Assembly: GCA_020184695.1 (NCBI GenBank)
Contig: JAANOX010000197.1
Span: forward strand, 1-61,905
Length of the DNA stretch: 61,905 nucleotides
Reading direction: 5' to 3'
Source: Histomonas meleagridis 2922-C6/04-290x
Lineage: Eukaryota; Protista; Parabasalia
Shown here: in pieces, positions 1 to 61,905 of the stretch
Layout: every line of letters begins with the position of its first letter
How positions within the stretch are numbered: position 1 is the first letter of the stretch
Program-made: the position numbers and the translations under genes
The notes under the pieces: model-generated
What the model was told of the DNA's origin: nothing
What the model saw: the letters and a program-made list of their open reading frames with translations, nothing else
Databases searched by the model: none

Positions 1-1
1 A

Positions 2-271
2 GTTGATAAATATGTCATCGCTGAGGAAAATGAATTAGTAAAATTAATTCAACTATTATGTTATACGGAAGAAGTAGGATTACTTAAAGCAGATCAGAAA
101 GCAGGCTGCTGCAGAAACAGTTCGTATGATTATGTTTCGAAAATTTATGTAAAAAAAGATGGAAACACTTATAATTTGAAGTATTCATACGCTGATGTAG
201 TAGAGTATTTAACAGAACGTAAAATTAGTTCGAAGTTTGTTAAGTCTTCAGGAAAAATAAGCTATAAATAA
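2..271 (+). CDS. 3' end of an uncharacterised element ORF (truncated by window edge)
   Basis: Frame 2 is open from base 2 (VDKYVIAEENELVKLIQLLCY...SSGKISYK) to TAA at 269-271; not in the ORF track. Confidence 0.65.
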   Translation, partial: VDKYVIAEENELVKLIQLLCYTEEVGLLKADQKAGCCRNSSYDYVSKIYVKKDGNTYNLKYSYADVVEYLTERKISSKFVKSSGKISYK

Positions 272-302
272 GTTAAAATTTATATTTTTCTATCTATATA
301 AG

Positions 303-854
303 ATGCCAGTAATTCTTTCAATCGATATTGGAGTAAAGAATCTTGCTTATGCTATAATCACTTATCCAGCTGTTACTTTTGATGTTATTGATATATCAAA
401 ACCAAATAATGCAGTTGATAGATGCAGGTTGGTTCAAAGATTGATTGGTAACATTATTAGAAAGAATCATGTTTCTGATGTAGTTATTGAAAAACAATTT
501 CCACAAAATACTGTTGCTATGGAATTAATGTATAGCATTATTACTCTTGCTTTAAATTTTACATCTCAAATCTATTTGTTTGATACAAAAGGAAAATTTA
601 CATATCTTGATTTAGAATATGATACGAAAAATATAGCTCATAAAAAATTAAGCGTAAATATTGCTAGGAACTTTTTAAAGTTTGTCGAAGGAGATCATTT
701 TGATTCATGGAACTCATTTCAAATGCTATATAATATCGAAAAATATAAGAAACAAGATGATATAGCAGATGCTATAAATCAGGGAATGGTTTATGGTTTA
801 AAAAATAAACTTATACATATTACTAAGAAGGAATATAAAGAAATGATTTTTTAA
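303..854 (+). CDS. Poxvirus A22-like RuvC Holliday-junction resolvase
   Basis: ILSIDIGVKNLAY (first Asp), VVIEKQ (Glu) and KKQDDIADA (Asp pair): the A22/Ydc2-type RuvC catalytic pattern in a 183-aa protein. Confidence 0.8.
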   Translation: MPVILSIDIGVKNLAYAIITYPAVTFDVIDISKPNNAVDRCRLVQRLIGNIIRKNHVSDVVIEKQFPQNTVAMELMYSIITLALNFTSQIYLFDTKGKFTYLDLEYDTKNIAHKKLSVNIARNFLKFVEGDHFDSWNSFQMLYNIEKYKKQDDIADAINQGMVYGLKNKLIHITKKEYKEMIF

Positions 855-880
855 AAACTAAGCTATTTTTTTTTAATATA

Positions 881-900
881 TTTTTTTAACGAATAATAAA
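881..900 (+). promoter_or_regulatory. Element-specific upstream motif, class 1 (TTTTT-ACGA-N-TAAG-like)
   Basis: tttttttaacgaataataaa directly before ATG 903; related copies precede ATGs at 5412, 9961 and 10531. Confidence 0.5.
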
Positions 901-902
901 GG

Positions 903-3149
903 ATGCCGAAAAGATATAGTACAGAAGAAATTAGAGACTTGTTCGAACGTTATGGTCACACACTACCGGAGAATTTTGTTTATAGAAATAATACTACACA
1001 TATTAATGTTACTGACGAACAAACAGGAAGAAGATAAAGATCTACATTAATACAGTTGAGATATCGAATAGATCACGGCAGAAGTGAATATGATTTTCCG
1101 CAATATATGAATATGGCAATTGATAACGAAGAACCGAAGTATAAAACATCATTTGAGAGATTTAGAGATAAGCAAGATGATTATTTCAAAAATGAGACTC
1201 ATGAATTCCAGCAAGAAGTTTTTCAGAACACTCAAAAAATGATTAGATTTATGAAGCAAAAAGATTTTACAATGAATTTTGACGGAAATGTCGATTCCTT
1301 CTTATACTCACTAATGCTTGCACTAAAAGAAATAGGTCCTCGAATCAATAAAGATATCAGAATGACAATCATTGATGAAAACGGCAAAATACAATACGCT
1401 CATGCTAACAGAAATACTGTTGACTTTCTCCAATCATTATTTGAAACAGGAAGAGAGATTAGTGATTATAACAAAGTTGCTTTAGACTCATATCTCAACA
1501 TTAGATCAATTCATTTTGAATTTAGAGATCTCAAAAAAGGAAAAAGAATTAATCCCGGATTCTTTCCGTATATTAATAAAACAAATATTGATCTAACAAA
1601 ATTCGGAATATTTAATTCGGTAAATAATGAAAAAATTAATGATTCATGCTTGATCCAAGCATTTGAGGCGAGTAAATTATTTTCAGAAAATGATATAAAC
1701 ATGTTAAGAAGATCATTTATTACAACAAGAACTGTTTCTCGCAGTGAGTTAAAGAAGATATCAGATCTGTTAAAAATTAATGTGTACTGTAAGATTGGTA
1801 GCATACACTGTACATTCGGCGAACAGTACGATAAAAAGATAAAATTAATAATTATTGATGACCACTATATGCTGTATGATAATGTTAATGTTAATGAGTT
1901 TTATTTATAGAATTATGAAAGGATTAATAAAGAACCAAGATTTAAGAACCATCAGCGGAAGATGATGCTATTAAAATATGATGATGAGAGATATTCGTTC
2001 AGTAAGAAAGGTATAAGCATTAAAAAATCAATACAGATCATGAAAGAGGAAAATTTATTGGTTCCAATAGATCAAAAGACATTTAACAAGTTATGTTGGA
2101 GTTATGAGCGGAAGAGTGAAAAATATAATAGTTTCCGAAAGATTGTTATTCCTGATAAAAAAGAGTTACCGTCATTTGTTAAGAAAGTAAATCAAACTAA
2201 GTCATTTTTTGGATATACTCCTGAAGAGAATGAAGTGCATGAACGTTTGCAAGAAGTGCAGGATTTAGTTGATTCGTTAGGTGTTAAAATTAATGTTGCC
2301 AGGTATTATAAATTTGCTGATCTAATGCAAAAGATCATGTATGAATACGGATGTTTTGATAATGTTTATGAACTATCAGGAGATATAGCAGAAAAGATTC
2401 GAAGTAAATTAGCATTTCCTCGTACTATATGGAGCAAAATACATTTAAAGAAGAAGTTATACTATATAGATATTAATGGTGCTTATATGTCAAGTATGAC
2501 AAATATTCCGACAGGAATACCTGACGACGATGGAAACTTTAGCGGAGAGAATACAAAAATAAAAGAACTTATCGAATTATTATATCAGAAAAGATCAGAA
2601 GCAAAGGCTAACGGTAACGACAAACTAGCAATGACAATTAAGTTTTTGATGAACAGTTGTTGGGGATTTTCAATAAAGAAACCCAGTAATATTAAGCATA
2701 AGCGAACGAATGATGTAAATAATTATGCCGAAACATTTGCACCTTATGTATTGAAATATACTTATAATGAAGATGGTATATCAGGATTTGTCGATACAGT
2801 AAACGCTTATGTCGAACATTACTATTATCCACAATTTGCAAGAAATGTTCTAAAAAACTTTAATGATAAAATGAATGAGTTAAAGAAAATGGTTAATGTT
2901 TATTACTCAGAAGTTGATTCTGCGTTAGTGTCGGAGGAAAACTTTTTATTATAAAAAGACAAAGGCTTTATTGGAAATGAACTTGGAAAATTCAAAGTTG
3001 AACACATATTTACAGAAGTATATTTCAAATCTGCTGATTGTTGGATTGGCAAACATGCTGACGGAACATATTATTATCATCTGACGCCAAAACTTAAACA
3101 ATACTGTCAGAATAAGGCTGATCCAATTAAAGCACTGATGTTAATTTGA
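903..3149 (+). pseudogene. Family-B (protein-primed-type) DNA polymerase with N-terminal vOTU-like domain; three in-frame stops
   Basis: Track ORFs 1056-1910 and 1962-2954 and the flanking sequence are one frame from ATG 903 to TGA 3147-3149, interrupted by TAA 1035, TAG 1908 and TAA 2952. Motif A YYIDINGAY, motif B KFLMNSCWG, motif C YYSEVDS and downstream ELGKFKVE. NDSCLIQAF...DDHYML is an OTU-like Cys/His pair. Confidence 0.85.
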
Positions 3150-3167
3150 AATTTTTATTTTTATTAA

Positions 3168-3386
3168 ATGAATTATATTTCACTCAATATTGCAAGAACA
3201 ATATTTAATGAAATTGGTCTCGATACTGATAAATTATATGTGGTAAGAAATGTTGTACATGAAAAATTACAAACAAATCCCTTATTTACAACTGAAATAT
3301 ATGACCTCAATATAATTAAATTGTCTGATATGCTTTCTGATTTTATTAATGATTGTATCGAAGAAATATTATGTCGAATAGTATAA
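3168..3386 (+). CDS. Small hypothetical element protein (72 aa)
   Basis: ORF preceded by tttttatttttattaaATG (class-2 motif). Confidence 0.55.
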   Translation: MNYISLNIARTIFNEIGLDTDKLYVVRNVVHEKLQTNPLFTTEIYDLNIIKLSDMLSDFINDCIEEILCRIV

Positions 3387-3404
3387 GGAAGTGTAATTTT
3401 TGGG

Positions 3405-3550
3405 ATTAATGACAGGACTATTTAACAAGACGGTCTTTTCGGAAATTATGGAACTAAAGTCTTTTTATACGAGGAAGAATTAGCAATTGAGGTTTTGCTG
3501 AAATCAATGATTTTTGGGTCATTTTTATGTGATTCACACGTTATATTAAA
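3405..3550 (+). repeat. Degenerate copy of the element non-coding module
   Basis: attaatgacaggacta...ctttttatacgaggaagaattagcaattgaggttttgctg aligns with 4575-4670; the right inverted arm is missing. Confidence 0.75.
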
Positions 3551-3658
3551 AGGTATGGCAACATGACTTCCGACCAGCTATTTTTACTCATTTTTGAAGG
3601 TTCAAAAAATAATGCTAATCTTAAAAAAATAATTTTTTTTTATTCTACTAAAAGAGAC

Positions 3659-4552
3659 ATGGAATCACTCAAACTTGAAACTATTGAGCTTATTGAAAAC
3701 TACAAAAGCGAAATCATACGTTTGCAAAATGAAATTAATAATACAAGTTTAAAAGATTTTATTAATGCAGACGAAGAATTATTTTATATACGCTCACGTA
3801 TGCATAATATAGAACAAATGGCGGATTTAATCCAAGAAAATAAGAAATATTTAAATGAAATTGAGGAGATGTTAAGGAATCCACCGAAGATTGAGGAGAA
3901 GAAAAAAGAATAAAGAATTATTAAAACTGAAGAAGAACAAATTGATGAACTATTCACATTACGTGTTAGTGAGCCGAGAAAGCTCTTCATCGAATCAGTA
4001 GTCGAAGGTGTTAATGAAGATCATAAAAAGACTATTAAATGTGTTGTAAATGAATATTCAAGTGGCTTTAATAAGGCATTAAAAGAATATAGTGCATTTG
4101 TTAGAAAAAATATTTTTAACGACAGGAGCTTAAACATTATAACACGTATGATTAATAAGTCTTTTAACTTTTTCGATCAATCAATTAATTAAACAGTATA
4201 TAAATCAGCAATGATAGCAGATCCACCGGAAGATGATACATCAGAAGCTGCTAAAGTTTGTGCTAGAAAGGTTATGAAGCAATTTAATGAAATTGTCGAC
4301 ATTAACGATATTATTAATAATAAAACTAAATCACTCAAAGAAGATGGATTTAAGTTAGTAAAAGCTGTAGAATGGATCGATACGATAGATAAAGACATTT
4401 TATATGATGTTAATGATCTTGTGGAATCTTATAATGATTTTTACAATACTGTTATTAATTCTAAATCATTCGGTAAACTCATGAAAGGTAAATTTATTAC
4501 TAAAAGAGCAACTCGAAAAGGTAAGAAATATACTTTTTATCAAAAGATTTAG
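3659..4552 (+). pseudogene. ~297-aa coiled-coil protein with basic, winged-helix-like C-terminus; two in-frame TAA stops
   Basis: Track ORFs 3563-3913 and 4211-4552 are in the same frame and the gap is open (RIIKTEEEQIDELF...FFDQSIN). Stops at 3911 and 4190; likely ATG 3659 follows a T-rich motif. Confidence 0.7.
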
Positions 4553-4571
4553 ATGAATGATACATTATATT

Positions 4572-4975
4572 TGGAATTAATGACAGGACTATATGACAGG
4601 ACAGTCTACCTGGAATTGATGAAACCAAACTCTTTTTACACGAGGAAGGATTAGCAATTGAGGTTTTGCTGTTTTCGATGATTTTCACGTCAAAATTTAA
4701 GGTATTACTGCGAAAAGGTATGTTTTGATGTCAAACCTAGTTAAAATTACGTGAAAATGTATAGAAAAGGTATGTTTTGATGTCAAACCTAGTTAAAATG
4801 ATAGTAATTACTACAAAAACCCATGAAAATCACTATTTTTCATAACTTTTGCTATTTCCAAAATTTCTACTTTCTACAACTACTTACTTTTTATTTATCC
4901 AGGTAGACTGTCCTGTCATATAGTCCTATATATAATAATAAAAATAATTTTGATTCGACATTCCCGCCAAGTGAG
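4572..4975. repeat. Element non-coding module with perfect 30-bp inverted arms and two 36-bp direct repeats
   Basis: 4585-4614 (aggactatatgacaggacagtctacctgga) is the exact reverse complement of 4898-4927. gaaaaggtatgttttgatgtcaaacctagttaaaat occurs at 4712-4747 and 4764-4799. The module is homologous to 11131-11545. Confidence 0.9.
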
Positions 4976-5320
4976 TTACTCGAATCTATAATCATGATAT
5001 TTAATAACCTTACCGGAATCATTACGAAAAGTACTGTAAAAAGTATTATAAACAACTTTTGTATATTTGTCGCACATCTTTCTTTTGCTATTATTCGACA
5101 CACATATAATAACATCAACAGGAAAAGCAATTTCAAATGTAGAGAATGAAACATATTCAATTTTTACATAATGAACATAGTTGTCAAACGTATATGTTTC
5201 GTTTTTGTCAAATACAAATGTTATCTCATTCGTTTTACCGTAAATATTAATAATATTTTCAATAATAATTGCTGCTGAACTTTTTTCTACTTCTTCCGCC
5301 TCATACTCATAACCAAACAT
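4976..5320 (-). CDS. Hypothetical element protein (114 aa)
   Basis: ATG ORF with TAAATG start context, convergent on the module. Confidence 0.55.
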   Translation of the reverse strand: MFGYEYEAEEVEKSSAAIIIENIINIYGKTNEITFVFDKNETYTFDNYVHYVKIEYVSFSTFEIAFPVDVIICVSNNSKRKMCDKYTKVVYNTFYSTFRNDSGKVIKYHDYRFE

Positions 5321-5393
5321 TTAAAAAGATTTTGGAATTAATAACTCCATTTATATAAAATAAAAAAATAAATCTAATTCAAAAATAATTTTA

Positions 5394-5411
5394 TTTTTTT
5401 ACGATTAAGAA
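5394..5411 (+). promoter_or_regulatory. Class-1 upstream motif
   Basis: tttttttacgattaagaa immediately before ATG 5412. Confidence 0.55.
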
Positions 5412-5615
5412 ATGATGGATAAAATTTTTGATAACATAGATGAAGAAATTATACGTGCAGTTCAACAATTAACAGAAAGATTTACGAATCAAATGTTAGA
5501 ATATATTTTATATAATGAATTACAAGAAGCGAAGCCAGAAGATATAGCAAAGAAGTACTTAAACATTAAGCCAATTAAGCGTAGACGCTGCAGAACAAAA
5601 AATAATTTATCATGA
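5412..5615 (+). CDS. Small protein with basic NLS-like C-terminus (67 aa)
   Basis: ORF after a class-1 motif; ends KPIKRRRCRTKNNLS. Confidence 0.6.
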   Translation: MMDKIFDNIDEEIIRAVQQLTERFTNQMLEYILYNELQEAKPEDIAKKYLNIKPIKRRRCRTKNNLS

Positions 5616-5677
5616 ACAAACAAACCAAACAACATTAGATGATGTTCTTCCGTATATAAATGAAGCGTTATAAATTC

Positions 5678-7198
5678 TTAATCACTAAATACAGCAATAA
5701 TGGTATCACTAATGATTCCAGTAACTCTTTCAACAATCATTTTATTTATTTTTCCCGTCAGTACTGTTTCATCATCTAATATTGAACCATCATATAGTAC
5801 AGTATCACCGATATTATATATTGATGAGTCAGTAACACTAAAATAATAATCACCGTGTGAAGCAAAATCTATTGTATCTTGATTAACGGAGACATCGCTC
5901 CTAATGTTACCACCAGTTTGAAATATTTCTCCTGCTGCATGTTTTGCAACACATATTCCGATAAATTCTTTATATGTTCCTGTTGATTTTACACTAGGAA
6001 TACAATCTGTTGCTGTTGTTTCCGTCACATAATTTTTATCTTTGAGTGAATAAACATTTCCGCTAATAAATACTGAAGAACCGATAGTATAATTGCTTAA
6101 ATCTTCTTCTATCGGCGCATTATGCACAATAGTTTTATTAATCTGACCTCCACCACTACTTGATATAATAGCTTTTCTGTATGTATCATCTGATATATGC
6201 CAAAATCCTAATTCATTTTCATATGATGCTATTCTCCAAGTATAAATACCTGGTGCTTCTGTTGAATTATTATGAAAAACGAAATCTAAAAATCTTCCTG
6301 TTTTTAATACAGAATTTTGATAAGGAACAATATCAGCAGGTTGATGAGTATGAGATGATGGAGTAAATGTTGATGGTTTATCAGTAATATCATTATAACT
6401 ATGAGTATGTGTATTTAAAGAAAAATTATTAACAGGTATATCATTAATAGAAATACAATTTATATTACCATCAATTCCATTGAAACTAATAACACCATCA
6501 TTATTATCAAGTTTACCGAAATACATAACATTGCCGGCAGTTCTTATTCTCCAAGAATAATCACTATTTAAATCATTATTATCATGAAAGTCAATATACT
6601 GTCCAACTTCCATTACACCATCTGATTTAATAGTCGCGATTGATGTAATATTTACTGTTGAATTAGAACCTCCTCCAATACTGTTTGAAATATAATATCG
6701 GTTAATGGAATTTGCGACAAGACTACCATTAATAGCTAAATCATTATTAATTATTTCATGTGTATGATTTTTTAATGCAAAATCATCTGTTGAATAACCA
6801 TTAATGGTATCAATAATTAAATTTGTAATTGAAACATTATTACTATCTTCATTGATTTTTACGAATTGTGAATATAAGTCTAAAACTCTATTTATATTAC
6901 CGAACATTTCAATTATATATGCATTTTTCATTATATTTTCTCCAGTAAGTATATCATCAACTTTAATATTATTATTGATATACTTTAGATTTTTTATGCT
7001 ATTATCTAACGGTGATATTACAACATGATTTCTTCCGTAAGTGAAAACAATACTTTTATCCACACTGTTTATCTGTAGTGTGCAAATACCATTTGATAAA
7101 GTGTCGGATGTTTTGCTGTGATTACTGTAAACAACACTATTTTTATTCATCAACGCGCGCACTATATTTTCTATTTTTTCAAACTGTGAATTTGACAT
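5678..7198 (-). CDS. Virion fibre / phage tail-fibre-like protein with putative C-terminal chaperone domain
   Basis: Likely start MSNSQF at 7198. GVMEVGQYIDFH..DYSWRI module with a second copy (GRFLDF..IYTWRI). HTH repeats (NHTHEI; THTHSYNDITDKPSTFTPSSHTH). C-terminal EFIGIC...ASHGDYYF...IGDTVLYDG. Confidence 0.65.
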   Translation of the reverse strand: MSNSQFEKIENIVRALMNKNSVVYSNHSKTSDTLSNGICTLQINSVDKSIVFTYGRNHVVISPLDNSIKNLKYINNNIKVDDILTGENIMKNAYIIEMFGNINRVLDLYSQFVKINEDSNNVSITNLIIDTINGYSTDDFALKNHTHEIINNDLAINGSLVANSINRYYISNSIGGGSNSTVNITSIATIKSDGVMEVGQYIDFHDNNDLNSDYSWRIRTAGNVMYFGKLDNNDGVISFNGIDGNINCISINDIPVNNFSLNTHTHSYNDITDKPSTFTPSSHTHQPADIVPYQNSVLKTGRFLDFVFHNNSTEAPGIYTWRIASYENELGFWHISDDTYRKAIISSSGGGQINKTIVHNAPIEEDLSNYTIGSSVFISGNVYSLKDKNYVTETTATDCIPSVKSTGTYKEFIGICVAKHAAGEIFQTGGNIRSDVSVNQDTIDFASHGDYYFSVTDSSIYNIGDTVLYDGSILDDETVLTGKINKMIVERVTGIISDTIIAVFSD

Positions 7199-7214
7199 TT
7201 TAATAAAATAAAAA
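7193..7214. promoter_or_regulatory. Class-2 motif / 15-bp bidirectional intergenic spacer
   Basis: tgacattttaataaaataaaaa is identical at 7193 and 8201; on the minus strand it reads TTTTTATTTTATTAAAATG(TCA). Confidence 0.55.
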
Positions 7215-8026
7215 TGTTTAAAACTGAAGATCAATTTAGCACGATCGCATCACAACTTCCGGTCGAAGAAAATTATACAAATCTCGACATTGATCAGTAT
7301 GAAACACTTAATGAACAGAACGGATACACATTCCGTTATCCTCAGCGTTGGTTAGAAAGTCTTTCACAGAATAAAGCGATTGGTGTTAGGAGGCTAGACA
7401 TTATTCCGACAACTCATGTTATATCGTTACGTTTTAATGTAGTGAAGCCTGATAGTGTTTCAGGAACGTCGCCATCACCGCGAACAATTTCATTTCAAGT
7501 AATGGCTCAAAACACTTTATTGGAGATAATGACAGGAATATGTAATGACTTTAATTCATTATTTGCTAGCTATAGATTACATTATACTTATGATGACAGC
7601 GGAATGTTATCAATATACTGTGATTATGTCGGAAGTGATGATACAGAGTCAATTCCAGCTAATTTTTCAATATTTGACGCTTCATCAACTAATATAAATA
7701 CTAAAGAATTTTTAAGATTTCTTAACCAAGATGAAACTGATATAAATTATCTCTCAAATCCTTCAAACACAAGAGTATTTCGTAATGTTTGTAACTCAGA
7801 ATATATTGAGTTCCATGCATCATTTAGTGATTCAAAAAGGAGATTTATCGGAATTAAAGGAGACTTTTACGAAAAGCCTACAGTATTATATAATGCTCCT
7901 ACTGACGGAAGCACTTTTAACATTCGTTTTACCACTAACGGCAAAAATAACATTTATCCCAAATATTGTCGATTTATTATTCAATCAGTATTCTTATATA
8001 ATTATCGAAAGACTGTTGTTTTATGA
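7214..8026 (+). CDS. Putative minor capsid (penton-like single jelly-roll) protein, paralogue 1
   Basis: 270 aa, beta-rich, with an insertion. N-terminal YTFRYP..AIGVRRL and C-terminal FNIRFTTNG..FIIQSVF resemble polinton penton architecture; located next to the ATPase and fibre. Confidence 0.5.
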   Translation: MFKTEDQFSTIASQLPVEENYTNLDIDQYETLNEQNGYTFRYPQRWLESLSQNKAIGVRRLDIIPTTHVISLRFNVVKPDSVSGTSPSPRTISFQVMAQNTLLEIMTGICNDFNSLFASYRLHYTYDDSGMLSIYCDYVGSDDTESIPANFSIFDASSTNINTKEFLRFLNQDETDINYLSNPSNTRVFRNVCNSEYIEFHASFSDSKRRFIGIKGDFYEKPTVLYNAPTDGSTFNIRFTTNGKNNIYPKYCRFIIQSVFLYNYRKTVVL

Positions 8027-8206
8027 GTACATAGTGTTTTTAATTTCTTCCGACATTTCTTCGCTCGAAGAGCTCAAGCCAACTCGTTGGCGTTCTACTT
8101 CTTCTTCAACACTAAATATTTCATAAGCTTTTAATAAAGTTCTTACAACAGAGTTTGAAACATATATTGTTCCAATGACACATAACCAAACACCAACAAA
8201 TGACAT
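8021..8206 (-). CDS. Small protein with N-terminal hydrophobic segment (61 aa), possible virion membrane protein
   Basis: MSFVGVWLCVIGTIYV; start context identical to that of the fibre gene. Confidence 0.5.
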   Translation of the reverse strand: MSFVGVWLCVIGTIYVSNSVVRTLLKAYEIFSVEEEVERQRVGLSSSSEEMSEEIKNTMYS

Positions 8207-8237
8207 TTTAATAAAATAAAAATTTTATTTTTACAAA

Positions 8238-8999
8238 ATGTATAATGCTGTAATTGATTACACAATATCTTCTTATGATGCTACACATTATAACAGAATG
8301 AACATTAATCTTCCATCACCTCCGACAAGAATTGCCAAAATGATTGTTATGTCATTAACGACAAAATGTTCGATAGTAGTTATTGAAAAAGATGATTTTA
8401 TACAGATTAACGGGAAAAAATATTATTTCACTACTGACTACACCGATCTTAATTCACAAACATTCATACTTCTGTTAAACTCACTCATCCAAGAGTCGGG
8501 TGTAACTTCTGAAGTCGATGAGGCGGGAAGAATTATCTTTAGTTCTGACACTGCTTTTACTATTGACTCTGCATCATATAATATTATTCAGATATCCGGA
8601 CTATATTCACAAGTACTTCCTATCCCTGCATCTTATAATGAAAAATATGAAATAACTGCTGAAAGCGTCGGAAACACTTTATCAACACCTGTTTTATATC
8701 TATTGTCAAATGTTGGGAAAAGTTCATACAGAAACTTAAATGAAACCATTAACATATCAAAAATTGTTTTAAGAATTAATAACTCCTTCTCTGCAAACTT
8801 TCCGATAATAGTGTCGAACGCTGATTTTGAGATTGAATTAAACAGTAATGACCTATCACACTTACAGTTAACATTAGTTGATGCTAATCTTCATGAGGTT
8901 CATTTATTGAATCCATTATATATTACAATAAGTGTTCAAGGTTTGCCGGATGAAGATTTATTCGCTATTGAACAAAACGAAAGCAATCGAACTAAGTGA
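8238..8999 (+). CDS. Putative minor capsid (penton) protein, paralogue 2
   Basis: C-terminal LSHLQLTLVDANLHEVHLLNPLYITISVQ fits the polinton/PLV penton C-terminal pattern; N-terminal strand NINLPSP..KMIVMSL. Confidence 0.65.
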   Translation: MYNAVIDYTISSYDATHYNRMNINLPSPPTRIAKMIVMSLTTKCSIVVIEKDDFIQINGKKYYFTTDYTDLNSQTFILLLNSLIQESGVTSEVDEAGRIIFSSDTAFTIDSASYNIIQISGLYSQVLPIPASYNEKYEITAESVGNTLSTPVLYLLSNVGKSSYRNLNETINISKIVLRINNSFSANFPIIVSNADFEIELNSNDLSHLQLTLVDANLHEVHLLNPLYITISVQGLPDEDLFAIEQNESNRTK

Positions 9000-9013
9000 G
9001 AACAACAACAAAA

Positions 9014-9919
9014 TTATTTTTGTTTGACACTGTTTGAAAGTGTAATAGTTACTCGTCGAGCCTTAATGTAAATGTTAAATCTAGCATGAGGATCTGTGAT
9101 TTTAGAATATTCATTCCATAATTTATCCGCATCAAATATTGATGCAGGTGATTCTTCCATGAGATCATAAAAATCATATTTTGAAATGCCGGGAAATATC
9201 ACTATATCTGACAATGTTCTTTTGATATCTTTTGAAATACTCTTTGTTGTTTGAACACATATGGTAACATTGATGTTAAAATGTCTGAGCTTCTTTAACA
9301 TTCTAGATAAATCTGTTTCTTTACTTCTTAATAACGGATGTGATGCAAAGTCATCAAGAATGAGCCAACAACGGTGATAATAAGTTCTCCACTGGTATTT
9401 TGCTAACTTCTCGGCAACATATTTTAATCTCTTCTTTTGATTATATAAATTATGTTTTGTAAAAAGTCTTTCAATCTCTTCATTCGTTTTCTTAAAATTA
9501 CTGTTGATATATTTAATGATAGAATTATATTTTAATATTCGTCTCATATATTTATTTAACCAGTCGAGTAACTGAGTATCTTTTATAGCGACGAGCTTAC
9601 TCTTGTTAATTACTTCTTTATAAGTGTTGACGGTTTCATCAAATTTATTACTAGTGCTGCAAATAACTATTAGCTCAAAAAAAGGCTCTCGAAATAATAC
9701 TTCTTGCTGAGCAGCAAGTTTTAAATAAGTGTAACTCTTTCCGCTTGACATTGATGCGATAAATGCACTGATCCCATTCTGAGCAAATGGAAATCTATCA
9801 TGAATGAGCTTAATTAATGCATTGTTTAATACTTCTTCATTAATTTTACTAATTTTATAAAATTGTTCTTCTATATCATCAAATTTTTTATCTACTTCGG
9901 ATAATTTATTTTTTCGCAT
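9014..9919 (-). CDS. A32-like (FtsK-HerA) genome-packaging ATPase
   Basis: Walker A ASMSSGKS, Walker B LILDDF and the A32-type LRHFNINVTICVQ motif. Confidence 0.92.
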   Translation of the reverse strand: MRKNKLSEVDKKFDDIEEQFYKISKINEEVLNNALIKLIHDRFPFAQNGISAFIASMSSGKSYTYLKLAAQQEVLFREPFFELIVICSTSNKFDETVNTYKEVINKSKLVAIKDTQLLDWLNKYMRRILKYNSIIKYINSNFKKTNEEIERLFTKHNLYNQKKRLKYVAEKLAKYQWRTYYHRCWLILDDFASHPLLRSKETDLSRMLKKLRHFNINVTICVQTTKSISKDIKRTLSDIVIFPGISKYDFYDLMEESPASIFDADKLWNEYSKITDPHARFNIYIKARRVTITLSNSVKQK

Positions 9920-9941
9920 TATTTTAATATTATAAAAATTA

Positions 9942-9960
9942 TTTTTTTACGAATAAGTAA
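9942..9960 (+). promoter_or_regulatory. Class-1 upstream motif
   Basis: tttttttacgaataagtaa before ATG 9961. Confidence 0.55.
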
Positions 9961-10443
9961 ATGGAAGAATTCCAAAACTATTTAATCAGTGAGTACAAAG
10001 TTCAAGACTATGCTGCTGTTGAATTTAAGTATAACCACTCTGAAAACATTAAATTGGACAAGAAATCGGAGAAATATGTTGTTCAACACGTTATTCTTGT
10101 CGGAATAAAGTTTTATGACGGAACATTAAAGCTTTTACACTCTGCTAACATTAAATTTGTTAATAATGTTCTCGCAAAAGTGTGTGAAAAGAAGTTAGTA
10201 AATATAGCTCCTGCAGAATCTAATAATAAATTTATGGCAGCAAGATCTGATATTATTAAAATAATAACGGATGAATTGATTGCTAAATTGAATGAAGTAG
10301 GAAGCAAGCTTAAATCTGTAGAAAGTTATTCTGGAAAAGCAAACAGTAATATTTCAATTCCTGACGAGTTTAAAGGAGAATTAATTAAAATTTCTGATTC
10401 CACAAACATTAACACAACTGATAAACAACAATTTGAAATGTAA
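9961..10443 (+). CDS. Hypothetical element protein (160 aa)
   Basis: Clean ATG ORF with a class-1 motif. Confidence 0.7.
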   Translation: MEEFQNYLISEYKVQDYAAVEFKYNHSENIKLDKKSEKYVVQHVILVGIKFYDGTLKLLHSANIKFVNNVLAKVCEKKLVNIAPAESNNKFMAARSDIIKIITDELIAKLNEVGSKLKSVESYSGKANSNISIPDEFKGELIKISDSTNINTTDKQQFEM

Positions 10444-10508
10444 CATTCAACTTTTTATTAATTTTTGATGGATCAAAAAAATAACTCTAATTTTAAAAAA
10501 ATATTTTA

Positions 10509-10525
10509 TTTTTACGACTAAGAAA
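10509..10525 (+). promoter_or_regulatory. Class-1 upstream motif
   Basis: tttttacgactaagaaa before ATG 10531. Confidence 0.55.
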
Positions 10526-10530
10526 TAGAG

Positions 10531-11106
10531 ATGGAATCAAACTGGATCGAATGTGTCGTCGATAATGATTATGAAATTAATACATCATTTCCGCATCAAA
10601 TCCGTAGGAAAAATAATAAAAGAATTATTAGTGAACATGTTGATAACACAATAGGAGGTTATGTTATATGTCATTTAAACAACAAGAAGTATCAAAAACA
10701 CCGCATTATTGCTTTGCAGTTCATTGAAAATGATGATCCAAAAACTAAAAAATATGTGGATCACATCAATCATATCAGAACAGATAACAGAATTGAAAAT
10801 CTTCGATGGGTATCGTCGAATAAAAATAATTTAAATAAATCATCGCATTTTGGCGTAGAATATGAATATGTTGATGATATACCTAATGATTCAATTGAAA
10901 TATTACAATACGGCAAACATAACTTTGTCGATTACTATTATGTCGAAGAAGAAGATAAATTTTATTTCTGGAACCGAATTAAATTTAGGAAACTTAATAT
11001 CTGCTTCAATAAATGTGGTTATGCATTTGTTTATGCAAATGATATTGATGGAAAAAATGTTAGAATATATTATTCAAAGTTCAAAAAAGAATATGGGTTA
11101 GTGTAA
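10531..11106 (+). CDS. HNH homing-type endonuclease (HNH_3-like)
   Basis: KHRIIALQFI...VDHINHIRTDNRIENLRWVS..NN. Confidence 0.9.
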   Translation: MESNWIECVVDNDYEINTSFPHQIRRKNNKRIISEHVDNTIGGYVICHLNNKKYQKHRIIALQFIENDDPKTKKYVDHINHIRTDNRIENLRWVSSNKNNLNKSSHFGVEYEYVDDIPNDSIEILQYGKHNFVDYYYVEEEDKFYFWNRIKFRKLNICFNKCGYAFVYANDIDGKNVRIYYSKFKKEYGLV

Positions 11107-11130
11107 GCGTTGGATCAAAAATTATTTTTA

Positions 11131-11871
11131 GAATTAATGTTATCATAAAGGACACTATGACAGGACAGTCTTCCCGGAATTGATGAAACCAAACTCTTTT
11201 TACACGAGGAGGAAATAGAAATTACAAAATCCCTGAAATCAGTGATTTTCACGTCATTTTTCGAGGTATTACTGCGAAAATGGGTGTTTAGATGTCAAAC
11301 CTATTAAAAATGATAGGTATTCATGTTAAAATGGCGTGTTTTGACGTCAAACCTATTAAAAATGATAGGTAATGCTTCTAAAACCACCTAAAATCAGTGA
11401 TTTTCACCACTTTTGCTATTTCCAGAATTTCTACTTTCTACAACTACTTACTTTTTTATTTATCCAGGTAGACTGTCCTATTATAATGTCCTATATATAA
11501 AAATAAAAAAAATTCTAGTTTCGACATCTTCCGATAGTGATTAACAGTAAATAATAACAAATAAATCTAGTACAGACATCTTCCGATAGTGGGTAAACAG
11601 TAAATATTAGTGTAGACATCTTCCGTAAATGATTAGCAGAAATATAGTGTCAAACCTTAAATTTACCCCGTTTTTAGTGATTTTCGATAGTTTTGCTATT
11701 TCCAGAATTTCTACTTTCTACAACTATTTACTTTTTATTTATCCAGGTAGACTGTCCTATTATAATGTCCTATATATAAAAATAAAAAAAATTCTAGTTT
11801 CGACATCTCCGTATAGTGATTAACAGTAAATAATAACAAATAAATCTAGTGCAGACATCTTCCGATAGTGG
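11131..11871. repeat. Terminal repeat region of the element
   Basis: Module homologous to 4572-4975 (imperfect 30-bp inverted arms, 11149-11178 vs 11463-11492, 25/30). A ~181-bp direct duplication (11411-11592 and 11691-11871). Five copies of a gacatcttccgatagtg-like motif (11523, 11575, 11615, 11802, 11854). Confidence 0.9.
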
Positions 11872-13108
11872 TATCATATGGTAGCGACGAAGGAGCGAAC
11901 CAACACACCGAGGCGCAAGGCGCCGAAGAGCAAGCCGTAGGCTAAAGCGCAGGGTGCTACCCAAGCTAGCCAGGTTTTGCATGTGTGTGTGTTGGATGAA
12001 ACAAAACAATTTCGAAACATATGAAAATTCTTCTCAATGCAATGCTTGAGAACACAATAGCCCTGATACAATAAGTGAATCTTGGTCAATTTACCAAATT
12101 TGACTTCAATAAACATTTTTGATTTTATTTTCATCCATGAATGTGTTGAAAACAATATGCTGTGAAAGAGGGTCTTTTTATTAATAATAAATTTTGGCTT
12201 TTTCAAGTTTTTATATATCTGATATCTGATAATATAATTTTGAAAAAAAAATTATTCTAAATTTGTCAATAAAACATATTTTCGATTTGCTTTGGGAGCG
12301 CATGGAGACTGGCCACTAATTATATATGTAACGAGAGATATATGAGAAAATTATACATTTTTATATTGTTTTTGCCGCTAACCATTAATAGTATTTACTA
12401 ACAAACGATTTATATTAACATTATTTTTTTTTTTTTTTTTTGATCTATTTTTACAAATTCTTATTTACAAATCCATTACATTGTTAATTTTGCTAAACAT
12501 TCGATTTAAATAATATATATTGGAAATAAATAATATATAAAACACAAAAAATTTGTTTATAAACCAATTTTATAGGAAGACAAGTAAAGCCACTTTTTGA
12601 GCTTTGCTCAAAAAGTGTCTCAGCTATTTCACTAATATTTTTTATAAAAATTATTATTGAGAAAATAAATTGATGTAATTATAATATTAATTAATGGTAT
12701 TATTTACATGTCTTTTTTTATTAACTTCGAGAAAACAATCTTTAATAAGATAATATTCTTAATTTAAAAAACAATAATATATCAACTACAGATTACGCAC
12801 CAAATCAAAAATATCGAAAACGAATTTATAGAAATGATTGAAGTTAATATCTGATAAATATTTTAGATCAATATCCTATAAGCAGGAAAAAAAGGTTCGA
12901 ATTTATGAATAATCAATTTTACTAATTTTTTTTTTCCTATTCAAATTCTGAATATAATATTTCGATATAAAATTATATAGCTATTTTCATAATAAATGTA
13001 TTTATAAATTTTGAAAAATATTGTTTATTAAAGAAGATATTTTTGTTTTATTTTGAGGTTCAATCACTTTTTCTTTGAAATGATTAAACCCATTTTATAA
13101 TAAACATA

Positions 13109-13198
13109 GATCGTAACCTTAATATCAACTCCTTAATGTTCAAGAAGTAATTTAACTATTTCTAGATTACCATTATTAGATGCTTTCAAAAGTGCTGT
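13109..13198 (-). pseudogene. Isolated ankyrin repeat remnant
   Basis: Minus strand TALLKASNNGNLEIVKLLLEH*GVDIKVTI. Confidence 0.7.
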
Positions 13199-13644
13199 GT
13201 TGAATGTTTCGAATAATTTCCAAATCTAATTCTGAAGCATAACATTAATCACCCTCTTTCGATCGTGATCTGTATTTTTAATAAGTCGAGTTTCTGTGAG
13301 AGATAATATAAATGATGTAAGAAGAAATGTTAGTCCATATATAGAGATTAAAATCAAAGTTTAATATAATTAATATGTTATTAGATCAAAAAAATTATGC
13401 ATCAATCAACGGGAAAATTATTGTACATCTATAAAATTGATATATCAATCTATTGATATATATAATATAAATAAAATTATTATACTATCATAATTATAAT
13501 AACCATTATTTATATTATTATAAAAAAATTGATTTTTGAAGAAATTATATAATATTCAAAGAATCCAAATTTAACAAAGAAAAAAAATCTTCTTCAAAGG
13601 TGGGGTCCACTAAATTGAATAGAAAACGATTATACGATAAATTC

Positions 13645-14839
13645 ATAAACGGTCTCCCCGATAATTTATTTTTTTTCAAGAAATCTCGGTGGTTGAATGT
13701 AATACTTACGATTAAAAATAAACAATATCTCTGCCTAATGATGTACTTATTATTTATTGTAATATTAAGATTTTTGATAAAATATGACAGCTAATTAAAT
13801 TTTATATTGATATAAGATGAAAAAATCGTTATATTACATTTTTAGAATTTTTCCTTATATGGTCCTGAAAAAAAAGAAATTGAAGAAAATAAAGAAAAAA
13901 AAGAAAATTAAGAAAAATGATGAATAAATCATCATGAAAGCAAAATTCAATTTTGAGATTAATATGCGAAATTCCATTTAATAATGTGATAATATATTTT
14001 ATGAAACAAATTTAGAATCCATAAAAAATAAGAGAGAAAAAACAAAAAACGGAATATGCATTAAAAAGAACATCAAAAAAATTGAATTCAAATCGATCAA
14101 ATTGCATTCAATATAAAAAAATAAATTTTCAAATGAATAGAGAGGGATTAATATAAGTGATAAAACAAAATAAATTACAAATATATTATCGCATAATAAA
14201 TCAAAATCAAATGATAGAGAGATATTGAAAATTTGAAGATAAAAATTTCAAATGTAATTTGCGAACACATTTCAATAGATATTATTAATATTATACTCTG
14301 TTTATATAATTTATACATCCATGTAATTTTTTATTAATAATAAATTGGATTTAATCTATATAATTACGAAATAAATATGTTTCAAAACCTATTTTCTTGT
14401 TTTGACTTTTAGGCTTTTTTCAATGAGTTTTAATCGTATTTTTAGACTTTAAACAACATTATCTCAATAAGTAAAGATAATCACAAAATATAAACCCAAG
14501 TATAAAACTGAGATACAACATTAATTATAATTTTGCATTATTGAAAAATTCGAATTTTTAGGTTTGATATGAACAGAACTTAATGATTAACCAATAAAAG
14601 TTAAAAACAGCTAAATATTTATTTATATTTTAGAAATTGTAATAATGTAATAGAACGGTTTTTTCATCTCATATTAATATAAAATTTAATTAGCTGTCAT
14701 ATTTTATCAAAAATCTTAATATTACAATAAATAATAAGTACATCATTAGGCAGAAATATTGTTCATTTTTAATCGTAAGTATTACATTCAACCACCGAGA
14801 TTTCTTGGAAAAAAATAAATTTCCAGGGAGGTCGTTTAT
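13645..14839. repeat. Fold-back inverted repeat (~185-bp arms, ~820-bp spacer); possible non-autonomous TIR element
   Basis: 13645-13830 is the reverse complement of 14654-14839 with few mismatches (core aaatctcggtggttgaatgtaatacttacgattaaaaat...). No TSD found. Confidence 0.85.
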
Positions 14840-15534
14840 ACTGCACCATTAAAAAAAGAGAATAATAAGATGAGAAAAAAAATTAAGAGAAGATAAAAAA
14901 AGAATATAGTAAAAAATGGCCAGCGCGAAGGATAAGAAGGAAAAAGTGCGTAAGTAAATCATTTAATTCGAATGAAACTTTTTCTAATAATAAAGTTTTC
15001 AATATTGAATGACGATACATGTAAAGAATAAACATCAGAAAAAATAACCGCAATTTTCTAGGAAAAACTGGGAGCCGCTCCGATAGATGAAATTGAATGA
15101 TGATTTTTGAGGAGAAATTACGGTTAGAGTGTCAACCGTCTGTTTTGTTCTTATATATTATAATAATATATTTTTTTTAATTTTAAGTGTCAAATCTCTA
15201 TATAAGTGTTTTTGTTTTATAAAGATTTAAAAATATCCTTTGCTATTATTCTTAATCTCTGTCAAATACTTATATCTAATTATGAGAATAAGAATAAGAG
15301 ATAAATTTGTTTGATCTAATTTCAAACGACCGTTTAGAGAATAGGACACATTATATATAAAATAATAATAACTTTTTTTCGATTGGGTTGTGTAAAAGTG
15401 GCTTTTGTTTGCATATGTGCAATAAGGTCTTCAAAAACTAATATTTAGACAATGTCTTGTAATATTTAATTTCGTTTTGCGTTTCGTTTTTTTCATATAC
15501 AAGTAATGACCATTGTTATTTTATTCTCATACTA

Positions 15535-16874
15535 ATGAGAATGATTTCTTTTATGTTTTATATTTTTACAATTCAAGCATTTGAAATATTTGATAATAAA
15601 ACAAAAACACTTACATTAAAAACACAAGGAGATTTTGAAAGTGCAAAAAAATATGAAAAAGAAACTTTATTTTTAATTATAGAGGGTGAAATTACGAAAA
15701 TACCAAATTCTGCATTTAAAGATTGGAGTAATCTAGCATCTGTTAAAATTGGTAACTCAGTAACTTTAATTGGCAATCAAGCATTTGAGAATTGCAAAAA
15801 TTTATCAAATGTTACTTTTGGTCAAAATGTTACCACAATTTCAGATTCTGGATTTTATCAATGTACTAAATTATCCATAGTTATTTTTAATGAAAATTTA
15901 ATTGAAATCAGTTGGAAATCATTTTATCAATGTTCATCACTAAAAAGTATTAATTTATCAAATTCTGTAACTACTATTGGCTGGTATGCATTTTCTCATT
16001 GTGAGAAACTTTCACGAATTATTTTGGGAGAAAATTTAACTATAATTGAAAATTATGCATTTAATACTTGCAAAAATTTATCAGAGGTTGTTTTTAATGA
16101 AAAATTGACCCAAATTGGGAGAAATTCATTTTTTATTGTATTTCGCTTGAAAGAATTAAATTACCAAATTCACTTTCTTCAATTAAAAACCTTTGTTTCT
16201 TGCAATGCACTAAATTATCAAATGTAATTTTTGGAAATAAATTAACGGAAATTGGTTATAGAGCATTTGGCTATTGTTTTTCTCTTAAAAATATCGAGTT
16301 ACCAAGTTCATTAACTATTATCAGTTCAACTGTTTTTGATAGTTGTTATAATTTATCAGTTGTTATTATAGGCGAAAATGTGGTTTCAATTGAGAAATAT
16401 GCATTTTACAATTGTAAATCTCTAACTTGTCTTTATTATTATGGCCACTCACAACCTAAAGTTATTGATAATGCATTTGATAATTGTCCTGTCAAATGTG
16501 TGATGACATTGGATTCATATAATTCAACAAAATTTGGTAAATTTAATGTATCAAAAGGAACAACAATCGAAAATTGTAATCCATGGCCAACACATACATT
16601 AACACAATCAAACTCTTTTACACAATCAAACTCATTTACACAATCAAATTCATTAACACAATCGAATGTGTTTACAACAGCAAATACATCTTCTGTAACA
16701 TATACAAATTCTAATATATATTCTAATTCAATCACGAATTCTAATATATATTCTAATTCAATCACGAATTCAAATATTACATCAAATTCATTTCCATTAA
16801 GATCTGGTTCAAAAACTGTTACACTTGCTTTTGGTGCAAGTATTATTTCTTTATTATTCTTAATTTTATTTTAA
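15535..16874 (+). pseudogene. BspA-like (TpLRR/LRR_5) surface protein with a 1-nt frameshift
   Basis: Repeated IGxxAFxxCxxLxxIxI units in both 15535-16227 and 16200-16874. The frame changes at a T6 run (16129-16134). S/T-rich stalk (TQSNSF repeats) and hydrophobic C-terminus. Confidence 0.85.
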
Positions 16875-17120
16875 TAATCATTCATAATATTTTTAGATAT
16901 CAAAGAAGAAAAAGACAACAACAGTAAATAATATCATCAAATTGATGTAATGAAACCTTTAAAATAAAATGAAGAGTTCTCTAAAACATATTTAAAGGGA
17001 AGTATTACTTATATCTTTTAAAAAATTATTAATATAAGCTTTGTGTGGGTTAAGAAAAAAAAATCAATGATATAAATTTTATATACCCTGTTTCGGTTAA
17101 GAAACATTTTTTCATAATTT

Positions 17121-17786
17121 TCAGCAGTTATTCTTTTTATTAATAAAAAATCGGCAAATTAGCCTTCGTAAATCATCCGCTGTGTACACAGCCACATTTA
17201 TATATGACAATAGTTCACCGGTATTTCCTTTTAGAAACAATTTAAACATATCGATATGGTCATATGTTAATGGTGTTGATGCATAATATTCGAGAACAAG
17301 TTTTAAGCCGAATAGTTCGGCAATTTTAATGTTGTCACCAGCAGCTATGCTCTTAGCAATTCTAATCTTTTGATATGATTTTAAATGACAATTTTGGTAA
17401 ATATATTGGAAAATGGAATATGATCCATGTCATGCGAATAAGCTCAAAAATTCTTCTTTCCTTTTAGTAAAATGTTTTTTGAATTCAGAAAGGTTATTTA
17501 AAATAAATGCAAAACGAAGAGATTCATCATTTATATTATATTTATTGATATTTTTTTGAAAAAGCTTTTCTCAAGAGTTTGGCTAAACATGTAACCATAA
17601 ATGTATTTTAGAAACAAGTTTACGATAGAGTTCAATATAAAAATTTTGATTGAAAATCCTGCGCTTTACAAGAATAAGAATATGTGAACACCCATAGTCC
17701 AAATAATTTTCGTCATGCTTTTTAAATAGTCCTTTAAATAATTTCATTGCTGAGTTAAAATCACCAACTGTTATATTATCAATCAA
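17121..17786 (-). pseudogene. Degenerate DUF3447/ankyrin-associated-like gene
   Basis: One frame with three in-frame stops; segments FA*HGSYSIFQYIY and SIAAGDNIKI resemble AAFFGSxxCFKYL / AIAGGNxEII (compare 50215-51316). Confidence 0.45.
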
Positions 17787-18218
17787 GAACTTTCTGTGAA
17801 ATATTTCGCTGAAAGTAAATTGGGCCTTTCATCAGATGATTATTGGGTTTCTGGAAGTCAATCAATTTTCCATATTAATCTAAGACTAAAAGGTGGTAAA
17901 GGAGGATTCGGTAGAGCTATGAGACAAGAAGGTGAAAGGAGATCAAGAAGGCTTCCACCAAATAAAGATTCATGTAGAACATTAAGTGGAAGGCGAATTG
18001 GATTTTTATAAGCAAAGAGAAGAGTTGTTGAACTCAAAGCAAAGATAAAGGAAATGGAAGAAATCGAGCAACGTGAACAAAAGATAAGTGAATCAATCCG
18101 CGAAGCTGTTGAATATTCACAGCAAAGAATGCAACAAATGAATGAAGAAAGAAATATTGTTTCAAATCCACTTATTGGCCTGAGCGAATTTTCAATGTTA
18201 CTTGAAGGAAATGAATAA
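17754..18218 (+). pseudogene. SDE2: SDE2-like (ubiquitin-fold, LxLxGGKGG) gene with in-frame TAA and no clear ATG
   Basis: NLRLKGGKGGFG...KDSCRTLSGRR is the SDE2 signature; the frame continues past TAA 18009-18011 as a coiled coil to TAA 18216. Confidence 0.75.
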
Positions 18219-18539
18219 AAATCGTGTTTTAAATGTTTTTTAATATGGTTTTCACCTTCCATCTGATCAAATGATTCTTTTGGAGATAACTTTTGGTAAA
18301 TTTAAGAATTAGAAAACACTTCTTGAACATTTCATGCATGAATAATTCATTTATAATAATAAAAATGGGTTATAATACCTCTGTAAGTAATATTTATTAC
18401 ATTGTTTTAAAACAAAAAACTAAAAATTTATAGCAGATTATTTTTATTGCTTCAAAACTTAAGTTTTCTTTGATATTATGATATTCATATATGAATATTC
18501 CTAAAGGTTTTTGGTATTATTACCATTTTTTTTCATAAT

Positions 18540-18809
18540 CTTGAAGTAATTTAACTATATTTTCATGAAAATTTAAATTTTTAATTAATTATAATTTTAA
18601 TAATTAATTATTTTTAGATGCTATCATAAATGCTGTATTAAATAATTTAAATAATTTCCAAATATTATTTTGAAATATAAAATTATTTATATAAATTTTA
18701 AATAAAACAAAAAAAAAATATCTTTAGCATTAATATCAATTCCTTCTTGTTCAAGAAGGAACTTATCTATTTCTGTATTAACTTTTGAAGATGCTTTCAT
18801 AATTGCTGT
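18540..18809 (-). pseudogene. Ankyrin repeat remnants separated by an 83-nt AT-rich spacer
   Basis: TAIMKASSKVNTEIDKFLLEQEGIDINAKD, then spacer 18637-18719, then TAFMIASKN. Confidence 0.7.
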
Positions 18810-20149
18810 CATGAATAATTTAAAATATAAATTATTATATAATTCGTGGAATGCTTACATATGTAATGAAAAAAAAAACAAAAAATATGTTTTTTGGGAG
18901 TTGAAGTATCTCTATTAATGCTAAAACTATTTATTCATTTAGCTGTTGTTCCGTTTTTGTGTTTGATTTTTTCAGAAGAAACCAATCGTCGTTCAGGAAA
19001 ATAAATTCAAAAGAGAAATTCGGATTTTTTGGGTGGATTTCTGTTGTCGATTCTTTCTTTGACGGTATCAGAAAAAATAACAATATCTTGAGTTTACTTT
19101 AATTCTAGTAAAAATAACTTTGCTCATTTTTAATTACAATAAAGAAAAAGATATGAACAATATCAATAAATTTTAGGGGAAAAAAAGATATGATCGATTC
19201 ATAAAAATGAGTATTTCATTGTTATTGAGCAATATACATATTTAAAAAATAATTTTAATATGATTTTCTTTTAATTTTCTTCATCATAATGTTATCATCC
19301 AGCACATATTTCTGTATTAAGTCTGACAATTACATTGTTATTTTTTTCAAAATCAGTTTTAGATAATATAGTGGAATTTTTTTTTATTTTTTAATTCAAT
19401 TTTATTTTTCCGAACCCATCCAAAGTTCTTTCAATAATGTTATATTTAACGTCATATTTTGAACGAATTGACTGCCGACATCATTGAACTCATTGAGATT
19501 ACACGACTTAAACAAAGGCTTCTAAATTCATTTATAATTAATCAAGATCATAATATCGTTATTTATCCAAGAATTAAACAAAGAATTGCTACTCTGCTAG
19601 AAATATCATCACACTAATAATTAAGTCAACATTTAGAAGGTCATTGAAGATTCAATAGATTTGAAGACATAAAATCTTAACAAAAATTTAAATAAAACCT
19701 AAAAACAAAACGCTACAGCCATAAATATTTAATTACATAGATGAATAGGTATTCAAGAAATCAAAGAGACGATTTTTGCGCGCATCACTAAGGATATCTG
19801 CAGCCTTGTATACACTCTCTAAATTTGGTTCATGACCAAACACAAATTTGCATTGTTGATTGTGTAGAAGTGAACTTTTTGAGCGTTTTTCTTTCATAAA
19901 CCCGTTCGATGTCGAGTGATATCACTTTCAGACAAAAAAATGTTTTGGCAATTGAAATGAGGGAACTTTCTGTCACTTTTCAATGAAAACATTACGTTTC
20001 CAGCTTTGTAAACAGCTTCCGATCGCAAAAACAACAAAACATGCATCAACAAAAGTTAAACCAACGAACCGACGAAAACGCGGCGCGGTTGAAACTCTCT
20101 GTATCGTTTTTGATTGATTTATTAGCAAGTTTCCCAAGTTTTCTCGCAA

Positions 20150-21823
20150 ATGTGTTCTCTCTTTCTGGTTTTACCCATGTGTTTCTTTTGCAAATTACAA
20201 ACCTCTTCAAAAAATTCAGGTTCAAAGATTTTTAGTGATCAATTATCTATTTCTCAAACTCTCAAACATTCCCCTTATTTCACTTTAGAATCCAAAGGGC
20301 ATACATATTTACCATTCTCAGCCCATAACAAGGAGTGTGTATCCATTAAATTCACAAAATTTATTATGCTAAAAATGAATGAATTGAATACATTAAATAT
20401 CATCACTGAAGAATATCATCATCATTCTTCTTTATTAAAGTTACCGATATCATATGTTAAGCATTATTTCAAATTCTTTTCTTTTACATTTAATCATTTT
20501 TCATTAAAAGCTCATTTACCAATTTCAATGAAAAATAATTTCATGAAGAAAATGTTCAAATTCAATGAAAATGCTCAAGTTCTAATGTATAACTTTTTTG
20601 TTTTGGGATTTTTTTTATTTTGTGAAATCAGATTTTTAATGAAAAAATTGAAAGCAAAAGATAAGAAAAAAAGTGAAAATATATTAATTTTTGTTATGTT
20701 TTTCATGAGTTCTTATCAAATATATCATGAAGATAATTTAACACTTACAATCATAAATTTAAATGAATTTAATGAAATTTCTCAATATCAAAACATAACA
20801 AAATATATAATTATCAGTGAAAATATTTATTCAATTCCAAGTAATGCATTTTCAGGATGGGCTTCAGTTATTTCAGTCGATTTTGGTAATTCAGTATCAA
20901 ATATTGGAAGTTATGTGTTTATGTCATGTTTTAATTTAGAAACGATTATAAATGGAGAAAATGTTACAACAATTGGTGGTGGAGCATTTTCAATGTGTTC
21001 ATCGATCAAAAACATTACAATTCCAAATTCAGTCACAACAATTGGTGGTTCATCATTTTCATTATGTTCTAATTTAAGGATATTAACACTTGGATATGGA
21101 ATAAGAAAAATTGAAGGTTCGGCATTTGGGAATTGTTATAATCTTGAATGCATTTATTATTATGGATATTCAGAACCAGAAATTGGTGAAAGTGCATTTT
21201 ATAATGTATCAACAAGTGTTATCACATATCCAACATATGTAGGAAGTAAATTTGGAAGTTTATATGTTGCCAAAGACAACACAGAAGGAAGATGCGAACC
21301 ACTTCCAACACATTCATTTAGTCAATCGAATACATTTACTGCATCACTTCAAAGTGATATTTCATTTTCATTAACATTTTCATACACATTAACAATTACA
21401 TTATCAATTACACATTCATTAACTATTTATGAAACAAAAACGAAAACATTTTCATTATATATAAATCATTCGACATTTTCATATATTGAAACAGAATTTA
21501 TTTATTACAATTACACGATTGTTATTTATTCGACTTATTATAATTATTATTCCAATTTCTTTACAATGTTTTACACTTCCGATGAAAATTCGCCAAATGG
21601 AATTACGACGAATGCTTTGATTGGAATTATTTGCGGCTCATTTGCATTTGTTTTGATCATTGTTGGAATTGTTATATTTTTAGTGAAAAGTAATAATAAG
21701 AAAGAAAAATCGAAATCAAAGTTACAATTCAAGGACACGACGACATCAAGTACAAAGCAAATTGAAGAAGTAAATAGTTTAGTTGAAGATATTGTGAAAG
21801 AAGATGAAGACAATTGGCTATGA
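20150..21823 (+). CDS. BspA-like LRR type-I membrane protein (possible alternative start ATG 20697)
   Basis: TpLRR units, S/T/Y-rich stalk, TM (LIGIICGSFAFVLIIVGIVIFLV) and acidic tail ending EDEDNWL. Confidence 0.85.
   Translation: MCSLFLVLPMCFFCKLQTSSKNSGSKIFSDQLSISQTLKHSPYFTLESKGHTYLPFSAHNKECVSIKFTKFIMLKMNELNTLNIITEEYHHHSSLLKLPISYVKHYFKFFSFTFNHFSLKAHLPISMKNNFMKKMFKFNENAQVLMYNFFVLGFFLFCEIRFLMKKLKAKDKKKSENILIFVMFFMSSYQIYHEDNLTLTIINLNEFNEISQYQNITKYIIISENIYSIPSNAFSGWASVISVDFGNSVSNIGSYVFMSCFNLETIINGENVTTIGGGAFSMCSSIKNITIPNSVTTIGGSSFSLCSNLRILTLGYGIRKIEGSAFGNCYNLECIYYYGYSEPEIGESAFYNVSTSVITYPTYVGSKFGSLYVAKDNTEGRCEPLPTHSFSQSNTFTASLQSDISFSLTFSYTLTITLSITHSLTIYETKTKTFSLYINHSTFSYIETEFIYYNYTIVIYSTYYNYYSNFFTMFYTSDENSPNGITTNALIGIICGSFAFVLIIVGIVIFLVKSNNKKEKSKSKLQFKDTTTSSTKQIEEVNSLVEDIVKEDEDNWL
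20648..21337 (+). repeat. 690-bp segment ~99% identical to 23150-23839
   Basis: Read side by side, about 6 substitutions; the flanks are dissimilar upstream and much more diverged downstream. Confidence 0.9.
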
Positions 21824-22555
21824 ATAAAATGTGTAATAATGAAAATTTTTAATTTAATTTTTATATAAAATTATTTTGTTGTTACATAAATTAAATGAAA
21901 TCATATTAACGATAATATCATTTTGACTTAAAAATGTTTTAAATTATTTTATTTAAATATGAAATTTTGAATTTTATGATGTTTAACTCGTATCACTGAC
22001 TTTATATATAATAAGGTAAATAATGTTGAACAACGATTAATAATTTCGAATCATGATTGTAAATACATTAAATGTTAGCTTTTGAATGAAATTGGATAAA
22101 CTTTACTTAAATTCATTATTATCAAAATCGAAAAATATTTTATAAATTAAAGATACAATGTAATTGATTTCGCACATAAAGAACTCCTTATATTTTGTAT
22201 ATTTCATATAAAATCATAAATATTCAAACAAGAAATAGCTGAATTACCAATGTTTTAAAAAAGTATTAATTTTATGATGATAGAAACATCTTAGATAGAT
22301 GAACGGCACACCAAATTAAAGCATAAATTCCGTTCTATAACATATATTCATTATGTTATTTAAAAGTGTATTTATAATGTTTTAAGGCTGTTTCTTTGAT
22401 TGTTGTATTAAAAGATCGATATAAATCTTTCAAAATTGGTTTGAAAAACGACAATAAAACAACAGGTTTTTAAAAGTTTAACCGTGAGATTTTAAACTTT
22501 TGAGATAGCCGATGTATAATTGGTGAAGGTCTATATATATATTACAAGTTGAAAA

Positions 22556-24664
22556 ATGAGGATCTTTCTTTTATTCAGCATTTTGATCATGATGAAACGA
22601 TTTATAACCGATACAAAGCTTATTACACCTTATGTTGTTCAAAAAGAAATATTACAAATACAAAACCACGAAAACAAGAAAAGTATGACTTACAAATGTG
22701 ATGAGGATGTATCAATTAATGAAATTATGAACAAAAAATTTAAAAGATTTAACAATAATTATAAAGTTTTGTTTATCAATGAATTACTTTTAAATTTGTT
22801 ACCAAATAATGAATCTACAATAGTTGTACATCAGAATTTTAATAACAAACAGGAAATTCCAAGAACATATTTTTCAAACATTTTGGAAAAATACTTTGAA
22901 ATTGATATATTTGTCAAAAATGGTATCTTTGATAAAACATACAACAAATCTTATGAAGATGTATATCCTATAAAACGTGAATTTTCACATTTTTTGATGA
23001 TGCGAAACTACAACGAAGAAGGACCAAACATTTTGAATGTTTTACTTCACTTAACCATCATTTTTTCAATTACATTTCCGGTTATTTATATCAAATTTTA
23101 TCAGAAAAACACAATTTCAGTTCAGAAAATATTGACGACCAAATATACATTGAAAGTAAAAGATAAGAAAAAAAGTGAAAATATATTAATTTTTGTTATG
23201 TTTTTCATGAGTTCTTATCAAATATATCATGAAGATAATTTAACACTTACAATCATAAATTTAAATGAATTTAATGAAATTTCTCAATATCAAAACATAA
23301 CAAAATATATAATTATCAGTGAAAATATTTATTCAATTCCAAGTAATGCATTTTCAGGATGGGCTTCAATTGTTTCAGTCGATTTTGGTAATTCAGTATC
23401 AAATATTGGAAGTTATGTGTTTATGTCATGTTTTAATTTAGAAACGATTATAAATGGAGAAAATGTTACAACAATTGGTGGTGGAGCATTTTCAATGTGT
23501 TCATCGATCAAAAACATTACAATTCCAAATTCAGTCACAACAATTGGTGGTTCATCATTTTCATTATGTTCTAATTTAAGGATATTAACACTTGGATATG
23601 GAATAAGAAAAATTGAAGGTTCGGCATTTGGGAATTGTTATAATCTTGAATGCATTTATTATTATGGATATTCAGAACCAGAAATTGGTGAAAGTGCATT
23701 TTATAATGTATCAACAAGTGTTATCACATATGCAACATATGTAGGGAGTAAATTTGGAAGTTTATATGTTGCCAAAGACAACACAGAAGGAAGATGCGAA
23801 CCACTTCCAACACATTCATTTAGTCAGTCGAATACATTTGGTGTAAGTAATACGTATTCTATTCCAAACACATATTTTGAATCATGTACATATTCACAAT
23901 TAAGTACATTTGGTGTAAGTAATACGTATTCTATTTCAAACACATATTTTGAATCATGTACATATTCACAATTAAGTACATTTGGTGTAAGTAATACGTA
24001 TTCTATTCCAAACACATATTTTGAATCATGTACATATTCACAATTAAGTACATTTGGTGTAAGTAATACGTATTCTATTTCAAACACATATTTTGAATCA
24101 TGTATATATTCACAATTAAGTACATTCAGTCGAAGTTACACATTTTCTAAATCAAATACATTTATAGAATCATTACTTCAAAATGATTTAACACAATCTT
24201 TTTCATATTTATTAACAATTACATTGTCAATTACACATTCATTTACTTATTGTGAAACACAAACGAAAACAATTTTATTAATTTCAAGTGATTCAATGCA
24301 TATTCATATCGAAACAGAATATATTTATTACGATTACACAGTTATTGTTTATTCGACATATTATAATTATTATTCGAATTTCTTCACATTTGTTAATAGA
24401 AATGAAATTCATTCAAATGATAATAAAACAATAATTATCATAATAATCGTTTGTGTTATTATTATTATTATAATTTCATTACTTATTATATTATTGATTC
24501 GAATTAAAAATAAAAAAGAAGAAATTGACGAAAATGAAATATCAGAGCAAAAAAATGATAACCAAACAACAAACACATTCACAACAGGAATGTCTATACC
24601 AAATATTGAAGAAGATCCTTTTGCTGATGATTTTAAAGAAGATAAATTCATTGAACAAATATAA
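22556..24664 (+). CDS. BspA-like LRR type-I membrane protein (possible alternative start ATG 23199)
   Basis: Same LRR cassette as the upstream gene, tandem-repeat stalk, TM (IIIIIIVCVIIIIIISLLIILLI) and a cytosolic tail with DPF and an acidic cluster. Confidence 0.85.
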   Translation: MRIFLLFSILIMMKRFITDTKLITPYVVQKEILQIQNHENKKSMTYKCDEDVSINEIMNKKFKRFNNNYKVLFINELLLNLLPNNESTIVVHQNFNNKQEIPRTYFSNILEKYFEIDIFVKNGIFDKTYNKSYEDVYPIKREFSHFLMMRNYNEEGPNILNVLLHLTIIFSITFPVIYIKFYQKNTISVQKILTTKYTLKVKDKKKSENILIFVMFFMSSYQIYHEDNLTLTIINLNEFNEISQYQNITKYIIISENIYSIPSNAFSGWASIVSVDFGNSVSNIGSYVFMSCFNLETIINGENVTTIGGGAFSMCSSIKNITIPNSVTTIGGSSFSLCSNLRILTLGYGIRKIEGSAFGNCYNLECIYYYGYSEPEIGESAFYNVSTSVITYATYVGSKFGSLYVAKDNTEGRCEPLPTHSFSQSNTFGVSNTYSIPNTYFESCTYSQLSTFGVSNTYSISNTYFESCTYSQLSTFGVSNTYSIPNTYFESCTYSQLSTFGVSNTYSISNTYFESCIYSQLSTFSRSYTFSKSNTFIESLLQNDLTQSFSYLLTITLSITHSFTYCETQTKTILLISSDSMHIHIETEYIYYDYTVIVYSTYYNYYSNFFTFVNRNEIHSNDNKTIIIIIIVCVIIIIIISLLIILLIRIKNKKEEIDENEISEQKNDNQTTNTFTTGMSIPNIEEDPFADDFKEDKFIEQI
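23834..24121 (+). repeat. 4 x 72-bp coding tandem repeat (STFGVSNTYSI[P/S]NTYFESCTYSQL)
   Basis: Four near-identical units alternating Pro/Ser. Confidence 0.9.
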
Positions 24665-25236
24665 TTTTGAAAAATATATAATAAAATATCGTATAATCTG
24701 GATGAGAATCATTTTTTTTTTAGCATCGTACTCTTTATTTTTTGTTTCATATTTTTTAATAATTTTAATTTTATGAATTTAAATAGTTTATGAAATACAA
24801 ATGTATATGTGATGAAATATAAATATCTTAAATAACTTTGGCTTAAAGTGAAAATGTATTTGGATATATAAATGTTGCTAATGATTTGCATTCGTTCGTT
24901 GATCTTGTTGTATTGTTGTTTTTGGTTTTCATAATCATCTATTAAGTCATTAAGTTTTAATCGAAGAAAAATTAATTATAACATGATTAAATTATATTCG
25001 TATTTAATAAGTATTTTAAATTCATCTTATTGAAGCAGTTGTAAATCCTAAAGAATATTGTTAAAAAACGATGTTTATTTAACAAAACAATTCTTTATCA
25101 TGAATGTACCTATAATTCATTATTAATTCTATGAGTTAAATAAAATGAAAATGCATTGCTTAAGAAAGAAAATGTAAATCATAAAATGTTTAGAAAAGTT
25201 TATTTAATCTATTTTTCATTCATGTTTTCGTTTTAT

Positions 25237-26244
25237 TTAGCACGCAAAATTACTAACGAGTAAACGAAGTTGTTCAAAATTCAAAGGTGTAATCTGTATT
25301 AAGTCGTTTTCCGATTCAGCTACAGTAGAACATGGCGGCTGTTCCCCATATCTGAAGACTCTTCTCCAAGAGTTTAAATCCATTACAAATCCTAAAAGAT
25401 CCATCATTGGTGTTTTGATTGGTTCATTTGTCATCGGATCAATTGCACCACATAACGGACAACGGTCAAGCTGCGTGTTTTTTGGTGGTTTTGGTTGTTT
25501 TTCTTCTTTATCATCGCTATCAAGTTCACCACGATTTGGATCATACTTCTTTTCTGATAAGTTTTTGCGCCGTTTCCCAAAGAGATGTGAAAGGCTATTC
25601 ACTGTAGGACTGCCTGATTGCCGTGACGTATTTGTTCGAAATTGAGTTTGCTTAAATCGAGTTGGCTGACTAGAATCTATTTGGATTGGGGCAGAAACAA
25701 CGGGGATGCTCCCGTCTTCGCTTGAAATGGATTGTTTAATAAACTCAAATGCTTCGTTTTCAAGAATACGAATTGATTCTGGTGGAGCTGGTGCAGTGCT
25801 ACCACGACTAAAATGAAGCTTACCATCAGATTCTGTGGAATAGCGACTGTCTTTAATTTTACCATCGCGAATAAGTTGTCGATAAAAATTACTACATTGA
25901 TAACCAAGACGCCCGCGAAGTGGAACTGAAAAGAGGCCCCAAAGGCCGTCCTCAATTTTGAGTGTTTGCCGAAAATATTTTAATCGTTCAATAAATTGTT
26001 TTTCTTCTTCGGGAGTAAAACGACCATACTTTTGGGGATCGCCTGGTGGGCGGTTTCGATAAAAAAAGGAATTTGGATTTTTGATAATTTGTTTAAATGA
26101 CTCTCGACGAATAGGACTCCAACCACTCCAAATTTCTTGTGAAACATATAAACGAAGTTTCTCAGGAAGAATGTCATTGTCCCCTACATCAGAACCACTG
26201 AGTTGCTTGAGAACTTCTTTCTTTGCTTCTTTTGTTTCGCTCAT
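25237..26244 (-). CDS. Hypothetical protein with Myb/SANT-like central domain and U-box-like C-terminus
   Basis: GRFTPEEEKQF...LWGLFS..GRLGYQCSNFY; C-terminal IDPMTNEPIKTPM..GFVMD..SW. Confidence 0.5.
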   Translation of the reverse strand: MSETKEAKKEVLKQLSGSDVGDNDILPEKLRLYVSQEIWSGWSPIRRESFKQIIKNPNSFFYRNRPPGDPQKYGRFTPEEEKQFIERLKYFRQTLKIEDGLWGLFSVPLRGRLGYQCSNFYRQLIRDGKIKDSRYSTESDGKLHFSRGSTAPAPPESIRILENEAFEFIKQSISSEDGSIPVVSAPIQIDSSQPTRFKQTQFRTNTSRQSGSPTVNSLSHLFGKRRKNLSEKKYDPNRGELDSDDKEEKQPKPPKNTQLDRCPLCGAIDPMTNEPIKTPMMDLLGFVMDLNSWRRVFRYGEQPPCSTVAESENDLIQITPLNFEQLRLLVSNFAC

Positions 26245-26693
26245 GCGCTTTTGTTGTTGATATTTAATACGTTAAGCCTTTCTTTCAATTGAAACCGTTA
26301 TTCCGTTTACAATTTATTGATAAAAATATTTTTTGCTATTATTTTTTGTGAAAAATGCAAAAATGTCAGGTTAAATGCTTTACAGCTTGTTTTGCAACAC
26401 CTGTTTTAAATGCTATTTAAAAAGTTACGACTCTTTTTTTTTTTTTACAGCCAAATGCTTAGTAAGAGCCTAGACAAATTTAGAATCGGAATTTAGTTGA
26501 AATTAAAATTTGCTTAACAAAAAAAATATTGTGATAATATAATAAGGATTACTTGAATTTATATACAATAATTCGTGTAATTGATCTTCTTGGTACCTTT
26601 CTACAATCGTGATGGAATGAAGTGAGTTCACGCATGAAAACAAAGGGTAAAATAATGGCAAAAAGGGTAAATTCCAAAGACCAGAAGCATACA

Positions 26694-27176
26694 ATGCCAC
26701 CGAAGAAGTCTGCATCGAAACAAATTACTCCATGCCAAATTAGACTCCAAAGAGATCTCGATGAGCTTCCTGAATGTGGTGATGTTGAAATTTCTTTTCC
26801 TGAACCTGGAAATATCCAACATTTTATTCTTCGAATTGTTGTACAACAGGGATTATATAAGAATCATAAGTTCGATTTCGAGTTCATAATACCTGACGAA
26901 TGGCCAATTGAACGACCAAAAGTAAAAATTCTTACAAGAACATGGCATCCAAATCTTTCAGAACCACCAGAAGGAGGTGTTTGTATAAGTATCCTCCGTA
27001 AAAACTACAGTCCAATCACTACAATTAATGCTTTCGTTGCATCATTTCAATACTTATTTAATCAGCCAAATCCAAAAGATCCTTTGAACATTGAAGCTGC
27101 TACACAGTACATACAAAATTTCCCTGCTTTCAAAAACAAAGCTGAAGAGTACATGGAAAAATATTGTCCGAAGTAA
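26694..27176 (+). CDS. E2 conjugating enzyme, Ubc12 (NEDD8 E2)-like
   Basis: RLQRDLDEL, WHPNL...GGVCISIL (active-site Cys) and PNPKDPLN; likely ATG at 26694. Confidence 0.85.
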   Translation: MPPKKSASKQITPCQIRLQRDLDELPECGDVEISFPEPGNIQHFILRIVVQQGLYKNHKFDFEFIIPDEWPIERPKVKILTRTWHPNLSEPPEGGVCISILRKNYSPITTINAFVASFQYLFNQPNPKDPLNIEAATQYIQNFPAFKNKAEEYMEKYCPK

Positions 27177-27556
27177 TTTAATAATTTTTATCGTAATTTT
27201 ACTCAAAAAGTCACAGAAAACTACATTAAACGTTCCTTCACCAACCGTTGTTTTTTATGTATTATTGAATGGTTTATCTTTTATTTGATGTTTCATTGCT
27301 TTGAATGTAAGTGGTTTTTAGTCTATATTTTCATAAGAATCACAAATACAAAAAACCATTTGATTGGTGGTGACTAATGTTCAATTTCTTAATGCGTAAT
27401 TTTTCGAAATCTTCTTTTTCAAAATAATTCGAATTTTTGCTGTAAGATCAAAAATGATTCAAAAAGTTATTTTAAAATGCTGGGAACTTTAACGTTCACC
27501 TTAGTATATTCAAAAAGTTTCAAATACCTCTTGCAACAATTGCCGAAATTAAAATA

Positions 27557-29107
27557 ATGTCTCTGTTTGTACACGAACCCCTTTTTCAGAATAAAGTTGC
27601 TAACACTATACTACCACCAAAAGCGATCAAGTACATCCAAGACGGAGACTATGATGTAGCTGCTGAAACAATACTAAAACAAAAATTATCATTCAAACAC
27701 GTTATTAAAATTATTTACAATTGCCCTAGAATGCTCATGGCATACTTGTACAAGAGTGCTTATTTTTTAAGTTTATCTCATAGTTCACAACAAATTGTTT
27801 GTCATCTTTACCTCCAAGTAGCTATATTTGAATTAAAACTAATGGAAAAAAAAGAAAAGAAAAATGAGATTGAAAGGATTACAAGATTTATTACAGAATT
27901 CAAACAATATCTTAATCAAAAGATTGTTATGAAATATATTCTCCATTCTGGTGAACTCACCCTACTTCACCCTGCCTGTATTGCTTTTGGTGACTTTGGC
28001 ACTCTTGTTTCATATTTTCTTCTTATCAAAGATCCATCTGCCGAAAATTTGAGAACATATGTTGCAAACGTCAATGAGCTCATGCAGCGCCAAGCTTACC
28101 TTCGTATTCTTAACCTAAACACAGTTTGTCTTCAAGAAATGCTTACAAGCCAACAACCTAAAATGTCAATTATATTTGATACTCTTGTTGAATTATCACT
28201 TACCTGCACTAGCCTACCAAAAAACCTTCAAGATGCCACACTTTCAGCATATGAATCATTCTTTGAACAAGGACTATTTACCCAACCTTGTCAAATCTTA
28301 TTATATTTCATTCTTCTTGCTGTCTTAAAACAAGAGAAGAAGATTATTTCTCTCTTCGACGATCCTGCATTCAAGTCACTCGACAAAGACTACTTTGTAG
28401 CGTTTTTAATTCGTCATGGAATGTATTCACTCTCATCAAAAGTCTTTGCAAGGTGTCATAACCGCCATAACCTCTCAATAAACTATTCAATCAAGGATTC
28501 AATGGCGAGCACCATTGCGCTTCTTGATGGTCCGCTTAGCACGGCGCATGATTCCAAGCAATGTTGGCTTCAAGCGCTCCGCTTATGTGGTGATCCCACA
28601 AAAGCGCCTAGTGATTGTGATTTTGATGCATTAATATCAGCAGCAAGCAAATCTAAAAAGCTCACGTTAAATGATATCTTTCCACTTATACCATCTAACG
28701 TTGATCTTAATTCACTCCAGCATATCATTGCTGACGCTGTTCAAGAATCTTCAAATGAGATTAAAAACATCGAAGATACGCGAACACTCATCGAAAAGAG
28801 AATCGATGAACAAAGAAATATCATTTCGTCGCCTGTATTGACTCCATTAGTTGTCGAGCCATCACAAGCAATTTGTTACATATGCGGAAAGCCTTCGTGC
28901 GACGCACAGTTCGAAGTGTTTCCGTGCGGACATTTGGTGCACACAAGTTGTTACCTCGCGTCGATGGGATACGCACAAGACGACATGGAACAAATCGGAA
29001 AGCTGAAGCAATCGTGCCCAGCGTGCGGAATGGCTGCGCTGGTAATATTGGGAATGCCCTTCGAGGGTGACAGAGATGAAGCTGAAAAGTGGAGTATGCC
29101 TGAGTAA
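27557..29107 (+). CDS. Vps18/Pep3-like alpha-solenoid + coiled coil + C-terminal RING-H2 protein
   Basis: CYICG...FPCGHLVHTSC...CPACG after a coiled coil; the N-terminal beta-propeller is absent. Confidence 0.55.
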   Translation: MSLFVHEPLFQNKVANTILPPKAIKYIQDGDYDVAAETILKQKLSFKHVIKIIYNCPRMLMAYLYKSAYFLSLSHSSQQIVCHLYLQVAIFELKLMEKKEKKNEIERITRFITEFKQYLNQKIVMKYILHSGELTLLHPACIAFGDFGTLVSYFLLIKDPSAENLRTYVANVNELMQRQAYLRILNLNTVCLQEMLTSQQPKMSIIFDTLVELSLTCTSLPKNLQDATLSAYESFFEQGLFTQPCQILLYFILLAVLKQEKKIISLFDDPAFKSLDKDYFVAFLIRHGMYSLSSKVFARCHNRHNLSINYSIKDSMASTIALLDGPLSTAHDSKQCWLQALRLCGDPTKAPSDCDFDALISAASKSKKLTLNDIFPLIPSNVDLNSLQHIIADAVQESSNEIKNIEDTRTLIEKRIDEQRNIISSPVLTPLVVEPSQAICYICGKPSCDAQFEVFPCGHLVHTSCYLASMGYAQDDMEQIGKLKQSCPACGMAALVILGMPFEGDRDEAEKWSMPE

Positions 29108-29699
29108 AAAGAATTGGAATTAACATTTTAGTAAAAAGATGAAAATAATTTATTGGCGCAGGAAATTTAATGTAATTAAAATAAAAAAAATGTCGATGCT
29201 GATATCCTTAGTGACTTTTTTATGAGCTTATATTATATTTATAAATTACATTGAAGGAAATTGATTATTTTCTTGAAAAACAAACGCAAAGAAATAATAA
29301 TATTAAATGAATATGAAAATTAATGGTAACTGCATTTTGTATATAAATTGTTGATAACAAGTAACTACATTTTTGCTTGATAATTTCATTCTTTGGCAAT
29401 TTTTTTTTTTTCAAAATTATAATTAGAGTAATTACTTAGAAGGAAATTTGTTTCATAGAGCAAAATGCTTTGATAGAAGGTTGAAATTGTCTAGGGTTGA
29501 ATGGAGAATAATATTTTTGTAAATCGCGAAGGATACCAAAAAAGTTTTGGATAAGCTATAGAATAGTTTATGCAAATGTGCAATGACCCATTTCAAACAA
29601 AAAATTGTTAGGGATTCCATCAAATTTCTTTTGTTTTTTCTGGTTTAAAGAAAATTGAATCCAATTGTTGATAAAACCGCTTGCCCTCAAATATCAACT

Positions 29700-31697
29700 A
29701 TGGGCGGATACATAGAGCAAGCAATAAATGCAATTATCAGACCGCCTAGACACGAATACAATCATGAAGAGCTTCCTTTAGTTCTTCAAGTAAGCGAAGT
29801 AAATTCAGTATTTCTACGGCACCCAGTCTCTTTCAAAAATTCTAGGGATATCAACATCATTGGTTCTATTTATCATGCAGCAGATTTTGACCCACTTCAT
29901 GGTGGACCATGCATTGTATATCTGCATGGGAATGCTTCTTCACAACTTGAAGGTCAATTTTTAGTACCCAACTTCTGTCCTCATGGTGTATTTGTGTTTT
30001 GTTTTGACTTTGCAGGGTGTGGTTGTAGCGAAGGTGAGTATGTTTCTCTTGGGTATTTTGAACAACAAGATACAGAATATCTTATTCAAATCTTACATTC
30101 AACTTTTCACATGGGTCCATTTATTCTTTGGGGTCGTTCTATGGGGGCAGCCACTGCTCTTTTGGTTGATCATCCACATGTCATTGCCAAAATTTCTGAT
30201 TCTTCATTTACGTCCATTATTGATATGTGCACTGCCATAGCATCTTCTTTAGGTATTCCCAATTTTGTCATACCTTCTGTTCTCTGGTATCTCAAAAAAG
30301 CAGTTTATTCACGTGCAGGTTTTCATCTTGAAGATGTTTCACCGCTTACATCGAGACATGAATTTTTTGTTCCAGTTATATTTGGGCATGCGCAAATGGA
30401 TAAATTTATACCATTTGAACAATGCAAACGTCTTTATGAACTATATCCATCTACAGAGAAACATCTAATGGAGTTACCTGGCGGACATAATAGTGTACGT
30501 AAAGAGACGTGGATATCATACGGAGTATTATTTGCACTTAAATGTTTCGGTGTCAATACGACAAGTGTAAGAGTGACTGTGTGTAGGAAATTGCAAAGTT
30601 CAACTTTCCATTTTTCTTCATTTACGAATATGATGGGTGGCGATGATGTCGAGAATAAAGAATCGAAAAGTAAATTCGCTCAAGAAATACAAGAAGAGGC
30701 AGAGAAAATGATGAAAAGAAACGCTGAGAAATCGAAAAGAAAACATAAGGGAAAGCACCATCATAAGAACAAAAAGAAAGAGAAGAAACAAAAAAGAGAT
30801 AAAGCTTCAAGTAACGAAAATGCAAAAGATCAAGCACAAAATAATGAAAACGAAGCTCAAAATAATGAAAATGCAAATAATCAAATTCAAAATAATGAAA
30901 GAATAATACAAAATAATGAAAATAATCAAAGCAATGAAAATGAAGCTCAAAATAATGAAAATGCAAATAATCAAATTCAAAACAATGAAAGAATAACACA
31001 AAATATTGAAAATAATCTAAGCAATGAAAATGAAGCTCAGAATAATGAAAATAATCAAACGCAAAATAGCGAAAATACAACACAAAGTAATAAGAATTTA
31101 AGACAAAATAGTGAAATTTTAAATGATCAAGCACAAAGTCGAGAAAATACAACACAAAACAATGAAAACGAACAAATTACTGAAAATGAAGCTCAAAATA
31201 ACGAAAATTCAACACAAAATAGTGAAATCATAAATAATAACGAAAATGAAATACAAAACAGTGAAAACATAACACAAAGTAATGAAAATGAGCAAAACAA
31301 CGAAAATATGAATAATCAAATGCAAATCAATGAAAGTACAGTGCAAAATAGTGAAAATATAAATAATAATGAAAATGAAATACAAAGCAACGAAAGTTTA
31401 ACACAAAACAGTGGAGAAGTAGTGCACATTCATCAAATGCAAAATAATGAGATTGAACTTAATAACGAGAATACAAATATCCAAATACAAATTAACGAAA
31501 ACGAACAAATTACTGAAAATGAAGTCCAAAATAATGAAAGCACAACACAAATTAGTGAAAATAAATATAATAATGAAAATGTAAATAATCAAATACAAAA
31601 TAGTGAAAACGTAATACAAATTGATGAAAGTGAACATAATAATGAAACACAAAATTTGCAAAATGAAAATAATCATAACACGAACGAACATCCTTAA
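29700..31697 (+). CDS. Alpha/beta hydrolase (family S9-like) with long Asn/Glu/Gln-rich repetitive tail
   Basis: YLHGNAS, GRSMG nucleophile elbow, DKFIP and GGHN triad motifs; probable ATG at 29700 (MGGY...). Confidence 0.85.
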   Translation: MGGYIEQAINAIIRPPRHEYNHEELPLVLQVSEVNSVFLRHPVSFKNSRDINIIGSIYHAADFDPLHGGPCIVYLHGNASSQLEGQFLVPNFCPHGVFVFCFDFAGCGCSEGEYVSLGYFEQQDTEYLIQILHSTFHMGPFILWGRSMGAATALLVDHPHVIAKISDSSFTSIIDMCTAIASSLGIPNFVIPSVLWYLKKAVYSRAGFHLEDVSPLTSRHEFFVPVIFGHAQMDKFIPFEQCKRLYELYPSTEKHLMELPGGHNSVRKETWISYGVLFALKCFGVNTTSVRVTVCRKLQSSTFHFSSFTNMMGGDDVENKESKSKFAQEIQEEAEKMMKRNAEKSKRKHKGKHHHKNKKKEKKQKRDKASSNENAKDQAQNNENEAQNNENANNQIQNNERIIQNNENNQSNENEAQNNENANNQIQNNERITQNIENNLSNENEAQNNENNQTQNSENTTQSNKNLRQNSEILNDQAQSRENTTQNNENEQITENEAQNNENSTQNSEIINNNENEIQNSENITQSNENEQNNENMNNQMQINESTVQNSENINNNENEIQSNESLTQNSGEVVHIHQMQNNEIELNNENTNIQIQINENEQITENEVQNNESTTQISENKYNNENVNNQIQNSENVIQIDESEHNNETQNLQNENNHNTNEHP

Positions 31698-32150
31698 AAA
31701 TAAAGAAATCTCATACAGAAACTAAGGAGAAAGAAGTTTTAAATCAACTTCAAATACAGAAATTATCTTTGCATTCATAAAATTATAATAATTTTCACAA
31801 ACCTATAAATATGTAAGTAAAAATATTAGTTTTTATAGTCAATATCGCGTTAAATAATTTTTTTTTAAATTTTTGAAGCTGAAAATGTACAAATATTGGA
31901 TAAACATATTGATTCCATCCCTTATCTTTGTTAAAATAAGAAATAATAAGTTATATAAAATAAAATAATTGGAATCAATAATTGAGATTTATTATCTGCA
32001 AACATAATGTTTAGCGATAGGAAAAAGAACTTTTAATTTGCAAATTTCAAATTTGAATGTATTTGATTTCTATATATTTCCAAAAAATTTTCACAAACAT
32101 TCATCATAATTTCTCATTCTCAACAAGAAATTGCAACGATTTTTTTAAGT

Positions 32151-32812
32151 TTAGCATTTGCACTTTTGCTTATTTCCAACACTTTGTCCTTTTAATTGGT
32201 AGCTACTGTTCGTATCAGCGTTCTGAGATGGCTTCACTCCTGCGTTTTCTTTCATTGCTGTTGCCATTGTGTAAAACAAATTGTCCACATTTAATGAATC
32301 TTTTGCACTAGTTTCCATGAACGGAATGTCGTACTCACGCGCCAACTGTTCGCCCTCTTCGACTGAAACTTCCCTGTTATTAACCAAATCACATTTGTTA
32401 CCGATTAAGATTTTACATGTTTCTTCGCTTGTCTCGGATTGTTGGATTTGTTCCATCCAATCCTTAACCTTGTCGAAGGTTTTGCGATCTGTAATATCAT
32501 AAACGATAACAATACCATGACTACCATGATAATATGATTTTGTTATTGCTCGGAACCTTTCTTGACCTGCAGTATCCCAAATCTGGAGTTTAACTACCTT
32601 ACCATCCTGGTTGATAGTTCTAATTTTAAAATCTACACCTATTGTCGAGATATAATTTTCGATAAAAATATCTTCAGTGAAACGTATCAAGAGACAACTT
32701 TTACCTACGCCTGACTCACCTACAATGAGAACTTCTGATGTTAGAATTAAAGTATACTGAAAAGAAAATCACTGGTTGTTAGAAAAGAAACAAACTAATC
32801 GCCCAAGCTCAT
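32151..32812 (-). CDS. RAB1: Rab1-like GTPase with two micro-introns
   Basis: Exons 32796-32812, 32758-32771 and 32151-32734 splice to [29 protein letters not shown]...; IGVDFK, WDTAGQE, NKCD and terminal CKC. Confidence 0.9.
32735..32757 (-). other. 23-nt spliceosomal intron
   Basis: GTATACTTTAATTCTAACATCAG; removal restores the Lys codon and the frame. Confidence 0.85.
32772..32795 (-). other. 24-nt spliceosomal intron
   Basis: GTTTGTTTCTTTTCTAACAACCAG; removal restores the Tyr codon of YDFLFK. Confidence 0.85.
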
Positions 32813-33277
32813 ATTGTAAATAATTTGTCTTTGAGGGGATATTTGGGCAGGTATAATGTTCCTTATATAAACTATTGAAAATTGAATGGAAGATAATGGT
32901 GTTTTTTCCATTTTTTTGAAAATATTTTTTCAATAGAGCCATCTGGTAATGAACTTATTAACTTACAAACCAATACATTCATTAAATTTTTTGTTCACTT
33001 AATTTATGTTACATAATATCTTTTATTTATGTAATAATCAGTTAATGTTTTCACATCATTGGACATTAGAATATTTTTTTTTCATGTTATATAACAAATA
33101 TTTTAATCCCCATATTTAGGCGTTCTCCAAAAGCAATATTCACACATTTATGTCTTGATTATAATCAAGATTAACAGAAGAAATAAACCTTTTGAATAAT
33201 TTATAAAATATACATGATTACGATTAAATTCTTTTGAAATATTTCTTGTAGGACGTTTAAAAGCCGTTTAATTTAAA

Positions 33278-34933
33278 ATGAATGAAATAATTAATGAAAG
33301 TGCAAAGCAAGTTAGACATCTCCTACTATTGGACTCTCTTTCAACAAACACTATAATTGATGAAATATTAAATGAAAAAGACACTGTTTCTAAACTATCT
33401 AAAATATTACATTTATTAATAGATCGTTTAAAATTTCAATCATCTCAAAACGAAGAACAACAGAAACCTCATCAAAAAACAAAACCTAGAACTAACATTT
33501 ATACTTTGAATTCAAAAGATCTTTTAAATGAAAATCAAGCACTTAAAGAAAAAATCAGAGGAATGAAACATAAGTATTCCTCAAAGATAAATGAAATGAA
33601 GCTCCATGTCAATCAAATATCATCTAATTACAATAAAGATATATTCCAAGAAAACATCGATCTTAAGGATGAAATTGAGTTGTTAAAGCAAAAGCACTTT
33701 CGGGAAATCAATGGTCTTAAAAGTAAATTTGAGAAAACCTCAACAAAAAAATTCGAAAAACAAATTTCTCTTCTCGAACAAGAAAATGAAGATTTAAAAG
33801 ATGAAATTGAGTCACTTAAACACGAACACTCCCAAGAAATCAAAGAGCTTAAAATTGAAATTAATAAAAATCCAACAAAAAAATTAGAAAAACTTAATTC
33901 ATTTCTTCAACAAGAAAACGAAGACTTAAAAGAAGAAATTGAAACATTAAAAAGCGTTCATTCACAAGATATCAATGAACTCAGAAGCAAAATTAATAAA
34001 TTATCAACAAAACAATTGGAAAAGCAAAATTTGCTTCAGCAAGAAAACGAAGATTTGAAAGATGAAATCGAAACATTAAAAAACATTCATTCACAAGAAA
34101 TCAATGAACTCAGAAGCAAAATTAATAAATTATCAACAAAACAATTGGAAAAACAAAATTTGCTTCAGCAAGAAAACAAAGATTTGAAAGATGAAATCGA
34201 ATCATTAAAACATTTTCATTCACAAGAAATAAATGAGCTTAAAAACAAAATCAATAAAAATTCAACAAAACAATTAGAAAAACAATATTTACTTCTTCAA
34301 CAAGAAAACGAATCATTAAAAAATAAAATTTCATCTTTAAAACATCGTCTTTCTCATGAAGTACATTACCACAAAGAAGAAATCACAACACTTCGTTTAC
34401 AAAACCAATTACTCAAACGAAACATTTCAACTCTCAAAAATAAACTTAATAAAACGCAAAATAAACATAATCAGAATGACATATTATTTAATGAGCTAAA
34501 GAATTTGGAATGTGATTGCTTTAAAGATATGTCTTCGATAATAAATAAACATAAAGAAATGCATTCTCTGAATGAAGCCATTTCTAAAGAAAACGAAATG
34601 CTTCATGATGAAATTGAAAAGTTAAACACTAAAATTTCAGAATTAAGAAATCGGGACATAAATAATTCGAACATTTTGATGAGAATTAAGATGCTTGAAG
34701 ATGCAGAAAAATCAAATCATGAACTTTTGCAACAGATTCATTTGTTACATAACAGATATGAAACTTTACAAAGAGAATGTAAAACTAATTTGCCATCAAC
34801 TAGTTTGAAATGTAGCGGTCTAGATTTCGATATTGAGAAATTGAAGAAGAGGTTTAAAGAATTAGAAAAATCTGTCGACAGTTTACAAAAGACAATAACA
34901 AATAAAAAAAAGTTTCTTTCGTTAGATCATTAA
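33278..34933 (+). CDS. Coiled-coil protein with internal ~43-aa tandem repeats
   Basis: Repeated QQENEDLKDEIETLK..HSQEINELRSKINK..TKQLEKQ units (129-bp period between 34037 and 34166). Confidence 0.8.
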   Translation: MNEIINESAKQVRHLLLLDSLSTNTIIDEILNEKDTVSKLSKILHLLIDRLKFQSSQNEEQQKPHQKTKPRTNIYTLNSKDLLNENQALKEKIRGMKHKYSSKINEMKLHVNQISSNYNKDIFQENIDLKDEIELLKQKHFREINGLKSKFEKTSTKKFEKQISLLEQENEDLKDEIESLKHEHSQEIKELKIEINKNPTKKLEKLNSFLQQENEDLKEEIETLKSVHSQDINELRSKINKLSTKQLEKQNLLQQENEDLKDEIETLKNIHSQEINELRSKINKLSTKQLEKQNLLQQENKDLKDEIESLKHFHSQEINELKNKINKNSTKQLEKQYLLLQQENESLKNKISSLKHRLSHEVHYHKEEITTLRLQNQLLKRNISTLKNKLNKTQNKHNQNDILFNELKNLECDCFKDMSSIINKHKEMHSLNEAISKENEMLHDEIEKLNTKISELRNRDINNSNILMRIKMLEDAEKSNHELLQQIHLLHNRYETLQRECKTNLPSTSLKCSGLDFDIEKLKKRFKELEKSVDSLQKTITNKKKFLSLDH

Positions 34934-35216
34934 TAAAAATAATTATTATTATGATTTGCTCTTAGATATGAATTAAAAATAAGTCCGTGTGAGGAAAAAA
35001 ATGTTAAAACTCTTTCTGCGGCCTACGATATTTCAACTCAAAACCAAGCAGATAAAACCTGAACCAAAAATGACTTTTTCATATGAAAATGCATTGAATA
35101 CACATACAAATTTTTGAATGAGTTGATACAGCTCAAGTCACTTTACGATACATGGCGCCACTTTAAACTGTTTCTTAACAATTTGAAGTATTTTCAATAG
35201 TTTATAATTCACAAAT

Positions 35217-36746
35217 ATGAACAAAGGGAAGATTTCCATTTCTGATTCAACAATTGTAATTCTTCAATCAGATGGAGCCCAGATTTCTTTAGATCGCCAA
35301 TCAATGAAAGTAATTCCAAACTCAGAAAATATAAATGCATCCAATACAATTAATTTCATTCATTTTTTAGGTGCTTATTACGAAGAAGAAAATTGCTGTT
35401 TTGTTGTTTCTACAAATTCTGTTAAAGTGTGTGATTATCAAAAGATTTATAAAATTACAGATTACCAAATAATTCAAGCTTCGACAAATCCAGTTTCTTC
35501 TGATTTTCTTCAATACCTACGTCGAGGCTTATATCAATGCATAATGTATTTTAGTGAAAGTTATGATATTTCACTTAATCTTCAATCACAAATACAAAAA
35601 AAGAAATATGATAATTATCTGTGGAATTTCAATCCTATTCAACAACTAACAAAGATATTACCTACATTGACGCAGTTTACATATGTTATTGGTGGCTTTG
35701 TTCAACAAATAGAAAATACAATTTTAATTTCACGAAAGTCGAGATTCTTCCCTGGAATGCACTACTGGAATCGCGGATGTGATAAAAACGGTCATGCGGC
35801 CAATCTTATTGAAACTGAACAAATAATTATGAATGGAAAAAAAATCTGTTCCTTTGTTATAATTCGTGGGTCAATTCCCGCGTTTTGGACTCAATACCCA
35901 CCCGTTAACCCTCGAAATCCATTTAAGATTGGTTCAATCAATGAAAGCCGTCGTCGCTTTAATTTACATTTTCAATCTCTTGAAAAAGTATATAACAAAA
36001 GAATCATTGCCATAAATTTAATGAACACTACAGGCCGTGAAAAAAAGCTTTCTGATATTTATCAACAACTTTCAAACGAAAGATCAATTGATTATAGAAC
36101 ATTTGATTTCAATGCATCTATGGAAAACAAAGAACAATTTTCAAATGCAGTTAAATGTTTTGAAGATACTGTAAGTTGGTTTGAGACTGAGGACGGTGAG
36201 GTTATCAAGTCGCAAAGCAAGTTTGTGCGAGTCAATTGCGCTAGTTGTTTAGACCGAACAAATTCCTTTGAATTTTATCTTGCCGATGTTTTTTCTGAGA
36301 AAGTAAAAATGCCATCGGATCGTGATGTACGCGCGAGGATGTGGCTGGATCAACACCAGCAATTATGTTTTGAGTATTGTAACTGCCCTGGAATAAAGGG
36401 AGATGTAATTACATATGGATATCAAACATTTTATGGAAAACTGATTGATTCTGTGTATTTGATTATGAGACAATTAAATAATATTTTCTTCGAAGGATAT
36501 CTTCAGGATTCATATATTGTCCTAAGTCAAGAAACACCTGTTCAAAAAATACCACAAAAAGATTCTTTCATAATGAGAATTTATATGATTTTCGTATTAT
36601 TGTACTTATTAATTGTAGGAAAGATTTTCGGGAGAAAGCAAATATCAAAGGGAGAATATAGAAAAAAAATGAGGAAAGTAATATGTCATCCTTATTTGAT
36701 GGATTTAAGAGAAGCTGATGAATTTGGTGATAATGAATTTGAATAA
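35217..36746 (+). CDS. SAC1-family phosphoinositide phosphatase
   Basis: ISRKSRFFPG..YWNRGCD..GHAANLIETEQI, RGSIPAFW, CX5RT motif RVNCASCLDRTN and a C-terminal TM. Confidence 0.88.
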   Translation: MNKGKISISDSTIVILQSDGAQISLDRQSMKVIPNSENINASNTINFIHFLGAYYEEENCCFVVSTNSVKVCDYQKIYKITDYQIIQASTNPVSSDFLQYLRRGLYQCIMYFSESYDISLNLQSQIQKKKYDNYLWNFNPIQQLTKILPTLTQFTYVIGGFVQQIENTILISRKSRFFPGMHYWNRGCDKNGHAANLIETEQIIMNGKKICSFVIIRGSIPAFWTQYPPVNPRNPFKIGSINESRRRFNLHFQSLEKVYNKRIIAINLMNTTGREKKLSDIYQQLSNERSIDYRTFDFNASMENKEQFSNAVKCFEDTVSWFETEDGEVIKSQSKFVRVNCASCLDRTNSFEFYLADVFSEKVKMPSDRDVRARMWLDQHQQLCFEYCNCPGIKGDVITYGYQTFYGKLIDSVYLIMRQLNNIFFEGYLQDSYIVLSQETPVQKIPQKDSFIMRIYMIFVLLYLLIVGKIFGRKQISKGEYRKKMRKVICHPYLMDLREADEFGDNEFE

Positions 36747-36825
36747 AATTTAAAGTAATGTTTAAAAATATTCGATGTTCAAAAAGATACCCTGGTGTCG
36801 CTCCAATTCGTCGTATTCAAATTTT

Positions 36826-37270
36826 TGCCACTGGAATTTGTAAATAAAACCGTTTTCAGTTGGAGAGCATCCTATAACGGAGTGATATGTGTTATTATAT
36901 ATATTAATAAATTTATTCATTCTAGATGGTGTAATGTATGTATATTTTTCATCATGAAATTGATGTTTAGATTTCTCATTTGGTGTTTTCATATCACGTG
37001 ATGTTCTAATAAATCTATCTATAATACCTAAACTACTATGATTTTTATCTGTAATAATATGCATACGAACATGATTATCTGCTAATAATTTTATATTATT
37101 TTTATCTGAAAGACCAGGCCCCTCATCAGATGTTAATTTTATAGGATGATATTTATTAATAAATTCATATAATGTATGATGTACACAAGGGATTCCATTT
37201 CCATGATGCTCATGATATACAAGAGCTTTGGTCAATGCAAATAAAATACTTCCAACTCTAGTTCTCTATA
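36826..37270 (-). pseudogene. Maverick-type retroviral-like (rve) integrase fragment inside the transposon
   Basis: KLTSDEG, NHSSLGIIDRFIRT and YNNTYHSVIGCSP motifs; no start, and the frame runs into the left TIR. Confidence 0.8.
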
Positions 37271-37690
37271 CATAAATTTATATCTTATTTCTTTATCTTA
37301 TAATTTTAATAATCAATTTAAAATTTCTCTACATATAATCAAATTAAACTAAAAAATTAGCATCATTTAGAATACCCATTACAAGTGAGGTACAAAAAGA
37401 TGTCGAAACATAATGATGTAATTATTCGAATAAATAAATATTCTGATTATTCCGGAATTTTTTTTAACCGAAGAATAAACTCAAAAGCATTAAGTTAATA
37501 GGTTATTAGGATTACTGATTTAAGCGTTAGCAATACATTACAATTCTCAATATAAAAAATTTAATATTTAAACAAAAATTTTTAAAAATGTTCATTGTTA
37601 TTAGGTCATATATTTAGCTCTATTCAGGTCTAAACATTTGACGTTTTATGTAATAAAAAAAATTAATGAAATAATTATATATTCATAAAT

Positions 37691-38836
37691 TTACCATGAT
37701 TCAGTAATTGTGTTCTCACTTAGATGTTCCCAAGCAGCTAGTAAATATTGAACTGCTGTTTCTTTGTTGAATTTAGTATTGGGTTCATTTTGATATGATT
37801 TTCTGAAAAGTCTTCTCGCTGTTGCCTTTAGGTTCTCAAACACCAATCTATCCAATGGCTGTAACTCATCTGTTGAGCCTGCAGGAATGAATAATAATTC
37901 AATATTCAAATTATCAGCACACTCATAAATCTTTTGAGTTTGATGAGCCTTAAATTGATCAATAATCAAATATATCTTTTCGTTGTCATTAAAATTGTTT
38001 CGGAGAAACTATATATATTGTTCAAATGTTGATTCTGTTGTCCAATCATTGCTTGATCTAGTAAATTTGTGATATGAAATATCTCCTAAATTTTTTTCAC
38101 TTCGCTCAGTTGTACCCTTAGCAATAACAAAAAGAGGTAGCTTTGTTCCATCAGCCTTTATACTTGCCATTACACTGATACTTTGTTTGGAGTTAGCATT
38201 GACATAGGCTTTAACATTGTCTGATCCTGTTTCAGACCAAGTCAAAATTCCTCCAGGAAAACTTTTCCAACATGTTTCATCGTAATTAATAACTCTAGAT
38301 CTATCAACTGTTGATAAAAGTTCCTGAATTTTTTGAATGAATTCATTTTTTTCTTCATCATATATTGTTGGTCTTTTTTTCGCGTGAGGTTTCCTCGATG
38401 AAATTCTATTTCGTTACTTGGAGTCATTGATAAATCAACTGCTCATTAGAAAATCTTTTTTGATCATTTCTTCATTAGTATATTTTTCGAGATAAGCTTG
38501 GTATGCAATGTCAATAAAATCTTCATCATTAAAATATAAACCTTGAGATAAGAAATTAGCAATGATATAATCTTCAATTGCAGTTTCTTCTTCATTGGTG
38601 AATATCCGATGACTGATGCCATGGTTGTTGTCCCATGGTCTCCATTTGTTGTTTAACTCCATTTTCTTTCTCCAATATTTCAACGTTGATTCTGGAATTT
38701 CTGATATTTGAGATAATTTGTAAATTGATTCTGAACTTCTTAGAATTTTGTCAATAACTATTTGTATTTTCTTTCTGACGTCTCGACGCGTGTAATCATT
38801 GTGTGGTTTCCCACTGAATACAGGTCTAACTTGCAT
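37691..38836 (-). pseudogene. DDE_1-type transposase with three in-frame stops
   Basis: Track ORFs 38435-38836, 38009-38245 and 37691-37969 share one frame. Stops TGA 38435, TAA 38414 and TAG 38009. Triad NYDET / IIDQ / QPLD with 35-aa spacing. Confidence 0.92.
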
Positions 38837-39027
38837 CTTTCAGATGTCGGTTCAATGCCGTTTATTAATTTTTTGACTAGCATTTAAAATTTGAAAACGG
38901 CGAATTGGAGCGACACCAGGGTACTCTTAAATGACAATTTGTTTTGCTTTAATGTTAACCGCCTTTTGTGATTTTTGAATATGCTTATAGAATTATTTGT
39001 GTGTATTTCGATTTGTCAAAAGGTTAA

Positions 39028-39618
39028 ATGAGAAGAGAAGACACCGGACTTGAAGACCCATTAACTGTTCGTGTTGTTCTTATTGGCGATACGCAAGTTG
39101 GAAAGACATCTCTTGTCTATAAGTTTGTTCGATCAAATTTCGAAGAACAACAGAGAAGTACCATTGGTGCAGTTTTCCATACATATGAGCAAAGCTACAA
39201 TGGAAATGATGTTGTAATGCAAATATGGGATACCGCTGGACAAGAAAAGTACAGAAGTCTTGGACCAATTTATTATAGAGATGCAGCTGCAGGCATTTGC
39301 GTTTTTGATATGACCAACAAAGATTCTTTTTTGGGCATTGAAAAGTGGATCAATGAGTTTAAAAAGCACACAGTCGAACCAATAATTTATCTTGTTGGAA
39401 ATAAAGTAGATATTGATGATAAAATCGCGGTAGACAAAGAAGAGGCACTTAAATTTGCAGAATCACAAGGAGCCAAACTCTTTTTCTCTTCCGCAAAAAC
39501 GGGCCAAAATGTCAAGGAAATATTTACTGGTCTTTTCAACGATCTTTGCAGCGCCGGCAAATTTGACACTGTGAAGAAGCTTCCAGAGAAGAATAATGAA
39601 GGTTCTAATTGCTGTTGA
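39028..39618 (+). CDS. Rab-family GTPase
   Basis: GDTQVGKTS, WDTAGQE, NKVD, SAK and terminal CC. Confidence 0.92.
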   Translation: MRREDTGLEDPLTVRVVLIGDTQVGKTSLVYKFVRSNFEEQQRSTIGAVFHTYEQSYNGNDVVMQIWDTAGQEKYRSLGPIYYRDAAAGICVFDMTNKDSFLGIEKWINEFKKHTVEPIIYLVGNKVDIDDKIAVDKEEALKFAESQGAKLFFSSAKTGQNVKEIFTGLFNDLCSAGKFDTVKKLPEKNNEGSNCC

Positions 39619-40251
39619 GTTGTGTTACTTCGCTGGATTCAATTGCGTTGTACAATTTAGTAAATGATTTCCTGTTGCTTCTTAAGAAAATGTTACACTG
39701 TTCTGATTTGTACGATTGTGTTTTGGGAGAGATCTGACCAAATATAGAAAATGCTAAAATGATAAATATTTATGATGAACAAATGTATTATAATGCACTT
39801 GCATTTACGTTAAACTTATTCAATGAATAAATTAAAAATTGAGTGACTTTCATGCAAATGAAATTTAAAAAAATTATTCGAAATGATGAAATACCATAAC
39901 AAAAAAATTTGATTTTAGTCAACATCTTATGAAAGCCATTCATTTATAAAAAAACCTCTACTTATTTAGAGCAATAGTTTAGTAATTATTTAATTTATGA
40001 AATTGAAAGTATCTATTTTATACTATTAGAATGTTTGGGTTACTTTCTTATCAAGCACAAAATAAAATGAATGTATTTATATTTATATGAGAAACAGAAA
40101 TTTCACTTAAAAACACTGTGGCTGCAAGCGCAGAAAAAGTCAAAGAAAAAGTCAAAACCGTCATACAAGAAAACATCGCTCCGTTATTTGAGTAGAATTG
40201 AGTTGAAATAATTCCTCAAAAAGTGTTCTACGATATTTGAATGCTTCAATT

Positions 40252-40761
40252 ATGTTTTATCTGGACGAAAGAGCAAATGAAGAACAAATGAATGCAGAAG
40301 ATCTTTATCTATTTGCCTACCAAACATTTAACAGGCATGACAGAAATGGGAATGGATCATTAGACAGACAAGAATTTTGTGAATTTTATTCAGAAATGGG
40401 AGATGGATCCATAGCAAATCTTATGTTTGATGCTGCAGATCTTGATAAAAATGGTACAATAACATTTGATGAATTTTGGAATTTATTTGTTGCAATGTAT
40501 AGTCGTGAATACGGAAATATTTCATTGTTTGCTAAACTTGTTTTCGATGCATGTGACAAGGGAAATAAGGGATATCTCACAAAAGAAGAATTCGCCCAAT
40601 TTTACAAGATGTCTAGTGTGAACATTAAATCTGATACCTTTTTGAATGAACAGGTGAAATTTTATGATGAAAACTCCGATGGAAAGATTACATTTGATGA
40701 AATAATTTCGGCTGAGAATCTTATGGCTTTTGCAGATCAAATATATCAAAAAATAGTCTGA
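40252..40761 (+). CDS. Four-EF-hand calcium-binding protein
   Basis: DRNGNGSLDRQE, DLDKNGTITFDE, DKGNKGYLTKEE and DENSDGKITFDE; first ATG at 40252. Confidence 0.88.
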   Translation: MFYLDERANEEQMNAEDLYLFAYQTFNRHDRNGNGSLDRQEFCEFYSEMGDGSIANLMFDAADLDKNGTITFDEFWNLFVAMYSREYGNISLFAKLVFDACDKGNKGYLTKEEFAQFYKMSSVNIKSDTFLNEQVKFYDENSDGKITFDEIISAENLMAFADQIYQKIV

Positions 40762-40941
40762 ACCAAGGACTCATTTTGCAGGTCAGGCTTAGCGTTCACA
40801 AACAATAAAAATTATCTTTTGACTTTCGCTACCTAAGGTAAATTATATAATAAAAGACAGGCTAATTCATATGGTCTATAAAGTATTCAAAAAATTGAGT
40901 ATGTTTGTTTTGAACAAAAGTGGCAATTATTGAGAAGTTTA

Positions 40942-41355
40942 TTAATTGTACGTTTGTTCTGGTGGCTGAGGTAAGTTTCCATTCCTCATCATTTGGTTTG
41001 AAATTTCAACAAGTATATTTAAGATTGTTGTACTAGGATTCCAGTTCTTAAGAAGTGGGAATTTGGAAAGAATAATTTTACCTGTATTATCAACAAAAGG
41101 AAGATTAACACAACTGATAAAGGTAACAATTGGTGCAACTTTCGGGTATCTATCTCCACAAACAATTCGAACAGATACCATGCGGCCGTCAAAACGTGTT
41201 CCTGGCATTCCAAGAATTGTTCCATTCCATGTTGTAAGTGTAGAATCAGATGGATCTTCCAATCCAAACGAGATGTTTGGAGGAACGTCTTGTCCTTTTT
41301 CGCCTAATTCAAGTTCATCTAAAAGGCGAAAGTTTCTTGGAACTTCTATTGCCAT
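40942..41355 (-). CDS. MMS2: Ubiquitin E2 variant MMS2/UEV1
   Basis: VPRNFRLLDELELGEKG...ISFGLED..D.TLTTWNGTILG; no catalytic Cys. Confidence 0.93.
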   Translation of the reverse strand: MAIEVPRNFRLLDELELGEKGQDVPPNISFGLEDPSDSTLTTWNGTILGMPGTRFDGRMVSVRIVCGDRYPKVAPIVTFISCVNLPFVDNTGKIILSKFPLLKNWNPSTTILNILVEISNQMMRNGNLPQPPEQTYN

Positions 41356-41589
41356 ATATGAATTGAAAATGTTTGTTCGAATGTTAATTCAATTAAATAT
41401 GGTGTCACTTTTTGCCAACCAAAATTGTTATCAATTGGTAAACACAAGTTTAAACCTGAATTGATACGCCAATGAGCTTCATTTAACTCTATGGCTTTTG
41501 CCCCAACATCATTATAATTTTTTCAAAATATTTTATTTTTAACATGCATTTTTTATTCATTACAAAAAACTAAAAATAAAACGCATTTT

Positions 41590-42510
41590 TCAATCTTTCT
41601 TAATATCATTATCGAAGTGATTCTGTGTATCGCTCATATCTAAGTTAAGTTTAATTGGAGATTGAATCGCAAACATTTCCGGACTTTTCAAAAGGAATCC
41701 CGTGTTTGGACTCAAGAGACTAAATGGTGAACTCGAACTAAATGTATTAAATTTCGTTGGTGAAATTGTAAATGGTGATTCTGAAATTAAGATTGGGGAA
41801 AATGATGGAAGTTCTGGAGATGGAATGCTTTCTTGCTCTTGCATGTTAAAATCTGGCTTTGGAAGTTGTTCGTTGCTATTGTTATTCACATTAACTTGAT
41901 TTTCTGTTTCAATTAATGTTGGAGCATTAGATGGGCGCTTAGGTTTACGACCTCGTTTTTGAACCGGATTCTCTCCTTTCGCTATTCGATCAAGTTTACG
42001 CTTTAGGGATGAATTCCAGCGGTTTTTGACACTATTATCTGTACGACCTGGTAATAATGCAGAGATTTTGGCCCATTTGTTACCCCATAACTTTTGATGC
42101 TCTATAAGGATTTTGTCCTCTTCTTCTGTCCATGGCTTTCGTAATAAATCGGGATCTAATGAATTAATCCAACGTTCACGACATTGTTTACCTAAACGGC
42201 CTGGTAATTGTGTAGCTAATATAGACCAATTTTTAGGCCCATTTTCTTCAACCCATTTGATGATTTTTTGATCTTCATCTGGTGACCATGACCCTTTGAT
42301 TAATTCGGGGTTTAAAACTTTATTCCATCGATCTGATACTTGTTGAATGGTTTTATTTGGGAAGTGTGCAGATATATTTTCCCAAATTGGATCGCGGGCT
42401 TTTTCAACAAGTGAAATAAGTAATTCGTCATCTGTAGCTGTCCACTGTGTTTGAGATTTTTTCATTGGTCCTTTGGATCTAGTTCTTGTTGGGTGAATAT
42501 TTGTTTCCAT
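41590..42510 (-). CDS. Three-repeat (R1R2R3) Myb transcription factor
   Basis: Three W-spaced repeats including GKQCRERW and GRTDNSVKNRWNS; likely ATG at 42510. Confidence 0.92.
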   Translation of the reverse strand: METNIHPTRTRSKGPMKKSQTQWTATDDELLISLVEKARDPIWENISAHFPNKTIQQVSDRWNKVLNPELIKGSWSPDEDQKIIKWVEENGPKNWSILATQLPGRLGKQCRERWINSLDPDLLRKPWTEEEDKILIEHQKLWGNKWAKISALLPGRTDNSVKNRWNSSLKRKLDRIAKGENPVQKRGRKPKRPSNAPTLIETENQVNVNNNSNEQLPKPDFNMQEQESIPSPELPSFSPILISESPFTISPTKFNTFSSSSPFSLLSPNTGFLLKSPEMFAIQSPIKLNLDMSDTQNHFDNDIKKD

Positions 42511-42581
42511 TGTCAAGTGTTTCCGGCTTTTAAATAAACGGTATATTGCCTCTTTTTCAATGGGATGCCGTTTGTTCGGAA

Positions 42582-42614
42582 CAAAATCCCGGCAAAATCC
42601 CGGTAAAATCCCGG
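42582..42614. repeat. 3 x 11-bp tandem [C/T]AAAATCCCGG upstream of the Myb gene
   Basis: Exact tandem 72-104 bp upstream of ATG 42510. Confidence 0.75.
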
Positions 42615-43062
42615 GTTTCAAAAGTGACTGTGCAAAAAGTGCCAGTTGAAGTAATGCTTTGATTTTCAGCTAGGCATATAACTCCACTGGATTTAGTTTT
42701 ACCCATTTGGGATCTTATTATGAGTCTCACTGGCTATAAAAGATATAGTCGAATTTAAATGATTTTGCCAGCAAAAAATGATTTTTTTAGCACATGTGTT
42801 TCTAAATGCTTTTATTCCTATACCTACAAATATTTGATTAGTATAAGTACAAATTTGTGGTCTCCTAAAGATTGATATTTAATATTTTAAGTACTTTAAA
42901 ATAATTTTTTGCATAGACATATATCTTTTTCTTGCACGTTTGGCATTGCTTTTTATTCACCATTTAAACGTTTCGATATTTTTAAATATAATTGTAGAGA
43001 AATGTTTTCAACAAGACAAAACAACAAAGGAAACACCTTTATTTAGACATGTGATGTGAAAA

Positions 43063-44484
43063 ATGTTTGGATTTCGTTGTGCAAAGATGGAAAAAGAAGC
43101 TGAAAAAGTTTATCTTTTTCCTGAAACACCATTTACAAATCCATCATCATTTTTGAAGCCTGCAGTACTCGTAAGCAAAAGGACTATTGATATTGAAGGT
43201 TTTAAGCTTTATGGGTTTATTGATTGTTTTGATGAAATTGGTTATCCATTTTGGGTTGCACCAATTCCATACGAGGGGAAAACAACATCGTTTTACCAAT
43301 TTAGTTTTACAAAAGACGTGCCTGATTTAGCAAAACTTGGGCTTAGAACTTATCAAACATATTATGGAGATGTAATCTGCCTTACAATGGAAAAATTTAC
43401 TCAACTCTCATCAACACATAGAGGAATTTCAATTAAGAGTGGTATGTGGTCTAATGTTTCGGATGTTTACCATCAAATTTCTGCATATTATCATCTTGAT
43501 ATCATCAAACATATATCACCAACTTTACTTAAAAACTCAGTAGATATTGTTGATAACCTTAGACAAGAATTCCAGAAACTTTATGACTTTTCAGTTACAT
43601 CCTCTCTTCCATATTTATATACAGAAATTTACAATATTCTTTTATTCTTTGATTTCATTAAAGATGATGAATGTATCAAACCGGATGATTCCAGATATTA
43701 TTTTGGTTCTTTTCGTCGTCCAATACGAAATTATCTTACAAAATGTTTTCCATCATTAATTTTTGGTGACTTTTGTATTTCCCCATTTGTTGCTAAACAA
43801 CTTCGGTCTATGCTCCGTTTTGTTCACTTCTCCCTGATTAGATTTGGCTACGATTGCGATAATAACATCTCAAACATCAAAATCGAAATCCAAAAATTTC
43901 AGAGAGATAACGGTCTCCCTATCGGGAATGCGACAACAGAAACTCTCCAAGCTATTTGGGAGAATCTTTTATCGTCCACAACAGATCCAATAAACCTTAT
44001 GCTTCAAGTTGGTCTCTCGCTTAACCTCAATTTTGCCGATGAAAGAGAATTAATTGGTGAAATTGATTCTGACATTTATGATGAAGCCGAACTAAAGTTT
44101 TGTTCATCTTTGTCTAATGTCGTCTCACAAATTAAATCGCCTAATTGTGCTGTAGCTAAGGCACAAAAGGCACTATTAGAAAATGTCAAAAAATCTTCAA
44201 AAGAGTTTAAAGAATTAAATGAATCAATGCAAAAGGTTTCGGATAAACAAAAAAATGTTATTACTAAGGCAGAAGAATTACTAAATGAAGTAACACAAGG
44301 ATCACAAAAATTGGAATCAACATTACAAATCGTGGATAACTTGTTGAGGCTTAATAATGAGGCATATGAGGAAATGAGCAACTTGAGAATATTCATGAAC
44401 CAGAAAACGAGAAATACGAATATTTCGGTGTTACTGTTGATAGTAATGTTAGTGTTAGTGTTTATGTTTTTTAGGCGGAATTAA
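43063..44484 (+). CDS. Hypothetical tail-anchored protein with C-terminal coiled coil
   Basis: 473-aa clean ORF ending in a hydrophobic segment plus RRN. Confidence 0.75.
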   Translation: MFGFRCAKMEKEAEKVYLFPETPFTNPSSFLKPAVLVSKRTIDIEGFKLYGFIDCFDEIGYPFWVAPIPYEGKTTSFYQFSFTKDVPDLAKLGLRTYQTYYGDVICLTMEKFTQLSSTHRGISIKSGMWSNVSDVYHQISAYYHLDIIKHISPTLLKNSVDIVDNLRQEFQKLYDFSVTSSLPYLYTEIYNILLFFDFIKDDECIKPDDSRYYFGSFRRPIRNYLTKCFPSLIFGDFCISPFVAKQLRSMLRFVHFSLIRFGYDCDNNISNIKIEIQKFQRDNGLPIGNATTETLQAIWENLLSSTTDPINLMLQVGLSLNLNFADERELIGEIDSDIYDEAELKFCSSLSNVVSQIKSPNCAVAKAQKALLENVKKSSKEFKELNESMQKVSDKQKNVITKAEELLNEVTQGSQKLESTLQIVDNLLRLNNEAYEEMSNLRIFMNQKTRNTNISVLLLIVMLVLVFMFFRRN

Positions 44485-44968
44485 ATCTTATAAATGTTTA
44501 TTTAATAAACAAATTTATGTTTTATAGTTTTTAATATTTACTGTGACTATCTACTTAAAAGTAAAGAGTGCAATGTTACTAAAGAATTGAATTATTTTTC
44601 ATGCATATTAATTTTAAACATTTTATGGAAACATATTACAAATATACACAAAAAAATAGATGTCTGAGAAATTTGTAATATAAATTATGATAATGATTTT
44701 ATTCGAATTTTACTATTAGTTAAATAAGTTATTGATGAAGATTAGTTATTGAATAAGTAGAAGGAAAATATTGGATCACTATGCAAAAGCTTGAAAATGT
44801 ATTGGTAACATTAATGATGTTAACAAAAAATATTATCACAAATGAGAAAGCCATCACTAAAGTAAATTATTAAGTTTATGGAGGATATGTTGATTAAATT
44901 TTAAAAATCATTAAATAAAATTTTTTTTAATTAAAAAAAATTGGTGAAATTGAGATTTCCAATAAATA

Positions 44969-45532
44969 TTAAATATATTTATAGAATCCAATTCTAAGCT
45001 TTCGTCTTTGCCAGCTTACCATTCGAAATTTGTTCAAATCTCTTTTTGGAGATTCTTTCATATTGTCGGATTTGACAAAAGCTTCTGTTTGAAGTGTAGT
45101 TTTAATATCTTTGGGCTGATCCTGAAATAGTTGTGTGTTATCTTTTTCTTGATTATGCTTGTGCTCTCTTTTCAAATTATACCTGGACAAGATATCGTGG
45201 ATAATGAATGAAAAATTTTGTGTCGTTGCTGAACATTTTTGTAAATTATTTCCAAATATCTGTCTCCATTTTGATCTCATCTCTTCTAAAACATTCACAC
45301 GCATATGTGCGTTAGCTCTTTTATCTGATAAGCAAAGGAATGTAGTGTAATCTTGATCAGTGATGGTTTGAAAGATATAATTTTCTTGTTCTAACATAGC
45401 GTTTGGTATTGATGGATTTAAACATTCAAGTATCTTCACTGCCATTTTATGGAAATTTTCATCCAAACACGAGAATTCTGCAAGTATTGATGTTCTATTA
45501 GCTACAACTCCATAAATAAAGATATCATTCAT
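44969..45532 (-). CDS. Longin-domain (VAMP7-like) protein, SNARE/TM part degenerate
   Basis: IYGVVANRTSILAEF...YIFQTI..TTFLCLSD longin pattern; no transmembrane anchor. Confidence 0.65.
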   Translation of the reverse strand: MNDIFIYGVVANRTSILAEFSCLDENFHKMAVKILECLNPSIPNAMLEQENYIFQTITDQDYTTFLCLSDKRANAHMRVNVLEEMRSKWRQIFGNNLQKCSATTQNFSFIIHDILSRYNLKREHKHNQEKDNTQLFQDQPKDIKTTLQTEAFVKSDNMKESPKRDLNKFRMVSWQRRKLRIGFYKYI

Positions 45533-45975
45533 TGTATAATTTTAATATGTGTTGGTAATATTTTTAAAATATTGAAAAAAAAACTTTCTAAGATCAGGTT
45601 TAATATTAGTTTTGTTCAGATGGGTTTTTAACCTAATGGTTTGCATCTTAAGATTTTTATAATTTTTGTACGATTATAAATCAATATTGGAAAACAACTG
45701 TATATTTTTATGTGATTTAATGTATAAACACAATTTTCATCTCTGATACAATCAAAATGAAATTCTTGTCCGGAAACAAAATACAAAGCAATCACATAAT
45801 TACTCATTATAGAAGGAAACAATACGCCACTATTTTTATTCTATCTATTCTCTAATGAAGTTGTCAGAAGCATTTTACAAGATAACGCACTTACCGATCA
45901 AAACCTCTTTCCAGACGGTTATCATTCAAAAACTGGGCTATAACCGTCGATTCCAAATTTTTTAGTCAAAAGAAG

Positions 45976-48900
45976 ATGAAACTAAAAGTCTCTCACTCTC
46001 CAAGATCAAATGACTTGCACGTATATCTTTCTCAAAGCACCATCCAAAGCATGAACTTAAAAGAAAATGATATTGTTAAAATTGCTTCTCCAGCAAGGAA
46101 ATTTATCTTGGCCTCAATTTCATCCAAATATTTCAATGGATCTGATGATTCTATATGCATCCCATATTTTTCTCGAATAAATCTTCGTTGTTTTCTTGGA
46201 CAAACAGTTACTGTTGAAGCATTTCCACATTGTCAGCCAGCTCAAAGCATAGTTTTTGCACCAATAGAAGATACAGTTTCTGGAATTCAAGGCGATTTCC
46301 TCGATATTTTACTCAACTCAGGATATGATTTTGTTTCAAATCCAATTTGGACTGATTTAACGATTCCCGTTTATTCTTGTCATCATATCTTTGAATTCAA
46401 AGTAGTTTCTTGTTCTCCTATTAAAGCTGTTGTTGTCAAAGACATTCAATCAATTTCATGTAAGCCAGCAGTTGAGCGTGGAAACTCACCCACCTTCAAC
46501 AAACTTGGGTATGATGATGTTGGTGGCATTGGTCCACAAATTGACATGATTCGTAATACAATTGAGAATCCACAAACGACCAGTTTTCTAATTACAGCTC
46601 CACCTGGTTGTGGTAAAACATATATTCATCAAGTTATTAGAAATGAAACATTTTGTCATTACGAATACTTACCTTGTCTTGAACTTCTATCAATGCCCAT
46701 TGATAAAGTTGCAACAATATACAAAAACATTTGTGATGTCGTCCAACAAAAGTCCCCATCTATTGTATTCATTGACGACATTGATTCCATTGCGAACAAT
46801 GGCCAAACTCAGCTCTCTCAAGCGACGCAACGACTTTTTTTGCAACTCAAATCAAAGAAAAGTGTCATCGCGATAGCAACCGCCCGAACTGAAACCAAAT
46901 TCAGTTCTGAATATCGAAGTTCTTTTGATCAAATAATACGTATTGGATATCCGAACCATGAACAACGTGTTGAAATCTTAACCTGTATCACACGTAAAAT
47001 GCAACTTTCACCATCGACAATTAATGATATATCAATGATGACAGAAGGTCAATCACCATCAGACTTAGTTTTAGTATGCCAAAAGTCATTAGTATCACAA
47101 CTGCATGAACTATTATCTATATTTGACATCACATTAGGAAATGTGACACTTGACGATCTGAAAGATATTAGTGTCGGAACATCGCGCACAACAACAAATG
47201 TTCGAAGTCATCGGTCAAAGAAGAAAGAAACCAAACGTAAGAAGCCAATGAAGGTTAATGCTCTTGATCCATTTGGCGATCTTTTAGGCGAGCCGAATCA
47301 AAATGTGCAAAAATCGCAGCCACAGCGTTCGAATGATGACGACAATGGACTCTTTACCATTGGTGGGAAACCATTACCTAATAATCGAAGTAATATGTTT
47401 TCATCATCAAGCGAAGAAATATTTAATAATAATAATAACGCAGCGAAACATAACTCTAAGAAAGAACAACAAAAAAGTAAAATGCTGACAGCTGATCCAT
47501 TCGCGTCTACAATAAAAGTGTTAAATAATAATAAAGAAGTAAATGGATCGAAGTTGGCTTCAGAAGACCCATTCGCAGCGCCACACAAAAACGTAAATAA
47601 CTCAGAGGATCCGTTCGCCGTTGCGTCGTCTGGTGATCCTTTCGCTTCGGTGCAAAAGAACATGACAAACTCTGGCGATCCGTTCGCGCAAAATGCAGCC
47701 GATGATCCATTCGCTGCGCCTAAGAAGAAGAGCACAACCAGTGATCCATTCGCACAAAGTGCAGCTGCTGATGATCCATTTGCTGCGCCTAAGAAGAAGA
47801 ATTCAAGTAATGACCCGTTCGCGCAAAGTAATGTTGATGATCCATTCGCAGCACCTAAAAAGAAGAATTCAAGTAATGACCCATTTGCGCAATCATCAAC
47901 AGATGATCCATTCGCTGCGCCCAAAAAGAATAAAAATGCAAACAATGATCCGTTCGCTCAAGGCGCTGTTGATGATCCATTCGCTGCGCCTAAGAAGAAG
48001 AAATCCAACAACGATGATCCGTTCGCACAAAGTGCAGCAGCTGATGATCCTTTCGCAGCGCCTAAAAAGAAGAGTTCAAGCAACGACCCATTCGCGCAAA
48101 GTTCTGCTGAAGATCCATTTGCTGCGCCTAAAAAGAGTAAAGCAGCAAACGACAGCAAAGATGATGACCCATTTGCTGTACCGAAGAAGAGCAAGAAGCA
48201 CAGCGAAGACCCATTCGCGTCGCCATCGAAGAAGAAGTCGAACAACGATCCTTTTGCGCAGTCATCAACAGAAGATCCATTCGCTGCTCCGAAGAAGAAG
48301 TCGAACAACGATCCGTTCGCTGCGCCGCCTAAGAAGAAGAGCAAGAAGCACAGCGAAGACCCATTTGCTGTGAATCCAAGCGAAGATCCGTTTGCTGAGC
48401 CACCGAAGAGAGCCAACAACGATCCATTTGCGCAGTCATCAACAGAAGACCCATTCGCAGCGCCGAAGAAGAAGAAGAGCGCCAACAACGATCCGTTCGC
48501 TGCGCCGCCTAAGAAGAAGAGCAAGAAGCACAGCGAAGACCCGTTCGCGGCGCCTCCAAAGAAGAAAAAGAAGTCATCCGAAGGTGCGCAAAGTAATGCT
48601 GAAGACCCGTTCGCGGCGCCCAAGAAGAAGAATTCGAATGCCGACGATCCATTCGCACAAAGTAATGCTGAAGATCCGTTCGCGGCGCCTAAGAAGAAGA
48701 ATTCGAGTAATGACCCATTCGCGCAATCATCAACAGAAGATCCATTTGCATCGCCCAAGAAGAAGAATTCGAGTAATGACCCATTCGCGCAATCGTCAAC
48801 AGAAGATCCATTTGCATCGCCCAAGAAGAATAAGAGCGCGGCAACCAATGACCCATTCGCGCAAAATAATTTCGATGATCCGTTCGCGGCGCCAAAGAAG

Positions 48901-49233
48901 AAGAACGCAAGCAACGACCCGTTTGCTGCGCCGATGCACAGCGGCGATCCCTTTGCCCAGAGTAATGCCGCCGATGACCCGTTCGCCGCGCCCAAGAAGA
49001 AAGTGAGCGATGACCCGTTCGCGCAGAGCAATGCCGCCGATGACCCGTTCGCGGCGCCGAATAAGTCGAACAATGACCCGTTCGCAGCGCCGCCGAAAAA
49101 GAAGAAATCGAACCAAAAGAGTTCCGCGGCGGCGAATGACAACGACCCTTTTGCAGCGCCAACGAAAAAGCCGACGAAGAAATCAAGTAAAGCAGCGCAC
49201 AAAAAGAAAATTGACCCGTTCGCACCACAATAA
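45976..49233 (+). CDS. p97/CDC48-like N domain + single degenerate AAA + long DPF-repeat tail
   Basis: CDC48_N-like start (RINLRCFLGQTVTV), YDDVGG, Walker A APPGCGKT, Walker B IFIDDID-type (VFIDDID), then ~47 DPF motifs. Confidence 0.8.
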   Translation: MKLKVSHSPRSNDLHVYLSQSTIQSMNLKENDIVKIASPARKFILASISSKYFNGSDDSICIPYFSRINLRCFLGQTVTVEAFPHCQPAQSIVFAPIEDTVSGIQGDFLDILLNSGYDFVSNPIWTDLTIPVYSCHHIFEFKVVSCSPIKAVVVKDIQSISCKPAVERGNSPTFNKLGYDDVGGIGPQIDMIRNTIENPQTTSFLITAPPGCGKTYIHQVIRNETFCHYEYLPCLELLSMPIDKVATIYKNICDVVQQKSPSIVFIDDIDSIANNGQTQLSQATQRLFLQLKSKKSVIAIATARTETKFSSEYRSSFDQIIRIGYPNHEQRVEILTCITRKMQLSPSTINDISMMTEGQSPSDLVLVCQKSLVSQLHELLSIFDITLGNVTLDDLKDISVGTSRTTTNVRSHRSKKKETKRKKPMKVNALDPFGDLLGEPNQNVQKSQPQRSNDDDNGLFTIGGKPLPNNRSNMFSSSSEEIFNNNNNAAKHNSKKEQQKSKMLTADPFASTIKVLNNNKEVNGSKLASEDPFAAPHKNVNNSEDPFAVASSGDPFASVQKNMTNSGDPFAQNAADDPFAAPKKKSTTSDPFAQSAAADDPFAAPKKKNSSNDPFAQSNVDDPFAAPKKKNSSNDPFAQSSTDDPFAAPKKNKNANNDPFAQGAVDDPFAAPKKKKSNNDDPFAQSAAADDPFAAPKKKSSSNDPFAQSSAEDPFAAPKKSKAANDSKDDDPFAVPKKSKKHSEDPFASPSKKKSNNDPFAQSSTEDPFAAPKKKSNNDPFAAPPKKKSKKHSEDPFAVNPSEDPFAEPPKRANNDPFAQSSTEDPFAAPKKKKSANNDPFAAPPKKKSKKHSEDPFAAPPKKKKKSSEGAQSNAEDPFAAPKKKNSNADDPFAQSNAEDPFAAPKKKNSSNDPFAQSSTEDPFASPKKKNSSNDPFAQSSTEDPFASPKKNKSAATNDPFAQNNFDDPFAAPKKKNASNDPFAAPMHSGDPFAQSNAADDPFAAPKKKVSDDPFAQSNAADDPFAAPNKSNNDPFAAPPKKKKSNQKSSAAANDNDPFAAPTKKPTKKSSKAAHKKKIDPFAPQ
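47490..49230 (+). repeat. GC-enriched coding tandem repeats (DDPFAAPKKK / NDPFAQSS)
   Basis: Repeated gatccattcgctgcgcc-like units. Confidence 0.9.
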
Positions 49234-49247
49234 AAACGAATTTTGAA

Positions 49248-49376
49248 TTACTTTGAATCGCTTTTGGAGATCTGAATTATATTTTCTCGTGAAACAAAGT
49301 CAATTTCTTCAGCACGAAGCCTGACTTGATAAAGAGCAAATTGTTCATTGCGTTGTGCAGCAGTAGTTGCTGACAT
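49248..49376 (-). CDS. Possible 42-aa small ORF
   Basis: ATG TCA GCA ACT... to TAA (MSATTAAQRNEQFALYQVRLRAEEIDFVSRENIIQISKSDSK); coding-like composition; below the track cut-off. Confidence 0.3.
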   Translation of the reverse strand: MSATTAAQRNEQFALYQVRLRAEEIDFVSRENIIQISKSDSK

Positions 49377-50214
49377 TACTTATTGTGGATTTTGGTTTAT
49401 GGGGTAAAAATTACGGTTATTAAGGGTAATTCAAGGGATGATAACAACCATAAGAAAGAAAAATAATTTTAACATTAATTTATGGAATAAAACAAAATTT
49501 GAGATGTTATTATGAGGTAACGAACTTAAAGAAATTACAAAGATAAACTAAGTTAATCATGAGAAATTTTAAAATTTGAAAAAAAAGCATTTGTCAAGCG
49601 ATATTTTATGAATCTCATAAACTTTTGTTCTATTTGTAAAACCTTGTGTACATTTTAGAAAGTTAAAAATAAATGAAATTGATGCTATTTTTACTAATGA
49701 AAAGGAATACATTACATAAATAGAGAATTACTAATGTATAAAAATATAGAAAATCTTCAATGACATTAGATATTTCTTTGGGTTAAAGTGTTAAAAATGA
49801 TAAAAAACACAGATGTTAAAAGTGACATAACAGATAAGTATTAAAACTAGTGTAATCAACTTGTGTTATGTTTGAAGAATTTTCTTTATAAATAAAAGAT
49901 TAACAAAATAATTTTTTTATTCAATGTTAAACAAACATTTAATTTTTTTTCTGCCCAAACTCCTTGGGATTTGTTCCATAATAGCAAATAATTCATGCGC
50001 ATTTTAGGGAGGTTGAGGGGTTTTATCCTTTAGCTAAAAATATATTAATATTTTACGCCATTTTTAGAATACATTAAAAAAACTTTACACCAAAACTTAA
50101 GTGTTGGAAATAAAAGGAAATTTAACAGTAAAAACAAATAATTTTAGTAACTTCAACAATTTTAACCTTTCTGAAATGCATTTTTTCATATTATTTATGA
50201 TGTAATGTTTGAAT

Positions 50215-51316
50215 TTACACGTACTTAATATTATAAAATATGTTCCGTATTACTTTAGCTTTGTTGTGCTTTGCTTTGCTTTCAACTTTGTTTACTTGTG
50301 TACTTATGTTGATGTAATTTGTTTTGTTTCTTGGAAACTTGGCTTTGGAATTCAAATTATCATCTTTTTTATGAAGTAATTTAACTATTTCTGTATAAAC
50401 TTTTGAAGATGCCATCATAAGCGCTGTTTGAAATAATTTAAATCATTTCCAAATATTATTATGAAATATCAAATTTTTGAAATAAATTTTATCTTTAGTA
50501 TTAACATCAATTTCTTCTTGTTTAATAAGATATTTAAGCATTTCATCATTTCCTAAAACTGAATTAAATATTAAAATATTTTTTGGAATTTGATTATTTT
50601 GGAGAAAATACTTAATAAGATATGGGTTACTAAATTTTACTGTTTCATTAATTACAAATTCATTGATTTTCATTCCGTTTTTGAAGAAAAAACAGAAGAA
50701 TTTCATAATTTCCTCGTTTAACACATATATATCCCAAATCATCAATGTAATTTTGTTTCACATTTCCATTCAAAGAATTATTATGCAATCCATATGTTGA
50801 TTGATTTTGATATTCATTGCCATACTTTAATTGCTGTTGTCTCACATTTCTAAAAATTTGTGAATTTTGATGAATGTTTTCATTAAATTTTTCTAATTTA
50901 TTCTCATAAAGATATTTAAAGATATCATTTTGATGAAATTCAATTGCTGTTTCATATGCACCTGCAAATGATGAATGATTTTGTTCACATAAATGAATGA
51001 TTTCTTCATTTCCACTTGCAATTGCATATTTTCCTGTATTCTTTACATTTGCATCATTCATAAGTAAATATTTAAAACATTTAACTGATCCAAAAAATGC
51101 TGCATAATCAATTAATGTAACATTTTGTGAATTAATAAATGAACATCTTTCATAAAGTGATGGTTCAATTGTTTGATTATAATTAAAATTCGTTTGTGAT
51201 GATATTTCTTGAAGTTTTGCGATTTCATCATTTCGAATTATTTTTGCAATTTCATTTGGAGTACCTCCTTCTTTAATTAGTTTCTTTATTTGAATCGCCT
51301 TATATTGTTAGTTCAT
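50215..51316 (-). pseudogene. DUF3447 + ankyrin-repeat gene (early stop, frameshift, spacer in ankyrin linker)
   Basis: TLIDYAAFFGSVKCFKYLL, AIASGNEEII and AIEFHQNDIFKYL. TAA at codon 3, frameshift near 50690, and a 63-nt spacer (50428-50490) with TGA between IDVNTKD and TALMMAS. Confidence 0.8.
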
Positions 51317-51504
51317 GTTTTGAGATATTTTTTGATTTTTTCTATGTAAAATTCAAAATTTGTTTTTTAAATTGTAATAATGATATTTATTAATAATTTT
51401 CATTTTTTTTAAGTTTTAGTATTTTTTTTTGCAAAAAGGTAATTTTGAAATGGTGGCCGTTTATATAAACGAAAGTTTTTACGGTTATTGAATGACCACA
51501 ATCA

Positions 51505-52008
51505 ATGTCTGAAGAACTCAGCTCCATTGTTTACATTGGACATCTTCCTCAAGATTTTGAAGAAAAGGAACTGAAAAACTACTTCAAGCAATTTGGAGAT
51601 ATCAAAAATTTGCAACTTTCTAGATCTAAAAAAACAGGTAATTCCAAGCATTATGGCTGGATAGAATTTGAAACACCTGAAATTGCTTCAGTAGTTGCAA
51701 AAACAATGAATAACTATTTATTTTTCAACTCTCTTTTGGTTTGCAATGTTCTCCCAGTTTCAAAAGTTCATCCAATGCTTTTCAAAAATGCTAGACGTGG
51801 ACCAAAAAAACAAAAACCACCTACAGTTTTAACCAAAAAGGAAATGGCATTGAGGCTTGCTCGGCAAGAAAAAATCATCAAAGCAAAATTAGATTCCAAA
51901 GGAATTAAATATGATTGGCCATCATTTATAGCTCAATTTGAGAAAGCAGGTGTTGAAATTCCAGATGTCATTGACACAAATGAGGAGAAAGAAACCTCCA
52001 AAGAATAA
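51505..52008 (+). CDS. NOP15: Nop15/NIFK-like RRM ribosome-biogenesis protein
   Basis: VYIGHLP..FEEKEL..YFKQFG...LSRSKKTGNSKHYGWIEF...AKTMNNYL. Confidence 0.88.
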   Translation: MSEELSSIVYIGHLPQDFEEKELKNYFKQFGDIKNLQLSRSKKTGNSKHYGWIEFETPEIASVVAKTMNNYLFFNSLLVCNVLPVSKVHPMLFKNARRGPKKQKPPTVLTKKEMALRLARQEKIIKAKLDSKGIKYDWPSFIAQFEKAGVEIPDVIDTNEEKETSKE

Positions 52009-52217
52009 GTTATCTAATAATATATTGAATAAATGGATAAATTTTATAATTTTTTTTTGTGATTTATTTTTAATTTTGTTGTATTTTTTCAATAATTAGA
52101 TATTAAGCATGAAATTAATTTAAATCAATTAAAAAATCATTCAATTTTTTTTGTTTTATATCGAAATACATAATGTATGTACAATAATCATTTTTATTTA
52201 AATCACAATGAAACAAA

Positions 52218-53084
52218 TTAGAACGAAAACAGCAAAAAAGGGAACGGTAAAAAACTGTTTGACAGTTCAAACGGTTTCTCATCGTCTATTTCGTATCGGC
52301 ATGTCAGACAAGTTGGATTCGTCATTAGCCAAGTATAAGTGCAGCTATAACAATGAATGTGCCCACATGGCAACTTAATCGCTTCTACTAAGTCGTCGTT
52401 ACAAATATTACACTTTTCATTTTTGTCACTAACCTTGCAATATTTCAAATTGTGTAAAATGTTTTTTGTATAATTTTTAATACACTTAACCAAGCTAACA
52501 ATTTCCCATACCAACTCTACGCTCTTCAAACAGCAGTAAATTGATAGGACAAATTTGTTTTTTGTTGCTAAAAAGAATTTTAGCCAAAGTCTAAATACAA
52601 AAACTCCTCTAACAAAAAGAACAAAACGTTGTTGCAAGCCAAACATACCACTCCTGATGCTCTTGAAACTAGCAATTCGACAGTAAGTGAGGAAAAGCTT
52701 AATTGATGCTGATAGTGTGAATGTGAATAATGAAAAAATATAAGAAGTAACATAATATGAGGAAAAAGTTGTTACTTTTGCGGTAGGCAAAAAATAAAAA
52801 AGAAATATTATGCTGATTATACAAATGATAATAGATTGTATTAAAAGATTCTTTGGAAATTTATAAAAATATTTGGAAGAAATAATAATATCTCTGAGCA
52901 CACCATTCACTGTGCTTTCTGTGTAAAAGTAAAAAATATTCAGGATAAGAAACAAAAGACATTTTTTGAAATGTGAAAGAGCGAAATGAATTCCTATCAA
53001 AACAATTAAAACTAAGGAATAATTAAGTGAAATAGTATCAACAGAATTTTGTTCTTCGCTTAAGTTTTCGCGTTCTTCAGTCAT
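52218..53084 (-). CDS. Multi-pass membrane RING-finger E3 ligase-like protein
   Basis: Several hydrophobic segments and C-terminal CNIC...LPCGHIHCYSC...CLTCR. Confidence 0.8.
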   Translation of the reverse strand: MTEERENLSEEQNSVDTISLNYSLVLIVLIGIHFALSHFKKCLLFLILNIFYFYTESTVNGVLRDIIISSKYFYKFPKNLLIQSIIICIISIIFLFYFLPTAKVTTFSSYYVTSYIFSLFTFTLSASIKLFLTYCRIASFKSIRSGMFGLQQRFVLFVRGVFVFRLWLKFFLATKNKFVLSIYCCLKSVELVWEIVSLVKCIKNYTKNILHNLKYCKVSDKNEKCNICNDDLVEAIKLPCGHIHCYSCTYTWLMTNPTCLTCRYEIDDEKPFELSNSFLPFPFLLFSF

Positions 53085-53207
53085 TCCCTCATAAAATTCG
53101 TTCTTAGTAAAAATTTAAACGCGACATGTGATTTGAATGTGTTTGCATGCACTTTTACGTAATGTATTGAAAGCTAGTTGAAATCTTTTTGTTCATTTTT
53201 TTAATTT

Positions 53208-53547
53208 ATGTCGCTTGGTGCACCAATTAAACTTTTACATGAGGCAACAGGTTTCATGGTCACTATTGAATTGATATCAGGAGATGTTTATTGTGGCACT
53301 CTGCAATTTGTGGAAGATAATGAATTGTTGGATTCATGATGTAATGCATAAATCCCCAAACGGAGATACAATTAAAATCGACTCAGCATACATCAGAGGA
53401 TGTAATATTCTATGTGTTAATGTTCCTGAAATGTTTACAAACGCAAAATTATTCCAAACAGGAGAACTCGAAAATATACATACAAAAAGAACCAAAAAGC
53501 TCAAAAGAACACATTCTACTGTTAAAGTTCGGAAGCAGTCCCTTTAA
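53208..53547 (+). pseudogene. SNRPD3: Sm D3-like snRNP protein with frameshift near 53319
   Basis: ATG 53208 gives MSLGAPIKLLHEA...GDVYCGTLQFVEDN; it continues in the +1 frame as (M)NCWIHDV...YIRG..I..VPEMF. Confidence 0.8.
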
Positions 53548-53925
53548 ATTGTGCAACTCGATATTTACTTGTATTATTTCAATTTGGTTTATATATTGTT
53601 TGTATAACTTATCCTAAAAAATTAATGGCATGGATATATAAAGTGTGAAATATGCGATTTATATTTTTTTTTCTAATTAATTTTTAAAATTGATCTGAAT
53701 GTTTGATGTCAATAAAAGAACAATACTCAAGTTTTGTTTCCATACTTTTAGCATTTAGTTTTGGGTAATTCATTATTTATGCTCATAAATTGTTGTTAAA
53801 CATCTTTCATGTTGCTTTTTATCTTATTTATTGAGAATATTCATTCTGACTTTCATTACCATGAAGCCATTATAAATATACACATAAACAAAAAAAATCA
53901 TCAAATTATAAAAATGATATTTCAT

Positions 53926-54843
53926 TTAAAAAGATGATTTTGTAACATGTAAGCGTGCAAGAAGTGCAGCTTCTTGAGCTGACAAAGCATTGGTGTTTTC
54001 CTTTATGAATTGTTTAGGATCCACCTTGCCGACATGTCTGAGCTCGTAATCGGACTTCTTCATTGTTGCCTCCTCTAAGATACTTTTTCTATAGTTTTCG
54101 GCGGTTGCGGTCAAATTCTTCAGAATTTCCAAGTTTTTCTTATCGTTCTTCTGGAATGATGGGATTTCAAACCCTGTTGACCACGTTGGTCTGTGGAGAG
54201 ACTGAAGCATATGCTGCTCATGCTCATTCATTTTGAAAACAATTGGCATTTCATAGAAAGTGAGATTGAGACCACATTTCTGCGTTTTAGCGGATGGGGT
54301 AACTGTATGTCCAATAAAGGACGTCTTTTCGCGTGGATCTTGGATTTTGATTGGCTTATTGCTGAGAAGCTCAAGAGGATTTCGAGGAATATTGCGGAAA
54401 GCACCAATGACAACTTTCCCTCTAACACTTAAAACAGGGTCAACAACAACGGCAACGGCTCTTTGGTCAAGCTTTTCTTGTGAATCTTGATTTGCACAAT
54501 CTACATCTGAAAGCCAAACATCAAAACCAGGGTGAGAGTGATACCAACCTACTGAAACTAAATCGTTATAACCACTTTGTTCTAAAAGCCTCATCATAGA
54601 ATATTGAAATTTTTCATCTGTAGTTTCAACACTAATTCCTGTTGCTATTTGAGGTGTTGGAAATACGTCAAAAATTTCTATTGTAAATTCATCAATTTTG
54701 TGTCCTAACATGATTCCGATTACTTCTAAAGGAATTCCTGCTTTCCCGTGTTTGAGCATTTTTAAAAGGGAAATACCATTGATAAGAATTTTTTCAGATG
54801 TATCGCATTTTCGAGGAGGTCTTTGAGCCAATCCAAAATTCAT
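53926..54843 (-). CDS. RPN11: 26S proteasome lid deubiquitinase Rpn11/PSMD14
   Basis: LLKMLKHGKAGIPLEVIG and JAMM motif GWYHSHPGFDVWLSDVD. Confidence 0.95.
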   Translation of the reverse strand: MNFGLAQRPPRKCDTSEKILINGISLLKMLKHGKAGIPLEVIGIMLGHKIDEFTIEIFDVFPTPQIATGISVETTDEKFQYSMMRLLEQSGYNDLVSVGWYHSHPGFDVWLSDVDCANQDSQEKLDQRAVAVVVDPVLSVRGKVVIGAFRNIPRNPLELLSNKPIKIQDPREKTSFIGHTVTPSAKTQKCGLNLTFYEMPIVFKMNEHEQHMLQSLHRPTWSTGFEIPSFQKNDKKNLEILKNLTATAENYRKSILEEATMKKSDYELRHVGKVDPKQFIKENTNALSAQEAALLARLHVTKSSF

Positions 54844-55093
54844 TAATTATGTAAATTATTCAAATTTCATTTTTGACCAATTTTACAACGATTGTATTGC
54901 ATACAAATCAGATGATTTTGATTTGAAAATGATCGTTTATTTCTTTTCCCAACAATTTATAATTGTTCAATTTTAACCTTTTGGAATTATTTTGTAAGTT
55001 ATGTGTATCACATTACTTCTCTTTTAAAAAGATGAAACCTTTGATTAGTATCGTTTTTATTTGATATTTCAACAAAAGTTTGTTAATGTGTAA

Positions 55094-55927
55094 TTACAAA
55101 ACAACATCAATTTGGTACTCATCTTCAATTTCGTCGTTGTCGCAAATTCTTTGTTCGACATCAAGAGGTTCTCCATCGAAATAAGCTTTTGCATTTGGAT
55201 AACCAAGTTTGGTAAGAACCTCTTTAAACGTTGTAGTTGGATCAATAGAAAGCTTTTTACGATCTCCTTTTGGAAGAAGGAACGACAATTTACGGTATCC
55301 TTTACTACTTTTCTTATCCATTACAAGATAAACCTGAGAGTAGTCATCAATGATTTCTTCTAAAACATTAGCTGGGTTATATTCTGTGCCATCAATAACA
55401 ACATTATAATCTTCTTGGTATTCCTCTGGTATTACCTTTTTGAATAAGTCAATAAATTTTTCTCCACTATGCAGAATACATTGTGTATTGAAGCCTCTGC
55501 TTTCACATTTGAAGAAAAGCATTTTGTCTCCCTCCTTTTTTTCAAATGAAGAATCAATTTCAACATCAGAATCAGAATTAGTTTCCTTAAGTAACTGAGC
55601 TATATCGTTCTTTAATAAAGATGCTTCTATTGCAATCTGATTTAATTTTCTTTTTTCATCAGAGATTAATTTGCTTTCAACATAATTATATTGCATATCT
55701 TGATCTTCGGGAAGAACAGCATATGGTTCTGGTACCACTTTGCTAGGAGGAGGGATAATTTCGATTTGTTCTTCTGGATCAGGTTTTGGATTTTTTTTTT
55801 TTTTAGGTTTTGCAGGTGTTTGTGCAGAAGAAGAAGATATTTGGATGTCACCATCATCGCTTATTTCAGATTCGCTAACTGCATCGGAGTTGAGCCAAAA
55901 ATCAAGTTCGTCCTTATTATCACTCAT
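55094..55927 (-). CDS. Rad60/Esc2/NIP45-like protein with acidic N-terminus and tandem SUMO-like domains
   Basis: C-terminal YFDGEPL....I...DEIEDEYQIDVVL is the Rad60-SLD2 pattern; a second Ubl-like unit precedes it. Confidence 0.55.
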   Translation of the reverse strand: MSDNKDELDFWLNSDAVSESEISDDGDIQISSSSAQTPAKPKKKKNPKPDPEEQIEIIPPPSKVVPEPYAVLPEDQDMQYNYVESKLISDEKRKLNQIAIEASLLKNDIAQLLKETNSDSDVEIDSSFEKKEGDKMLFFKCESRGFNTQCILHSGEKFIDLFKKVIPEEYQEDYNVVIDGTEYNPANVLEEIIDDYSQVYLVMDKKSSKGYRKLSFLLPKGDRKKLSIDPTTTFKEVLTKLGYPNAKAYFDGEPLDVEQRICDNDEIEDEYQIDVVL

Positions 55928-56413
55928 TCGGACGTTTAGTGCATTCTCAAAAACCGCGCCAAAAGGAAAACTTTTTGTTAGAAGAATTTATAAAACAGTC
56001 AATTGAGATTTTTGCCGATGTATCTAACGCTCCTTTAACGTTCATCTTATAGGATGTCTAGTATTGAAAAATTTAATAAGTATCAATCAATATATATGGT
56101 AATACAAAAACATTTCAACAATAAAACAAATCAATATAAAGCTTGATACACTTGAATTAAGCACATTCTCAAAATCTTCTCGAATATTAATATATGTTTA
56201 TTATATATGTAAATTTATATCGACACGAATTATATGTTGGGATAGATTTTTTTATATTTTTGTGTATGCAATCTGTTCTCTATAAGAATGTTTTTTTTCT
56301 CTTTTTGGAGTTTTATTTTTTTTTGATAAGTTTACAAATGGTAAACGTTAACTTGTAATTATTTGGAACCCCCGATGCTTCGTTCAAAAAGTTGAAAAAA
56401 GTATGCATTCAAA

Positions 56414-57013
56414 ATGGAGGACGACAATGGCGAATCAATAAAAGTTGTTCTTCTTGGCAATACAGGCACAGGAAAAACCACGCTACTTCTACAGTGGACT
56501 GAAAACAGAGTCGAAACAAAACAGCGACCAACGATTGGTACTGCCATGAAAACATATATATTTAAAAACGGAAATCGACAATACACAATACAGGCGTGGG
56601 ATACTGCAGGACAAGAAGAATTTCGTTCTCTATCACCACTTTATTGTAGAAATTGCAAGTCAGCCATGCTTGTTTATGATATAACATCCAAAGAATCATT
56701 TAATAGTTTACCTGAATGGATCGACATACTAAGTTGTCAGGGTATTAACAAATTCGTGGTTGTTGGAAATAAAAGCGATTTAGCTGCACAGAGAGAAATC
56801 AGTTTTGGCGATGGACTAAATTTTGCAACTTCATATTCAGCAAATTTTTACGAAACAAGCGCCTTACAAAACAAATTTGTTAACGAAGCATTTGTAAATT
56901 TGTCCACGCTTGCAATAGAATCTATGTCAGCAGTGGCTGAACACCCAAACGAAATCACGCAAAATGACACCGAATTTCATTCTTACAAAGGAAGTACCAA
57001 ATGTTGTTGTTAA
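56414..57013 (+). CDS. Rab-family GTPase
   Basis: GNTGTGKT, WDTAGQE, NKSD, ETSA and terminal CCC. Confidence 0.92.
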   Translation: MEDDNGESIKVVLLGNTGTGKTTLLLQWTENRVETKQRPTIGTAMKTYIFKNGNRQYTIQAWDTAGQEEFRSLSPLYCRNCKSAMLVYDITSKESFNSLPEWIDILSCQGINKFVVVGNKSDLAAQREISFGDGLNFATSYSANFYETSALQNKFVNEAFVNLSTLAIESMSAVAEHPNEITQNDTEFHSYKGSTKCCC

Positions 57014-57509
57014 ATAAATAAAATCACTTAATGTTTTTGAATATATAATTTTATACATGAGTGTGATACATTTTTTGTGTCGTCATGACATTAAAAATTT
57101 CTGTTGCATTGTATTTGCAAATGTATTTTTCAATATTAAAGTGTATTTCCGATTAATTAAATAATTACATGTTACTTCTTATAAGAAATTGGTTAAAATG
57201 TTTTACATGATTTTTGTGAAGTTCGTATAGTAACTAAGATTGTACGTAATCATTCATCATTAATTATGAAATTGTGATTCTTTTAAATTTTTCATATATA
57301 ATGAAGCAATTTTCTTTTATTAAATGAAATGATATATATCATTATATATTGATGATTTATCAAATTAGTTCAACTCCTCATTTTTCATCTTTATTTTATC
57401 CTAATAAATTCACAATGAAACATGTGCACCTTAAAACAAGCGAATAAACAATTTATCAATTTTTATTTACATTAAAATATATTTTACTCATATAAAAATG
57501 CACTAAATC

Positions 57510-59294
57510 CTAATGGAAACTTCTATTCATTGAAGCTCTTGAAGAAGGTCTCGAATTTTGTTGTTTCCCTTTCACGATTTCAATTTCTCTTCCGATTGTT
57601 GGCGACAATCTTTTCACTATTTCGACTATTTTTTGTTGCGGCATTCTATCATCGAATGCGATTAATTCTTTTATTGCGTTACTTTTAGTTTCTTGTTTTG
57701 TTAATCTCTTTAATATGTTCAAGAAGTCGTCCAAATCATTTGTTTCCTCTTCATCGCTATCAATATCTATACCTTCGTCGACTTCGTTTTGTTGAACATT
57801 TAGTGATGAAAGTAATTCTTCTTGATAATGTGACTGCTCAATGTCCATAAGTTTTTGTTGCTCCAATGAAACAATCTCGGCAAGTAATGACCTGCAAAGT
57901 ATAGCTCTAATGTCATCTTTACGTAATGTGCTTTGTCCGATGATTGACTTCGCAAATATTCGAAGTTGTGATAAGTAATTCGGAGTTTGACTAACAGCTA
58001 TAAGTGAGACGCCGATGTTAAACATTTGGAACGAAAATGAGCGACGCGTTTCTGTTTCAATATGATTATCTATAAACTCAATTAATGATTCAAACATATG
58101 TAAACTGGTACTAATGGAAACTAATATAAATCCAATTGAATTGAGTGCATCAGTAAATTCAACTGGACATTGAAGAGAAAAGTCACATAATAGTGTAAGT
58201 AATGAGATAAGATCTTCATTTTCGACAGAGGATGATAAAATTGGTTCAGATAAAAAAGCATATGTACAATATAAAAGATATCGAAGATGTCGTGGGTCTG
58301 TCGGAAAACCTTCGAACTCAGCATAGATAAAGTCAAAAATACTACGAGCTTCATCTGAATCATTTGGATTAGTTTTAATGTGAAGAATTTCTTCTTGGAG
58401 AACCGTTATGGGATCGGCGTGACTCAAATTTGAAGGCCTTTGCGAAAATTTTGAGAGAAGAAGTTTTGATTCGTGTTGAACAAGTGAATTGTCACTTTTT
58501 GACAATTCTTGAAGTTTTGTTTTGATTTTACTGATATCTGAAAGTTCTTTCAGCTCTTCAAATATTGTTGATATTATTGCATTATGTTCAAGTTTTATCG
58601 ATTCAAGAAGTGCTTCAGAATAATCTTCTTCAGAACTATTTCTCTTTATTTCATGAAGAAGCTCAGTAAATGCATCACTTTGTGTCGCAATGCACCATAA
58701 AATTATTGGAGTAATGATAAATACTTCTTTTGTTGTTAAAAGTTTATCACATTTTCTAAGATTATTCAATAAAAGTAGTAATGACGCCTGTGAAACACTT
58801 AGGTGTCTTCCAATGAATTGTATACAACACCAACGAATTACAATATCAACAGAATTAATAAAATTGTTTGGCTTACTTTCAAATATATCTCCTAAAATCG
58901 AAACAGCAGATAATCTTTGAGCACTCTGGTTAGAAAGGAGTAAGTATGATACATTATCATCAAACACGTCTCGGATGTCAAGTGACAATTGATGAGAAAA
59001 TGCGCGAAACGTCAATACATCAGTTAACAAACGAAAGCCGTCATCGGCCTTGAGCTCAGATTGTCTGGTTTTGCGAGAAAATGCAGATGTATTCACAATA
59101 TAATTACACTGAATAGGTTTGGAAGGCTTCTTCTCCTCTGTTTCATCAACTTTTGGTTCTTTAGACTCTTCGTTAGACTTTGAAGAAGATTTCTCAAGGA
59201 GATTGTCAACAATTTTTCTTTGTGATAATGTGAATCTGCTCTTATTGGAAGCAAGAGAATTAATAAAGAGATTGTTTTTTATGATTTCTTGCAT
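57510..59294 (-). CDS. HEAT/TOG protein resembling the C-terminal part of XMAP215/CKAP5
   Basis: VDIVIRWCCIQF...LTTKEVFIITP resembles the TOG5 LDLILKW.TLRF...LTE.EA..FIP segment; ILKRLTKQETKSNAIKELIAF resembles the CKAP5 C-terminal domain. Confidence 0.55.
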   Translation of the reverse strand: MQEIIKNNLFINSLASNKSRFTLSQRKIVDNLLEKSSSKSNEESKEPKVDETEEKKPSKPIQCNYIVNTSAFSRKTRQSELKADDGFRLLTDVLTFRAFSHQLSLDIRDVFDDNVSYLLLSNQSAQRLSAVSILGDIFESKPNNFINSVDIVIRWCCIQFIGRHLSVSQASLLLLLNNLRKCDKLLTTKEVFIITPIILWCIATQSDAFTELLHEIKRNSSEEDYSEALLESIKLEHNAIISTIFEELKELSDISKIKTKLQELSKSDNSLVQHESKLLLSKFSQRPSNLSHADPITVLQEEILHIKTNPNDSDEARSIFDFIYAEFEGFPTDPRHLRYLLYCTYAFLSEPILSSSVENEDLISLLTLLCDFSLQCPVEFTDALNSIGFILVSISTSLHMFESLIEFIDNHIETETRRSFSFQMFNIGVSLIAVSQTPNYLSQLRIFAKSIIGQSTLRKDDIRAILCRSLLAEIVSLEQQKLMDIEQSHYQEELLSSLNVQQNEVDEGIDIDSDEEETNDLDDFLNILKRLTKQETKSNAIKELIAFDDRMPQQKIVEIVKRLSPTIGREIEIVKGKQQNSRPSSRASMNRSFH

Positions 59295-59395
59295 TTTGTC
59301 CTTTAAAATATGACTTTTTTCATCAAGGCATTGAATGATAAAAACATCAATAAGACTCCACTCGGGTTCTGTAATTTTGTCAATGTGACTTTTTA

Positions 59396-60082
59396 CTATT
59401 TGTATAATTTCGAGTTTTCCATTGGCATTAAATCCGTTGGATTTCTCAGCAACAAGTTGAAGGAATGGTTGTAATGGATGATCAGTAAATAAAATTTTCT
59501 TTTTTCTTCACATATTGTAATATCAACACTTGGTCTTCGGAAAGGTTGTCCTTTTGAAAGTAATTCTGCTATACTGGAAAATAAAGAATTTACATTTTCT
59601 CCAGTCAATGCTGATACTTCTTTGAATACATGAATACCATTAGCTCGCGCATATTCCTGTCCTTCATTTGTAGAAACAATTCGACGATCAGCAAGATCAA
59701 TTTTATTTCCCGCTAATCCTATATAAATATCATTAGGACCTTTTTCACGTAACTCTTTTAGCCATGAGCTAACATCTTCAAATGTGTTTTTAGAACAAAC
59801 ATTTATAAACATCGTAAATGTATCAGGCTTATCTGCATCATGAAAGTACATTGGTGCCATTGCACGATATCTTTCGGCTCCGCCTGTATCCCAGATCTGT
59901 AATTTTACTTGTATTCCATTAACCTCAAATGTTTTTGACATAAAAGATGCACCGATTGTTGCGGTACTATTTTCAAGGAACATTTCTCTTGTTAATCTAA
60001 CAGCGATAGAAGACTTCCCAACAGTTGAAGAACCAAGGAGAACTAATTTGGATTCTTTGATATTACTTGCGAGTTTGCTCAT
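59396..60082 (-). pseudogene. Rab5-like GTPase with degenerate motifs and no prenylation motif
   Basis: GSSTVGKSS, TIGASF, WDTGGAERYRAMAPMY and NKID; beta4 region garbled and no C-terminal Cys motif. Confidence 0.65.
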
Positions 60083-60428
60083 GTGTCACTTTTCATTGGT
60101 TTTGATTCAAACTGAAGTTTCCAACAGCAGTAAAAAATCGAATTGAATTTCTATGGAAAAGTTGTTACTTTTTAAAGATCAGCTCAAATTTTATGCAAGC
60201 ATAAAAATTTTCATCATCATTTAAAATAAAAATATAAAATTAAAAACTTGACTTTTTGTTCTGTGTCTTAAGAAAAATTATTTTTGGAAAATATTGTTGA
60301 GATATTGATCTATTTTCAAGTATGGACAAAGGAAGTTTCAGCTTGAAACGTTGAAACTTTAACGTCTTTTAACGTACTGTACACATTTTTTTCAGATGGG
60401 AAATAAATGACGTTAAAGATTTAGTTTT

Positions 60429-61200
60429 ATGTTTGCTTCTTCAAGTATAACATTCACTAAGCCTAAACAAGGAAATACACAGATGCTTTCTGATGTTAAG
60501 TCAAAGAAGAATATTCTAGATCAAAATGGAAAGGTTACTACAAGACGCCGCAGATCAACAAGAAAAATTAAATTTAATCCAAGACGAATTGGTAAGCCAA
60601 GCAACATGCAAGATGCTTATGATTTTGTACTTGAAATATATGATTCATGGTCGTAAACATAGGCCGGATAAATGAGAGGCAACCTCCAGCATTATATGAT
60701 TTGAACTTTAAAGCCAAAAACACGTAAAGTTCTTATTGATTTCTTTAATCGGAATTCACAAAGAAATGGAATAGTACATTGATATTTCTTTATATCTCTG
60801 CTGTTACAATATTTGATCTTTATCTTCAAAGAACAAAGTTAAAGAGTCAGACTTAGCATTAATTTTTCATGCACTTTCACTCTTAATTGCATCTAAGAAT
60901 GAAGTTAGTCGCAAACACCTGTAAATGACGATTTTGTATACCTTGTCTGGAGTATGCACTTTAGTTCGGATGATATGAATAGAATGGAATTCCAAATCCT
61001 TCAATCCCTTTGATTTTAATGTTAACGTAATTCATTCATTCATCTTCAGCATTCTTGGTGATATGCTAATACCACAGTTAGGCTTTCAATGATAGCGCAT
61101 TTATAAATGAAGTTTTATTACTTAGTCAAATAGATCTGATTGAACATATCACTGCAGAAACCGCAGCAAACTTGTGAGTGTTTATAGAAAATATTTTAGA
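60429..61200 (+). pseudogene. Cyclin (A/B-type cyclin box) remnant
   Basis: Fragments in different frames: KPKTRKVLIDFF, LLIASK.E, DDFVYL and RMEFQILQSLDF; multiple stops and frameshifts. End approximate. Confidence 0.7.
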
Positions 61201-61608
61201 CCAGTGAATCATACAATGGAAAGAAATACTGATAATATGGTTTGTATCATTACCGATGATTTCAAAATTATCAAAATATTCAACCGTGATTCAATATATT
61301 GCCTTCAAGTTTTTTGCTTCCTTCCCAGAACTATTTTATGTAAGCAAGATAAGCCTCTCCCAAATCGGAGCAGTTCCTAATAAAATCTTTTGTATTTTTC
61401 ACCATTTCCCATGATGTTTCAAATAAATGTGCCGTTCAGAAGTTAGAAAATTTTTTTACTACTTATATTCTCTTGGTGTACTAAATTTTAATGTATAAAT
61501 AATTAGCAAACATTTGATTCTCATACTTAGTCAGAGTTGCTATGAAGATTTTATATTTTTTTAAGACAGCCTAAGACTGTTCATGACAATATTTAAATAT
61601 TACCAAAT

Positions 61609-61881
61609 TTGTTGATGTCTCAAATTAAAAATGAAGATGCAGCGCCGATTTTTGTTTATGGCAAAATAAACGGTTTCAGCAACCAAAAGATGTCTCAAGA
61701 TATATCAATCGAAGATATCAAGGAAACTTCAGAGATTGAAAAATTACGGGAAATATGTATTTCTATTTTTAACACAAATGAAAAATTAAAATTAGAAAAT
61801 TCAAAGTACCAAAATGAAATACAGCCCCTAAAAAATAATTTAGCAGAAATAAAAGAAAGGCAGCAAAAACACAGCTATTGA
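61609..61881 (+). CDS. Short coiled-coil ORF or gene fragment
   Basis: Heptad-like EIEKLREIC...LKLENSKYQNEI; non-ATG track start. Confidence 0.35.
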   Translation: MLMSQIKNEDAAPIFVYGKINGFSNQKMSQDISIEDIKETSEIEKLREICISIFNTNEKLKLENSKYQNEIQPLKNNLAEIKERQQKHSY

Positions 61882-61905
61882 GCACACAACTAATCCATAA
61901 TAATG

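Follow-up and report, generated by a model that had tools for sequence, protein, structure and literature searches.

Mavericks of Trichomonas vaginalis are often nested or concatenated, and the genes of their class 3 encode a phage-tail-repeat protein, HNH, primase, A32 ATPase and integrase (PMC12289875 Suppl. Tables 3-5). Metamonad Mavericks are still ungrouped for want of related genomes (10.64898/2026.06.19.733378). With respect to replication, TPR1 and TPR2 count as hallmarks of protein-primed polymerases, and all modelled examples retain both; in phi29, TPR1 mediates the interaction with the terminal protein (PMC11161782). According to the same source, absence of the first Asp of motif C does not preclude activity in mavirus and pipolins. 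Furthermore, a preprint on egoviruses reports homologues of their core genes, including the resolvase, in parabasalid genomes, and a move of KilA into polintons (10.1101/2024.03.23.586382).

Here, we analysed a window of 61,905 nucleotides (the whole stretch examined, from contig JAANOX010000197.1), in which a Maverick/Polinton-type virus has integrated, likely into a parabasalid genome, its right arm occupying positions 1 to ~11,990. With moderate confidence, we read it as the decaying right arm of such a virus, likely a parabasalid one, from a family whose polymerase lacks the exonuclease and TPR1 and is predicted to replicate DNA without proofreading. The features of the element are given below; their recurrence was counted over 70 related loci that share the gene set.

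1..271, plus strand: o1, 3' part; 48-51% identity in 17/70 loci
303..854, plus strand: A22/RuvC-type Holliday-junction resolvase, between o1 and PolB; PF04848 E 9.8e-14
903..3149, plus strand: compact protein-primed-type PolB with N-terminal domains, vOTU and palm/fingers/TPR2; exonuclease and TPR1 absent
3168..3386, plus strand: 72-aa ORF; no relative found among the 70 related loci
3396..3514, no strand: repeat module m1, partial; 82% to m2; begins 10 nt past a stop codon
3659..4552, plus strand: frame with two stops; C-terminus homologous to a 394-413-aa gene of L035/L046
4564..4961, no strand: repeat module m2, flanked by two convergent stop codons
4976..5320, minus strand: 114-aa ORF; no relative found among the 70 related loci
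5412..5615, plus strand: 67-aa ORF, preceded by the shared start motif
5678..7198, minus strand: fibre-like protein with phage-tail repeat, 506 aa; PHROG tail matches at residues 256-292
7214..8026, plus strand: pen1, likely minor capsid/penton-like; Atlas feature matches 0.90-0.93, one named penton; 13/70 loci
8238..8999, plus strand: pen2, penton (single jelly-roll) by a low-confidence model; 31/70 loci
9014..9919, minus strand: A32-type packaging ATPase; PF04665 E 0.0011 (below cut-off); 527 homologues
9961..10443, plus strand: 160-aa conserved protein, divergent from the ATPase; 59/70 loci
10531..11106, plus strand: HNH endonuclease; PF13392 E 1.7e-9; PHROG matches
11121..11871, no strand: repeat module m3 with a tandem partial copy; m3 = 11121-11527, 80% to m2
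11872..11992, no strand: GC-rich tail with a (TG)n run at its end; likely right terminus

A first-pass annotation of this DNA had proposed an endogenous polinton-type virus with an ATPase, two penton-like genes, an HNH gene and an A22-type resolvase. Gene content and intact relatives confirmed the virus, and the Pfam matches listed above confirmed the HNH gene and the resolvase. The ATPase call was equally upheld by its 527 homologues, as PF04665 is carried by most of the 120 listed. Of the two penton-like genes, both of which stood, pen2 was assigned through a model of low confidence (pLDDT 49.7), which most closely resembled penton or minor capsid proteins; it aligns with the mavirus penton 6g41 (Z 7.8, rmsd 9.6, 207 aligned) and also matches adomavirus LO5. 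Pen1, present in 1-2 copies in relatives, is likely a minor capsid/penton-like protein, an assignment made solely from its Atlas feature matches, and profile comparison found pen1 and pen2 unlike (probability 0.7%). The claim of a phage-like fibre held in so far as a likeness to tail repeats is present, although it is mostly confined to one ~35-aa repeat (residues 256-292). The N- and C-terminal parts of the fibre-like protein, which matched 10/70 loci, are 54-61% identical in most relatives, where its length is 901-1234 aa vs 506 aa in the window. For the conserved protein at 9961, a TBP-like factor was considered but found no support, as a PDB sequence search gave no match below E 0.3.

The intact relatives come from human gut metagenomes and have the ATPase (68%), pentons, fibre and polymerase in common with the window. 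Beyond these, they encode a capsid-like protein, an SF3 helicase and an rve integrase. The window begins inside o1, which in relatives encodes 185-194 aa at full length and has the capsid-like gene block on one side and PolB on the other. The capsid-like gene encodes 540-562 aa; its nearest Atlas clusters are mostly proteins of Parabasalia and Preaxostyla, with one Capsid_N cluster at 0.97, and its assignment was made from Atlas features only. PF00665 was found in 3/3 complete integrase ORFs, one of them above the cut-off, and the integrase ORFs of the L058 type were identified by motif alone. The D5/SF3-type primase-helicase is 920-929 aa. No Ulp1-like maturation protease was detected by Pfam among the window or relative ORFs scanned, and the published T. 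vaginalis Maverick gene list likewise contains none. An IMG/VR pattern search returned no relative of the ATPase or the capsid-like gene.

The first-pass view of a departure from the canonical Maverick plan was not supported, since the relatives encode both a capsid-like protein and an rve integrase. The gene set is also less atypical than proposed, as 55.1% and 24.0% are the figures for phage-tail-repeat and HNH in T. vaginalis class 3 (PMC12289875 Suppl. Table 5). The A32 ATPase, the capsid-related genes and the phage-tail-repeat protein are shared with class 3 of the T. vaginalis Mavericks and with the Metamonada MCP group (PMC10120064), and an optional HNH is also shared with T. vaginalis Mavericks, as are the integrase and primase/helicase of the window's family. 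That the element is an ordinary member of class 3 is nevertheless quite improbable. Such membership would fit the class-3 genes for HNH, primase, integrase, A32 ATPase and a phage-tail-repeat protein, as well as the DUF4108 and KilA-N of the related L035 type. These last two are, however, absent from the visible part of the element and from the L058 type, and neither KilA nor DUF4106/4107/4108 was found in the window. Furthermore, DUF4106, the major capsid family of class 3, was not found in the capsid-like proteins of L058 and L001 (0/2), and TvMav polymerases carry the name of PF03175, a model that most intact compact proteins do not match. The TvMav table also lists no A22, which the window has, and the polymerase of the window's family is reduced. 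The proposal of an undescribed lineage stood in part: by the markers that could be compared, the element belongs to none of the three described T. vaginalis Maverick classes, and its relatives follow an ordinary Maverick plan.

The copy in the window is a fossil in decay, of value mainly as a host-anchored family member. Among sequencing runs, four DNA runs from a single study contained 0.58-0.92 of the sequence words and may be its source; no RNA run was listed as containing it, and four other runs with small shares say nothing about habitat. We call it decaying because its polymerase frame contains three stops and its ATPase departs at 5/100 conserved columns (median 0 among the 120 homologues listed, 1/120 being equally high). 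Its Walker A motif has S at residue 58, where G is near-invariant elsewhere. In total, 5 stops interrupt two frames (903-3149, three; 3659-4552, two). The PolB frame comprises 748 codons in a single frame with stops at 1035, 1908 and 2952; in relatives it is open (777-837 aa), with stop codons in 0/56 of their polN/polC matches. The "mini-PolB" of 330 aa (1962-2954) in the first-pass annotation is accordingly a stop-broken fragment of this frame, although the intact family polymerase really is reduced, having lost exonuclease and TPR1. Recoding of the stops was ruled out, because relatives have differing residues at the three PolB stop sites and because TAA/TGA terminate other window genes at the gene ends of relatives. 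The right end of the element likely lies near the (TG)n run at 11982-11992, with a GC content of 0.57 at 11901-12000 that drops to 0.16-0.31 beyond; the window holds neither the left end nor a TSD, and a stem-loop at the terminus (11860-12000) was not significant (z -1.6).

The repeated cis-modules noted earlier are real: the copies at 3396-3514, 4564-4961, 11121-11527 and 11676-11871 are mutually 72-95% alike, while each of 20 composition-matched resamples gave 0-1 non-self matches. The last of them, the tandem partial copy, is 95% identical to 11396-11592, and m2 contains two 30-bp arms in perfect inverted repeat (4585-4614 / 4898-4927; fold z -5.7). At the DNA level, none of the modules was matched in the 70 related loci. 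No evidence was found for their description as origin-like; the module arm follows stop codons at 4 places, which makes a 3'-end signal as plausible as an origin. An identity as MITEs was unsupported as well, given a likeness extending beyond the inverted arms, no TSD and no copy in the window outside the element.

As direct repeats, m2 and m3 could also be the places where two element pieces were joined into a chimera, the replication arm being the older and the structural cassette the younger of the two. All 5/5 stops lie left of m2 (~1,390 codons) and 0 in the ~1,860 codons between m2 and m3 (post hoc p ~0.014), the orientation of the structural block with respect to PolB is reversed between the window and L058, and nesting or concatenation is frequent in T. 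vaginalis Mavericks. We nevertheless regard a chimera as unlikely: the right-block ATPase has decayed too, the same contigs hold the closest relatives of both blocks, and gene order varies among relatives regardless.

The new point of this study is the polymerase family. We aligned 70 polymerase sequences and counted motifs in those with 690 aa or more (36 rows), among which there are near-copies (L014/P0295; L046/P0300/P0301/P0302). The family has lost exonuclease and TPR1 and kept TPR2 and the catalytic residues. Its full-length members (n=36) are 698-858 aa long and lack ~170-200 aa where a canonical pPolB has the 3'-5' exonuclease (ExoI-III), with the ExoII pattern in 0/36 compact polymerases vs 20/20 proteins of at least 950 aa. 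Similarly, the distance from motif A to the fingers is 22-30 aa in the family vs 105-110 aa in five full-length pPolBs, with two intermediates of 57 and 92 aa, while the TPR2 interval is retained (50-56 aa vs 54-57 aa) and its beta-hairpin region is visible in the model. The vOTU C and H, motif A D, motif B K and motif C D are retained in 36/36 rows. Motif A is atypical (DxNGAY or DQAGAY in place of DxxSLYP), as is motif C, whose first Asp is missing, and the C-terminus is short. The structure model of an intact relative's polymerase (pLDDT 87.3, pTM 0.79) has phi29 polymerase as its top match (Z 17.2, rmsd 3.0, 265 aligned) and mavirus polymerase as its first match among viral models; residues 273-370 match OTU folds (Z 5-6). 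N-terminal of the vOTU, the model shows a confident alpha/beta domain, for which fold matches did not span residues 1-270; position and a weak alignment to longer pPolBs suggest that these residues form a terminal-protein-like region. By sequence, the compact polymerase had no match in PDB, and PF03175 matched none of 10/10 intact compact proteins, the family mostly failing this Pfam model.

Exonuclease loss as such is already known from mavirus, whose pPolB (PMC11161782) also resembles the family in its kept vOTU and absent first motif C Asp, and which likewise has a separate SF3 helicase and rve integrase. However, mavirus is described with TPR1 and TPR2, and the family polymerase has no TPR1. 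The loss is likely independent of that in mavirus because the sequence neighbours of the compact polymerase are exonuclease-bearing pPolBs of about 1,000-1,200 aa; the tree excludes mavirus. In this FastTree analysis, a single branch sets the compact sequences apart (34 rows, support 100), although group-specific gaps in the alignment can inflate apparent monophyly. The Tlr1-like fusions of pPolB with an SF1 helicase in PLVs and transpovirons (PMC11161782) have the same TP-like/vOTU/palm layout with the exonuclease absent, but they retain both TPR1 and TPR2 and are joined to the helicase, whereas the family polymerase stands alone. Neither TPR1 loss nor a description of this polymerase family was found in the literature searched, which covered few subscription papers and some sources in part.

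For intact members, we propose that the rve integrase would insert the genome and that the polymerase would be made as one polypeptide of N-terminal domains, vOTU and palm. The N-terminal terminal-protein-like region, still tethered, may prime at the genome ends, and TPR1 as a docking site would therefore be dispensable; the vOTU would then free this region. TPR2 could provide processive strand displacement, aided by the separately encoded SF3 helicase, and particles would be built from ATPase, capsid, pentons and fibre. Where present, the optional A22 resolvase would cut branched replication or recombination intermediates, e.g., between repeat modules. As judged from sequence, DNA copying by this family is predicted to be simplified and to proceed without proofreading.

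Alternatively, protein priming may have been abandoned, with the primase domain of the primase-helicase making primers and the TPR1-less polymerase only elongating. The loss of TPR1, the contact site of the terminal protein in phi29 (PMC11161782), would agree with this. So would the long N-terminal region of the 929-aa helicase and its PHROG "DNA primase" matches. We take this N-terminal region to bear AEP-like motifs. However, the PHROG matches are confined to the helicase part (residues 588-778), Pfam was blank for the N-terminal 272 aa tested, L053 combines a compact polymerase with a shorter helicase of 605 aa, and the vOTU dyad, kept in 36/36, fits continued terminal-protein release, so that we consider priming by the primase rather unlikely. 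It is very unlikely that the compact polymerase is dead or merely structural, with the primase-helicase or the host replicating the genome. The loss of exonuclease and TPR1, the short C-terminus, the atypical motifs and the absent PF03175 matches could be read in this way, but neither of the two catalytic Asp residues nor the motif B Lys varies among sequences of 25-57% identity, and mavirus and pipolins set a precedent for the missing Asp (PMC11161782).

In contrast to the polymerase, the A22 gene is no family trait but an accessory insertion. It was found in 0/70 related loci, and the gap from the o1 match to PolB is 662 nt in the window vs 47-54 nt in 17/17 relatives. The alignment shows the acidic residues D8, E63, D153 and D156, which by comparison with RuvC would be the catalytic acids. 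The likely donor of A22 is a large gut DNA virus: one relative (37%) has uracil-DNA glycosylase and dNMP kinase as its neighbours, and its contig carries no polinton gene. The six closest homologues (56-91%) lie on short contigs (644-2,531 nt), IMG/VR matches are distant (24-29% across near-full length), and phage records gave no match. The available part of the egovirus preprint reports resolvase exchange between egoviruses and Parabasalia and puts KilA alone inside polintons (10.1101/2024.03.23.586382), whereas the window has a resolvase of that type inside a polinton. As an atypical trait, the resolvase is weakened by the dinoflagellate Oxyrrhis marina PLV (PMC12721341), which was already reported with a Holliday-junction resolvase but differs in having a tyrosine recombinase and a pPolB that is complete with its exonuclease and joined to an SF1 helicase.

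Taken further, and tentatively, these elements may represent an undescribed, widespread gut-protist polinton-like clade, intact and near-identical in >100 protein clusters, human-gut contigs among them. Its minimal active polymerase, without proofreading and TPR1, would be primed by a tethered terminal protein or its own primase and be largely invisible to Pfam polymerase searches, and the resolvase of this lineage may stem from an egovirus-like giant virus. Such a naturally TPR1-less family and its graded intermediates make it possible to test which role TPR1 retains when terminal protein and polymerase form one chain. Because most of its members escape the Pfam model of such polymerases, the family may also account for some endogenous viruses reported without a polymerase (PMC10120064), and the intact gut contigs provide related genomes for grouping metamonad Mavericks.

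Two smaller observations concern the remaining sequence. The C-terminus of the 3659-4552 frame matches the repeat-flanked gene of L035/L046 by blastp (E 1e-8, 31% over 85 aa). Furthermore, the start-codon motif that had been ascribed to the element, TTTT[TA]ACGA-N5-22-ATG, a pattern defined post hoc, occurs 4 times in the whole window, and 4/4 occurrences precede element genes.

The 'mini-PolB' of the first-pass annotation is a fragment, one of the four pieces into which three stop codons split the polymerase frame 903-3149, but intact compact polymerases lacking the exonuclease and the protein-primed insertion TPR1 do exist. A search of 1.84 billion representatives returned 434 related proteins, and the best 150 of these fall into size classes of 700-810 aa, about 880 aa (a few) and 950-1,460 aa, the last matching mostly in the N-terminal half. 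In the alignment, long polymerases have a complete TPR1 along with ExoI, II and III motifs (PF03175 scored in 5/5), whereas both blocks are missing from the compact ones. Accordingly, the interval from the His of the OTU-type protease domain (vOTU) to the pre-motif-A helix measures 148-174 aa in compact versus 332-362 aa in long polymerases, and that from motif A to the fingers 22-30 versus 105-110 aa, with the TPR2 interval unchanged. Two intermediates are without the exonuclease, and their TPR1 interval is only partly shortened, to 57 and 92 aa. Four polymerases of ~860-880 aa (P0357, P0367, P0371 and P0381) group between the long and compact forms; in the two examined, the exonuclease is missing and TPR1 is partly retained.

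Motif counts were made on the 36 compact rows of at least 690 aa, the 34 shorter of the 70 rows being dropped. The vOTU Cys and His and the Asp, Lys and Asp of motifs A, B and C are retained in all 36; the ExoII pattern, present in 20/20 long proteins, occurs in none of them. The exonuclease call is based on ExoII and the gap, as the ExoI patterns differed slightly between two scripts. PF03175 at E 0.01 missed 10/10 intact compact proteins and hit the window's fragment at E 2e-7. The polymerase of metagenome locus L014 was modelled confidently (pLDDT 87.3, pTM 0.79), with fold matches covering residues from 273 onward: residues 273-370 resemble OTU proteases (Z 5-6, many rows), and for residues ~470-803 the best match is phi29 polymerase (Z 17.2, rmsd 3.0 over 265 aligned), with the next family at Z 13.1. 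The top viral model for this protein is mavirus polymerase (E 3.5e-12). Furthermore, 116 of the best 120 of its 243 homologues are 90-100% identical over residues 300-803, and this type is therefore common and intact. In a FastTree of 58 rows (midpoint root, gap-rich alignment), the compact proteins form one side of a branch, adjoining the intermediates, and the window's frame (X at stops) is nested among them.

The available text of PMC11161782 describes a TP-vOTU layout, helicase gain accompanying exonuclease loss, and both TPR1 and TPR2 in all modelled polymerases; the compact family differs from these in missing TPR1 while keeping the TPR2 interval. A long TPR2, the driver of strand displacement, is described for the B2 polymerases of T. 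vaginalis, Giardia and Entamoeba (PMC3511435, available sections). The accessible portions of 10.64898/2026.10.13.758929 and PMC13215967 contain nothing on an exonuclease-less, TPR1-less family, which appears to be undescribed in the searches run.

ORF calling and family matches bore out the remaining genes proposed for 1-12 kb: those for the A22 resolvase, A32-type ATPase and HNH, a fibre carrying a phage-tail repeat of ~35 aa, and two candidate pentons. The first, pen1, is so assigned from Atlas features; the second, pen2, has a low-confidence model (pLDDT 49.7) whose best fold matches are adomavirus LO5, mavirus, MELD and giant-virus minor capsid proteins (33 at E ≤0.001), with Z 7.8 and rmsd 9.6 over 207 aligned against the mavirus penton. 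The window's copy is decaying. Besides the polymerase, frame 3659-4552 is broken by two stops, and 5 of 100 conserved columns are altered in the ATPase, Walker A among them (median 0 across 120 homologues). Two of 33 are altered in A22, which has D8, E63, D153 and D156, the four acidic residues of RuvC-type catalysis. Stop codons are absent from every relative match.

These relatives are 70 loci from a metagenome scan with the ATPase alignment, many labelled human gut and many short. The numbers of loci matched by each of the window's genes are: ATPase 70, o9961 (ORF 9961-10443) 59, pen2 31, pen1 13 and fibre 10; PolB C-part 30, middle 26 and start 20; o1, the conserved gene before PolB, 17; HNH 2, ORF4211 (within frame 3659-4552) 2 and A22 0. 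Pieced together from overlapping contigs, the gene order of the commonest type is integrase, three ORFs, a 540-562-aa capsid-like gene, a small ORF, o1, PolB, a 209-aa ORF, o9961, ATPase, pen2, one or two pen1, fibre and a 920-929-aa primase-helicase; complete integrase ORFs of three other loci scored for rve. Because of this order, the window most likely starts just downstream of a capsid gene. On the features testable in the window, the element behaves as a Maverick/Polinton, with integrase, capsid and termini visible in relatives at most. Polintons have dinucleotide termini.

Among these loci, L026 contains a ~900-bp imperfect palindrome past its helicase gene (9435-10328; central hairpin, AC/TG runs), which may be element ends joined together or a misassembly. 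L009 1-9700 joins a family ATPase to bacterial genes (FtsH-like and GTPase as read from sequence) and is probably a chimeric assembly. The ATPase, polymerase and other genes of L046, L043 and L035 carry short GC-rich in-frame insertions that vary between near-identical copies, and L063 1-1506 encodes a more distant relative's fibre with a terminal Peptidase_S74 chaperone domain (E 2e-15).

A22 lies between o1 and PolB, an interval that is a 47-54-nt gap in 17/17 relatives. It has 24 homologues in total, six of which (56-91% identical, on contigs too short for context) group with it (support 94). GTDB contigs gave four matches, including L092 at 37%, where A22 has genes for uracil-DNA glycosylase and dNMP kinase as neighbours, an arrangement like that of a large DNA virus, with no polinton genes on the contig. 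A22 was probably captured from an egovirus-like donor. An exchange of resolvases between egoviruses and Parabasalia has been reported (10.1101/2024.03.23.586382). L092 (14.2 kb, within a bacterial MAG) also has a PX-domain gene and appears to be a wrongly binned fragment of a large eukaryotic DNA virus.

The gene set had been called atypical; most of its oddities have precedents, but the exonuclease-less, TPR1-less polymerase stands apart. In the available text of PMC12289875, the T. vaginalis Maverick class TvMav3 shares phage-tail-repeat and HNH genes with the element, but A22 is not listed for it; on the markers examined, the element does not class with TvMav3. OmPLV, like the element, carries a resolvase, and resolvases are mentioned for some polintons (PMC12721341, parts available). 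The accessible part of PMC10120064 identifies DUF4106 as the T. vaginalis capsid, has a Metamonada group, and describes many elements as being without detectable polymerase; metamonad elements are ungrouped in that of 10.64898/2026.06.19.733378.

The repeat modules proved real. Within the window the start-codon motif is element-specific (full matches 4/4, core heptamer 6/8). A ~50-bp module arm follows the stops of four genes, and module m2 (4564-4961) takes up the whole interval separating two convergent genes, with a perfect 30-bp inverted pair inside. Module DNA had no match in the relatives; L035, L043 and L046 have their own repeats around the homologue of the 3659-4552 gene. Candidate roles of the modules are a 3'-end signal, a terminal-repeat remnant and a recombination site. 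In L043 (2202-3487) and L046 (5349-6634), two near-identical elements, the homologue is a 413-aa gene flanked by inverted repeats, and its orientation differs between the two (98.8% identical); it is a possible invertible cassette, but the flip could be an assembly artefact.

Past ~12 kb, long unbroken eukaryotic ORFs were read as Rab, Myb and ubiquitin-conjugating genes, accompanied by a BspA-type LRR protein (PF13306). These, and the position that the Atlas gives the capsid-like protein of the family, point to a parabasalid. The flank also contains a BspA-like LRR gene cluster (15535-24664) with a long near-identical block common to two genes, and a decayed DDE transposon (36786-38925; Tc1/mariner/pogo-like as read) with short terminal inverted repeats. 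The transposon carries a 167-codon piece of the Maverick family's integrase (36762-37265, minus strand), 67% identical to that of L028. Finally, a MITE-like inverted repeat pair (206 nt, 93% complementary, 783 nt spacing) occupies 13645-14839.

What the first reader, a model, noticed from the sequence alone, without database searches (positions are those of the whole stretch)
3405..11871. Repeated cis-module: 30-bp inverted arms enclosing direct repeats phased at 52 bp
Seen: three same-orientation copies (3405, 4572, 11131), each just downstream of a + strand gene. Arms are 30/30 complementary in the middle copy and 25/30 in the terminal copy. The tgtcaaacct-core repeats recur at exactly 52 bp in both full copies (4712/4764 and 11291/11343). 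A different motif, gacatcttccgatagtg, also recurs at 52 bp twice (11523/11575 and 11802/11854). Inference: 52 bp is ~5 helical turns, suggesting phased protein-binding sites. The module could be an iteron-like or baculovirus-hr-like origin, a recombination site that shuffles or excises gene cassettes (e.g. a ~6.5-kb circle from 4572-11131), or a hairpin-rule 3'-end signal as in mimiviruses.
Basis: partly seen in the sequence, partly recalled or inferred. Interest (0 to 1): 0.75.

Follow-up and report, generated by a model that had tools for sequence, protein, structure and literature searches.

The report
Maverick virus end repeat, copied inward
These repeats are the inner half of the end repeat of a decaying Maverick-type virus integrated in a protist genome, plus two older internal copies; they carry evenly spaced sites that likely bind protein and likely mark where gene blocks were added or flipped.

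Summary
Repeats real; interpretation revised. Window 1-11992 is the right part of a decaying Maverick/Polinton (broken pPolB, A32 ATPase, HNH, A22 resolvase) in a parabasalid-like genome. Contigs put the element's end at 11992, in (GT)5, with other genomic copies leaving there into different flanks. The terminal 'module' is therefore the inner ~410 bp of an ~870-bp terminal repeat. The 4564 copy is a 20%-diverged internal duplicate; the 3396 copy is a ~150-bp stub without right arm or 52-bp repeats. The two 'different' 52-bp motifs are one site, GAYGTC-N4-CTA, in opposite orientations with unrelated spacers, which favours constrained spacing; four pairs reduce to two events. A second palindrome, AAATCA-N-TGATTT, also flanks the homologous winged-helix gene in gut-metagenome relatives, where that cassette is absent, present or flipped at the repeat. 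Not a MITE; no hairpin-rule signal. Internal direct copies of a TIR segment are already reported in Gezel-14T. Binding, origin activity, circles and the left end are untested.

The parts
11121..11992 (+). Right terminal repeat of the Maverick-like element (~870 bp), ending in (GT)5 at 11983-11992
   Evidence: single-copy HNH contig ends at 11151; contigs over 11232-11439 and 11563-11719 are about 3-4 times deeper than single-copy contigs; two other contigs in each of X1 and X2 leave at 11992 into other flanks; host-repeat contigs without the element join at 11993. (GT)n run unique in the window.
11121..11545 (+). Module c3 = inner half of the terminal repeat; arms 11149-11178 / 11463-11492 (25/30)
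4564..4975 (+). Module c2 = internal direct copy of the inner terminal-repeat segment; arms 4585-4614 / 4898-4927 (30/30, likely homogenised arm to arm)
   Evidence: 79.7% to c3 over 409 nt; contig with c2 alleles at single-copy depth 517/595; arm table
3396..3545 (+). Module c1 = stub: left arm plus one AAATCA-N-TGATTT palindrome, then the upstream region of the winged-helix gene
4727..4791 (+). Forward pair of GAYGTC-N4-CTA sites, 52 bp apart (4727, 4779)
11291..11355 (+). Forward pair of GAYGTC-N4-CTA sites, 52 bp apart (11291, 11343)
11516..11620 (-). Reverse GAYGTC-N4-CTA sites at 11516, 11568 (52 apart) and 11608 (40 apart)
11676..11871 (+). 279-bp-period tandem duplication of 11396-11592: second right arm (11742-11771) and second reverse pair (11795, 11847)
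11235..11404 (.). Two AAATCA-N-TGATTT palindromes (11236, 11391); a third at 3501; degenerate in c2 (4826)
   Evidence: 3 exact matches vs 0.11 expected; fuzzy scan
11912..11962 (+). Three GC-rich mini-hairpins with 3-nt loops just inside the terminus
   Evidence: 3 of the window's 29 such hairpins lie in these 123 nt, 0.06 expected
3659..4552 (+). Decayed gene (two in-frame stops, at 3911 and 4190) for a coiled-coil protein with a predicted C-terminal winged-helix domain, between c1 and c2
4976..11106 (.). Block between c2 and c3: tail-fibre-like gene (5678-7198, -), A32 packaging ATPase (9014-9919, -), ORF9961, HNH endonuclease (10531-11106, +); inverted relative to pPolB compared with relatives
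903..3149 (+). [quoted passage not shown]
   Evidence: PF03175
303..854 (+). Poxvirus-A22-like Holliday junction resolvase, open frame
   Evidence: PF04848 E 9.8e-14; 24 homologues, up to 91% identical

Best explanation
The module is the inner half of the terminal repeat of an integrated, decaying Maverick/Polinton virus, and the two internal copies are likely relics of earlier element ends, left when gene blocks were recombined in at the inner edge of that repeat. Shown: the repeat runs from 11121 to an end at 11992 in (GT)5 that other genomic copies share; it carries one site (GAYGTC-N4-CTA) as a forward pair and a reverse pair, each 52 bp apart, and a palindrome (AAATCA-N-TGATTT). Inferred: the (GT)n tip is the protein-primed replication start and integrase substrate; the subterminal sites bind proteins on one helical face (52 bp is about 5 turns) to assemble the end complex; the palindrome is read by the element's winged-helix protein. 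Inferred history: homologous recombination or template switching at this repeat placed the winged-helix gene, and then the inverted morphogenesis block with its HNH gene, between duplicated repeat segments; fold-back pairing homogenised the c2 arms. The internal copies lack the tip and would not act as origins.
For: End at 11992 shared with two other flanks in each of two runs, element-free host repeats joining at 11993, HNH contig at single-copy depth while repeat contigs are 3-8 times deeper. A run of another study holds 11657-11992 on one contig with no other letters and one gap (X6). Relative L039 also has ~500 bp of repeat-rich non-coding DNA after its last gene, ending in (GT)6. Length fits T. 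vaginalis Maverick TIRs of 500-900 bp (PMC12289875 supplement 1); short terminal tandem repeats are a Polinton trait (PMC4196379). Each copy abuts a stop codon, as an inner TIR edge would. pPolB and ATPase are on one strand in 30 of 30 related loci holding both (four sequence clusters), on opposite strands here. Precedent: a >300-bp direct copy of a TIR segment bounds a nuclease-bearing module in Gezel-14T (PMC11296320). Same 9-base core in both 52-bp pairs, spacers unrelated (39/100 mirror matches vs mean 29); a fourth variant copy keeps 52 through two losses and two gains of a base. c2's left arm carries right-arm bases at positions 24 and 27, where c1 and c3 left arms agree against it.
Against: The left end is outside the window, so 'inverted' and a TSD are not shown; integrase and major capsid genes are not in the window. 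Contig depth is no true copy number, and X1/X2 may be the window's own source. GAYGTC-N4-CTA was defined after the fact, occurs in only 2 of 84 related loci, singly, and one reverse site is spaced 40. Only one of the arm changes between c2 and c3 is compensatory. c1 is only slightly closer to c2 than to c3 past the arm (65 vs 61 of 82), so the conversion argument rests on two bases. Winged-helix matches are weak (best E 0.05, Z 5.2). Relatives show other rearrangements with no such repeat beside them. 11168-11261 is about 8 times single-copy depth, more than the three visible ends explain.
Confidence: 0.7

Rival explanations
1. The repeats are working recombination sites of a cassette system: gene blocks (winged-helix gene, morphogenesis block) are regularly flipped, excised or swapped at them, with the winged-helix protein binding the palindrome and the A22-like resolvase cutting the junctions.
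For: In one family of relatives the winged-helix cassette is absent (L022, L026, L077), forward (L024, L045) or reversed (L023, L033) at the same junction; L023 is L024's cassette flipped (95.7% over 869 nt) with the crossover inside the repeat. The palindrome is exact in 2 of 4 loci with the gene, interrupted in a third, and in 1 of 80 without it. c3's left flank pairs better with c2's right flank than the other five pairings (3 of 1000 shuffles). Intact resolvase frame.
Against: No tyrosine or serine recombinase among the element ORFs scanned. c2 and c3 are 20% diverged, c1 is a stub, the winged-helix gene is broken. No hybrid c3/c2 junction among the joints or listed loose ends (contigs drop rare forms and 41 loose ends were not shown). 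The relatives are short-read metagenome contigs, which can be mis-joined at 110-130-bp repeats. The resolvase was not found in any of the 84 related loci.
Confidence: 0.15
2. The window is a fusion or nesting of two related Mavericks: c2 is the truncated right end of one element and 4976-11992 is the reversed end of another; the repeated sites are neutral by-products of tandem duplication.
For: End-to-end fused and nested Mavericks are described in T. vaginalis (PMC7845603, PMC12289875). 20% divergence of c2 from c3 would fit two subfamilies; a further variant copy exists elsewhere in the genome. L039 has an inverted partial end next to its own.
Against: No (AC)n start at 4976 and no outer TIR half after 11992, so extra deletions are needed; no gene is present twice in 1-11992; c1 needs a third event; equal 52-bp spacing of two unrelated spacers is left to chance.
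Confidence: 0.1
3. An independent MITE or foldback element with 30-bp TIRs inserted three times into the Maverick.
For: Perfect 30-bp arms around 283 bp in c2; several copies and variants in the genome.
Against: Homology continues past both arms; no copy in the 50 kb of host DNA in the window; no TSD beyond 3-4 A/T-rich bases; c3 is continuous with the element's end in about three copies.
Confidence: 0.03
4. A 3'-end processing hairpin of the mimivirus kind for the upstream gene.
For: Each copy starts 10-15 nt after a stop codon.
Against: No short hairpin in any copy; the arms are 283 nt apart and c1 has one arm; most element genes lack the module; no Rfam match at E<=1 in 11100-12100.
Confidence: 0.02

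Closest known systems
Trichomonas vaginalis Mavericks TvMav1-3 (PMC12289875, passages and supplement 1 part 1)
   Same: pPolB, A32 ATPase, tail-repeat protein and HNH gene as in TvMav3; TIR length like TvMav1/2 (500-900 bp); relatives carry KilA-N, DUF3839, DUF4108.
   Different: TvMav3 TIRs are 100-130 bp with poly(A/T) ends, this one ~870 bp ending in (GT)5; an A22 resolvase is not in their gene table; internal TIR copies and spaced sites are not described in what I read.
Gezel-14T Polinton-like virus end module and TIR-turnover model (PMC11296320, passages and section 9 part 2)
   Same: A >300-bp segment of the TIR repeated in direct orientation inside the genome, bounding a gene block with a homing-type nuclease next to the TIR.
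   Different: There the block is replicative (primase-helicase, tyrosine recombinase, GIY-YIG); here it is the morphogenesis block with HNH, and a second, older stub bounds a winged-helix gene.
Polinton termini and racket model of protein-primed replication (as reviewed in PMC4196379, passages; the primary papers were not read)
   Same: 100-1000-bp terminal repeat with a 1-3-bp terminal tandem repeat; pPolB encoded.
   Different: The TIR here also has its own inner fold-back (30-bp arms) and two kinds of repeated site.
Plasmid iterons, baculovirus hrs, subterminal sites of DNA transposons (recalled, no call)
   Same: Short sites repeated with helical phasing, in direct and inverted orientation.
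   Different: Only two sites per run, part of a linear element's end; no initiator or origin activity shown.

Membership tests
Maverick/Polinton | Protein-primed family B polymerase | tested here: met
   PF03175 E 2e-07; broken by three stops
Maverick/Polinton | A32-type packaging ATPase | tested here: met
   PF04665 E 0.0011, below the curated cut-off; 527 homologues, most of the 120 listed carry PF04665
Maverick/Polinton | Retroviral-like integrase and major capsid protein | tested here: inconclusive
   Not in the window (left part missing). Candidate ORFs in relative L067 (301 and 540 aa) had no Pfam match; naming them integrase and capsid is my reading by eye.
Maverick/Polinton | Terminal repeat of 100-1000 bp with a short terminal tandem repeat | tested here: met
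   11121-11992, (GT)5 end shared by other copies
Maverick/Polinton | The same repeat inverted at the other end, and a target-site duplication | not testable with these tools
   Left end outside the window; no genome held
MITE | Element boundaries at the TIRs, with a TSD | tested here: not met
   Homology runs past both arms; no TSD over 4 nt
MITE | Many dispersed copies in host DNA | tested here: inconclusive
   None in window 12000-61905; contig depth suggests roughly 3-8 near-identical copies plus variants, context unseen
Mimivirus hairpin-rule 3' signal | Short perfect hairpin at the transcript end | tested here: not met
   0 of 3 copies have a stem >=11 with loop <=8, one mismatch allowed; rule recalled
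Mimivirus hairpin-rule 3' signal | Polyadenylation inside the hairpin | not testable with these tools
   Only contigs available
Iteron/hr-type origin | Repeated, helically phased sites | tested here: met
   Two independent 52-bp pairs of one site; one 40-bp exception
Iteron/hr-type origin | Cognate initiator and origin activity | not testable with these tools
   Winged-helix protein is a candidate only
Site-specific cassette or invertase system | Dedicated recombinase | tested here: inconclusive
   None among the element ORFs scanned; left part unseen
Site-specific cassette or invertase system | Alternative arrangements joined at the repeat | tested here: inconclusive
   Seen in relatives' contigs, open to mis-assembly; none seen for this element

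The most novel reading that the evidence does not exclude
Parabasalid Mavericks use TIR-derived repeats as built-in exchange points: an unannotated winged-helix family binds a palindrome conserved across divergent elements, a 52-bp-phased site array organises the end complex, and gene blocks are flipped, dropped or swapped there, with an A22-like resolvase finishing the exchange. That would be a mechanism for the modular evolution of Polinton-like viruses.
Probability: 0.18. Interest if true: 0.72.

Novelty: new variant of a known kind. Interest (0 to 1): 0.42.

Why it matters
Maverick terminal repeats are usually noted only for length and end bases. This one yields two concrete candidate binding sites, a spacing rule and a candidate binding protein, which makes the cis-anatomy of a Maverick end testable in vitro. 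The internal relics and the flipping cassette in relatives give a second case, beside Gezel-14T, for the idea that these viruses gain and reorder gene blocks at their TIRs. As a class, the object is known.

Tried and rejected
No genome is held for the window; the related records are not searchable as genomes. Exact module patterns found nothing in metagenome or viral contigs; ATPase scans of viral contigs found no relative; no module-level DNA match in 84 related loci. No RNA holder listed; X6 is only guessed to be RNA, so its cover of 11657-11992 is not read as expression. Reads were laid only on 10850-12170, with 4 of 13 listed runs, so c1, c2 and a c2-c3 junction were not examined directly. 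TGTCAAACC with one mismatch is not enriched (20 vs 14.5). Rfam: no match. Winged-helix family: no significant Pfam, PDB-sequence or atlas hit; whole-protein fold searches gave no match at E<=0.001; the 57-row alignment was too divergent for a locus scan. The flank ORF piece had no Pfam match and no atlas answer. The (AC)5 runs in L062 and L082 are not element ends. Earlier findings of this scan: nothing. One primary Polinton paper was not held. Rejected: Helitron 3' end at the hairpin near 11952-11968 (contigs place the end at 11992); a recent inverted duplication as the source of the second 52-bp pair (mirror identity at background); the X2 variant copy being c2 (31 vs 46 differences and a different flank).
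Full report
Setting. The host part of the window (12-62 kb) encodes BspA leucine-rich repeat proteins, a Myb protein, small GTPases and other eukaryotic genes, which points to a parabasalid (inference from gene content; species not established). Positions 1-11992 hold an A22-like resolvase (PF04848, E 9.8e-14), a protein-primed DNA polymerase (PF03175) broken by three in-frame stops, an A32-type ATPase and an HNH nuclease. This is the right part of a decaying Maverick/Polinton. No genome is held, so outside evidence comes from 84 related loci found with the ATPase alignment (80 of 85 metagenome hits kept, plus 4) and contigs of 4 of 13 listed runs.

Observation. The three copies, the arms (30/30 and 25/30) and the 52-bp spacings are as reported; both full copies fold better than all 100 shuffles. 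But c1 is a ~150-bp stub, and the last 52-bp pair is part of a 279-bp tandem duplication, so the four pairs are two events. No copy lies in the 50 kb of host DNA.

Where the element ends. On 10850-12170 the HNH contig has depth 500 in X1, like the host flank contig (501), and stops at 11151. Contigs over 11168-11261, 11232-11439 and 11563-11719 have 3873, 1891 and 1526; X2 is similar. The tool warns that depth is no true copy number, and X1/X2 may be the window's source, so I read this as 'a few copies'. Two contigs in each of X1 and X2 follow the window to 11992 and leave into other sequence (agreement 0.65, so two different flanks). Other contigs (2 in X1, 3 in X2, 1 in X6) join at 11993 from element-free copies of a host repeat. 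The end is thus 11992, in the window's only (GT)n run of four or more units. X6, from another study, holds 11657-11992 on one contig. Chicken-gut contigs (X5) hold diverged pieces of the module that share 4 of 6 listed letters with c1. Relative L039 also has ~500 bp of repeat-rich non-coding DNA after its last gene, ending in (GT)6, with a different repeated motif. So c3 is the inner half of an ~870-bp terminal repeat. T. vaginalis Maverick TIRs are 500-700, 900 or 100-130 bp (PMC12289875, supplement 1 part 1), and a 1-3-bp terminal tandem repeat is a Polinton trait (PMC4196379, passages). That the repeat is inverted at the other end is inferred, not shown.

The sites. The two motifs are one: GAYGTC-N4-CTA lies on + at 4727, 4779, 11291, 11343 and on - at 11516, 11568, 11608, 11795, 11847 (9 vs 0.33 expected; the pattern was made after the fact, so that ratio is inflated). 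The chance that the second motif matches the first at these nine bases in any of 52 registers on either strand is about 4e-4. The middle four bases vary while the flanks hold. The forward and reverse pairs mirror each other about 11435, yet their spacers are unrelated (39 of 100 mirror matches, mean 29, best of 120 centres 41). A fourth variant copy in X2 loses two bases and gains two in the spacer and keeps 52. This favours constrained spacing, about 60% in my judgement. Against: one reverse site is at 40; c2 has only one decayed reverse site; the site occurs in 2 of 84 related loci, singly. A second palindrome, AAATCA-N-TGATTT, occurs three times, all in modules (0.11 expected).

The gene between c1 and c2. 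ORF3659 and ORF4211 are pieces of one 297-codon gene with two stops. It has four close homologues (47-50%) and 61 profile hits. Models give long helices and a C-terminal three-helix, beta-hairpin domain whose nearest structures are nearly all winged-helix proteins (AraR, RFX, PadR; Foldseek probability 0.96-0.99 but E 0.05-0.2; best Z 5.2): a predicted winged helix, weakly supported. The family occurs in 4 of 84 loci. There it is flanked by a repeated non-coding unit holding the same palindrome: exact in L024 (twice) and L045, split by a 30-nt insert in L023, not seen in L033; among the 80 loci without the gene it occurs once, in coding DNA. Of 11 loci examined at that junction, three lack the cassette, two have it forward, two reversed, one has another insert and three end there; L023 is L024's cassette flipped, with the crossover inside the repeat. 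Mis-assembly at these repeats is not excluded.

How the internal copies likely arose. Each copy abuts a stop codon, as an inner TIR edge does. pPolB and ATPase share a strand in 30 of 30 loci holding both (four clusters at 85% identity) but not here, so the block between c2 and c3 has been inverted or brought in. At arm positions 24 and 27, c1 and c3 left arms agree and c2's left arm has the right-arm bases, although c1 otherwise shares a block of changes with c2; that suggests arm-to-arm conversion in c2, on two bases only. One arm change between c2 and c3 is compensatory. I infer successive recombination at the inner TIR edge, each step leaving a truncated copy. A direct >300-bp TIR copy bounding a nuclease-bearing block is reported for Gezel-14T, with a model of end-module turnover (PMC11296320, passages and section 9 part 2). 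Fused and nested Mavericks in T. vaginalis (PMC7845603 and PMC12289875, passages) are the main alternative history.

Rejected readings. MITE: homology passes both arms and there is no TSD over 4 nt. Hairpin rule: no short hairpin in 3 of 3 copies. Active excision of a 6.5-kb circle: no junction among the joints and listed loose ends, but contigs drop rare forms and c2 was not in the laid stretch.

Literature and novelty. Nine searches gave no paper that, by title or abstract start, describes spaced sites in Maverick TIRs or this winged-helix cassette; most were seen as listings only, subscription papers are not held, and part 2 of the T. vaginalis supplement was not read. PMC10120064, PMC6431247 and PMC8547959 were seen as passages, for background. 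Iteron, hr and mimivirus features are recalled. Verdict: a known kind of object (Maverick terminal repeat with internal relics) with undescribed, testable fine structure; interest 0.42.

Noticed in passing
window 303-854: Open A22-like Holliday junction resolvase in a Maverick; close homologues exist (91% in ENA) but none of the 84 related loci carries it and it is not in the T. vaginalis Maverick gene table.
   Followed up: partly
window 11993-12206 (- strand): The element sits in a host repeat about eight times deeper than single-copy DNA; it cuts an open frame whose window part ends ...NFHMFRNCFVSS, which by eye recalls a tyrosine-recombinase C-terminal motif (recalled; no Pfam match).
   Followed up: partly
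window 13645-14839: Separate host foldback or MITE-like element: 206-nt arms, 93% complementary, 783 nt apart; no TSD of 7 nt or more found.
   Followed up: partly
window upstream of 903, 3659, 5412, 9961, 10531: Shared A-run/T-run motif about 15-45 nt before the start codons, likely the element's promoter; a similar stretch precedes the winged-helix and KilA-N genes in L024.
   Followed up: partly
window 11670 and 11346: Likely assembly errors or strain differences: all four runs have one more T after 11670; in X1 the whole depth shows A at 11346.
   Followed up: no
window 11870-11911: This short GC-rich piece also occurs in other contexts in X2 and X6 (loose ends at 11870/11872, 11908, 11911).
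   Followed up: no
L045, L033, L023, L034 (several places): Short GC-rich hairpin inserts scattered in genes and spacers of one family of relatives, some in frame and differing between copies; similar hairpins lie near the window's terminus.
   Followed up: no
L039 9435-10358: After the (GT)6 end comes an inverted, 78%-identical copy of the inner 290 bp of the same end: a fused or nested end, or mis-assembly.
   Followed up: partly
L001-L048: Near-complete Maverick-like elements are common in human-gut metagenome assemblies, in three ATPase clusters among loci with pPolB; hosts are presumably gut protists. Four similar contigs sit in bacterial MAGs, likely as contamination.
   Followed up: no
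window 20647-20946 and 23149-23448: Recent tandem duplication of a BspA gene region (99% over 300 nt, period 2502).
   Followed up: no

What the first reader, a model, noticed from the sequence alone, without database searches (positions are those of the whole stretch)
5678..7198. Bacteriophage-type tail-fibre modules in a eukaryotic virus fibre
Seen: GVMEVGQYIDFH...DY.WRI and a diverged second copy, HTH-bounded repeats (HTHSYNDITDKPSTFTPSSHTH) and a distinct C-terminal domain. Established: His-x-His metal-binding repeats are a feature of trimeric phage fibres, and many fibres end in an intramolecular chaperone. From recall, not a search, the GVMEVG-YIDFH motif occurs in bacterial phage tail fibres. 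Inference: a gut-protist virus acquired a phage receptor-binding module by horizontal transfer, raising the question of whether it binds bacterial or host glycans.
Basis: partly seen in the sequence, partly recalled or inferred. Interest (0 to 1): 0.7.

Follow-up and report, generated by a model that had tools for sequence, protein, structure and literature searches.

The report
Phage-style fibre of a protist virus
This gene, inside a virus-like element in a likely gut-protist genome, encodes a predicted three-stranded attachment fibre that shares two short building blocks with bacteriophage tail fibres and ends in a likely folding-helper domain, a pattern already known from related viruses, here with previously unlabelled parts.

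Summary
Observation confirmed; interpretation partly. The 506-aa ORF lies in a damaged Polinton-like element flanked by parabasalid-type genes. The GVMEVGQYIDFH module is real and shared with tailed-phage fibres (213 IMG/VR stretches, 33 prokaryotic loci, PHROG tail fibre E 9e-6). A diverged second copy is real. The His-x-His unit matches phage tail repeats. Residues 180-506 are predicted to form a trimer (0.76 against 0.00 for the best control). But the module is an optional piece (13 of 150 family representatives), usually internal, with no evidence of receptor binding. The tree names no donor. Phage-like fibres in Polinton-like viruses, including Trichomonas elements, are published. New here: the constant part is the C-terminal 154 aa (254 representatives, no Pfam or phage sequence hit). 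It is predicted to fold as a double beta-tulip like the phi29 gp12 chaperone domain (Z 8.2, tied with capsid cement proteins). A near-invariant His stands where phi29 has Glu695. It likely fills the chaperone role that S74 domains fill in other Polinton-like viruses; S74 is reported absent from parabasalid ones. Verdict: new variant of a known kind.

The parts
5678..7198 (-). Predicted trimeric fibre protein, 506 aa (P0001)
6800..7198 (-). N-terminal domain, residues 1-133; likely capsid anchor (inferred); shared only with a subfamily
   Evidence: 41-55% to close relatives; no phage match; 18 of 18 loci with it also carry the 7214-type neighbour gene, but these are near-copies of one element
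6758..6766 (-). First HxH (145-147) in a partial linker unit resembling 243-270
6479..6649 (-). Phage-shared beta module 1 (184-240), no Pfam family
   Evidence: PHROG 22284 tail fiber E 9.2e-6
6326..6427 (-). HxH-bounded phage-tail-repeat-like unit (258-291); His 264/266/283/285 lie in the predicted trimer interface; metal binding inferred
   Evidence: PHROG tail families E 1.7e-7 and 5.4e-7; PDB 9D93 tail collar fibre gp4 E 5.3e-6; Pfam PTR E 0.028, below cut-off
6152..6331 (-). Diverged module copy 2 (290-349), directly before the C-terminal domain; would be the distal tip if that domain is released
   Evidence: close relatives of this copy in P0084 and P0027
5681..6142 (-). C-terminal domain (353-506), predicted double beta-tulip; likely intramolecular chaperone; conserved T356, H359, C399, H448, G449, D450
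7214..8026 (+). Divergently transcribed neighbour, 270 aa, conserved next to the fibre in relatives; possible virion protein (untested)
8238..8999 (+). 253-aa protein; its pattern recalls Polinton minor capsid (penton) proteins (recalled, not confirmed)
   Evidence: 67% to relatives; no PDB match; a 27% homologue directly follows the fibre in L043/L044
9014..9919 (-). A32-like packaging ATPase
   Evidence: Pfam Pox_A32 E 0.0011, below cut-off; PHROG 2666 E 4.3e-7
903..3146 (+). Protein-primed DNA polymerase B, interrupted by in-frame stops
   Evidence: Pfam DNA_pol_B_2 E 2e-7; 45% over 803 aa to the one-piece ORF in L021
303..854 (+). A22/RuvC-like Holliday junction resolvase
   Evidence: Pfam Pox_A22 E 9.8e-14
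10531..11106 (+). HNH endonuclease near the likely right end of the element (about 11,900; end not proven)

Best explanation
This is likely the trimeric attachment fibre of a Polinton-like virus integrated in a likely parabasalid gut protist, with a shaft that shares two short modules with phage tail fibres and a C-terminal domain predicted to act as a folding chaperone. Mechanism, steps marked: (1) The gene lies among polymerase, packaging-ATPase and resolvase genes (shown). (2) Three chains wind together along residues 183-353 (predicted). (3) The N-terminal 133 aa anchor the fibre on the capsid vertex (inferred). (4) HxH motifs from three chains bind a metal on the axis and stiffen the shaft (inferred from T4-type fibres). 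(5) The GVMEVG modules are interlocking beta knobs that are gained, lost and duplicated in the family (mosaicism shown; structural role inferred). (6) The double beta-tulip brings the three C-termini into register, as phi29 gp12 D4 does (inferred from fold and position). It may then cut itself off just before T356 using H359 (speculative, about 0.35), leaving module copy 2 as the tip. (7) The modules most likely entered from tailed phages long ago (inferred; no donor found). The receptor is most likely on the protist surface (inferred by default).
For: Context. Trimer: score 0.76 (median of 3 runs), best of 3 controls 0.00, runs agree in at least 73% of contacts, pLDDT at least 65. The mark was reached by 21 of 30 solved pairs and 0 of 23 single chains; calibration was on two copies and on microbes, so the counts hold only roughly, and the alignment was not used. 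Module in phage: 213 of 280 pattern matches in IMG/VR, 33 of 72 in prokaryotic genomes, 12 of 14 family modules hit PHROG 22284 tail fiber at E up to 1. Of 55 non-family carrier proteins scanned, 16 carry S74, 2 carry Peptidase_G2 and 5 carry other tail families. C-terminal domain: model pLDDT 87; VIA Z 8.2, rmsd 3.5, 103 aligned to 3GQH, model 13-163 against 692-854; within 25 aa of the chain end in 149 of 150 representatives; T356 170 of 171, H359 168 of 172, H448 174 of 180, D450 178 of 180. Best viral fold matches are large proteins of algal giant viruses and a Colwellia phage tail fibre J, whose last domain begins F-T-G-S-H. Published: gp12 D4 tandem beta-tulips direct trimer assembly (bioRxiv 10.1101/216911, passages); S74 is absent from parabasalid PLVs (PMC12220804, section 13).
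Against: The gp12 match is tied with capsid cement proteins (Z 8.0-8.4), and Foldseek ranks cement proteins first with no E under 0.001. There is no significant sequence link to phi29 or Colwellia. The T356/H359 register rests on the first aligned residue and on spacing by eye, not on a residue-level superposition. In the trimer model only residue 450 of the domain's body is a confident contact. Glu695, recalled as the catalytic residue, is not kept. Capsid proteins were not confirmed. This copy is damaged: the polymerase is interrupted, and one near-invariant column of the C-terminal domain departs from the family. The phage-side module counts come from a search seeded with the viral module, so their scores are inflated by selection.
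Confidence: 0.68

Rival explanations
1. The C-terminal beta-tulip stays on the particle: it is the receptor-binding head, or it cements the fibre to the capsid like phage decoration proteins and the phi29 head-fibre base, with the chain pointing the other way.
For: Cement proteins tie for best fold match (8QSY Z 8.4, 9KMH Z 8.3; phi29 gp8.5 base Z 5.7). Pfam Phage_cement E 0.0025 in 3 of 33 members at E up to 1. The Atlas's nearest named cluster is a cement family, at 0.85, a lead only. A domain constant across all elements suits a capsid anchor, and the N-termini vary between subfamilies.
Against: It sits where phage carriers of the same module have S74 or G2 chaperones (18 of 55). The conserved T-x-x-H lies at the domain's first strand, where the phi29 fragment begins. 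High conservation argues against a host-specific receptor head.
Confidence: 0.22
2. One reading: the GVMEVG module is a phage receptor-binding unit taken from a gut phage, and it binds bacterial glycans, letting the virus ride bacteria into a bacterivorous protist.
For: The module is shared with gut phages and prophages; the top prokaryotic locus is Segatella copri, 47%. It abuts the C-terminal domain in 4 of 13 family carriers, and the diverged copy does so here. Precedent: virophage DSLV2 fibres are reported to bind Synechococcus LPS (PMC12724248, abstract and discussion).
Against: 137 of 150 family representatives lack the module at 25 bits (many are fragments; 88 of 99 with at least 150 aa upstream lack it). 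In phages it lies 26-1279 aa before the S74-like site in the 14 of 59 where one was found. It also occurs in prophage-like loci of non-gut bacteria and in seawater phages. No lectin fold was detected (uninformative).
Confidence: 0.12
3. The shared modules reflect ancient common ancestry or virus-to-phage flow, with no phage-to-Polinton transfer in this lineage.
For: The 55-column tree is unresolved (6 of 82 branches starred). One clade of viral copies is not rejected (p-AU 0.848). There is no compositional trace of import.
Against: The module is spread over many phage and prophage lineages, while its eukaryotic-virus carriers found here are confined to this family of gut-associated elements, which fits a later entry.
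Confidence: 0.15
4. The stretch is a bacterial prophage contaminant or a mis-assembly, not part of a eukaryotic virus.
For: Two homologues are filed under 'Bacilli bacterium' MAGs, and the Histomonas homologues carry phage-style names.
Against: Protein-primed PolB, A32-like ATPase and A22 resolvase flank it. The same gene block recurs in independent gut contigs. The N- and C-terminal domains have no match in 50,697 phage records. The rest of the window holds eukaryotic genes.
Confidence: 0.02

Closest known systems
Phage-like fibres of Polinton-like viruses (Gezel-14T Ltf; T. vaginalis collagen+PTR fibres; S74-ended fibres)
   Same: Long modular protein beside virion genes, with phage tail repeats; reported in virions for Gezel-14T (bioRxiv 2022.07.28.501842, passages; PMC12220804, section 13).
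   Different: No S74, collagen, laminin G or gp36 family hit on this protein; ends in an unlabelled beta-tulip domain; carries a module with no Pfam family.
phi29 gp12 D4 / Peptidase_G2 (PF11962) intramolecular chaperone
   Same: Predicted tandem beta-tulip fold, C-terminal position on a trimer, same start register.
   Different: No sequence match; His instead of Glu695; upstream part is a thin fibre, not an enzymatic beta-helix spike.
Capsid cement/decoration proteins (lambda gpD-like, herpes triplex, phi29 gp8.5 base)
   Same: Same fold family, Z up to 8.4.
   Different: Those are stand-alone or N-terminal domains; here the domain always ends a long fibre-like chain.
Mycobacteriophage tail collar fibre gp4 (PDB 9D93) and Pfam PTR (PF12789)
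   Same: The 267-296 unit aligns closely (E 5.3e-6).
   Different: About 30 aa only; PTR score is below cut-off in this protein, above it in relative P0088.
Virophage DSLV2 tripartite tail proteins
   Same: Phage-derived fibre next to the minor capsid gene; raises the same bacteria-versus-host question (PMC12724248).
   Different: That is a heterotrimer with a T4 gp37-like tip and collar domain; neither was detected here.

Membership tests
Polinton/Polinton-like virus | Protein-primed PolB | tested here: met
   (interrupted by stops)
Polinton/Polinton-like virus | A32-like packaging ATPase | tested here: met
   Pfam E 0.0011 (below cut-off) and PHROG E 4.3e-7
Polinton/Polinton-like virus | Double jelly-roll major and single jelly-roll minor capsid proteins | tested here: inconclusive
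   Two candidate 540-aa genes of relatives have no match in the window, which starts inside the element; no PDB sequence match for either candidate; not folded
Polinton/Polinton-like virus | Integrase and terminal inverted repeats | tested here: inconclusive
   Left end lies outside the window; rve-like gene in relative L002 (E 1.9e-4); no end pair found
Trimeric viral fibre | Intertwined homotrimer | tested here: met
   Prediction only: 0.76 against 0.00
Trimeric viral fibre | Present on virions | not testable with these tools
   No proteomics available
Phage tail repeat (PF12789) | Pfam score above cut-off | tested here: not met
   14.9 bits against 27; works like it by PHROG and PDB matches
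Peptidase S74 chaperone (PF13884) | Profile match and helical chaperone fold | tested here: not met
   No hit in 33 members at E up to 1; the model is nearly all beta
Peptidase_G2 / gp12 D4 | Tandem beta-tulip fold at the C-terminus | tested here: met
   Z 8.2, rmsd 3.5, 103 aligned, tied with cement proteins
Peptidase_G2 / gp12 D4 | Profile match to PF11962 | tested here: not met
Peptidase_G2 / gp12 D4 | Glu three residues after the cleavage site (E695; catalytic role recalled) | tested here: not met
   His in 168 of 172 at the position inferred by register
Peptidase_G2 / gp12 D4 | Self-cleavage and release | not testable with these tools
   Needs protein work
Receptor-binding domain | Lectin or adhesin fold, or ligand binding, in the module | tested here: inconclusive
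   59-aa monomer model, best Z 3.5, no Foldseek hit

The most novel reading that the evidence does not exclude
Gut-protist Polinton-like viruses use a so far unnamed class of self-cleaving fibre chaperone, a beta-tulip with a T-x-x-H catalytic start in place of the Glu of family G2. Its release exposes a phage-derived tip that grips gut bacteria, so the virus is eaten along with them by its bacterivorous host.
Probability: 0.1. Interest if true: 0.7.

Novelty: new variant of a known kind. Interest (0 to 1): 0.36.

Why it matters
It offers an answer to a small published gap: parabasalid Polinton-like viruses lack the S74 chaperone that ends most PLV fibres, and this family supplies a candidate substitute of a different fold. 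It gives a marker domain (254 representatives) for finding such elements in gut metagenomes, where some are filed as bacterial. It defines a phage fibre module that Pfam lacks. Conserved fibres support the view that these elements form particles. If His-based self-cleavage or bacterial binding were shown, it would add a new autoprocessing chemistry or a gut example of virus hitchhiking. As it stands, phage modules in PLV fibres are expected.

Tried and rejected
No whole genome is held for this window. The C-terminal profile found no relative in IMG/VR (149 pattern matches, none confirmed), none in phage records, NCBIfam or PDB sequences; PHROGs gave only weak rows, best E 0.008. A word-index search with residues 160-262 returned nothing at E 0.01 among 210 candidates; this is weak evidence, since known carriers were missed too. 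Fold searches with the 59-aa module monomer were uninformative. Profile comparisons to the phi29 and Colwellia domains were not significant. The module tree could not name a donor. PDB sequence searches for the candidate capsid proteins found nothing. The Atlas does not hold this protein; a Histomonas homologue gave only leads. Whether the polymerase stops stand in the reads, and whether the gene is expressed, is left open. Xiang et al. 2009 and Myers et al. 2015 on gp12 were not held, so the role of E695 is recalled. Three look-ups of earlier findings were empty. Rejected: S74 membership; prophage contamination; recent import from a higher-GC donor (module GC3 0.19 and 0.07 against 0.17-0.26 for six other element genes).

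Full report
Setting. The ORF at 5678-7198 (-) encodes 506 aa. The first 12 kb of the window hold an A22-like resolvase, a protein-primed PolB interrupted by in-frame stops (903-3146, 45% to a one-piece relative), an A32-like ATPase and an HNH nuclease. Beyond about 12 kb come BspA leucine-rich proteins, Rabs, Myb, CDC48 and ubiquitin genes, a set I recall as typical of parabasalids. The nearest named homologues of the protein are from Histomonas meleagridis. So this is a damaged endogenous Polinton-like element whose left part lies outside the window. Its capsid genes were not confirmed.

Family. 76 homologues were found among the 7996 candidates scored, and 65 metagenome loci, many labelled human gut. 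The longer loci show the same gene block or other Polinton-type genes: PolB, ATPase, rve-like integrase, helicase. The proteins share a C-terminal domain; a subfamily shares residues 1-133; the middle is a mosaic of very different length. A profile of the C-terminal domain finds 254 representatives at 50% clustering, of which the best 150 were listed. In 149 of those 150 it ends the chain. Only 13 carry the GVMEVG module at 25 bits or more, and 30 have an HxH upstream; among the 99 with at least 150 aa upstream the counts are 11 and 24. The contexts of these 150 are unknown.

The phage module. Residues 160-262 give weak matches in 8 of 50,697 phage records (E 5e-5 to 3e-3): Cellulophaga tail proteins, a crAss-like phage and an Aeromonas jumbo phage. 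The N- and C-terminal domains give none. The trimmed module hits PHROG 22284, tail fiber (E 9.2e-6). A 14-row alignment of family modules retrieved 213 confirmed stretches in IMG/VR, 80 kept, and 33 loci in prokaryotic genomes, led by Segatella copri and including Lachnospiraceae, flavobacteria and proteobacteria; one is a family member filed in a bacterial bin. I scanned 55 of 59 non-redundant non-family carriers, dropping four short ones for the size cap: 16 carry S74, 2 Peptidase_G2, 5 other tail families and 32 nothing at E 1e-4. These searches were seeded by the motif, so identities are biased upward.

Direction. A tree of 85 modules (24 on proteins with the family's C-terminal domain; 55 columns) has 6 of 82 supported branches. 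Holding 26 rows together (the 24 plus two I judged viral before seeing the tree) is not rejected (p-AU 0.848), and the constrained tree scored higher than the quick free search. One old entry is compatible; no donor is identified. Third-position GC gives no trace of recent import.

HxH unit and trimer. Residues 258-291 match PHROG tail families (E 1.7e-7) and the collar fibre gp4 of PDB 9D93 (E 5.3e-6). HxH sites coordinating iron in T4-like fibres are described in PMC10579305 (passage). Three copies of 180-506 scored 0.76 against 0.00 for the best of three controls, with at least 73% contact agreement and pLDDT at least 65. The calibration (21 of 30 pairs, 0 of 23 single chains) was for two copies of microbial proteins and is weaker for eukaryotes; a pass may reflect likeness to solved fibres. 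The confident interface runs from 183 to 353, through both modules and the four His of the unit. It includes only residue 450 from the body of the last domain.

C-terminal domain. The AlphaFold2 model (34 sequences, pLDDT 87) is nearly all beta. Its best matches are tandem beta-tulips: capsid cement proteins (Z 8.0-8.4) tied with the phi29 gp12 C-terminal fragment 3GQH (Z 8.2, rmsd 3.5, 103 aligned, model 13-163 against 692-854). Foldseek on PDB gave no E under 0.001. Among predicted viral proteins the top rows are Tetraselmis virus 1 and Pyramimonas virus proteins and the Colwellia 9A tail fibre J (E 6e-7 to 5e-5). Model residue 13 is T356. phi29 reads S691-D692-F-A-E695 and Colwellia F-T-G-S-H at the start of the domain. 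The family has T in 170 of 171 and H in 168 of 172 three residues later, plus a conserved D-C and A-T-H-G-D, counted over 181 partly redundant stored proteins. So His takes the place of the Glu that I recall as catalytic in family G2. Sequence comparisons to both phage domains were not significant. gp12 D4 directs trimer assembly and has a noted homologue in chlorella virus VP260 (bioRxiv 10.1101/216911, passages), and is absent from the mature virion (PMC9863714, passage). I put a chaperone role at about 0.6 and self-cleavage at about 0.35.

Receptor. Nothing here shows binding. The module is optional and mostly internal: 3-4 residues before the last domain in 4 of 13 family carriers and 52-247 in the other 9; 26-1279 aa before the S74-like site in the 14 of 59 non-family rows where one was found.

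What is known. PMC12220804 (passages and part 1 of 2 of section 13; supplement not seen, and its Fig. S6 may show more architectures) reports phage-like fibres across PLVs, PTR repeats in 20 T. vaginalis PLVs, and S74 absent from parabasalid PLVs. Gezel-14T Ltf is in virions (bioRxiv 2022.07.28.501842, passages). PMC8502044 labels such genes 'Fiber' (passages). PMC12724248 (abstract and discussion) proposes LPS binding and bacterivory-mediated entry for a virophage. PMC10120064 defines a Metamonada capsid group (passages). bioRxiv 2024.03.23.586382 has no mention of fibres. Ten literature searches (listings only, apart from the papers named) showed no description of this C-terminal family or this module in such elements; the library lacks most subscription journals.

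Verdict. A real, predicted trimeric fibre with true phage-shared parts. The phenomenon is known. The additions are an unlabelled module and a conserved beta-tulip end domain that likely replaces S74 in this lineage. New variant of a known kind, interest 0.36.

Noticed in passing
window 4564-4948, 11130-11515, 11681-11871, 3396-3521: A non-coding unit of about 390 bp with 51-nt inverted ends occurs twice at about 83% identity, with partial copies, inside the element and near its right end; MITE-like or part of the viral terminus.
   Followed up: no
window 36855-37187 (-): Fragment 61% identical to the rve-like integrase of related element L002, far from the element, among host genes.
   Followed up: no
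window 13645-13850 and 14634-14839: 206-nt inverted repeat, 93% complementary, 783 nt apart, without ORF; likely a non-autonomous transposon.
   Followed up: no
window 303-854: A22/RuvC-like Holliday junction resolvase in a Polinton-like element; I recall it as more typical of large DNA viruses.
   Followed up: no
L057:286-6423 and L063:1625-2614: The same C-terminal domain on a 2046-aa protein and beside a thioredoxin gene, in contigs of 17-23% GC; possibly larger gut DNA viruses rather than Polintons.
   Followed up: partly
P0060 (798 aa, no locus): Carries the same module and HxH linkers but ends in a precomputed PF21939 domain instead of the beta-tulip: a tip swap, if it is from a related element.
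   Followed up: no
L049 and L050/L051: Two family fibre genes in tandem, each with its own C-terminal domain.
   Followed up: no
L169, P0040, P0250: Family members deposited as 'Bacilli bacterium' MAG proteins; likely mis-binned viral contigs.
   Followed up: partly
L066:4245-5780: The module-bearing gene of crAss-like phage cr125_1 has an in-frame stop under table 11; possibly a recoded stop.
   Followed up: no
L003-L026 group: Near-identical elements of about 20 kb in many human-gut assemblies carry 900-1230-aa fibres with variable HxH repeat numbers; host unknown.
   Followed up: partly
P0241 (675 aa, no locus): The C-terminal domain joined to phospholipase-D-type Pfam domains in one record; chimera or real fusion not checked.
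   Followed up: no
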